45,101 nucleotides of DNA from Tubiluchus corallicola (taxonomy: Eukaryota > Animalia > Priapulida). Where the stretch lies: the NCBI GenBank assembly GCA_030141605.1, contig JAQGDQ010001352.1, positions 1-45,101 of the forward strand, given 5' to 3'. The translations under genes were made by a program, and so were the position numbers. Under the pieces are notes generated by a model. The model was not told the origin of the DNA, did not search any database, and worked only from the letters and a program-made list of their open reading frames with translations. Shown here one piece after another: positions 1 to 45,101 of the stretch. Each line of letters starts with the position of its first letter. Within the stretch, counting starts at the first letter, position 1.

Positions 1-439
1 ACCTTATAGATTTTCTGCAATTATCCGTTACTCTCCGTACATTGTCCTACCAATTTTTCTTATGAGAGCGTTAATCTCCTGCCCAAATGTACGTTCAATA
101 GGTTCAAGCTGCGAGAAATAGCTAACTATATCGTGAAAACAATCTTAGCACAGCGTCCCATGCCAGGGGTTGAAATAACTCAGTGACGCCATCTGTCGCC
201 GGGTGAGTAAGTTAGTTCATGCCCTAACTCACTGACTCTGCTTGAACTCTGTTCTTGCTTTTACTTTTACGCTGCAACTTGGGAACTGGGCGCTAGATGT
301 CACTAGTGCCTACCTCTTGCTATTTAAGATTTAATATTATCCGGCTGGCTACTTCACTATGCATTTTCATTATATTTCGAATCAAGCTTCTAAATTAAAT
401 TTCCCAATTAATATTCTAGGTCTGTCTAATATTTTTACA

Positions 440-2420
440 GTGCAGACACTCGTTGCCCATCATGCTAAACACTTTCTTAATAGTGCAACCAGCGCCACAC
501 AGCGCAGGGCCTAGATACAAGGAGAACCCTTTCCAGAGAAGGTGGTCCTTCATCTTCATATTCTGTTTCTATCGAGCTACCTGTCTGAGAGGTTTCGCTA
601 TGGGTCATACCACTTCCGGTTCGTCTCGATTTCGCACTAACCTCAGAGAATTCGCTACCACTATCGCTCCTTGTCCGCTTGGTAGTGCCAGAGTGCGCTT
701 CTTCCGGCAATAGCAGGGGTGGTGGCGAACTACTAGAGATCTCTGAAGTATCTTCTTCCGGTTCACCAGGGCGAGGTGTCTCTTCTTCTTCAGACAGCTC
801 TTCGCCAAGGTCGTCTCCTAACCTAACTTCCGGAATTTCCTCTCCGTTCTCTCTATCTGCTTCTAAGAACGGGGCGTCAAAGGGGTCCCATGCCAAATTC
901 TCGGCATTATCTACAGCCTTCTTGCTATCTTCCTTCCCTTGACTTAACGTTGCTCCCTGCAACGAGGTTCCTACAGGGGCTGACTCTTCCTGGCCCCTCC
1001 TATTAACAATATCTCCCTCCTGGGAGATTTCGGGTTCAGAAACGCGGGCAGCTCTACGCAGAGGTCTGCCTGCTCTATTTTTTTCCCGAGCTCCTGGTTT
1101 AGTTGACCAGGCAGCCGTGGGAGGCACTAATCGCAAATGCATCACATGGCACGTCTATACTCGGCCCGTGTCCATGTTCTTTATCTTGTACCTATGTTTA
1201 CCTAATCTTGTCAACACAACATAGTTACTTTCCCAATACTGATGCAGTTTTCTTGAAGCTTTTGGCTTCATAGCTTGGTTATAATAGAAGACAATATCGC
1301 CAGCCCTAAAATGACGAGTCTGGGCCTTACGGTCATACGGGATCTGTCTGTCCCAATCTTGGGGATTCTTGTCCGTTAGCTGCCGTAACAAACTCATTAA
1401 CGTCGCATGTTGATGCTCTTGAATCGCATTTCCGGGGGGGGGGGGGGGTTATAGGGAGTTATGGTAATGTGGCGTATCCCATAATGTTTGGTCAGTCTCT
1501 TGGTCATATCATTGACATATGTCCTGTCATTATCCATTAATAATTTGATGGAGGCCCCATATCTACAAATAATCTCATTCACAAAAGCTTCAGTTACCGT
1601 TTCAGCCTTTTTATCAGGTATACCCACGGCATCAACCCATTTGGTGGCCAGGTCTGTGAACGAAATTATATATTTGTTGCCGCTCTGTGAACCACCAAAA
1701 TCCAATTAAAATTTTATTCACCGTTTTTGCCAATGCAAAATGTCCACCAGTGAATGAACTGTGTACCTCCCTAATTACTTCATCTATTAAAACCGTCGGA
1801 ACTACAATTAAGTAATAATTTCCCTCATTCGTCCCATATTTCTTATTTATTCGGCATAGTAGACCATCGTCATTTATCGCATAATCTTCTAATAACCTAT
1901 ACGCCTCCTGTGACTGCTTAGGACTCGTAATTACATGTATCAAATAAGAAAGCGCCGCGTCTTGACTCTGCAACAAAGCAAACCTTTTCTTATCGATCAA
2001 TGCCTCCTTTAGTTTACTATCCGTTGTCAGCTCCGTGACCTCTGACCTGGTCACTTCCGGGTTTGCCTCATTGCCATTTTCGGAATTCTCATTAATTCTA
2101 TTTCTTTTCAGCTATGCCTCCAAGCGCAATTGAACCTTTTTCTTAGGGAATAAAATCTCTGAGGAATTGGCAGACTGAACCCGATCATCATCATTACACT
2201 CTAATAAAATAGATCTACCCTCAGCCGTATGGCTACCAGCAGCGCCCCCGGAACGCGCTGAGCTCTGAAATTCATTATGCTCTGAAGGTAGGCTATTTTC
2301 CTCTATAGCGGCTAATTGGTATTTAATATCTCCTTTCTCTAGGCGGCTCAATTTCTCGTCTAATTCTTTCTTACTGAATGGTTTTCTTTCTGTCGCTTGC
2401 ATCTTACTCATAGGCAAGCG
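440..2420 (-). mobile_element. Degraded Ty3/Gypsy LTR retrotransposon fragment (RNaseH-integrase linker, integrase, acidic C-terminal tail)
   Basis: Minus-strand ORF pieces: 1632-2054 (EVHSSFTGGHFALAKT, integrase Zn-binding start), 1397-1705 (GNKYIISFTDLATKW...EIICRYGA...ITPYNP, rve core), 1155-1397 (FRAGDIV...KLHQYW...YKIK, post-integrase), 477-1145 acidic tail. Broken by frameshifts. Confidence 0.85.
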
Positions 2421-2442
2421 ACTATAGTGGTCGGCGTGGTTC

Positions 2443-3555
2443 TTGTTGCCTGGGCAATACTCAATCTTCGCATTTTGTTTTCAATACACTGGACTAGATT
2501 ATATGGGACCAGTGATCACAAAAGAATTTTATGGCGGCAGTTCTAAGCCACTTCATGAAAAAGCTTGGATTTGTTTGTTCACCTGCCTTACAACCAGAGC
2601 AGTACATCTAGAATTAGTAAATAATCTAACAGCTGAACATTTTCTTATGTGTTTGCGCCGTTTTTTTGGCAAACATGGATGGCGGTTACATACATTTTTG
2701 AAAATACAGTTCTAGATTTTTCAGCTTGCAAGGGTGTAGAGTGGAAATTCATTACACAGTTATCACCATGGACTGGCGGATTTTTCGAACGGTTAGTTGC
2801 TTTGGTAAAGCGTTCTTTGAGAAAGGTAATCGGTAATCATCCTCTTTCACATGTACATCTCAATACTTTGCTTATTGAAACGGAAAATGTTATCAATAAT
2901 AGGCCTCTTACTTATATTGATGCTGACATAAATTCTACTCATGCTCTAACTCCTTCAGATTTTCTTAATCAGCAGATCTTGCACACTATGCCTGAGATGC
3001 ACTACAGTGATCCATACTTTACAGTTTGTAAAGAAACCCCAGCACAGAAGTTACTTACCTTATGGAAGAAAGGTCAAAGGATCCTTAGCAATTTCTGGCG
3101 AATCTGGAAAGATGAGTATCTTCTCAGTCTTAGAGAACAGCATCGCAAATATATTTCTCAACCTAAGGTAACCGTTCCGTTTACTCCTTGTAGTACTGGT
3201 AGAAGATCAAAACCTTCCACGAGGACAGTGGCGCCTTGGCAAAGTTCTTAAATTGAAGCCTAGTGCAGATGGCTTAATTCGTAATGTTGAAATTCTTGTT
3301 AATGGTTCCACTTTGAACAGAAATATTAAATGTCTGTACCCCCTTGAATGTCATTTTCATAACTCATCTCATACGACTTTGACAGACGTTTCGACTGAAC
3401 ACGTGTCTTGTCTTAACAAGAATGATGATGCTGCTTCCATTTCAGATGCGGATTCTTCACCTCTACCTGTCAGCGAACGTCCAAAGAGAGAAGCTGCCAA
3501 AAAGGCAAGAAAATGGCTAACAGATGTCAGCACCGACTTATTATCTAGTGATTAG
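2443..3555 (+). mobile_element. BEL/Pao retrotransposon integrase 3' fragment (pseudogenised; different family from the 18.8-26.5 kb element)
   Basis: FQYTGLDYMGP, CLFTCLTTRAVHLELV, WKFITQLSPWTGGFFERLV, INNRPLTY, LTPSDFL, FWRIWKDEYL, LYPLE and RPKREAAKKA motifs spread over three frames. Confidence 0.9.
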
Positions 3556-5202
3556 TGAACAGTAGTAGTGACAGACTTTGAACTCTCGTTTGTTGATTCA
3601 GTACGTCATGGTTATGCTGATGCAGTTGGTTTCCTGATTGGTTCAGGGCCCGTTCCAATTATGGTTACTAGTTTCGGTTATGATGGTTATGGTTATGTCA
3701 GTCACAGGTTATGGATATGGCAATGGTTACACTGCTATGCAGCTGATGGATGGAGTTCATGCCACGCTACGTTTGCTATATGGAGTCTAAGACAATATTA
3801 GCTATTATAAATTGTCCTGTCTTCATTTGTAAATATTGTAAAATACTTACATTGCATAAAAAATCACCCCCCAAAACAATATAAAACACAAAACTAAATA
3901 GATAGTGTTCTTGCATTGTAACCATGTATAATCACAGATAGTTTGTGCTAGTTTATATAATTTTTGATATTTATTTGGATGTGCCTTTAAGGTACTTATT
4001 TTGATTTTTCTCACCCATATATTTTGACACATAACTTACGCATGAACCTGATTTTCTAGATTGTGGCCTCTGTTATATACAGTATTCTAGATTGTGGCCT
4101 CTGCTATATACAGTATTTTAGATAGATAGTAGGTTTTGCAGGTTTCTTTGTGCTAGTTATTTAGTTGTCTAGCATTTTACTACCTGATAGGATTGAGCAA
4201 GTTGTTTATTACTTGAACTTTGAACTTAAAATTTTTTTTTGTAAAATTTTTTTTGTTTTCGTTTCCAGAGTGTCACGAATTCCCGTGATTGAATTCTACT
4301 CTACAGCATTGCAAACTAGTTTATTCCGGTTCTATAACCTTTGCAAATTTATCTAGAGGCATTCAATTAGGTTAACCTTGAATTATTCATACGGGCTTCA
4401 TTCCGAAGCTATAAATTCCTTCGTCACCATTGTACAGGTGAGCATTTGACGGTTGCTTTTACTACAAGCAGACGTCAAATGGTCCGCCTAATTCGTTAGG
4501 TGATTTTTTTTCCTTTCTTTAATAGTTTTTATGGTTATGTGCTGATATGTATCTATAAATAGGTTTACTGCTGTTATAAGAAGTAACTATGTAATTGCGA
4601 CAAATCTTGTGAATTGAATAAACTTTATTTGAGTGGCCACTCCTTTTAAACCAATGGTTATGCGGTTTTTGTTAAGAGTCAAAATTTAGTCTAAATTATA
4701 TGTTTCAGTAACAGCAAACCATTCTAATTATCAACTCGTAGACTTAAGCATTATGCACCTTTCTCTATAAAAAATATACTAGACTATATACTAGACTATA
4801 AGCACCATGCCACCCATACCACACCACATAGCTCATAACGCACTCACCACTCTGTGTAGCATCGTACTTTTGTGAATAAATTTATAAATCGGTATTTTGG
4901 TAGTAAATTAATGGAGTTATTAGCTGAAAAATGATAGAAAGTCAGATGACTATTTTATATATTTTATGCATTTTCACAATGACAATCAGCATTTATATAT
5001 TCAATAGTGAAATAGAAAGTCACATCAGTGTTTTTTGACAATCAGTATATATATAGTATTTTATGACAATCAGTATTTATATATTCAATCACTATTATAT
5101 GTATTTTGTATATATAAATAATGCATTTTCACATTGTCAAACCAGAAAAAAAATTTAGACGATGTAATACACGGAAACAAAATGCTAGAGTAGGCACTGC
5201 GA

Positions 5203-5400
5203 AATTTACATCCTGGAGTTAGGACAAATTTATATTTTCATTTGTGAGAAATTGCATCCTGAAGACAAGACAAATTTATATTTTCATTTGCAAGAAATTG
5301 CATCCTGAAGATAGGACAAATTTATATTTTCAGTTGCAAGAAATTGCATCCTGGAGATAGGACAAATTTATATTTTCATTTGCAAGAAATTGCATCCTGG
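5203..5400. repeat. 46-bp minisatellite, ~4.3 copies
   Basis: TTGCATCCT recurs at 5252, 5298, 5344 and 5390 within the unit GAAATTGCATCCTGAAGATAGGACAAATTTATATTTTCATTTGCAA. Confidence 0.9.
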
Positions 5401-7254
5401 GCAGACAGATCTGTAAGATAATTTGAATATGATTCGAACAATGATATGCTATTTTGTATTAATAGCGGAATGAGAAAAAAAGGAAATGTGAAATGTATAT
5501 TATGTATTATTTGTGAGAAATTGCATCCCTGGAGAGGAGTAGAATATGATTCGAACGTTGACATGCTGTTTTGCCTTAACAGCGAAAAGAATGGAACTCA
5601 GTTTTCCTCAAGCAGGTGAAAATGAAAAAAAAGCTGGCCCATTCTATTAAAATGTTTTGTTTTTCTTTTAAACAACACAGAAGGAAATGTATATTATGTA
5701 TATTTGTGAGAAATTGCATACCTTTGGCAATATTTGCGAAAAAAGTCCATCCCTTTTAACGGAGAATGTCTTAACATTGGAAAGATGTTGATATAATCAA
5801 CAATGGAAAGTTGATGAATAGAACGGAACGGAACTGTGATGGTTCCCCATCCAGCCGATTACTGCTACTAATTATTTTTCACTTTAGGTATTACCCTAAA
5901 TCACGAATTATTTACCTAACGATTGATAATATTGATGTATTGATTTTAATGTGCCAATCTTGTGCTGCCATATTTATTCAAGAGTAGCATTATTTTTTTA
6001 TAAAGTTATCCATTAATTGAAGCCATCTTCTGTTAAGCTGCCTAAAATACGTAATTAGGCAGAAGAAGATGAAATTCGTTTCGTTTCAACATCACTTTTA
6101 TTTTTCAAAAAAAATATGTTTAGCAACAATTTTTTCAATGATATATTATGCCCGTGTTTGAACAAATGTGAAAGCTTCGTCACTGTACTACTGAGGTCAC
6201 TTCACCCAGAACTCGTTTCTGATTGGTCGGCTAGCTTTCGAGGCCTGGATATTAGAGGTATTGGCCTACGTGGCAGAGTGTTGAAAAATGGCCAGATATA
6301 TCTAATTCATGGTTTCTTTCATACAATGATTGAACGAGAATGGATGGTTTGTTCATTATTATGTTCTTCTTATTCGTTGGTGGACGAGGTCCCTTCTTTT
6401 GCTGGTGAAACTTCATCAGTTACACAATTACTGAGAGACATTTGTTAAATTATGCATTCATTACATAGCCTAATTACCTTTACGTTGGATGAAGATACTG
6501 TCACCTTTGACATAAATGGCTTGATGGTCTAAATCGCTCCCGTTCTGTGTGGGAACTCGGAGGAGATGATCTTGTTATTATCCGATCTCCAGAGACTCTA
6601 TTCTGTGTCCTGCCAGGACATGATGGAAAGCTGTGGAGACTTCCTGGAAAAGACTACCTGCTGCTCACCAAAATAGACTGAGAGAAACGCTAACATAGCC
6701 AACTTCCACTGGAGACCGAATTCTGCTGCATTACTACAACGTGTGTGAGGAAGGACCGGGCTACCCAAGTACTGGAAAAGACCTCGCCTTGGTAAACTAC
6801 TATTTTGTTAATGTTGTTTGTTTAATGTTTTTTAATGTCCTGTACAATGTTCGCTCTGTAAATTGAAATAATAATCCTGACACTTATCTATAAAAGCAAA
6901 AATAATTTGCAAACGTGTTTTATTGTCACAGGATGTTACAGGAACATACGTCAATACGTAAGAGTAGACAAAGTTTATTTATTTCATCAATAGACAGGAA
7001 GTGATTTGAGAGAGTTTTGCGAGAAAATACATCCTATATAACCTGGGTTTCACAGAATTGTGATAAATTATTTTAGAGGGACTTTACCACAAAATACGTC
7101 CTATATATTGTGATTCCACCTACCGAAATATAAAGAGTGGAATAAGGGATTCACACAATGTGAAATACATTATTTACATATTTACAAACACCAAATTTGA
7201 CTGATTGTAAAAAGAACATAATATTTAGTCAGGTTGGACCTATCATATTTGATG

Positions 7255-7378
7255 CCAATATCAATGATGATTTCACCACTCATCATCAGAGATGATTTCG
7301 CTGTAACCATCAACGTCATCATCACCATCATCATTATCATTATCATCAACAACATCGTCGTTGTCATCATCACCGATA
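7255..7378. repeat. Degenerate (ATC)n microsatellite
   Basis: CATCATCATCACCATCATCATTATCATTATCATC run. Confidence 0.8.
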
Positions 7379-8456
7379 TTGGCAACAAATATGTGTCTCT
7401 CTATAGCATTAGCAGGTCCACAGAAAGGTTGATTTTCGATAGGCAGAGTGTTAGTAGAAATATTAAGTTTTCTTTGATCTAGGAGATAATGACCGTACGA
7501 TAGGCTGAAATTTTTTTATAGCCAGCTTCTTTTATCAACAAAAAAAGATAGTGATCTTGTGAGAGCGCGCCTAGTGTAGGTGCGGTGACACATGGAGTTG
7601 AAAACGTTCGTGCGTCATTTCCGCCTATTATATAAATGCTCGCAAACAATCTTCTGGAGTTATTTCGTTGGTAATTGCCCATCTATCAACACCTTTTTTC
7701 ACGCTTTTTGTTTTGACGAAAATTGTCGCTTATCATACTGTGCAATTTGGGTTTAAGTAAAACCCCCTGATGGTGTAGACAGCCCTGAGATTCGTCTTTA
7801 AAACAACCTAAGCTGCACTCAACTAATGTTGCTTTTAGTTCCTTTGCACTAAACAGTCCTGTACGATACATTTTTTTCTTAATGGAATACCGACCGGACA
7901 CAGTAATCCGGAAGATTAAGTCACATTTATTCTTGGTAACAAATCTTTATCTCCTTAATTCCATTATTGTTTGCTCATTGTATGAAGAACTTGATACATC
8001 AATGAATGTGGCTGTTTTTCAGTTGACAACTTTTTGACCAATTTCGGGCATTTAATTTTTAAACATGCAAAACTTTTACAGCATTCACTAAAATTATCAA
8101 CTTGTAACTTCCACACCCGAAACTTAATGTATTGTAACATCATGCTGTGAAATTTCACAAACTTCTGAAAAAAGAGCATTTTTCACAGTGCATTAAAATT
8201 GCAAATTTCCTGTAAGTCTATTTATTACATGTGCATGCTAGTATGCTGGGATAAAATACCGTTTCTATGTTCGTACTGTACGGTAAAAATTTTTACTTTT
8301 CTTGGCTTCTTCGAAACACCAGAATCTCATTACAGCTTTTACTCATCAAGTTTTTTTGCATTTTTTGTCATTTTTTCTAAGTTCATTTTGTCTTGTTATG
8401 TTGCCTTAAACAAGACTGGCTGATACAACGGTTTTCTTGTTTCATGATCTTTATCT

Positions 8457-9230
8457 TCTCCTATATTAATATTCTTGGTATATATATAAATATAAGATTC
8501 GAGGCTACAGCTTCGACGAGGGCACCATTTCCGGCGATCTGTATATCAAACGAAAGGCCTCGATCTAGTGTCGTGCCATTGATGGTTTATTTTTCGAATG
8601 GGGCCCACCGGGAGGAACGGGGAGCAAAAAACCTCCAAAAATGGCCATTTTTCGGCCGTTTTTTGCTAAAGTTATACGGCTGAGATGTAGAGAACAGGAA
8701 CGGGCCCAGGGTGGTGCTGGGTATGGATAGATAGCCCTTTCAGCGATGGGTGTCATAGGCCTATTTAGAATTCGCGAGAGGGCCACGGCGTCCCGTAACG
8801 GGCGTTTTTCCGGACCCAACTCGCGATTTTTTCGAAATTTTGACCAAACAGCATGCGGGAAAAACGTTCTAGCGGCACTGGTGGGAATCTCGGAAGGAGA
8901 TATACGGTTCATCAGAAAGAGGAAGAACGGGGCTACACGACGATGTGGGCTATATGTTAGGATAGGTCCACCGAGAGGAGTATCAACGAGTTAATTAAGA
9001 GTTCTATTTTCGGCAATTTTCGCTTAGAAAACTGCTGACGCAAAGGCATTGTTGTGACGTCATCCATTGTACTCTACTCTGCTTATAACTTTAATTCAGC
9101 AAAAAGCTGCTACAAGCAGTAGGCAGGATGTTACGGGCTTTGTGTTATAAATGAGGACTAGGTAGAATGTTCGCGTATTCTTGATTACACGTGTATTTAT
9201 ACGCAAAATCTTTTGCGGGGCCTTTGCTAG
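8457..9230 (+). mobile_element. Non-autonomous Helitron, copy 1 (774 bp)
   Basis: Starts TCTCCTATATTAAT; ends with hairpin CGCAAAA-TC-TTTTGCG, 9 nt, then CTAG. This is the canonical Helitron 5'-TC / 3'-hairpin-CTAG structure. Confidence 0.8.
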
Positions 9231-10044
9231 TCTCTTATATTAATATTCTTGGTATATTTATTTATTTATATATATATAAGATTCGAGGTTACAGCTCCGA
9301 CGAGGGCACCATTTGCGGCGATCTATATATCAAAAGAAATGTCTCGATCTAGTGTCGTGCCATTGATGGTTTATTTTTCGAATCGGGCCCACCGGGAGGA
9401 ACAGCGGACGAAAAACCTCAAAAAATGGCCATTTTTCGGCCGTTTTTTGCAAAAAATTGCAAAAAGTTATACGGCTGAGATGTAGAGAACGAGAATGGCC
9501 CGAGGGGGGTACTGGGTATGCATAAATAGTCCGCTCAGCGGTGGGTGTAGTAGGCATATTTAGAATTCCCGAAAGGGCCACGGCGCCCCGCAACGGGCGT
9601 TTTCCCGGACCCAACTCGCGATTTTTTCGAAATTTTGACCAAACAGCCTGCGGGAAAGACGTCCTAGCGGCGCCCGGTGGGACTTTCGGTAGGAGATATA
9701 TAGCTCTTTGCAAAGAGGAAGGACAGGGCTGCACGATGATGTGGGCTATATGTTAGGGCAGGTCCACCGAGAGGAGTATTAACGAGTTAATTAGATGTTC
9801 TATTTTCGACAATTTTCGCCTTAGAAAACTGCTGACGCAAAGGCATTGTGCTGACGTCATCCATTGTACTCTGTCTATAATCTTATAGCTTTAATTCAGT
9901 AAAAGCTGCTGCTTTGCGTTAGTTAAACAAACAGTAGGCATGATGTTACGAGCTTTGCGTTATACATGAGGACTTGGTAGGACGTTCGCGTATTATTGAT
10001 TACACGTGTATTTATACGCAAATCTTTCGCGGGGCCTTTGCTAG
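9231..10044 (+). mobile_element. Non-autonomous Helitron, copy 2 (814 bp)
   Basis: Begins TCTCTTATATTAAT immediately after the CTAG of copy 1; colinear with copy 1; ends GCGGGGCCTTTGCTAG. Confidence 0.8.
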
Positions 10045-10045
10045 T

Positions 10046-10663
10046 TCTCTTATATTAATATTCTTGGTATATATATATATATATATATATAAATATAAGA
10101 TTCGAGGCTACAGCTTCGACGACGGCACCATTTGCGGCGATCTATACATCAAACGAAAGGTCTCGATCTAGTGTCGTGCCATTGATGGTTTATTTTTCGA
10201 ATTGGGCCCACCAGGAGGAACGGGGGGCGAAAAACCTCCAAAAATTGCCCTTTTTCCGCCGTTTTTTGCAAAAATTATACCTGCTATTTCTGAAGAACGG
10301 GAACGGGCCGAGGGTGGTACTGGGTATGGATAGATGGCCCGTTCAGCGGTGGGTGTAGTAGGCATATTTAGAATTCTCGAGAAGGCCAGGGCGCCCCGCA
10401 ACGGGCGTTTTCCTGGACCCAACTCGCGATTTTTTCGAAATTTCGGCCAAACAGATTGCGGAAAAAACGTTCTAGCGCTTAGAAAACTGCTGACGCAAAG
10501 CCATTGTTGTGACGTCATCCGTTATTGCTTATAACTTTAATTCAGTAAAAGCTGCAGCTGCTGGCTTTGCATTAGATAAACAAACAAATACTAGGTAGTC
10601 ATGTTCGCGCATTATTGATTATTAGTCTATTTATACGCAATTTTTTTGTGGGGCCTTTGCTAG
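10046..10663 (+). mobile_element. Non-autonomous Helitron, copy 3 (internally deleted, 618 bp)
   Basis: Same termini; lacks the segment between AACGTTCTAGCG and CTTAGAAAACTGC that is present in copies 1 and 2. Confidence 0.8.
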
Positions 10664-10710
10664 TGGTATATATTAATTCTACTGGTATGGGCTTAATATA
10701 TTTATATATA

Positions 10711-10752
10711 CTAGCAAAGGCCCTGCAAAAAAATTTGCGTATAAACACACAA
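10711..10752 (-). mobile_element. Inverted 3' terminus of the same Helitron family
   Basis: CTAGCAAAGGCCCTGCAAAAAAATTTGCGTATAAACAC closely matches the reverse complement of the 3' end of copies 1-3. Confidence 0.7.
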
Positions 10753-10759
10753 GCCTCTG

Positions 10760-13050
10760 ACAACATACACTATTTCCCTAAGGAGACTTCCAGAGGTGCT
10801 GAACAATGCCATTTTCCCCATGCAAGACTCCCCATTTTTGCCCAAGTGCTTTGGTGTCTGGACTTAAGGCAGAGTTTTGTTCACAAGGTGGCTGTTGCGC
10901 AGCAGTTTGCAAAAGCTGTGAGTATATAGGGCTATTCCCTATCTTCTGTTTGTCCTTGAGCAAAATCTAAGTTTATATCGTGAAGCGTGGTACCTGCTCT
11001 CGCTGTTTTCGCATGCTGGAAGCCACGAAGGTTTCCGCACTTGCTAAAAATGCTCATAAAGTGCTCATAAACGAAAGTGGTGCTTACAAGCCACTGGCGT
11101 AGCAGTGTCTGTTTTTTTGCTGGATTACTGCTGCGTTTACCTGTCTGAAGGCAGATTTCTTTTATTTTAGAATTCGGCCTGCCCAATGTCTACAATAGAC
11201 GTGACGGGCGTATGATGATTTTGGATTTAGTAAGAATTCATTTTCCAATTCGCTGAATGCTGAATATTTTCTTGAACAAAATTTACACTTAGACTCACAA
11301 GACCTGCTGTGAGAGCATCTGCATTGTATTCTGCATTTTTGCCAGACCTGTGCTCTATGGAATAATCATGCTGGTCAAGCTTTCTCAGCCAGCGGGCCAG
11401 CTGACCTTTGGCTTTTTCAAAGATCAAAGCCAATGCAAGGCATCATGATTTGTCCCTATTAAAAACTGGCACTTGAAAAGTAGTGATGAAATGTTTCACT
11501 GCCTTTATTACTTCTAATAGCTCGTGCCATTTAGCACAGTAATTTTGCTCTGCTGGCGAAGGAGCCTAGCAAGTGCCAACAAATTTTTTAGATGCTCAAA
11601 TAAACGCTGTTTGCTAGTTTGCCAAACAAAAGATGCATAAGTTGATAAAGAGGCCTAACAATAATGGCATAATTTTTAATAAAGCGTCATTAATGCGTAC
11701 AAACACCAAGAAAACTCCAAATCTCGCAAATGTCGATGGACACCACTTTGCAATAACTTCCATCTTAGCCAGATCGGTTTGAACCCCAGAACTGCTGGCT
11801 ATATGGTCTAAATACAGCACTACTTTTTGGACGAGTATGCACTTTTTCGTATTAAGTTTAAGACCAGCTCAGCGGAACTGCTCTAAAACTTCTTGAAGTC
11901 GTAATTAATTTTCATTAAACAATGACATCGTCTAGATAAATTAAAAGTACGCCCATGACGTCTTGCCAGGACTTGTTCCATTAAGCGTTCAAAGGTCGCC
12001 GGCGCGTTTGATAAGCCAAAAGGCATAGATTTAAATTGCAAAGGTCTTGGTGTGTAATAAATGCTGTTTTTTCTTTATCTTCTGGTGCCAATTCCACGTG
12101 GTGGTATGTGGGACATGCAAATGAAAATATGACGGATGGAGAGGACGAGTAATACTGTGATGCTGTTGGTCCGACTTATTCTGAGCCTTTGGATTCTGGT
12201 CAGATCTTTTTCTGTAGTTAGTTAATGTTGCAGGTTTTCTATCCGGCTGCCCAGAAGATGGGTATTGCTTTGCAAAATGGCCATGACCTCTACAATTACA
12301 GCTCACGAAATTGCCAGTTCTCGAAAAATTTGATCCTTAATCAAACACAGGTTTTTTCTACTCTTTTTTGAAAGCGGTATTACCAGTCTTTTTTATGACT
12401 TAGTAATTAATTGTTCAATTAATTCCCAAACTACTGGAGCTTTGGCTGGGTCGCAATAGCTATGACGAATACCAGAATAACCTCTGACCACGAAATACGC
12501 ATTGCGGATAAATCTGTATATCCCTAATTAACTTACTCAGCTTCAGTGTGAATATGGTCCTTATCAGGTTCGTGCAACAGTGTTTTTACAAGTTTGCAAA
12601 AATTTCCATAGATTTATTAATTACACAGGTTTGATGAACTAATCTAGTCTACGCTGGGCAAAAGAAATGATAGCTCCTACCTCTAAAGTTCCTGGCTGGG
12701 AGTCCACACTGTGTCACCTTCCAGACATCGACCAAAAAGCCCTGTTTTCTCGTCGTACCCCCCTTATGAAACCTCTATAATGAGCCCGATACGCGCTTTC
12801 CCTGTTTTGGCATCCAAATCTACGACATAAAGCGTTTGAAAGAACTGCATAGTCTGGCCGCTGCTCTGGTGGTAATGTTTCCAAAACACTAATTGCTTTG
12901 CCTTTTAATTTTAGTGCTAAATACAAACTGGTTTCCGTGAGGTGCGTGTTGCTAATTTTGATATTAAATAACTTGCTTGGCTGGCATTGCTGTATGTGTC
13001 CTTTCATTTCATCATCTCCTCACCCCTGTCACTTAAAATGGTTTGTACTT
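10760..13050 (-). mobile_element. Highly degraded Ty3/Gypsy element (gag, RT, RNaseH remnants)
   Basis: Gag-like LALKLKGKAISVL...DYAVLSNALCRRFG (12714-13007); decayed zinc knuckle CNCRGHGHFAK (~12280); [22 protein letters not shown] and YLDDV (~11920-12027); RNaseH end GQLARWL...YSIEHRSGK..NADAL (11227-11433). Many stops and deletions. Confidence 0.85.
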
Positions 13051-14129
13051 ACCTGTTGGACAATACCTGTTCTAGACAGTTGAGTTGATACTTTTCACTC
13101 GTACAGACGTTCATTGTTGGTCTGGCCAGTAGGCATGTTCCAGCATACCTGTAGTTAACGTATTTGTCTGGAAAGGCTGGTACACGATCTGTGATGTAAC
13201 TTCTTTATTATGGAGAGCTGAGCTAAGTTTAGTTTTGGCCAAAAGGTCAGTGTTCCTGTTGTATAGCCTGTCTTTCTCAGTCTCGTTGCTGTTACATGGT
13301 TTGAAGAGCTGGTCAAGCCACAGAAGTGTGATGTTATTCCATTCCAGTCAGCTGTTGGTACTCTTGTGTTGTAGACTACAAGAGGGTTGCTGGAAGATGT
13401 TGATTAGCTGTCGTCATCTGCATTATAGCTCATGGAGGATTGTCATGTTGCCGGCGTCAGCGTTGTCATTGTGGGAGGATCGTCAAGTTGTGCACAACAT
13501 CGTCATGAACATTCAGATAAGTTATGCGCATTCATTTTCCTATCCTCATTTTTCCTTGGGGGTTTTCACAGCAAGCCACTAATAGTAATTTTGAGCTCTT
13601 ACTGTTGACTTGTTGTTGCACTCTTCTTTTGTAATAATTATAGCTTTAAAATTTATGTTTCATCTTGTTTTGTTTTCAACTAAACAGCCTTAAAAACAGC
13701 AGACGAACCCGTGAAAATACATGTAGTATATATTCCTGATCACTATATAAAAATTAGAAATGCAATAGCCCTCAAAACGTTACAGTTTCTTTGTTTTTCC
13801 GTAAGTTTATCTGCTTAAGTAGTTCAAGCTATGGTCTGTAGCTCTCCCGGGTTATTGTTTCGCCATCGTAAGTGCTGGACAAAGTCACTTGCAGACAATA
13901 TTTCAATTATTCATGGTCGCAAAGACAAGAAAATACAAGTCCAAGAAGCCAAATGGAAAGAATTGCATCGTGTTCCATTATACGTACATGTCATCTAACT
14001 AACTTTCTCTTACTACAGCCTACTGCTACCAGGTTTCAGAAACAATGGTTTCGTGTGACGAAGAAAACCAGAATAAACCAAGTCAGGATGAATCAGCTCC
14101 TTTGCTTTTTACCTTTCCGATAATGATTC

Positions 14130-14630
14130 CGATAGAAAAGGAAGCAATCTGGGTTCCAAACATGCCGACAGTTTGGCATGGGACCCATTGAACGTGCCAT
14201 CTTTAGATGGGAAACCGGAAGTGGAAAAGGAAGGACTTTCGGTAATGGAGAAAGTAGTAAGTGTAAGAGACGACATCACTGAAGGGCAAGTAGAAGATAC
14301 TACCACCACTCATAACTCCAGATGAAGCACACTCTGGCACTACAAAATGTATGAGGAATGACAGTGACATCAAACAAGTAGAAGTAAATGAAAAGTCCAG
14401 GCACACAGAAAGTGAAGCGACATCCGGTGTCAAACAGTCAGACGCAAGTTCTAAGCCAGGGTCAGATAACGATGACAACGTACCTACCAATTAGAAAAAA
14501 TTGTAAAAAATTCAGCACTATCAGCAGTGCAAGAGCACAAACAGGCTGCAGGCTGGAGCAGCACCTTGTGGCATTAGTTGCAAATAAATAAGATTAGCGC
14601 CATGGTTAACGAGTATCCGCATTGCAACAA
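14130..14630 (+). mobile_element. Second, more decayed copy of the Gypsy acidic C-terminal tail and 3' UTR
   Basis: ADSLAWDPLNVPSL and TPDEAHSGTTKCMRNDS match ENLAWDPFDAPFL and LPEEAHSGTTKRTRSDS of ORF 477-1145. Downstream AACGAGTATCCGCATTG resembles the reverse complement of 438-455. Confidence 0.75.
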
Positions 14631-15315
14631 AAAAGGAGTACCGAAACAAGGTTAATAAAAATAAGAAATGTAAGAAATGTAACCTGTATACATAATGTGG
14701 TTAAGTGTAACACCAGTAAGTCTTGGCGAGTCAAAAACTTTCTCGTGTTTTTTTGCAAAAAATTAATGGTTTTCTAATGCGTTTTTAGCACAAGAACAGT
14801 TTTCCTGTTTTAACTCGCAGTGATTAAACTTTTGCTAGAACCTATAATCAAGACACCAAGATACAAATTTACCAGTGACCTTGCTGAAATGTTTTACAGA
14901 TGGGTTATTTAATTTCGCCAGCATTAGGATAAACATTAGCCCACCTTTCACATATTTATAATTAACTTTGTACATAACATATCACTAAGTTAACTGCATT
15001 GATAAAAGCACATCTATGAACAATGCCATTTTGAATTTCAATACGGCGTATTCATCTTTCTTTAATGAAAGAAGCAGCCACCCATAACTTGTATGCTTTT
15101 ACAATGCCTAATAGTGCTTGACTTTAGTCACTGAACCATGACCACTCTGCTGTTCCTAAGCTTAGCGCTATATTTTACTAAGTCTAAAGGCAATGGTCAA
15201 TACTTTCTTGTTTTTTTAATTTACTGCGCAGCAATATTCATTCACCTGTTTATAGTAATAGAAAATATCAGTTGTTTATAAGTGTTGTGCGCGTAAGAAG
15301 CGAACAAGTAACTTA

Positions 15316-16419
15316 ATGTTGGAAAATGTGCACAAGTGTCGTTGCCTCAAATTTCGCAAAAAAATGCAGTACACATTGAAAATAACATTCAAGGCATTTA
15401 TTATCATTTTGTCTTGTCCAATAATTATTTTAACGTTTGTTAGCGAATCTGTTAATCCGAACGAAAACATTAAAATTGTTTACAATACTGTTTCCCACAT
15501 ACAAGTTGATCCATATTGTCTAAATGTGATAGATTTTCACTTGACCTTAACAGTTATAGCTTTCAACAGGAGTGATTCAGTTAATAGATTATTACAGTCT
15601 CTTGAAGCAGCTGAGTATATGGGCGATTCGGTTTCATTAGAAATCTGGATAGATGGCCCGGAGATGGCTGCCCAAAAAACTGTAAAAGTGGTGCAAGATT
15701 TTAATTGGAGCCATGGACAGAAACGATTACACATGAGAATCAGACATGTAGGACCTTACACACAGTGGTATGATACATGGACGCCTGATCTTCAGGAAAC
15801 TGGAAAATATGGTCTTATTCTAGAAGACGATTGTGAGGTTTCTCCTCATTATTACAAATGGCTTAAGTCAGCAATTTATGTGTATAAAGACTTGAAAGAT
15901 CTAGGTAGCATTACTTTGTATCGTGGTAGATTTGCAGTAAAACCAGGAGTAGACAGAGATGTTCTCTGCCCAACGTGTACAGATAGTGTATTTCTTTATC
16001 CAAAGTTCAGTACGTGGGCTTGTTCACCAGTGCCAAGAGTGTGGGCGGAGTTTAGGCAATGGTACTCAACAGTAAAAAACGATGAAAACTTTATTCCTCT
16101 GATTCCTGGTGATGAGAATCTCGTGATAAATGGATGGATACGTCACTTTCATCCAATGAAGAAAATGAATTCGGCGTACTTTCATCATTACTGTGGCAAG
16201 CATCAGCTTTATACTATATATCCTAATTTGCCAAATAAACTAAGTTTTGTTTGTAATCACAGAGAACTTGGACTTCATTATGTCAAAGCGTATAGACGTT
16301 TGGGAATTTGTATATATGACTTGGTTAAAACGTGGGACAATAGTTATACCAATTTTCCTATAAATCCAAAACGAATTCATTGGGATGGTTACCCGGAAGG
16401 CAGGTTTCTCATGGTTTAA
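15316..16419 (+). CDS. Intronless type II membrane GT-A-fold glycosyltransferase-like protein (367 aa)
   Basis: N-terminal hydrophobic anchor (AFIIILSCPIIILTFV), then VIAFNRSDSVNRLLQSL, LEIWIDG, FNWSHGQK, QWYDTW and LILEDDCEVSPHYYKWL (EDD = DxD-like). These motifs resemble a GT2-like family common in plants, algae and fungi. Uninterrupted ORF; AATAAA at ~16618. Start could instead be ATG 15364. Confidence 0.8.
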   Translation: MLENVHKCRCLKFRKKMQYTLKITFKAFIIILSCPIIILTFVSESVNPNENIKIVYNTVSHIQVDPYCLNVIDFHLTLTVIAFNRSDSVNRLLQSLEAAEYMGDSVSLEIWIDGPEMAAQKTVKVVQDFNWSHGQKRLHMRIRHVGPYTQWYDTWTPDLQETGKYGLILEDDCEVSPHYYKWLKSAIYVYKDLKDLGSITLYRGRFAVKPGVDRDVLCPTCTDSVFLYPKFSTWACSPVPRVWAEFRQWYSTVKNDENFIPLIPGDENLVINGWIRHFHPMKKMNSAYFHHYCGKHQLYTIYPNLPNKLSFVCNHRELGLHYVKAYRRLGICIYDLVKTWDNSYTNFPINPKRIHWDGYPEGRFLMV

Positions 16420-17589
16420 CGTAAAAAAATTGATTGAAATATTGATTGAAAAAGCTAGTGACTAAATGTTTAAATGACAAAATGCTTTAACATTTTTTCA
16501 AATGACACTTGACTCGACACAGTTGTGCAAACTAGTTGGAAAAAATTATAATTGAATTTTAATTTATTTATTTTAATGTAGCATTTTGATTGAGTGTATG
16601 ATTCATATTTTGTTATGAATAAATTTTGGAATATGGATTTCAGTGTATATTAATTGGGTTTATCAGAACCAGATTAAGATGATAAACTCGCTCCTCCCTG
16701 ATTTTGTTATGGAAATTCATATAATTTCATTAAGGGACTCATCCAGCTTGTAGCTTGAATTTAATGAGTTGGAAAAGTGAAACCGACAAACTGAGATGTC
16801 GCAAGTTAAGTTCAAGAGTTTAGATTTAATAAGCAGAATTGTCGCAATGTAGTGAAACTGACAGGTGCAGAATTCAAAGAGACGCTGTTTACTAGCAGCG
16901 TGCACGCCAATTAGAAAACAAGAGAATAAGGTCAGTAGTAACCGTTTGTCACGTGCCGAGGAAGAAATCAAAAGCGGCAAATCCAGTAGCAGCAATTATT
17001 GATCATACAGTTAGAAATCGAAAGTATTATCCGCTGTCCAGGAGGTAAGATGGCCCGAGATGGTGCAATACTCAATATTTGCTTTATAAGCTTGAAGAAA
17101 GTTCAAGCCACACACACAACGAGGGAGAGTCACACACACAACGAAGGAGAGTCACAGAGACGACGTGGAGGAGAGACTGACAGTGGTTGCCGATACATTG
17201 TTGTTGTGTCCGAGGCATATTCTGCAAGACGTCAGAAATATCGTTAGTCCAGTGTTGGGAATAAATTTATAAATCGATAATTTGGTAATAAATCTCATGC
17301 CTCCCTGATTTTATAAAATAAATTTATTGATCGATATAAGAACTCATCGGCCCAGGAAGAGTAGTAGGCCCGAGGAGGCCGCAGGAAAACTATTAGGCTC
17401 CCAACGGGTCGTCTCGCCCGTCAGGAGCCAACCTTTTGTAACGGAGATAAGCAGCGTTGTAAATAATAAAATTGTGAATAAAGATAGTGTATGCAATAAT
17501 TGTAGTAATATGACTAGCAATAAAAAGGGCCGTGATGCGCATAGAGGGTGCCAATGTAATTTAAGGGTGTCAGGGATAATTGGGATGCA

Positions 17590-18759
17590 GTGAGTGCGTT
17601 CCGAACTCACAGCTCAACAGGCTGGCAGGAACCATTGGTTACCCAGCCGACCTGTTTGGTTGAATTAAATGTTAGGCCTACACGTATGCTGATCGACACG
17701 GGTGCAGCGACCTCATGTGTGTCGTTAGCATTATATAAATGTCTAGGAATGGGACCTTGTAAAGCAAGTAGCGTGACTTTGAAGGATGCCTCAGGCACAG
17801 TCATGCCAGTAATTGGGTCAAGAGATATTGAAACGAAGTTTAGTGACAGCAAAGTTAGAATTAAGTATCAAATCGTCCGAGTGCAGCAGAATGCCATTTT
17901 AGGCATTGATGCGCTTCAAGCAATGAATGCCTCGGTAGATTGTGGTAGGAAATTGATGATTATTGGTAAAAAGGCCCACCTTCTTGCTTTAGATCGAGTG
18001 AGTGAGAAAGAACTCGATGTTCTCCTCGCCGATGAGAACACTCTAATCCCCAGTAACAGTGAGGTAGTGATGCGTACTCGGATTAAGAGGGATAGGCCAA
18101 ATGGACAACTCCTGTGTGTGGAGATGGCGGAACATGCGCACGTGTTTAAGAATCGCCCGGACGTTGGGTTCGAGGCCGGTTTAGTGGAAGTAGAAGAAGG
18201 GCGTAGGAGCTCAGTACTCATACGAAATAATTCATGTAGGCCCATAAGAATTAGGAAGAATTGCGTGATTGGCACCGCGCAAGAAACTAGCGTATTGAAC
18301 GTACATGCAATAGCGCTAGCAAGTAAGTGGAACAATAAAAGCGGCTCGAGAAAAAATTATGGCGTAACTAGTCAACGAAAGTTTCGAGATGATAACCTTC
18401 ACTGCATGCCCGCACGGAACAAGGGGATTCTGCAGGTTCCCCAGGTCCCTAATGACCGACGATTAGCGGTGAATGCGATGACTCGCGGCAAGATGCATAA
18501 TGATAGAGTGCGCAGTAGGGCAGCAGGTAATTATCCACAAGAATGTGGACTTAAAGTTCAGTACGATGATAGGGGCGGAATGTTTATGGAACTCCGGGAT
18601 ATAGAAGGCCCCTCGCCAAGCGTTTCAGGCCGTTTCAGAGCTGAACTTGTATCAGAACCCGAAATCTCACAAGAAGGAGAAGATCTTAGTAGGAGGGGCC
18701 AGGAGGGGTCAACTCCTGTGCTTACCTCTTTGCCAGGGGCAACGTTAAGTCAAGGGCAA
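17590..18759 (+). mobile_element. Internally deleted Gypsy element: aspartic protease joined to linker and acidic tail, truncated by the BEL element
   Basis: MLIDTGAATSCVS and AILGIDAL (retropepsin); post-protease IPSNSEVV...IRKNCVIG region; terminal VSEPEISQEG...GATLSQG matches ORF 477-1145. No RT, RNaseH or integrase in between. Confidence 0.8.
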
Positions 18760-19181
18760 TGTTAAGCACATACACGTTTCCCTACCTATTAAATGTGGTC
18801 TTGCCCCTTTAACTGTCATCAGTCATGTGACCAGGTAGTTGGCCAGGTAGACATTACCTGACATGCAATTCAATTGATATGATGTGAATGTTGTAGTTGA
18901 TTTCTTATTGTTTTTTCTTGCAAGTTATAAGTGCCAAAACTCAGGGAGACCACATGTAAGTGTCTAATTATGTTTATTGAACTACTTTATGCTATTAGAA
19001 CAATTTAGCTGTCATTTTTTTGTACAATTATAGACGATAATCACGTTAGCTAATTTCGTAATGTACCTTTATCAAACTTATCTTTTTCATTGAAAACTTA
19101 TTGCTGTAATTTATTATTACAGATAAAACGACAATTGCTGCATGTTAAACATTTGATGTTCTGGAGTTTAAATGTAGTACA
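18760..19181 (+). repeat. 5' LTR (422 bp)
   Basis: TGTTAAGCACA...TGTAGTACA; identical to 26080-26501 except at 2 positions (18795 G/T, 18895 A/T). Confidence 0.97.
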
Positions 19182-19435
19182 GTTTTATATGCCTCGCCGG
19201 GAGTTTCATGTTGCCATTAAGCAGTGACCTTGATTCAGGTGCAGGAAGTTTGACATGCTTACCTGATAGCTTTGCTCATTATGGGCTTCTACAGCGTAGC
19301 TGGTTTCTACAGGTAAAGCGGCATGAACTCTGTGAACTTGGACGCGTCAGCTAATGGGCAATAGATGGCGCTTCGGTCTTGAAAAGTGATCCTAATTTTT
19401 TTGCAAAATTGACACTAAGAGCAATTTAATTTCAA

Positions 19436-20506
19436 TTGAAAATGGCATCAGCGTTATTCACTAAAAGCGAACTGGAAAATAAAGTAGTTGAGGAGCTGAG
19501 GCAAATTCTTCGTAGTATGTCTTTGTCGGTTTCTGGCAACAAGGCAAATTTAGTACAACGAATTTTGAAGCAACAGGAAACCGGTCCTTGTATACCAGGC
19601 GCTCCAGATGAATCAGCTGATTTATCGCCACCCTCAATAGCAACTGACCAACCCATGCAAGAGAAACGTAGGAGCGAAAAGTCCACCAAATCCTCGAGTG
19701 TGACGTCATCGAAGAAGAGTGCCAAGCTAAGAAACCAAGAGCTCATGATTAAAGAACAAGAACTCAAACTCCAAGCGATGAGAATACGACATGAACGCAT
19801 GCAGAATGAGTGTAGTTCTGAGGATGAACGTGATGAAGACTGCTTTGGTTCTGCAGCTGATGTTGAGACCAGGTTAGTGGACCATGGAACATCAGACTCA
19901 AAGGTCAAAGCATGGCTAAGGTCAAGGTCAACATACACGGATCCGACAGTTAAACATACACAAACTACACGCGAAAGCGATGAGAATTACTTGTCTGAGG
20001 CCTTTGTTACTTTAGCAACTACTGATAAGTATGCGTTGGGAGCACTTGTTCTTGCTTCTAGTTTGCGTCGCACAGGAACAATGAGATGCTTAGTCATCAT
20101 GGTAACAGAGGGTATTTCTTGTGATATTATGACACTTTTGAGAAATGCATTTGATTTGGTTGAACATGTCAGTATTATTGATAGTCATGAGTTTAAAAGG
20201 TTACAATTGTTAGGAAGACCAGAACTTAATGTGAGTTTTACTAAGCTACATTGTTGGAGGTTGACACAATTTAGCAAATGTGTATTTGTAGATTCTGATA
20301 CAATTGTATTAGATAATGTTGATGACATGTTTAGATTTAAAGAGCTTTCAGCTGCCCCTGATGTAGGCTGGCCAGATTGCTTTAACTCTGGTGTGTTTGT
20401 TTACAAACCAAGTATTGATATGTATAATAAGTTAATGTTGTATGCTAAATCAGAATCCTGTACTTTTGATGGTGGGGACCAAGGATTATTGAATCAGTTT
20501 CTTTAA
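19436..20506 (+). CDS. BEL polyprotein part 1: SAP motif, low-complexity/coiled-coil linker, N-terminal part of glycogenin domain
   Basis: SAP-like LENKVVEELRQILRSMSLSVSGNKANLVQRIL; glycogenin AFVTLATTDKYALGALVL, RPELNVSFTKLHCW, KCVFVDSD, ELSAAPDVGWPDCFNSGVFV, FDGGDQGLLN. Probable ATG at 19442. Ends at a 1-nt frameshift (~20500). Confidence 0.9.
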   Translation: MKMASALFTKSELENKVVEELRQILRSMSLSVSGNKANLVQRILKQQETGPCIPGAPDESADLSPPSIATDQPMQEKRRSEKSTKSSSVTSSKKSAKLRNQELMIKEQELKLQAMRIRHERMQNECSSEDERDEDCFGSAADVETRLVDHGTSDSKVKAWLRSRSTYTDPTVKHTQTTRESDENYLSEAFVTLATTDKYALGALVLASSLRRTGTMRCLVIMVTEGISCDIMTLLRNAFDLVEHVSIIDSHEFKRLQLLGRPELNVSFTKLHCWRLTQFSKCVFVDSDTIVLDNVDDMFRFKELSAAPDVGWPDCFNSGVFVYKPSIDMYNKLMLYAKSESCTFDGGDQGLLNQFL

Positions 20507-20771
20507 AGACTGGTCAACTAGTTATGAAAAACATTTGCCATTCACTTATAATGCTGTCATTCAGGGTCGGTACGGATATTTACCAGCTTTAATGCAATTT
20601 GGGAAAAATGTAAAAATTGCTCATTTTTTAGGTCAACATAAACCATGGCACTATATTGAACACGATTCGCATACAGCTCACGTGGCGCCACCTGTTGGCA
20701 AAAAAGGTTATGAATTCGACATAATGAACAAGTGGATACAGATCTTTGATACTGACGTTAGGCCACTGCTG
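19994..20771 (+). other. Captured glycogenin (GT8) catalytic domain, intronless
   Basis: Colinear with human glycogenin-1 from AFVTL to WWNIFTTNVLPLL (here WIQIFDTDVRPLL) once one extra T at 20498-20500 is removed (NQFFKDWSTSYEKHLPFTYN). Confidence 0.95.
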
Positions 20772-23700
20772 GAAAACAAAAATATTCGTTTGCCTATGCA
20801 GCATCCAAGTTCTGGAAATCAGTGTCTGAATGCATCAGCGTCTGCTTTTATTCCACTAGCGCATGGCAGTAATATACCGCGCGAGAATAGTTATGCCTTT
20901 AATTCTACTCAACCTACCATTTGTACTGATAATTTAAGCGACATGCCTAATCAATGCCATCCACAGAGCAATGACATGGCTATGATTATGAACATCATGC
21001 TTGAAGCACAACGTCAACATACCAACATGTACAAAGCAATGCAACTTCCAATAGCGGAGTTGGACAAATTTGATGGTAACGTTCTAAACTTTTGGCAATT
21101 CATGCGACGTTTTGAAGCCAACGTCGAGAGCTACACACAAGATGAGGCTGCAAGGTTTCAGAGATTAATGCAATTTTGCACTGGAAAAGCCAAAAAAGTT
21201 GTGGAAAGTTGTAGCTACATGGACCCCAGTCGAGCATACAAGCATGCAAAGCAGTTACTCATCGACAGGTTCGGCTCTTCGTTTATGGTTACTCAGGCTT
21301 GGATGTCAAAAATAATCGAGTTTGACCAAATCAAGGCCAATGACAACGAGAAGCTGCGAGAATTTGCTGACTTGCTTTTAAGCTGTGTCGAGACGTTGAA
21401 AGCAATGAATAATCTCAGCGAAATTAATACACAGACAAGTCTCGTTCAGATTGTTAAAAAACTGCCATACAAATTCCATGATAAATGGAAAGACGTGGTG
21501 TCCAGGATAGCAAAACATGAAATCAGAAACCCATGTATTTATGATTTGCTAACATTCATTCAGGAAAATGCTGAAAAAATGAACCACCCTGTGTATGGTA
21601 GCCTCGGCGATTGGGAAAAACCTAAACGAAGCATCTCTGCCAAAAATTATGCCACCTCTGCTAAAGCACCTCAAGTTCAAGCAAACAATGGCAAGGCGAA
21701 AACAAATCAAGAAAAGCCGCAAACCAAAAGCGCCCAATTTTGCAAGAAAGTTTGCATATTTTGCAGCTCAAAGGAGCATTCTTCTCTTGGACAGTGTGAA
21801 GCTTTTGCAGCTATGGACACCCCAGCTAAGTTGATGTTCGTGCGTAAGGAATGCCTCTGCTTTAATTGTTTAGCGAAAGGAAAACATAGAGCAGCTAGAT
21901 GTTTCAAACCGTCTTGTAGTGTTAATGAATGCAACAAGAAGCATTCAGCTTTATTGCACGATGCAGTGGGGAGGCTGAGCAGTTCTTCTTCAGATGTTAA
22001 TAGGCTTGCCAGGGATGAGCAGCAAAGAAAAGACGAGACTGAAGCTACAAGCTGTGCAAATAGGGGCAGTTCTAAAGGAAAGAGGATAGCATTGCCTATG
22101 GTCAAAGTTCAAGTACATGTACATGGAAGAAAGCCAGTTGAAGCCATGGCTCTGTTAGATCCTGGATCTACAAACACGTTTTGTTCCAGGAAGCTGTTTG
22201 ACAGCATAGGTGCTGAAGGAAAAGAGGATGTTCTTACCCTAACCACAATCGAGAAACGCCAAAGTAAAGCAGACACTTTAGTTACAAGTTTCGTTGTTAC
22301 GGACAGCATTGGTGAAAACAGAATCTTGTTGCCTCATGTTTTTGTTCGACAGTCACTGATGCTAGATACAGAATGCTTGGCATCAGTTGCAGATGTTCAA
22401 AAATGGCCGCACTTGAAAGAGATAGCGTCATCTTTAGTTGAGTATCACGGACAAGATGAAGACCTAAGCTTACTAATCGGTCTTGACGTACCTGATGCCT
22501 TGGCCCCTCTGCAAGTTAGACGTGGTCCTGTAAACGCTCCTTATGCTGTTAAGACGAAGCTGGGATGGACGTTGAATGGGCCTATAGCGGGCAGCAAAGT
22601 ACACAACGTGTCAGTAAATAATTATGTTCTGGTCAAAGAGTCTTCTGAAGCCAAAACAGATGTCTTGCAGCAGCAAGTCGAGAGATTTTGGAAAATAGAT
22701 TCTGTTTTGGATGATGAGCAGTATTCTAGAGAAGAGATGATGGTCATCGATATTTGGGAAAGCTCAATAACCAGAAGAGACGGCCACTATGAGTTAGAAA
22801 TACCATTTAAAGGCAAACATAATGTTATTCCTGATAGCTTTCAGATGGCAGCAAAACGGCTCAATGGACTCAGAAGAAAATTCACCAAGAATCCCATTCT
22901 TCATCAAAAGTACACTGACGGAATCAACGATTTGCTAAACAAGGGTCATGCAGAGCTAGTGGAAGAACAATCAGCAAGTACTCCTACACATCTGACTTGG
23001 TATCTTCCTTACTTCCCAGTCTTTAACGAAAATAAACCAGATAAAACCCGTATTGTTTTTGATTGCGGTGCAGAGTGCGAAGGTATCTCACTGAACAAAT
23101 TGGCTTTGCAAGGTCCTGACCTTACGAATAATTTGGTTGGTGTCCTCTTGCGATTTAGGCAGTATCCAGTTGCCGTGCTAGCAGATATACGTGAGATGTA
23201 TCACCAAGTGTTTGTTTCGCCCAAGCATAGAGATATGCTGAGGTTCATTTGGTGGCCTGAGGGACGAATTGACCAGCCTCTTCAGATACTTAGAATGACC
23301 GTGCACCTTTTTGGAGGGGCTTGGTCCCCCAGTGCGGCGTCATTTGCCTTGAAACGCACTGCATTGGACTACCAATACAGCTTTGATAAAGAAACGGTAG
23401 CAACTGTGCTTTACAATTTTTATGTGGATGACTGCCTAAAGTCATTCGAAAATGTAGAGCAAGCATTGAAGCTAATTACTCAGCTAAAGCTGCTTTTGCA
23501 GAAGGGTGGATTTTGTTTGACGAAATGGATGTCAAATGATAAACGTGTTCTCGACACTATCCCAATTGAAGATAGGGGAAAAGGTGTTAAAGATCTAAAC
23601 TTGTCACATGACACACTGCCGAATGAGCGTGCCTTGGGGATAAGTTGGCAGATGGAGGCTGATACGCTAGGCGTCCATGTAAAACAAAATGAGCATCCCA

Positions 23701-23936
23701 ATACAAAGCGTGGATTGCTTAGTTCTCTTTCCAGTATCTATGATCCCCTTGGAATGTGTGGCCCATTTGTTCTGCAAGGAAAGAAACTGTTTCAAGAAGA
23801 ATGTCGTTTACCAGACAAAACGTGGGATAGCAAGTTGGACGGCGCCATTGAGAAGAAATGGAAACAATGGAAAGACGAAAGCACACTGTTAACAGATTTC
23901 AAGATTGAGAGGTCATTCATGAGTTTGGTAAGGTGA
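20499..23936 (+). CDS. BEL polyprotein part 2: rest of glycogenin domain, DUF1759 Gag, three Cys/His knuckles, protease, reverse transcriptase
   Basis: KHLPFTYN..RYGYLPA..AHFLGQHKPW; LDKFDGNVLNFWQF; CIFC..H..C, CFNCL..H..C, CSVNECNKKHSALLH; LLDPGSTNTF; ADIREMYHQV, HLFGGAWSP, FYVDDCL. Confidence 0.95.
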   Translation, partial: FFKDWSTSYEKHLPFTYNAVIQGRYGYLPALMQFGKNVKIAHFLGQHKPWHYIEHDSHTAHVAPPVGKKGYEFDIMNKWIQIFDTDVRPLLENKNIRLPMQHPSSGNQCLNASASAFIPLAHGSNIPRENSYAFNSTQPTICTDNLSDMPNQCHPQSNDMAMIMNIMLEAQRQHTNMYKAMQLPIAELDKFDGNVLNFWQFMRRFEANVESYTQDEAARFQRLMQFCTGKAKKVVESCSYMDPSRAYKHAKQLLIDRFGSSFMVTQAWMSKIIEFDQIKANDNEKLREFADLLLSCVETLKAMNNLSEINTQTSLVQIVKKLPYKFHDKWKDVVSRIAKHEIRNPCIYDLLTFIQENAEKMNHPVYGSLGDWEKPKRSISAKNYATSAKAPQVQANNGKAKTNQEKPQTKSAQFCKKVCIFCSSKEHSSLGQCEAFAAMDTPAKLMFVRKECLCFNCLAKGKHRAARCFKPSCSVNECNKKHSALLHDAVGRLSSSSSDVNRLARDEQQRKDETEATSCANRGSSKGKRIALPMVKVQVHVHGRKPVEAMALLDPGSTNTFCSRKLFDSIGAEGKEDVLTLTTIEKRQSKADTLVTSFVVTDSIGENRILLPHVFVRQSLMLDTECLASVADVQKWPHLKEIASSLVEYHGQDEDLSLLIGLDVPDALAPLQVRRGPVNAPYAVKTKLGWTLNGPIAGSKVHNVSVNNYVLVKESSEAKTDVLQQQVERFWKIDSVLDDEQYSREEMMVIDIWESSITRRDGHYELEIPFKGKHNVIPDSFQMAAKRLNGLRRKFTKNPILHQKYTDGINDLLNKGHAELVEEQSASTPTHLTWYLPYFPVFNENKPDKTRIVFDCGAECEGISLNKLALQGPDLTNNLVGVLLRFRQYPVAVLADIREMYHQVFVSPKHRDMLRFIWWPEGRIDQPLQILRMTVHLFGGAWSPSAASFALKRTALDYQYSFDKETVATVLYNFYVDDCLKSFENVEQALKLITQLKLLLQKGGFCLTKWMSNDKRVLDTIPIEDRGKGVKDLNLSHDTLPNERALGISWQMEADTLGVHVKQNEHPNTKRGLLSSLSSIYDPLGMCGPFVLQGKKLFQEECRLPDKTWDSKLDGAIEKKWKQWKDESTLLTDFKIERSFMSLVR

Positions 23937-26029
23937 TATCCACAGAGCTTCATTATTTTTGTGACGCTTCTGAAAGTGCTTATGGTGTGGTAGTGTTCAT
24001 TCGTCAGCAGAATGAGCTCAACGTTATCCACACTGCCTTTGTCATTGCGAAATCAAGGCTAACTCCCATGAAAGGACTGACTATTCCTCGCCTGGAGTTA
24101 TGTGCAGCAGCTCTTGCAGCTAAACTTGAAAAGGTGCTACGGAAAGAGCTTACCATCCACATTGACAGGTCAATATTTTGGACGGATAGTCTAATTATCC
24201 TGCACTACATACGAAATACTGTCAAGCGCTTTCATACCTTCGTGCAGAACAGGGTCACAAGCATTCTAGAGGTCTCATCACCAGAGCAATGGAGATATGT
24301 CCCTTCTGAGGAAAATGCAGCTGACGACCTATCTCGAGGATTAAATGCTTATGCACTGTTAGAGTCGACACGCTGGAAATTCGGACCTAGATTCCTGATG
24401 CTTCCAGAAGATGATTGGCCTCGAATTGATATAACTACGCAGAAGGATTTATTACAAGGTGACAAAGAAGTGAAGCACTCTCCAGTTGTTAATACCATAA
24501 CAGCGACGTCAATGGATGACACACAGCAACAGCGTAATATCATAAATGATTTGATGGATCGTTATTCTTCATTCTACAAGTTGAAGAAAAGTGTTGCATG
24601 GTTTCTTCGGTTCAAAACAGTGCTAAAGAACAAAGTTGCCAAAAAGACTTCGAGTTTTCCAAACAAACTGACTGTTGCAGAACTCGACTATGCCGAAGAA
24701 GAAATAATCAAGTATGTGCAGAAAGAGAGTTTGCCGAAAGAATATAAAGACTTAAGCACTAGTCAGAACGTTATTAAGTCTAGTTGTCTTGTGAAACTTG
24801 ATCCATTCCTATGTGAAAAGCAACTTATTCGTGTAGGTGGCCGAATAAGGCGTGCTGATGTCAACTATAATGCGAGGCATCCAATTGTTTTACCAAAAGG
24901 ACATAAATTATCACGTTTAGTCATCCAAGATTTCCACACCACGCATGGACATGTCGGCAAACAGCATGTAATGTCTTTGATCCGCCAGAAGTTTTGGATT
25001 ATTGGAATGCGTGGCATGGTACGCAAGCTTTTAGCTGAGTGCAGACAATGTAGACTGAATAGGGCAATGCCACTGCACCAGAAGATGGCTGACTTGCCTG
25101 TAGACAGATTGCAAAGCTCTGGAGTGTTTGCTACTGTGGGTACTGATTGCTTTGGTCCAATTATGGTAAAACGTGGTCGCTCAGAAGTAAAACGTTACGG
25201 CATCCTTTTCACATGTATGGCTAGCAGAAGCATCCATCTTGAAGTTTTGTTCACGATGACAACTGATTCGTTCATAAAAGCACTAGATAGGTTTTGCTCC
25301 AGAAGAGGTAAACCTGACAAACTAATGTCTGATTGTGGAAGTAATTTTCTGGGAGCAGACAAAGAGCTCCAAAAGTCTGTAGAATCTTGGAACACCAATG
25401 TTGTCACGGAAAACTTACTTCAGAAACATATTGATTGGGACTTTTGTCCTCCTCGGGCATCTCATATGGGAGGAGCTTGGGAAGCACTAATTAAAAGTGT
25501 TAAAAAAGTTCTGCACTCAGTGGCTCAAGAGCAGGTACTTGATGATGAGGGTTTGAGCACCTTATTCTGTATTGTCGAGAACATAGTCAATACAAGACCT
25601 CTGACCACAGCGTCTGATGATCCGAATGATTATGATTCTTTAACACCTAACCACTTCCTTCTGATGGGCAGAAGTGCTCCTCCAATACTTCCACTGGGTC
25701 AGTTTTCTGCAGGAGATGTTTATAGGAAAAAGTGGCGACAGATACAATATCTTTCTAATGTATTTTGGAATCGCTGGAAATTAGAGTATTTGCCGATGCT
25801 CCAACAACGTTCAAAATGGCACAAAGAAAAACAGAATCTCAAGGAGGATGACGTTGTTCTAATTATGGATACAACTCCAAGAAATTGTTGGCTGCTTGGA
25901 CGTGTTGTAAAAACCCACGTCAGTAAGGATGGTCTGGTGAGGAGTGTCACCTTGAAAACCAAAGAGGGGTTTCTTAAACGTCCTATACACAAGTTGTGTT
26001 TCATTGAAGGTCAGATGATGAACGTGTGA
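23921..26029 (+). CDS. BEL polyprotein part 3: RNase H and integrase
   Basis: EFGKVISTELHYFCDASESAYG, IPRLELCAA, FWTDS, NAADDLSRG; HTTHGH...CRQC, GTDCFGP, SDCGSNF, GGAWEALI, NTRPLT, RPIHKLC. Joined to part 2 by a -1 frame change at ~23920. Confidence 0.95.
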   Translation, partial: EFGKVISTELHYFCDASESAYGVVVFIRQQNELNVIHTAFVIAKSRLTPMKGLTIPRLELCAAALAAKLEKVLRKELTIHIDRSIFWTDSLIILHYIRNTVKRFHTFVQNRVTSILEVSSPEQWRYVPSEENAADDLSRGLNAYALLESTRWKFGPRFLMLPEDDWPRIDITTQKDLLQGDKEVKHSPVVNTITATSMDDTQQQRNIINDLMDRYSSFYKLKKSVAWFLRFKTVLKNKVAKKTSSFPNKLTVAELDYAEEEIIKYVQKESLPKEYKDLSTSQNVIKSSCLVKLDPFLCEKQLIRVGGRIRRADVNYNARHPIVLPKGHKLSRLVIQDFHTTHGHVGKQHVMSLIRQKFWIIGMRGMVRKLLAECRQCRLNRAMPLHQKMADLPVDRLQSSGVFATVGTDCFGPIMVKRGRSEVKRYGILFTCMASRSIHLEVLFTMTTDSFIKALDRFCSRRGKPDKLMSDCGSNFLGADKELQKSVESWNTNVVTENLLQKHIDWDFCPPRASHMGGAWEALIKSVKKVLHSVAQEQVLDDEGLSTLFCIVENIVNTRPLTTASDDPNDYDSLTPNHFLLMGRSAPPILPLGQFSAGDVYRKKWRQIQYLSNVFWNRWKLEYLPMLQQRSKWHKEKQNLKEDDVVLIMDTTPRNCWLLGRVVKTHVSKDGLVRSVTLKTKEGFLKRPIHKLCFIEGQMMNV

Positions 26030-26070
26030 TTGCTTTTTTGTTAGGTGATAAATGCTCGTGGAGACATTTA

Positions 26071-26079
26071 TGGGGGCGG
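26071..26079 (+). promoter_or_regulatory. Polypurine tract-like sequence
   Basis: TGGGGGCGG immediately 5' of the 3' LTR. Confidence 0.6.
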
Positions 26080-26501
26080 TGTTAAGCACATACACGTTTC
26101 CCTACCTATTAAATTTGGTCTTGCCCCTTTAACTGTCATCAGTCATGTGACCAGGTAGTTGGCCAGGTAGACATTACCTGACATGCAATTCAATTGATAT
26201 GATGTGAATGTTGTTGTTGATTTCTTATTGTTTTTTCTTGCAAGTTATAAGTGCCAAAACTCAGGGAGACCACATGTAAGTGTCTAATTATGTTTATTGA
26301 ACTACTTTATGCTATTAGAACAATTTAGCTGTCATTTTTTTGTACAATTATAGACGATAATCACGTTAGCTAATTTCGTAATGTACCTTTATCAAACTTA
26401 TCTTTTTCATTGAAAACTTATTGCTGTAATTTATTATTACAGATAAAACGACAATTGCTGCATGTTAAACATTTGATGTTCTGGAGTTTAAATGTAGTAC
26501 A
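26080..26501 (+). repeat. 3' LTR (422 bp)
   Basis: Direct repeat of 18760-19181. Confidence 0.97.
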
Positions 26502-26827
26502 CATACATACATACATACATACATACATACATACATACATACATACATACCATACATACCATACATACATACATACATACATACATACATACATACATAC
26601 ATACATACATACATACATACATACATACATACATACATACATACATACATACATACATACATACATACATACCATACATACATACATACATACATACATA
26701 CATACATACATACATACATACATACATACATACATACATACATACATACATACATACATACATACATACATACATACATACATACATACATACATACATA
26801 CATACACACACACATGCATATACATAC
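26502..26827. repeat. (CATA)n microsatellite
   Basis: Near-perfect tetranucleotide run abutting the 3' LTR. Confidence 0.98.
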
Positions 26828-27444
26828 GTAATATTGTTAATACATTTTTACCACACGTGTAATTAAATGTCTACTCACGTTAGGAATTTCAAGTCACATC
26901 ATACTATTGAGGCAGCCAGGATAGATACGTTGAACTAATATGTACGATTAGGTGCAAAACAGTTATTACGTGGATTATCCATTCTAATCGCACTTGAATG
27001 GTCAGTGGTCACTACACTGTAACTCGTCCCCCGCCCAGGGCCACTAGCCTTGTGAGTTTGGCGGTCCTAACTTGCAAAGCTTACGAGTTATCAAGCTGTA
27101 AAGTACCGGGGAATAAATAATAATTGGGAAGCAAACTTTTCGGGAAGCAAAAGGTCAAACAGCTTCATTTGCTAGACGTCTCAAAGACGAATATTTATCA
27201 TTTGTTTGCAGAAAATTTTTCCCTATTTAATCAAACAGAATGGAAAAAATCTGCTTATTTGTTTTTCTTGTTTTATTGGTTCTCAAAAATATCGCCTCCT
27301 GCTTGCGACGCCTAAATGTAGTAAGAAAAGCTACATTAAAATTGATTTTTAGAATAAATTGTGTTTTAAACGCAATTTCAAGAGATCACGCATTCGTTAG
27401 AGGAACATGTTAGTGCGTATAAATTAGATACTGAGAGAGGCAGA

Positions 27445-27711
27445 CAGGGCCTATTTCAGCCTAAGCGAGGCCCGGGGAAGTGGGGTGTGTGAGGCCTCCT
27501 CGGGGAGGGGGGGGGGGGGCAACCATGGTTGGCGCCCAGAAAATTTTTGAACTGCTAGAACGCCGGAGAAGCATTTCCGAAGAGAAAATATGGAGTTATA
27601 CAGTATGTTCGCATCAAGCAAAAAAACAATGTTACCTCGGCGCGAGGCCCCCCTGAAGGGTGAGGCCCCGGGGAAGTATCCCCCACTCCCCCCTCCTTGA
27701 AATAGGCCCTG
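27445..27711. mobile_element. hAT-type MITE (267 bp) with 14-bp TIRs and 8-bp TSD
   Basis: TIR CAGGGCCTATTTCA / TGAAATAGGCCCTG; flanks GAGGCAGA at 27437-27444 and 27712-27719; internal repeat GAGGCCCCGGGGAAGT near both ends. Confidence 0.92.
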
Positions 27712-28451
27712 GAGGCAGATATGATAAAGAAAAACTACTAGGCCATCAAAGTATATGTAAAATGTGCAGAATGAATGAAGATGAAGATGACCTGGTTGTC
27801 AAAATGAGAAAAGAGCTTATCAAAATAATTTCTTCTGTTGCAAATACAATTGTAAGCAAGTGAAAAGTTTGTCTTTATTAATGGCCTAAGAGATGGGAAA
27901 CTTGGTGCTAAACTTTATATGTAAGATATTATTAAAAAGAGAGAAGAGAAACATGATTGTAAATAACTTTAACTTACACAGTTGTACTATATTTTTTTTA
28001 CCACATGCTGTATTTTTTGTATTACGATGTTCTGTACTGTAAACAATGCTGCACGTTTGAATCATAAGGTTGAAGAACTATATATATGCATATGTATATG
28101 TACGTGGCGCCATCTCTTGTCAATTTATGCAACTCTAACCCAGTAGTTACAAACTATTAATTTTTGTTCCTACTGTTGTTAGTTTTTCTAGCATTATTAT
28201 CTGTGTTTCTCCTAAGTTTAAGCTGTTTCTTCCTATGTATAGGATTAATGATTTTCCCTTTTGCTTCTTGAACCATCATTGCTAGTGGTCACAGCATCGA
28301 CTTGTAAACCAAGAGTTCCTGGTTCAAATGCACGCTGTACCCTACACTTTTGTTTCAGCCGAGTTTGGTTTCAAAATTTAACAATACTAAGTTTATTTTA
28401 TAACAATCATGAATTTATCATTACATTATCAGTTGTAAAGTTGTTACATAA

Positions 28452-28818
<367 letters not shown>

Positions 28819-29449
28819 AATTTGCTTGGCGGCCATGCTCAACGTATCAAATATAGACTATACTACAGTCACGTATACATACAGTTATGCTTGTTGATTG
28901 TTCAACTAGATTTAACTAGACCTACTACAGGCTACTGTCCAACGTAGTACAACAAAGACTCCACCCTTTCTTGTTAAAATAGACCCGTCCGAAACCATTT
29001 CGAGTATAAAAGACCTGGACAACTGACATACAGTCTCCTTAGTTTTTGAGCGACGTAAGTACGATAGTGCGACTTTATTATTTAATATCTTGTAATGAAT
29101 ACCATTTACTTTTATATTTATTTATTGTGTATTGTTGAGTATTGTGCATATCGTAAGTGATCTTTATAATTATTAATGATTGCTGTAATGTGGTTTTTGG
29201 AAATTTTTAAGGTAAGAAAATGTTTTTTTTAAATTTTCAACATGGCAGACACGTGCGTCTATGTGAGTATGTGGCTATTTGGCATTGAGTTTTTTGTGTT
29301 AATTCTTGGATATTTAGATATCTTTATATATATTTTGATATGTATATACATATATATAATATATTATTCCCTAATTACTACAGGAAGCTTTTAGTTTCAA
29401 TTTTAATTTGATTCCAAATATTATAGGGCCTAATTTTATGAATTCAAAC

Positions 29450-29910
29450 TGCGAAGTCCGTAACTGACGTGTCCGCATCCGCAAAACGCGGATTGACTGA
29501 AATTTTTGAAGATCCGCATCACTTAACCCGCGCCCGATTGTGTTAAAACCGCTTTTTGTATGAAGTTATAATCACTATTCAATGATAAATTCAGAGGCCA
29601 GACCACGTAAAGCAATTTTGCTTGTAAACGACTGACTACTCACAGCACGTTACTATACCACCCCAACACACCCACCACAAACCATAAAATGTTCGAGCAA
29701 AAAACTATAATATTTGTAATTGTAAGGAATGTTTTGCGTTGGAAATTTTCTATGCGTGGTTTTTGCGCGCTGAAATTTCGCGTAAAATCCCAATTTTTGA
29801 CATTAAAAATCCGCTATCTGTTATGATACACTATCCTTAATCCGCAATTTCACATAATCAGTTCGGACAGCGCATCCGCATTCTGCAAATCAGATATCCG
29901 CCCATCTCTA
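29450..29910. mobile_element. Possible truncated hAT-like non-autonomous element
   Basis: Repeated ATCCGC subterminal motifs ending in CCCATCTCTA (reverse complement TAGAGATGGG, hAT-like TIR); no matching left TIR found. Confidence 0.35.
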
Positions 29911-30028
29911 CTGCATGTAAAATTTAAGGCTGAATTAAAAAAATATAATTGAATAGACCCACAACTTGTTGCATTTTTAACCCACTTATACTACTACGAA
30001 TTTTATAATTTCTTTCTTAGTATCTTAT

Positions 30029-30828
30029 ACTGTTTTTCCTGCGCATGAGCAGTAGACGTTTAGAGCTCAAATCTTCAGAAATGTTCAAATGTAAACAACT
30101 GTTTTTCCTGCGCATGAGCAGTAGACGTCTTTGAGCTCAAATCTTCAAAAACGTTCAAATGTAAACAACTGTTTTTCCTGCGCATGAGCAGTAGACGTCT
30201 TTGAGCTCAAATCTTCAAAAACGTTCAAATGTAAACAACTGTTTTTCCTGCGCATGAGCAGTAGACGTTTAGAGCTCAAATCTTTAAAAGCGTTCAAATG
30301 TAACCAACTGTTTTTCCTGCGCATGAGCAGTAGACGTTTAGAGCTGAAATCTTCAAAAACGTTCAAATGTAACCAACTGTTTTTCCTGCGCATGAGCAGT
30401 AGACGTTAGAGCTCAAATCTTCAAAAGCGTTCAAATGTAAACAACTGTTTTTCCTGCGCATGAGCAGTAGACGTTAGAGCTCAAATCTTTAAAAGCGTTC
30501 AAATGTAACCAACTGTTTTTCCTGCGCATGAGCAGTAGACGTTTAGAGCTGAAATCTTCAAAAACGTTCAAATGTAAACAACTGTTTTTCCTGCGCATGA
30601 GCAGTAGACGTTAGAGCTCAAATCTTTAAAAGCGGTCAAATGTAAACAACTGTTTTTCCTGCGCATGAGCAGTAGACGTTTAGAGCTCAAATCTTTAAAA
30701 GCGTTCAAATGTAGCCAACTGTTTTTCCTGCGCATGAGCAGTAGACGTTTAGAGCTCAAATCTTCATAAACGTTCAAATGTAAATAACTGTTTTTCCTGC
30801 GCATGAGCAGTAGACGTTCAGAGTTCAA
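30029..30828. repeat. 68-70-bp tandem repeat, ~12 copies
   Basis: Unit ACTGTTTTTCCTGCGCATGAGCAGTAGACGTTTAGAGCTCAAATCTTCAAAAACGTTCAAATGTAAACA; CTGCGCATGAGCAG counted 12 times. Confidence 0.97.
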
Positions 30829-32438
30829 GAGTTTATGATTTTGCTTGGCGCATCTGAATCGCAAATTTTTATTGCTACTGTTGTAGCATTTCGGCCAGTT
30901 TTTGTCCTTTATAATTAGTTCGGCATTTCTGTATATTTGACCTTGTTTGCTTTGACCTTTCTCACCACACTTCAACTTCGTTTGTACAGGGTGTCGCAAA
31001 ATAAACGGCGTAGTAGAAATATTCTAACAAGCTGAAATGCGCTGATCAAATAACACGGAAGCGTGTTTGTCCACGTGTGCGAAATAAAAATGATTCTATT
31101 TCTATTGATACACTGTCTTTGGTTAAAATCGAGAGATAAATATTTAGCACAGTAACTACTCAACGTTTCACTTAGGAAAAACTAGTTATAAATCTACGGA
31201 CTGACGATTTTTTATTAAAATTTTTACCTCCACCCTGTGAAGCAAATATGACTTTATCAGCTGGCTTCATACTGAGTCTGGTAAATGGATTTTCAGTGTC
31301 ATAAAGAAGCCAATCTTCATGCTGTAGAAAAACAGCACAGTTAAAAATGTTGCTGTTCAAATATAAATTACGCGTTTATGATTGAACTCTCAAATGGCTG
31401 TTTAAGATAAGTGCTGATTTTTGTAAGGAAATTAAGTAGCCCTTGATGTGTTTTTTACTTTTCGTTATCAGTGACACGTCTGCCAAAAAAACGAAAATTT
31501 GCCAGCAAGATTAATGATCTCCGCAAACGAAGTTGAGCAACATAAAGCCCGGTTAATAAATGAATAGTGACTACTGAATGATGAATGAATAACGACTCGT
31601 TGTACACTTACCTATAAATGTGTGCCTTTTGAGGAATCATGGGTACGCATTCTGACTAGCCACAAGTTTGTTCATTAAAGTATCCACTGACTTTGAATAC
31701 TGGCAGACAGCTTGCTAAATGCAGGACTGTAGATTCACATCAGAGCTGCTATAATATTATGAGAAAATTAACTTTTAATGCACGTAATTAAAAATTGTCA
31801 TTTTTTCAAATCCAAACTTTGTCTTTCTTTCAAATTTTAAATTACCAAGATAGTAATTAAGTACACACTTTTAAATGTAAATTTTATACTACTTTTACTG
31901 CTACTGCCACCACCAGAAGTACTATGATATTATATTGGTGTACATTTTTTTCAGATTAAGCATTCCATTCTAAGATTGCTAACTACTAGTGTTTATTTGT
32001 TTATCAAGCTTTCATCATCAAGCCTTCATATTCGTTATTACTTATTTTGACCCTGTATATTAACATTAGAGCTGCTATAAAATTATAAGAAAGTTAACGT
32101 TTATTGCATGTAATTAAAAGTTGTTATGTTTTTCAGATACGTTATTTAACAGCGACATTAAATTGGTAAGTTTGACTATTTTCTTGTTGAATTTTTTAAT
32201 TTTAAATGACCCTACTGTCCGTGTGTCTGTTCGTCCACTGTCCACAATAGGTTTTTCTCTTGTATTTCTGTAACAAATGATCGGATCGTCATGAAACTCG
32301 TGCGATTCGAACTCTAGATCCTGTGCAGTTAGAATCTTGACATTGTTAAAATGGTTTTAGCTGACCGAGCCGTAAATAACACTTCATTTTTTTGCTTATT
32401 TTAGATTGAAGAGTCTCGATTTTCTTGAAATTTTTGCA

Positions 32439-35400
32439 ATGCCTAAGCGGTAAGTAAAGAAAATTTGCTTTTTAGCCAGAAAACCTTTCCATCTACTTTT
32501 TTATTTTCTGCATATGTACCGTTGTACAAACATACAGAAATATTTTTCTGCTGTTAACAATCTCGTGTGGTGTGAGATTATTCTTTATTTATATAACTTT
32601 TTACAGGATCATCTTGCAATTTATTTTCGAAACATTTTAAGTTAACAAGCCAGCCCCACGTCTGTTGTGTTTGCAATCATTAAAATTTCTACATTCTCAA
32701 TAACCTGAAGAACTTTGCTGCCAGTAAACAGAACATCATTTTTCTTGTAACAAAACTTTAAACAATACACTATAGCTTGCGTTATTATAGTGATAAAAAA
32801 GTCAAATCAAATTTACATACCCTTAGTTTACACAACAACTTAATAACTTATTTATTTTATCATGGACTTTATATATATATATTCTCTTATAATATTACTA
32901 TCTTGTATTAACCACTGTTGTTTACTTTTTCTGTTAAACTAGTAAAATGAAATGACGTTTTTCTTCTTTTTTCAGATGCCATTTTTTCGCCGAGTGTGGG
33001 GGGCGAGGCAACGTGGATCCCCGGTACGCCACGCACAGGTCCACGTCTGCCTGTGCGTGGCGCTACGAAGCTCAGAGGGAGCGAGAGATCGTCGCAGGGG
33101 TGGTGGCTCGGCCACCCCTGGAAGAGGTCCAGAGTAAACCGAAGCCAGTGTAAGTAGACACGATTATAATTACAAATTAGCTTTTTCAGTTAGAACCGTT
33201 CATTTCGCCACCTCGTGGCTATAGTTTTTGTTTTTGTTTACTTTACACAAAACATTACCGTTTGGTCTTTGTGAAGCAAACAATGCATAATAAATTAACA
33301 GCTAGCTTATTACAATCATTTCATAAAGTTTTGATATCGTCTTAATCGACACGAACTGGAACGTTGTCTCTTGACATTTCATTCCATCCGAGATATTACT
33401 GATTTTTCGATAGTTAATTATTGTACCAAAAGGAAAAATGATTATAGCAAATGACGTCAACAATCATTTAAAGTTACGTTGCTGTTTTTTAGTATCGTAC
33501 TATAATGATAATGATAAGAATGAGTGGTTATGAAGTTGTTTTTGTAATTCAAACGTCTCTGTTTCAAATCCAGGCTGAGTTCAAGCTATTTACTTTCTTG
33601 TCTTCGTGAGTTTAATGTGTATCAACATTCATAATAATTGTGGTTTTCTACCGTCATAGCAAATCTTTTACTGTGTTGGTTGCAGTAGTTCATTTAGCTG
33701 CTGAAAGAGACGGTTTGCTAAATTCTGCTGTTTCTTAATTGAGCACAATATTTACTCGAGTAGTTGTGAACCGTAACTGAACAACTGACCTACCAACTTT
33801 GAGCAATTTTCGTCCAAGAACTCATGGGTAACTTGAATATGACTTAATATATTTTTGGTTAAAACGTTTTAGACATCAATAATCTGTGGTTATATAAATA
33901 ATAATAATTATAATTGTCCTTAATAATGTTTAGGACACTAATAGTCCAATGATAACAGCTTATTTTCAAAGTAGTCTTGATAGAACCCGGTTGGCAGAAC
34001 GAGCGGTAATTAAATCTTTACTCTTACGTGTCAGGAATTGAACCCGCGACCTCCAGGATGGAAAACGAACACACGACAATTGAGCTAACCCCCGAAATTT
34101 TTGCTCTTGAGTAACGCATAGCAACAAAATATTTGCTGTTTCTTTTCAGTTAGATCTGCAAATTTGTGCTTTCAACACTAGAAAATTGATATTTCATTTA
34201 TTTTTCTTTCCATTTGGAGATGTCCAATATGTCAGCTTGTGTGTCAATGTTTATAATAAACCTACCAGAGTTGAACTTGTGCGTTAAGAGGATTGATCAG
34301 TTTTTCAAACACGTGCTTAACAAATTGCCAGCAAATAGGAGTCATTTAGTTCCAACAATTTCTCATGTAGTTTTATTAACTTCTTAAACATGCAGATTTT
34401 TCAGAGATTTTTTTTGAGAATAGTTTGATTCAATATCGTTTTTTGCTTTTGTAAAAGAGCTGTGGAAAAATTGGGATACGCAATCCCGATTTTACACCAG
34501 CAAATAGGAGTCAATTAGTTCCAACAAATTTCTCATGTTGTTTTATTAAATTTGTTTATCCATAAAATTATTAAACCGGAAGTGCATCTTCCCATCATAT
34601 AATTTTTGAGTCTTTTTTGTTGTTTTGTTTTTGAAGTTTGGCAAAATGACACTACGTTTTGTAGAAAAATGAAAATGATTTTTGTCTCTTTTAGGCGAAG
34701 GTGCCCAAATTATGATTCGTGTGGTGGGCAGGGCAATGTCATTGAGGGTCGGGGCAGGCACTATGTGATGTCGAATTGTCCATTCGAGCTGGAGGCGGTG
34801 CCTGTCCCGGCCCTGCGTGTGACCAGGTAAGCAGATTTTTTATAATTTAAACCTAACAAAAACGAAATCTTAATTTTATTGTATTTTTATTTCACGTACA
34901 ATTGTCAGAAGTGCAAAGTTAGAACTGACTTTCAACCCTTAAATTTCAACTTTTTATTATTATGTATGAAAGCACAAAGCTGGTTAAACTTTGTCTCCAA
35001 ACATGTTAGAGGCCTAATGCAGGGCTAATATGCAAAAACATGCTGTTAGACATCTCTAAGAAATGACTAAATTTAGCGGAAGAAACTTTAGGTTTTCTAA
35101 TAATGACTGGCATTATAGGCTAGCAAAGGCATTGCAACTTGTCAGTTTAACAGTACAAATGCTAGCTCCCAATGTTCAGTAATGCACAAACGTCTTCTGC
35201 TTTTTATGCAGAAACAGTGAATGGACGTATTAACGTATTAACTGATACTTTACGTAGGTTTTATATGACTTAATAACACGCCAAATGTCAGCATAATAAT
35301 CAGCCCACGTGACGACGCAAATAGCCACCAAGGTAGTTTTCATTTTGCTATGAGTTATACAGCATCTCCCCGATGACACCCCACCCCCGATTTTATTGAA

Positions 35401-38053
35401 AAAATGTAAGAGGCCATATTAACGACTTTTTAGAGGCTTACATGTTTGCTAAACAAGGATTTATTTTTCAGAGCTTATCCAACTGGAGTGGGGCGTGTTT
35501 TGCCTGTTCGTCGGGTGCGGCCTGCGAATTTCCGGCCGCACCCCTATGCTCGACGGCGGATTGCAGTTGCTGCTGTTGAGGTAGGATAGCTCTAACCCTA
35601 AACCCACGCTTTTGTACACATATTCCTGTTTGAATGAAAGTTTACAGTACATGAATATAAGTGTAAATTAAAAATATAAGCTGTTTTGCGTAAAGAAATA
35701 TTAACAGCTCGAGCTTCTGTTTTATTAAAGATTGTGCAGGTAATTTTTTCTAGTCCATCCTGTATCATGTTTATTGTTCAAAGCGTTTGCTCATCAATAT
35801 AATGCTTTTGCATCGTGATCCAAGTTTTTCCAATCAAATATACATTGTTAAAAGTAATTAACAATGGCACATTTTGTTGTAAAAATTTGTAAATTCTTGT
35901 AATATGAATGAAAGATTCCTTAAATCTCACTAATTAAATCTCACTAATAAAATCTCACTTTCGTCTCAGTCAAATAAATCACAACAAATTTTATATAATT
36001 TTTATTAAAAAGGGAAAAGATGATTTTATTGTTTATCGCAAAAAAACTTTCCAAACAAAGTCATATTAATTAGTATATAAGCTTACATGATTGACGGACT
36101 GTGCTAAGTAGAAAAGGAAATTCTAAATAATTTAAAATGTTTCCACCAACTGTTAAGACGGTATTGCAAGCGCCTTCCCAGTGTGCACCACTGATTCACC
36201 AAAAACACATTATTGATCCTATTGACAACACAAAGTAATTTATACATTTGTTTAGTTAGCGAAGAGTGTCCTATTCTTCAAAGTTTACCCAATGTTATCT
36301 AAACTTTATTCAATTGTCTTGCCTTTGAAGTTTCAAGTTTTACACAGCATTACTGCTTATCTAGGTTTTGTGCACCATAAGGTAGCATGTAAGTGATAGG
36401 AAATTTAAAAATTAAGATAATTTATTCCTATTTTTTTAATTAATTTCTTTTTTCCTGCTGACAACTGCTAATGTGCAATGGAAACGTTTCTTATTAAAAA
36501 TGATATAAAGTTCCCTGATATCGTGAGACATTTATCAAACTCATGCCATTGTTATTATTAAGAAATTGAAAACTATGACAACCATAATAAGAAAGATAAC
36601 TATATATTTGTACAGTTTAAAAGTATAGTTTGCAAACTGTATATTTACAGTTTATACTATAAACAAATTAATTGAACCATTTAGTACAGATTGTGTTTTG
36701 AGTTACGCAACTAATATTTTTAAATCTCTTTATATTTTTTATAAATATTCAACAGTACTGTAAGCCTGCACATATTGAACACTTTTAGTGCCAGGTTTGT
36801 CTAGTGCATATGTGCATTGTGCTTGTACATGCATATATAATTATGTAAATATGTTTGCTGGAATCATTTGTAATTTTTACAGCTATGTGGTTAAAGTGGT
36901 TTTTGACGCATGCTCTATTCATTTAGTAAGTTAAAATAATGGAAAATCGCAGAAATGTTGTGATAAACATCATATTTTTATCTTTTTGCAAATGCCAAGT
37001 GTGTGGACATTCCGCAAGTATATCAAAAATGAAGGCGTTTCTTTGAAGACTGTTCTAAAAGGGCCATTTGGTCCCAGCTAGAGCTCAATACTTTCTACTT
37101 TTTGTTCCTCTTCTGCATCAAAAGGGCTCTGTGCAATTTTCATTCATTTTCCGTTTAAGTTGTTTCAAATGTTCTATGTCAAGGTGATGAAGATCTGTTG
37201 ACTCTGGCATAATTCTGCTGTGTATATATGAGTAAATGAATATTTTGCTGCCCTCTGTTAAAGGCTTAATACATTAACTGTAATTGTTTTTCGTATGTGC
37301 CTAGCTGACATTGTTTCAATGTTTGATCTGCTTTTATAGTCAAAAGTTAATGCATTGTAATGCCATGTTGTGCTGCCATCTATTGAGTACTTCATACATG
37401 AACCGGCCTATTTTTTTCAGTTGATTGATTATTTTTCAACCATAATTTGAAAAGCACTCAAAACTTTTAATGCCTGTAACAGTGAAACTTTAGCCTTGTG
37501 TTTGTAGGGCACTTGCTTTTGATATTATTGTAATCAAAACTTCGGTGCATTTTTTCTGTGCCACCCGATATTAGATTCTATTTTGTATATACAGCGTAGT
37601 AGTTTTGTGTAAACTAAATTATTGCTTTTTTATTTTTAGCAAGTTGTTCCAGCTCCAGTTGGACCAGATGTTTGCGAGGCGGCCTGCTACCCACAGGCGT
37701 TTCATCCGGAGGAGCTGCATCGATCTTCGACCTCCTCCGTGGGTAGCAGCGACTCGGAGGACTCCGTTGCCAGGGGTATCGAGGAGTGGAAGGAGAGTAT
37801 TGGTTTCAGGAAGGAGCATGGATTTGCTCTTCCTGGATACCCCTGGCCACCGTCGCCTGGCCGTCCCAGGCGGCGGTCTCGTTCAGATGAGGAGGGAGAG
37901 GAGCAGGAGCGTGTCCGGCGTGTTCTGGAGGAACGGGAGCGGATTTTGTCGGACACGTATGTCGATAGTGACCTGGATACATCGCATGATGTTAGCGATT
38001 ACGAGCGTTGGCGGTGGGAAGCCATTTATGGACAGCCATGGTTTTCTGATTAA
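32439..38053 (+). CDS. Predicted five-exon gene, 279 aa, with two MYT1-like C2HC zinc fingers; join(32439..32449,32976..33149,34695..34826,35472..35580,37640..38053)
   Basis: GC-rich exons in AT-rich introns; polypyrimidine-AG acceptors; donors GTAAGT/GTAAGT/GTAAGC/GTAGGA; phases 2,2,2,0 all compatible; 840 nt with no internal stop. Protein MPKRCHFFAECGGRGNVDPRYATHRSTSAC...RRCPNYDSCGGQGNVIEGRGRHYVMSNCP...RPHPYARRR...GQPWFSD. Confidence 0.75.
34021..34094 (-). mobile_element. tRNA-derived SINE head (intronic)
   Basis: Minus strand GGGGTTAGCTCAATTG (A box) ... GAGGTCGCGGGTTCAATTCCTG (B box); no complete cloverleaf. Confidence 0.55.
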
Positions 38054-38394
38054 GATGTTTTTGGTATGTCTTTTTTCTCTACAATTACTTATTGTAATCT
38101 CCTACAGTAAGACAATGAAATGTCAGACGTGCTCCAGTGGTGTTTTCTAAAGGGCGGGGAGGACAAGTCACCCTCTTCCTCCTTCTCTGACTAGTTGGAG
38201 TAGTTTCACACAAGAAACTTTTTTGTTACCCATTAACCCAAACGTGTAACAGTAATTTTCATCTCACTATGTCAGCATGCCGCAGTATCCATGTTTTTTT
38301 CTGCATACAATTGTAGTATTTTGACCTTTTTTCATTTTTATATAGGAAAACGTGCAATGGTTTATTTTAATGGTGCAGCATCATCATGTGTTTC

Positions 38395-38495
38395 ATGCAA
38401 CATTCACTACAATTACTGAGAACATCAGATGTGCAGCACAGTGAGATGCAACATTCACTACAATTACTGAGAACATCAGATGTGCAGCACAGTGA
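38395..38495. repeat. 51-bp tandem duplication
   Basis: ATGCAACATTCACTACAATTACTGAGAACATCAGATGTGCAGCACAGTGAG x2. Confidence 0.9.
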
Positions 38496-38754
38496 GTGGA
38501 ATCATGAAATTCTGTGCAGTATATGGAATGCAAGGAGTGGCAACACTGGATTGTCTTGCTTAACACAAGATCAGATGTCCAAAGCTATGTTTTCTACAAC
38601 AAATGGAGACATTAGATGCCTAATGCAACAACAAGGTTTGTTACATTACTGTTATATTTTATTGTGTGTTGTGTCATAGAAAAAGCCATTACAATTATCC
38701 TCATAGTATGCTTTATATGAAACACTTGTTTCTGATACAATGTAATATTCTTAA

Positions 38755-38848
38755 ATTGATGCTTAAACATTCAGCATCCCTGGCCCTATTCTGCATCATC
38801 AATTGATGCTTTAACATTCAGCATCCCTGGCCCTATTCTGCATCATCA
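38755..38848. repeat. 47-bp tandem duplication
   Basis: ATTGATGCTT(A/T)AACATTCAGCATCCCTGGCCCTATTCTGCATCATCA x2. Confidence 0.9.
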
Positions 38849-39731
38849 TTTCTATTCAGCTTCAGTTTGATGATTCTCTAATGTGTCTACGCAATGAAGG
38901 ACACTCCAGTTTTCTTTTTGTTCAGTGTCTAAATGAGTTTGTTGTTTGTCAAGACGAGTCAAGTAATGAAGTGGAGACACCTGGTAGTTGGTCGCTAAAA
39001 CTTGTTTTTCAATGTATGACTTTAGTTGTGCTAATTAGTCGTCAGGGAATCAAATTTATAAAATTCATTTCGCATTTTGCACGACTTTGCATTTCTTGGT
39101 ATCATACAGACTGCTTGTCATAATCTTTAGTTATTTTTCTCTCGAGGTGATAATATAGCAGGAGTAGGAGGAGTCACTCTTCCGTTTTCATATTTTTATG
39201 TATATACAAGCAAAGTTGGTCTGCACGTAAGCGAGAGGGCATCATCGTTTCTGTTGTGTTTTTCTGCTGTCATTTCATTAAATGATTTAAACCAAATTTT
39301 GTTTAAGGACTTTTTCTAGCCAATAAGAAACACTTGCCGAATTTTTGGCGCCCCCTGGATGGTGTCTTAAGTATCGTTTGTTTGAAGATTGTTAGGCAGG
39401 ATTTTGCGCATTTAATTTAAATTGTTTGATTGGTTCTTTTCGACCAAATTGTTTGATTGGTTCTTTTCGACCAGCGCATGCACATTGAGCACTATTACTG
39501 CTCGCTTTCAAGCAGTAGTCGACAGTTCTTGACATGACAGACATCTGTCACTTCATAGTTGTGAGAAATCTATAAGGTTCAGAAATAGTTTGTGTGCAAC
39601 CTGCGGTTCAGAACTGGAATTATCTTTTTGCGTAACCTGTTATCCATATATTTACAAGGATACATGACTTTCTTCCTGGAAAACATTATTCCCTGTCAAG
39701 TGTTTTACCTAAAAAATGTCTATTCTCGCTC

Positions 39732-40210
39732 TAAAAATTAGTAAAACTTTTTCATTCAGAATGGCAAAATGATGTCTTCCAACCTTGTGATTGCTTATTT
39801 ACTGTTTTGATTACTTATGTAACTGTCACTTCAACTGTGTCTTGGAACTCTATAATTGTTAAGGAGCTAAGTCATCAAACTTAAGCAGGTCATAGCAAGA
39901 GATGGGAGAAAAATTGTTGTTGGGTAGGTGTTGACATGGGCGGGGGGCAGTTTAAGGTCAAGGTTTACAACAAGTAAGTACTATGAGCGGCTGGACAAGC
40001 AAAGGTACTCCTCTTACTGTCCCAAGTGAGGAAGTGACATTGGAGAAGTGGTCGGTGACCTTGCGTGGGTGGATTGAGGTCAACGGAAGTGGAAGTTCAT
40101 TAACTACTACAGAAGGGAAGTCATAAAACTACAAGAGCTTGCTGACTAACCTTATGCGACTCATAATACGAAGTGGGCGAGTAACTAAGATGAGGTATTT
40201 GGTGAGTTTA
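39732..40210 (+). repeat. Left arm of ~475-bp diverged inverted repeat
   Basis: For example AAGTCATCAAACTTAAGCAGGTCATAGCAAGAGATGGGAGAAAAATTGTTGTTGGGTAGGTG is the reverse complement of 42852-42913. Confidence 0.9.
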
Positions 40211-41905
40211 AGTTGATAGTTCACAGTTAAACGTTGCAATAATTGCACAATTGCAATGAATTTGGCAAGCAAAGCTGGAGAACTTGCTATACCGGGCAGA
40301 GAACGAGTTTGGTTATGTAATCAGTGAGTTTTTATTGGTTGTTCTAGATAAAGAACGTTAAGATTTAAAAACTATTATGAGAAACAGTTTTAAAAGCTCA
40401 AGGAGCTGAGTGTTCAAACTGATGCAACTTATGTTACGTGATGAGGTTAGTGAATGACTTTGTTGGTGGAGGTTCAAGGTTAGAAGCCGCACAATTGTAA
40501 AACTGTGGGCAGTACGAGGTCATGGGCTGCAACAACTTCTAAAACCACCAGTAGTTAGGCGAACAAAGGCTTGCAACGTATTTTTCTAAAGGGAGGGTGA
40601 CTAATTATCATAAACTGTGGCAACTCAAAACATCTGTAAAAAGCAGTTGTGCTGAATTACTGCTAAAGTGCAAGGCAACCAGTGCAAGGCTAATATTATT
40701 CATTTTGCCTCTCAATCTAGAACTACTGATGCTGGCAAGCTGTGTACCATTTTCAAACTGTAAAACAGGAGACCTTTCAAATGTGTGAAATTTTAAACTT
40801 GCTACATCGACAGTAAAAGAAGTAAAATGATTTTTTTAATTTCTTAGATTTTTCATTTTCAATATCATTTACACCCCCCCTCCCACCACACACGCCTGTT
40901 TCACTTGCAATTAATCAGTAGACCTATGCTAGCTAAGGTTTACTTATTATATCTGCTGCACTAATTTATGCAAGACAGTTTGAGTTGAAAACGTAATCAT
41001 TAAGCTACTGTAGTGCAAACATTTTCTATGATCCAGTTCTGAAAGCAAAATTTGTTAAAAATCCGCTTACTTGAGCAATTTTAAGATTTCCATGTTGTTT
41101 TTTTAATTTCAAAAATGTTAGAAAAATATTCATAAACAATCATCGGAAAATTTGATGTGTCACATGTTCAAGCTGCAGCAGTTTTAGCAATAATTAGAGA
41201 TAGTTACTGATAATTAGTGATAGTTAGTTTTAGTTTTAATTAGTAACAGGGCGGTAGGTAAGGAGCGTAGGGTCTCATGAATTAAAACTATAAAACTTGT
41301 TTTTATCAACTGGTTTTTTATATTTATATGATATACAAATCATTTAAAAGGTCCTACCCTCCTTGCCACGTTTAATTTATTAATTAAAGAATAGATTATT
41401 TTATTCAAAGCCTTACAAAGTCTTCCAAAATTCACGAGATAAATAAGAAACAGTGAGACACGGCTTTTACTTTGTAAAACTTTGAATATCTTGCAGTTAG
41501 ATCTGCACTAATTAGGATTACGTTAATTAATAGGCTCTGAATCATCAAGAGCGACTGCAGCGCTGCCGGCAGCTGCTGCAGTAACTGTAGCAACTTGAAC
41601 ACTGCGGCGTTGTGTGTTGAAGATGTTGTGATTAAAATTTGGGTTAAAAACCATCTTGTAATCTTGCCTTTAGTCCTGAGGTAGAACTTGTTTTTACTGC
41701 AGTAATTTAACTGAAATTACAGCAATTAAACTTACTTCTCAATAAAGTGATATTAGATTGGGAAAAACTCTTTTAGCAGCAGATATAATTTTAATGATAA
41801 GTTGCAAGTGATATTTTTTTGTAAGAAAGCAGGCACATTTTATCATATTGTATCACTGGCTACGTCATTATTGGTCACTCAACGTAGTTTTGTTAACTGT
41901 CGTTT

Positions 41906-42327
41906 TATAGAGAGTTTGAGTTGTCACTGAATTTAAACCACAAACTAAAGTCACCTATAGAGAATTTGAGTTGTCACTGAATTTAAACCACAAACTAAAG
42001 TCACCTATAGAGAGTTGAGTTGTCACTGAATTTAAACCACAAACTAAAGTCATCTATAGAGAGTTTGAGTTGTCACTGAATTTAAACCACAAACTAAAGT
42101 CACCTATAGAGAGTCTGAGTTGTCACTGAATTTAAACCACAAACTAAAGTCATCTATAGAGAATTTGAGTTGTCACTGAATTTAAACCACAAGCTAAAGT
42201 CATCTATAGAGAATTTGAGTTGTCACTGAATTTAAACTACAAACTAAAGTCAACTATAGAGAATTTGAGTTTTCGCTGAATTTAAACCACAAGCTAAAGT
42301 CACCTATAGAGAATTTGAGTTGTCACA
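41906..42327. repeat. 50-bp minisatellite, ~8.5 copies
   Basis: TATAGAGAGTTTGAGTTGTCACTGAATTTAAACCACAAACTAAAGTCACC; TATAG at 41906, 41956, 42006, 42055 ... 42305. Confidence 0.97.
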
Positions 42328-42567
42328 GTTCAGTTGAGGTTAAGTTGCATCAGTTCAGGCACACAACTCCCGCTTACCATTTTAATGCAATTGTCTCTTA
42401 TAATTGTTTCTAAATCGTAGCATCCTTTCCTCTTCAACCACTAATCTAAAGTCATTGATTACTTCATCGATCTCCTTCTCCACCTGGTACAGTAAGTTAT
42501 CTACCTTTCCTTTCCGAATTCTTTGCCGTTGTGCTTTTGTTGTCACCTTTACCTGTGAACCACCCAC

Positions 42568-43042
42568 TCAAAGTCACTGAATACCCCATCTTAGTTACTC
42601 ATCTACCTCTTGTTATGAGTTGCACAATGTTTGTCAAAGAGCTCCTTGCAGTTTTGTAACCTCCTTTCTCTAGTAGTTTTTAAACTTTCATCTCCTTTGA
42701 CTTTAATCCACCCACTCAAGGTCACTGACCACTTCTCCAATGTCACTTCCACACTTGGTACAGTAAGAGGAGTACCTTTGCTTGTCTAGCCGCTCATAGT
42801 CCTTACTTGTTGTAAACTTTGACCCTAAACTGCCCCCCCCCCCCATGTCACCACCTACCCAACAACAATTTTTCTCCCATCTCTTGCTATGACCTGCTTA
42901 AGTTTGATGACTTGCTCCTTATCAATTCTAGAGTTCTAAGACACAGTTGAAGTGACAGTTACATTAGTAATCCAAATAATAAATAAATAATCACTGGGTT
43001 GGAAAGTTGTGTTTTGACTATTCAATGAGTTTTACTATTTTT
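42568..43042 (-). repeat. Right arm of ~475-bp diverged inverted repeat
   Basis: Reverse complement of 39732-40210 with scattered substitutions and indels. Confidence 0.9.
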
Positions 43043-44076
43043 AAACAGTGCTGCACTTTCGTATTCGTCCCCTGCCTGCTTACTCTCTAAACCACTAGGT
43101 GAGATGTTAGCACATTATTTGTCCCGGGTGGTCAGTGTAATTTCAAACATGCAGCATTTGAATGTTTAGTCTGAAGAAGAAACAATGGCAAAGTTTTGTA
43201 TAACGTGATCTTGAGTCTACCTACACCTCCGTTGGTTTGCCCTTGAGGTCTTTTAGGGGTGGTTAAACTCGCTGGTTGGTCCGAGATTACAGCCTCGCTG
43301 TCAACTTACGCTGACTTAATTTGGCATTTACACCAGTACAATAACAGTAGGATAGATGTTACACCTCTGGCCGATTTCCCGGGGGGGTGGGGATTTCCCC
43401 GGGGGGGTGGGGAAAAACACCCCTAAAAAGTGCGAAAATCCGGGAAAACCCCTAAAAAAGTGTGAAAACCCGTGTGAAAGTGCGCACGTGACCGAAATCG
43501 ACGAAAAAGCGCGAAAAACAAAGAAAAACGAAGAAAAGGCGTGTGAAACGAGGTAAAAATTTTCCATTTTTTCCCTCCCGCATGGCTTCATTTGGATCGA
43601 ATGACCTTGAACTCTAGGTCACGTGACCAAAGTTCATTGACCCCTGGCCCCTGGATGGCTTCTTTTTTTGACACCCCATTTTAAACCGCGTGAAACCGCG
43701 CGAAAGCGCGCGAAAGTGTGTGAAAGCGCGTGAAAGCGCGCGAAAGCGTGTGAAAGTGTGTGAAACGAGGTAAAAAGCGCCTCAAACGAAGAAAAAGGGA
43801 GAAGTGGAGTTCCCGCCGAGGACTAATTAGTGCTAATTGGCGCTAATTGGCGCTAATTGGGGAGCCCCTGCCACCCCTCCGCCGCGTGCAAACGTCCGTC
43901 CCGGGGGTCGGGGACACCCCCCCTGCAACCCACCCCTCCGTCGCGTGGAATCGTCCACTGCAGGCAATGAGGGAAATCTTTTTCCCGCCACTCGCGCAGT
44001 GCCGGCCCTTTTCCGCGACCACTTCTCTCTCTCGGGTGCCCTCCCTTTTCCGCGACCACTTCTCTCGCGGGTTTAG

Positions 44077-44077
<1 letters not shown>

Positions 44078-44121
<44 letters not shown>

Positions 44122-44129
44122 TGTGTGTG
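44078..44129. repeat. (GT)n microsatellite
   Basis: TG dinucleotide run. Confidence 0.95.
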
Positions 44130-44339
44130 CATGTGGAGATTTATTTCAAACGCCAAAGTTCGATAAATGCATTTTCACAAATCTTTTTTTATTGATGGAT
44201 TACAAAAAATTTTTTTTACATTTTTTATACAAAATACATACGTGCTAAAACTAGATTATTATTATTATGGTGACATGATAGTTCTACATTTTACGTTTTT
44301 TTTCGCAAATTACACAAATTACGCAAAATTACAGTAAAA

Positions 44340-45032
44340 CTACACTAATGACGACGAGCGAGTACATGGATTGTCGTCGATGCGATACAGACAAACGTTA
44401 TTGTTGTTAAAAACGAATTCGTTAAATTTGCGGAAAACGCGAGAGAAATCCTCGACCTTTGTCCCGCCCATCATTATTATGCTTCCGGTGTGAAAAATGT
44501 TCAGAGTAATTTGCTCGCATTTGCAAGTTAGTTTGGGAAATAGTTCCACTTCGTAAAACACTTCTCTAAAAGAATGCGTCGAAGGACGAACGAGTTCTTC
44601 GTACAGTGCACCCAGTTTCAATCTGCAGCGAATTTTGGCTCTGGCGGTGATGGTGCAAATTGCGATCCCGTCGGCGGGCGTCAGTCCGAGACCTTTCGAG
44701 AGTTCTTCGATCGCATTGCGTAGTACTTTTTCCTCCGAAAAACCGTTGGCCACCACGGAGCCGGAGGCAAAAATCATCAGCGTCCCGCCCAGTCGCTTTA
44801 GCAGAAGCATGTGCGGTTTCCTTTCGTAGCGTCTTCCGCCCGTTCTCCGCCGGAGTTCGTTCAGATCGAAGCGCTGCGAGAACGAAGCCGTGGCGACGAT
44901 GTTGACCGTTTGGACTGACACGTTAGAACGTAGTTGGCAATCGTTTCGGACGCCCGAATCGCTCTGCCTCGTCCGTTGCTCTGCCAACGTATGGCGGGCG
45001 GCGGGTGCTCGCTTTCCAGACGCTCTACGCAT
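44340..45032 (-). CDS. Divergent intronless TATA-binding-protein (TBP)-like protein
   Basis: Two TBP repeats: VNIVATASF..RFDL...LMIFASGSVVANG and FYEVELFPKL...LNIFHTGSIIMMG (compare NIVSTVNL..KLDL, LIFSSGKMVCTG, YEPELFPGL, LIFVSGKVVLTG). Minus-strand AATAAA at ~44137-44142. Start codon uncertain. Confidence 0.85.
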   Translation of the reverse strand: MRRASGKRAPAARHTLAEQRTRQSDSGVRNDCQLRSNVSVQTVNIVATASFSQRFDLNELRRRTGGRRYERKPHMLLLKRLGGTLMIFASGSVVANGFSEEKVLRNAIEELSKGLGLTPADGIAICTITARAKIRCRLKLGALYEELVRPSTHSFREVFYEVELFPKLTCKCEQITLNIFHTGSIIMMGGTKVEDFSRVFRKFNEFVFNNNNVCLYRIDDNPCTRSSSLV

Positions 45033-45100
45033 ATGACCACGCGATTTTTGGGGAGATGTTTTTTGACGAAATCGTACATCTCTGCTCCCTTGACGTAGGT
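44861..45100 (-). CDS. C-terminal part of an unknown ORF open to the window edge, overlapping the TBP-like ORF
   Basis: Frame open from 45100: TYVKGAEMYDFVKKHLPKNRVVICVERLE...; only the 3' end is visible. Confidence 0.4.
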   Translation of the reverse strand, partial: TYVKGAEMYDFVKKHLPKNRVVICVERLESEHPPPAIRWQSNGRGRAIRASETIANYVLTCQSKRSTSSPRLRSRSASI

Positions 45101-45101
45101 G

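Follow-up and report, generated by a model that had tools for sequence, protein, structure and literature searches.

Organization of the retrotransposon

The window analysed here, a stretch of 45,101 nucleotides of Tubiluchus corallicola contig JAQGDQ010001352.1, contains a BEL/Pao LTR retrotransposon of 7.74 kb. All of its features lie on the forward strand, and the encoded order is SAP domain, linker, glycogenin catalytic domain, linker, capsid, three Cys-His boxes, protease, reverse transcriptase (RT), RNase H and integrase. The element is enclosed by a 5' LTR (18760..19181, TG...CA) and a 3' LTR (26080..26501, followed by a (CATA)n microsatellite), each of 422 bp. They differ at only two positions (18795 and 18895), in agreement with an earlier sequence-only reading of this DNA that described them as near-identical. 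Judged by sequence, a canonical TGG-type primer-binding site is absent directly behind the 5' LTR, at the start of the leader (19182..19441), and a purine-rich tract (26068..26079) precedes the 3' LTR. No target-site duplication surrounds the window copy (GGGCAA on the left, CATACA on the right), and its flanks have been altered or recombined.

Gag starts at an ATG at 19442 with a SAP domain (19487..19570; PF02037, E 1.7e-9), which is followed by a low-complexity linker (19571..19990) consisting to 73% of polar or charged residues. The intronless glycogenin catalytic (GT8) domain, delimited by Pfam and structure-chain alignment, occupies 19991..20777 and contains a frame shift near 20500. A second linker (20778..21020) resembles the N-terminus of a Gag relative, P0391 (E 1e-8), and leads into the capsid domain (21021..21644; DUF1759 at 21069-21500). 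The nucleocapsid (21753..21959) was recognized by its triple Cys-His box, a hallmark of BEL/Pao elements according to the available text of the Sinbad paper (PMC554778); compared with the motifs given there, boxes 1 and 2 have one extra residue each, and box 3 conforms. Protease (LLDPG ... LIG), RT (YVDD at 23421) and the start of Peptidase_A17 occupy 22152..23936, with a frame break near 23920. RNase H (DAS), the integrase zinc-binding domain, the D-D(49)-E core and DUF5641 follow at 23909..26029 (stop at 26027-26029). Thus, the BEL/Pao motifs (LLDXG + LIG, YVDD, DAS, D(49)E) are present in the order PR-RT-RH-IN, and the typical Pfam domains DUF1759, Peptidase_A17 and DUF5641 are all found. 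The D-P-G form of the protease motif occurs in 23 of the 74 motif matches among the best 150 of 7821 Gag relatives. Identity of the element to its relatives, including nemertean and holothurian ones, is 40-47%.

One frame without a stop (19430-20506) runs from SAP into Glyco_transf_8 (E 1.2e-6), and another (20493-23936) from the remainder of GT8 through DUF1759 (E 3.7e-9) into Peptidase_A17. By these frames both outer junctions of the glycogenin domain are in frame, as had been claimed, and the domain search recovered Glyco_transf_8, DUF1759 and Peptidase_A17, all three of which had been expected. Since the copy is broken twice, near 20500 (within glycogenin) and near 23920, it is unable to make the full fusion.

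The glycogenin domain

Glycogenin is a self-glucosylating GT8 enzyme that primes glycogen synthesis. The domain of about 260 residues in the element has glycogenins as its closest GT8 relatives (52-56% identity to host proteins), and its two pieces match glycogenin-1 chain 7q0b_E at residues 3-170 (E 6e-61) and 169-263 (E 3e-15), which bears out the proposed colinearity with animal glycogenin. The DxD motif lies at 20291-20299, the acceptor Tyr (human 195) at 20571-20573 and a His (human 212) at 20622-20624. In an alignment of 201 host glycogenins, 89 columns are conserved in 95% or more of the sequences, and the element retains 82 of them. By human numbering, counted by hand from structure alignments, R77, K86, D102, D104, N133, D160, D163, Q164, Y195, H212 and K218 are all kept. 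Seven conserved columns are lost, against a maximum of five in any host; they include T83, replaced by S, and the second Trp of the C-terminal WW. Serine is tolerated at position T83, and the change retains the hydroxyl. N12 is replaced by T, a residue found there in just 5 of the 201 hosts. D102 and Y195 have been reported to be essential for self-glucosylation (PMC5203857, PMC13671788; available text).

The synthase-binding tail of glycogenin comprises approximately the last 33 residues, according to the accessible part of PMC8203840. The tail motif occurs in 208 of the 239 host proteins, and a profile built from it gave no match under E 1.7 in any of the six frames of the window; the element accordingly carries the catalytic domain of glycogenin but not the whole protein. 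The sequence-only reading made no mention of the missing tail, the N-terminal SAP domain, the two frame breaks or the lack of a target-site duplication.

In a quick tree search (106 of 202 rows used), which recovered neither the placement of the domain nor a donor lineage, the element domain sits on a long, unplaced branch (1.65 versus a median of 0.16). All metal, sugar-donor and acceptor residues checked are intact despite this long branch. The branch length and the absence of introns suggest an ancient capture, probably from a spliced glycogenin mRNA. Low CpG content was considered as a host signature and discarded: the observed/expected ratio is 0.2 over the front half of the domain, but in 500-base windows the value of 0.46, within a range of 0.44-0.84, is not distinct.

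Other family copies and selection on the domain

The LTR start is joined to many unlike flanks in public sequencing runs X1, X2 and X4; the family is multi-copy and occupies many insertion sites. Both frame breaks are absent from the family contigs of these runs, and the break near 20500 is absent from those of X5; in all cases the contigs cover the element piecewise. Contigs of X4, from an independent study (P2), bridge both the 5' junction of the domain (19154-20267, 17 letters differing) and the 3' junction (20477-21178, 18 letters differing), so that the assembly chimera for which the sequence-only reading had allowed does not account for the fusion. The domain is found in four runs from three studies; it is thus present in other copies of the family, which had been left to be checked. 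Because the family appears to have a single reading frame and the active site is retained, each Gag would be expected to carry the transferase, as had been proposed.

Run X5 (study P3) contains a diverged relative of the element. Its glycogenin contig differs from the window at 42 of 591 positions (7.1%), compared with 11.0-12.6% for four pol pieces (Fisher p 5.6e-4 versus glycogenin) and 9.6% for the leader/SAP piece. At 40 of 57 listed places in X5 glycogenin, 31 differences are synonymous and 9 non-synonymous, and the codon of the acceptor Tyr shows a silent change only (20573). The dN/dS ratio, from one pairwise comparison of collapsed contigs that in X5 do not bridge the 5' junction, is 0.07-0.12 (p 6e-10 to 5e-7 over the 123 codons that were listed in full). 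It would be 0.14-0.20 in the worst case, if all nine unlisted differences of the X5 glycogenin contig were non-synonymous. These values are far below the ratio near 1 that had been named as the mark of a one-off neutral capture, and indicate, at the level of sequence, that the domain is under purifying selection between diverged copies.

The capsid and relatives of the Gag

The capsid domain of Gag is predicted by modelling (pLDDT 93.5) to have a retrotransposon capsid fold. The best matches of the model are the PNMA2, Copia, dArc1 and Ty1/Ty3 capsids, with PNMA2 best or second-best, and by their titles 13 of the 14 top rows of a wide fold search are retroelement capsids or their derivatives; these matches are of moderate strength (Foldseek E 2.6e-3; Z 8.0-8.6, the protein being helical). 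In PNMA2, according to the portion of the preprint available, residues N-terminal to the capsid domain form spikes on the outside (bioRxiv 10.1101/2023.02.09.527862).

Of the best 150 of 7821 HMMER hits to a query made of the glycogenin end plus Gag, none matched the first 89 residues of that query, and a host-glycogenin profile recovered none of them. SAP-like N-termini occur in 3 of the 150 closest relatives, none with glycogenin. Among the 43 of the 150 with the longest N-termini, one has a double zinc ribbon in this slot and none an enzyme family. The statement that BEL/Pao Gags carry at most a PHD finger there was too narrow; a general cargo slot at the Gag N-terminus is unsupported by the scan of these 43. 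From the glycogenin side, no retroelement Pfam domain was found on the best 120 of 829 long hits (628-2000 aa), none of the best 120 of 2908 hits at 196-627 aa covered the SAP part, and none of five candidates at 2009-5000 aa scored. These negatives are weak, since annotation seldom includes element genes that are broken or fragmented.

Comparison with known systems

The element shares with BEL/Pao retrotransposons (Belpaoviridae, such as Sinbad as described in the available text of PMC554778) the LTRs, the triple Cys-His box, the LLDXG + LIG, YVDD, DAS and D(49)E motifs and, probably, one gag-pol frame. It differs in the host enzyme of 260 residues that separates SAP from capsid and that none of the closest 150 of 7821 Gag relatives has. 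With animal glycogenins (GYG1/GYG2, GT8; PDB 7q0b, 3t7m, 1ll2) it has in common the whole colinear catalytic domain with DxD, Tyr195 and His212, but the element domain lacks tail and intron, is fused on both sides, and has a long branch and changes at 7 of 89 conserved positions.

The capture of host enzymes by LTR elements is already known. Rotifer LTR elements have captured a GDSL esterase, a DEDDy exonuclease and a dUTPase, and ORF1 of CR1/L2/RTEX elements has an esterase (PMC5408684); an SF1 helicase has been captured by retroelements (PMC6338049) and AlkB by an orchid Ty3/Gypsy element (PMC9289625). In these cases, as far as the available text of the papers goes, a host or viral enzyme has likewise become fixed in a retroelement frame, and the non-LTR esterase occupies a gag-like position, as glycogenin does here. 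However, the substrates of the captured enzymes are nucleic acids, nucleotides or lipids, with no glycosyltransferase or glycogen enzyme among them, and the rotifer ORF3s were not found to depart from neutrality, whereas the glycogenin domain is under strong purifying selection. A glycogenin-like glucosyltransferase of viral origin, for which glycosylation of viral proteins has been proposed, is Mimivirus R707; it is encoded by a separate gene in a giant DNA virus, shares 26% identity with glycogenin-1 and, by the accessible account (PMC9614988), does not glucosylate itself, whereas the domain described here is animal-type, 52-56% identical and located inside a retrotransposon Gag. We found no paper on a Gag-glycogenin fusion, and this cargo is unprecedented in the literature searched; a relative may have gone unnoticed in the element libraries of supplements (e.g. 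PMC3118150).

Possible function and alternative explanations

We consider the chances about even that this multi-copy family, with its conserved in-frame glycogenin in Gag, displays an active, self-glucosylating enzyme on the outside of its particle and is thereby tied to the host glycogen machinery. The domain would face outward on the virus-like particle, being N-terminal to a PNMA2/Ty3-like capsid fold, and by glucosylating itself would equip each Gag subunit with short alpha-1,4-glucan primers. Host synthase might then extend these primers, either untethered or via pairing with tailed host glycogenin. Since there is no synthase-binding tail, synthase recruitment would be indirect, and a complete coat of glycogen would depend on host glycogenin or on untethered synthase. 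Within this limit, the glucan coat, the association with glycogen particles and the use of dimerisation for assembly that the sequence-only reading had put forward are plausible consequences. The benefit could be that the particle finds shelter in the glycogen-rich cytoplasm of the germ line or is stored together with it. The element protease may remove the domain before or after assembly. Several observations speak against this reading: the window copy is broken inside the domain, Mimivirus R707 retains the Tyr and yet does not self-glucosylate in the available report (PMC9614988), the capsid matches are moderate, and the element domain has lost more conserved columns than any of the 201 hosts and has a long branch. 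It is tempting to speculate further that the retrotransposon has appropriated the initial step of glycogen synthesis and that the particle or cDNA complex becomes a glycogen-coated body, hidden in and inherited with egg glycogen stores, so that a cytoplasmic retroelement lacking an envelope would camouflage itself with glycan of its own making; this extension is tentative, and we would sooner expect it to fail than to hold.

The same conservation of the domain would be seen if the protease freed a SAP-glycogenin fragment whose SAP part binds naked element cDNA (or chromatin), seeding glycogen there and aiding the cDNA into the re-forming nuclei of eggs or cleavage embryos. SAP is a DNA-binding module sharing the N-terminal piece with glycogenin, and glycogen is reported, in the part of the study available, to be needed in Xenopus egg extracts for naked DNA to form functional nuclei (PMC2119932). 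However, the SAP-like starts of relatives without glycogenin make SAP older than the capture, in X5 the leader/SAP piece has diverged more than glycogenin, and the cleavage site is only putative, so that we regard this route as fairly unlikely. It is also unlikely that the enzyme is an anti-host effector, which would glucosylate other targets (host silencing or restriction factors, Gag residues) or drain or divert glycogen priming, the tail having been shed so that the enzyme is no longer coupled to glycogen synthesis. The absent tail, the long branch, substitutions close to the donor and acceptor sites and the existence of GT8 relatives with protein acceptors (Skp1 galactosyltransferase 6mw5, Mimivirus R707) are consistent with such a role; yet the self-acceptor Tyr is retained, with only a silent codon change in X5, and tail loss is equally expected from an in-frame internal insertion.

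A docking or dimerization module without catalysis, serving contact with host glycogenin or glycogen particles or Gag assembly, with catalytic residues kept only for fold and ligand binding, might explain why conserved-position losses exceed those of any host protein. It is nevertheless quite unlikely given that the metal, sugar-donor and acceptor residues checked are all intact over a long branch and that the change at T83 spares the hydroxyl. Selection at the host level, with the domain adding glycogen priming in a family heading to domestication, would fit the better conservation of glycogenin than of pol between lineages. It appears very improbable in view of the near-identical LTRs, the many insertion sites, the conserved and unbroken pol of family contigs, further glycogenin-like sequences in the same run and the absence of the tail. 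Fused relatives are absent among the protein-collection matches listed, as a neutral one-off capture or an assembly chimera would predict, but this explanation is largely refuted and scarcely credible: a second study bridges the junctions, the domain occurs in four runs from three studies, and dN/dS is at most 0.2.

To our knowledge, the enzymes that have become fixed in retroelements have nucleic acids, nucleotides or membranes as their targets, and we know of no one who has looked for a link between transposition and glycogen metabolism. If the reading of an active, self-glucosylating Gag is true, a selected carbohydrate-storage enzyme within Gag would provide such a link. A cytoplasmic retroelement particle would be capable of glycosylating itself, and glycogen granules would become a shelter or a germ-line route. 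The family would also represent a natural experiment, in which a glycogenin catalytic domain without the synthase-binding tail is arrayed on a shell.

Structure of the element and its surroundings

The element is 7,742 bp long and lies between two 422-bp LTRs with TG...CA ends (18760-19181 and 26080-26501, both on the + strand), which differ at two positions. Its coding sequence is spread over three + strand frames: 19430-20506 (ATG at 19442) with the Pfam domains SAP and Glyco_transf_8, 20493-23936 with DUF1759 between the remainder of Glyco_transf_8 and the first part of Peptidase_A17, and 23909-26029 with the rest of Peptidase_A17, Integrase_H2C2 and DUF5641. The sequence-only reading had anticipated Glyco_transf_8, DUF1759 and Peptidase_A17. 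According to PMC554778, BEL/Pao hallmarks are a triple Cys-His box, LLDXG and LIG, YVDD, DAS and D(49)E, and the element has this complete set: the triple Cys-His box at 21753-21959 (+), LLDPG and LIG, YVDD, DAS and D(49)E. The DUF1759 region has a predicted fold with a pLDDT of 93.5, and its best structural matches are the capsids of PNMA2, Copia, dArc1, Ty1 and Ty3, with moderate scores (Foldseek E 2.6e-3; Z 8.0-8.6). Together, two pieces of the element align with residues 3-263 of solved glycogenin-1. This span is the folded catalytic domain, and in the element it contains no intron.

In the window's copy the frame is broken near 20500 and again near 23920. A TGG-type primer-binding site was not found directly after the 5' LTR (19182-19205), nor did comparison of the flanks of both LTRs reveal a target-site duplication. 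A microsatellite flanks the element on the right, and to its left a gypsy-like aspartic-protease frame (17560-18759, +) is interrupted by the 5' LTR. The remainder of this gypsy-like element would be expected 3' of the 3' LTR but is not there, in keeping with the absent target-site duplication. The end of the protease frame is 82% like 936-1037 on the opposite (-) strand, and 14030-14490 resembles the same gypsy-like element at the protein level. At 477-2480 (-) and 2443-3555 (+) there are degenerate gypsy-like pol fragments and the remnant of an integrase from a second BEL/Pao element. An intronless frame of 385 codons at 15262-16419 (+) has no Pfam match; its Atlas features group it both with an unnamed cluster found most often in molluscs (0.98) and with GT13/GNT-I glycosyltransferases (0.93-0.96). 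It is probably a host single-exon glycosyltransferase, and that it lies so near the glycogenin element seems coincidental. Elsewhere, long inverted arms (39777-40348 and 42431-43004, 74-97% complementary) flank a 50-bp tandem array (41866-42364); the whole, some 3.2 kb long, is a DNA element of foldback-like or non-autonomous type. Further tandem arrays lie at 8457-10664 (unit about 800 bp), 5203-5432 (46 bp) and 29991-30884 (68-69 bp).

Family copies and selection

At least half of the sampled element words were present in four of six listed public sequencing runs, representing two studies, and contigs of runs X1, X2, X4 and X5 were compared along the element. One X4 contig of study P2 bridges the 5' junction, running out of the LTR end, across SAP and on into glycogenin (19154-20267), and another X4 contig bridges the 3' junction between glycogenin and capsid (20477-21178). 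X1, possibly the source sample, also bridges the 3' junction (19965-20839), its left side being too short to count for the 5' junction. No single record extends across the entire element. The assembly chimera that the sequence-only reading had named as a refuting outcome is contradicted by the junction contigs. Unlike flanks before the LTR start (26079-26080) were seen in 14 contigs of X1, 14 of X2 and 8 of X4, and in X1 the glycogenin contig has a depth of 1053 vs 161 for the contig with this insertion's left flank (6.5x, although depth is no true copy number). From these data the family is real and multi-copy, not a chimera. Since the first break is missing from contigs of all four runs and the second from those of X1, X2 and X4, both seem peculiar to the window's copy, with the caveat that contigs drop rare variants. 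Summed X4 depth reaches about 30,000-35,000 at 20102-20635, against 60-800 in the rest of the element, and adapter ends occur at 20301 and 20401; the likely source is a library made by enrichment or as amplicons that picked up the conserved glycogenin core.

A diverged relative is present in run X5, which belongs to study P3 and carries the same species label. This relative differs from the window by 11.0-12.6% in four pol pieces, 12.2% in the capsid and 9.6% in the leader/SAP, but by 7.1% in the glycogenin contig (591 bases without joints; Fisher p 5.6e-4 against pol). At 19600-20900 there are 57 differing places, and the 40 listed comprise 31 synonymous and 9 non-synonymous differences. Over the 123 codons with a presumably complete list (21 synonymous, 7 non-synonymous), dN/dS is 0.07-0.12 and dS 0.23-0.36 (p 6e-10 to 5e-7), as one pairwise comparison of collapsed contigs. 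Even if the 9 unlisted contig differences were all non-synonymous, dN/dS would be 0.14-0.20 (p at most 1e-6), far from the value near 1 that had been named as the mark of a neutral capture. Three more differences common to several runs are silent.

X5 covers the 3' junction side: one record at 20682-20787 continues past the glycogenin end and matches the window's linker, ungapped and by eye, at 21 of 30 places, so the 3' fusion is shared by the X5 lineage. An X5 pol contig ends at 23917 in 31 letters resembling the glycogenin region near 20670; it is probably an internally rearranged copy, and hints that glycogenin and pol reside on one element in that lineage. It is very nearly certain, in our judgement, that the Gag-glycogenin fusion is real and selected.

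Catalytic potential of the domain

Of the 89 columns that at least 95% of 201 host glycogenin domains share, the element retains 82. Among these are DxD (as D-S-D, a middle serine also seen in 15 of the 201 hosts), the acceptor Tyr and the HFxGxxKPW motif. R77, K86, N133, D160, D163, Q164, H212 and K218, which we take to have functional roles, also belong to the retained columns. Self-glucosylation requires D102 and Y195 (PMC5203857, PMC13671788). Other features speak against activity. The element has lost seven conserved columns vs five in the most deviant host. Its residue at the human T83 position is serine, which is probably tolerated there; glycogenin with T83M is described as inactive. 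No host shares more than 56% identity with the domain (median between hosts 61%), and the element's branch is long and unplaced in the tree. The glycogen-synthase-binding tail outlined in PMC8203840 is absent from the element's domain. X5 also contains two glycogenin-like records of greater divergence (depth 21.8 and about 11.5), whose match to the domain is confined to 20348-20400 and 20679-20714. Beyond these stretches they differ from it, and their loose ends resemble coding sequence of a more remote glycogenin, be it the host gene, paralogues or a sister element; if host gene or paralogues, the capture would be old. We consider it quite probable that the domain is catalytically active.

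Possible role of the captured domain

Among the matches listed, no glycogenin-fused relative was found in the protein collections, and 3 of 150 Gag relatives had SAP-like starts; of the relatives with long N-termini, 43 were scanned and none carried an enzyme in that N-terminal part. The sequence-only reading knew of no described Gag-glycogenin fusion, and none turned up in the literature we searched, judged from listings, with most subscription journals and repeat databases outside its scope.

With Gag and Pol probably in one frame in unbroken copies, every Gag subunit would be made with glycogenin N-terminal to the capsid. The stretch ahead of the PNMA2 capsid domain sticks out from the particle surface (bioRxiv 2023.02.09.527862), and by analogy the domain may lie on the outside. 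An active domain would add 8-14 glucose units to its own Tyr. Glycogenin dimerises, and pairing of the element's domain with host glycogenin could bring in synthase and branching enzyme. We give about even chances to a particle that bears glycogen on its surface or is anchored to it.

Other roles can be envisaged. A released SAP-glycogenin piece might seed glycogen on element cDNA, by analogy with egg extracts, where glycogen plays a part when nuclei assemble around naked DNA (PMC2119932), but this seems unlikely. It is slightly more doubtful that the domain is an effector glucosylating other proteins, like Mimivirus R707 (PMC9614988), and less plausible again that it serves as a non-catalytic dock. 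Retention for the host's sake is very improbable, and a neutral or artefactual fusion, given the junction contigs and the low dN/dS, almost negligible.

Enzymes known to have become fixed in retroelements include esterases, exonucleases and dUTPases (PMC5408684), helicases (PMC6338049) and AlkB (PMC9289625). The element resembles them in having a fixed accessory enzyme, here glycogenin. It is a BEL/Pao member whose Gag includes a glycogenin catalytic domain that is under selection and apparently intact, and, with a cargo not described in the papers searched, it represents the captured-enzyme type already known in retroelements.
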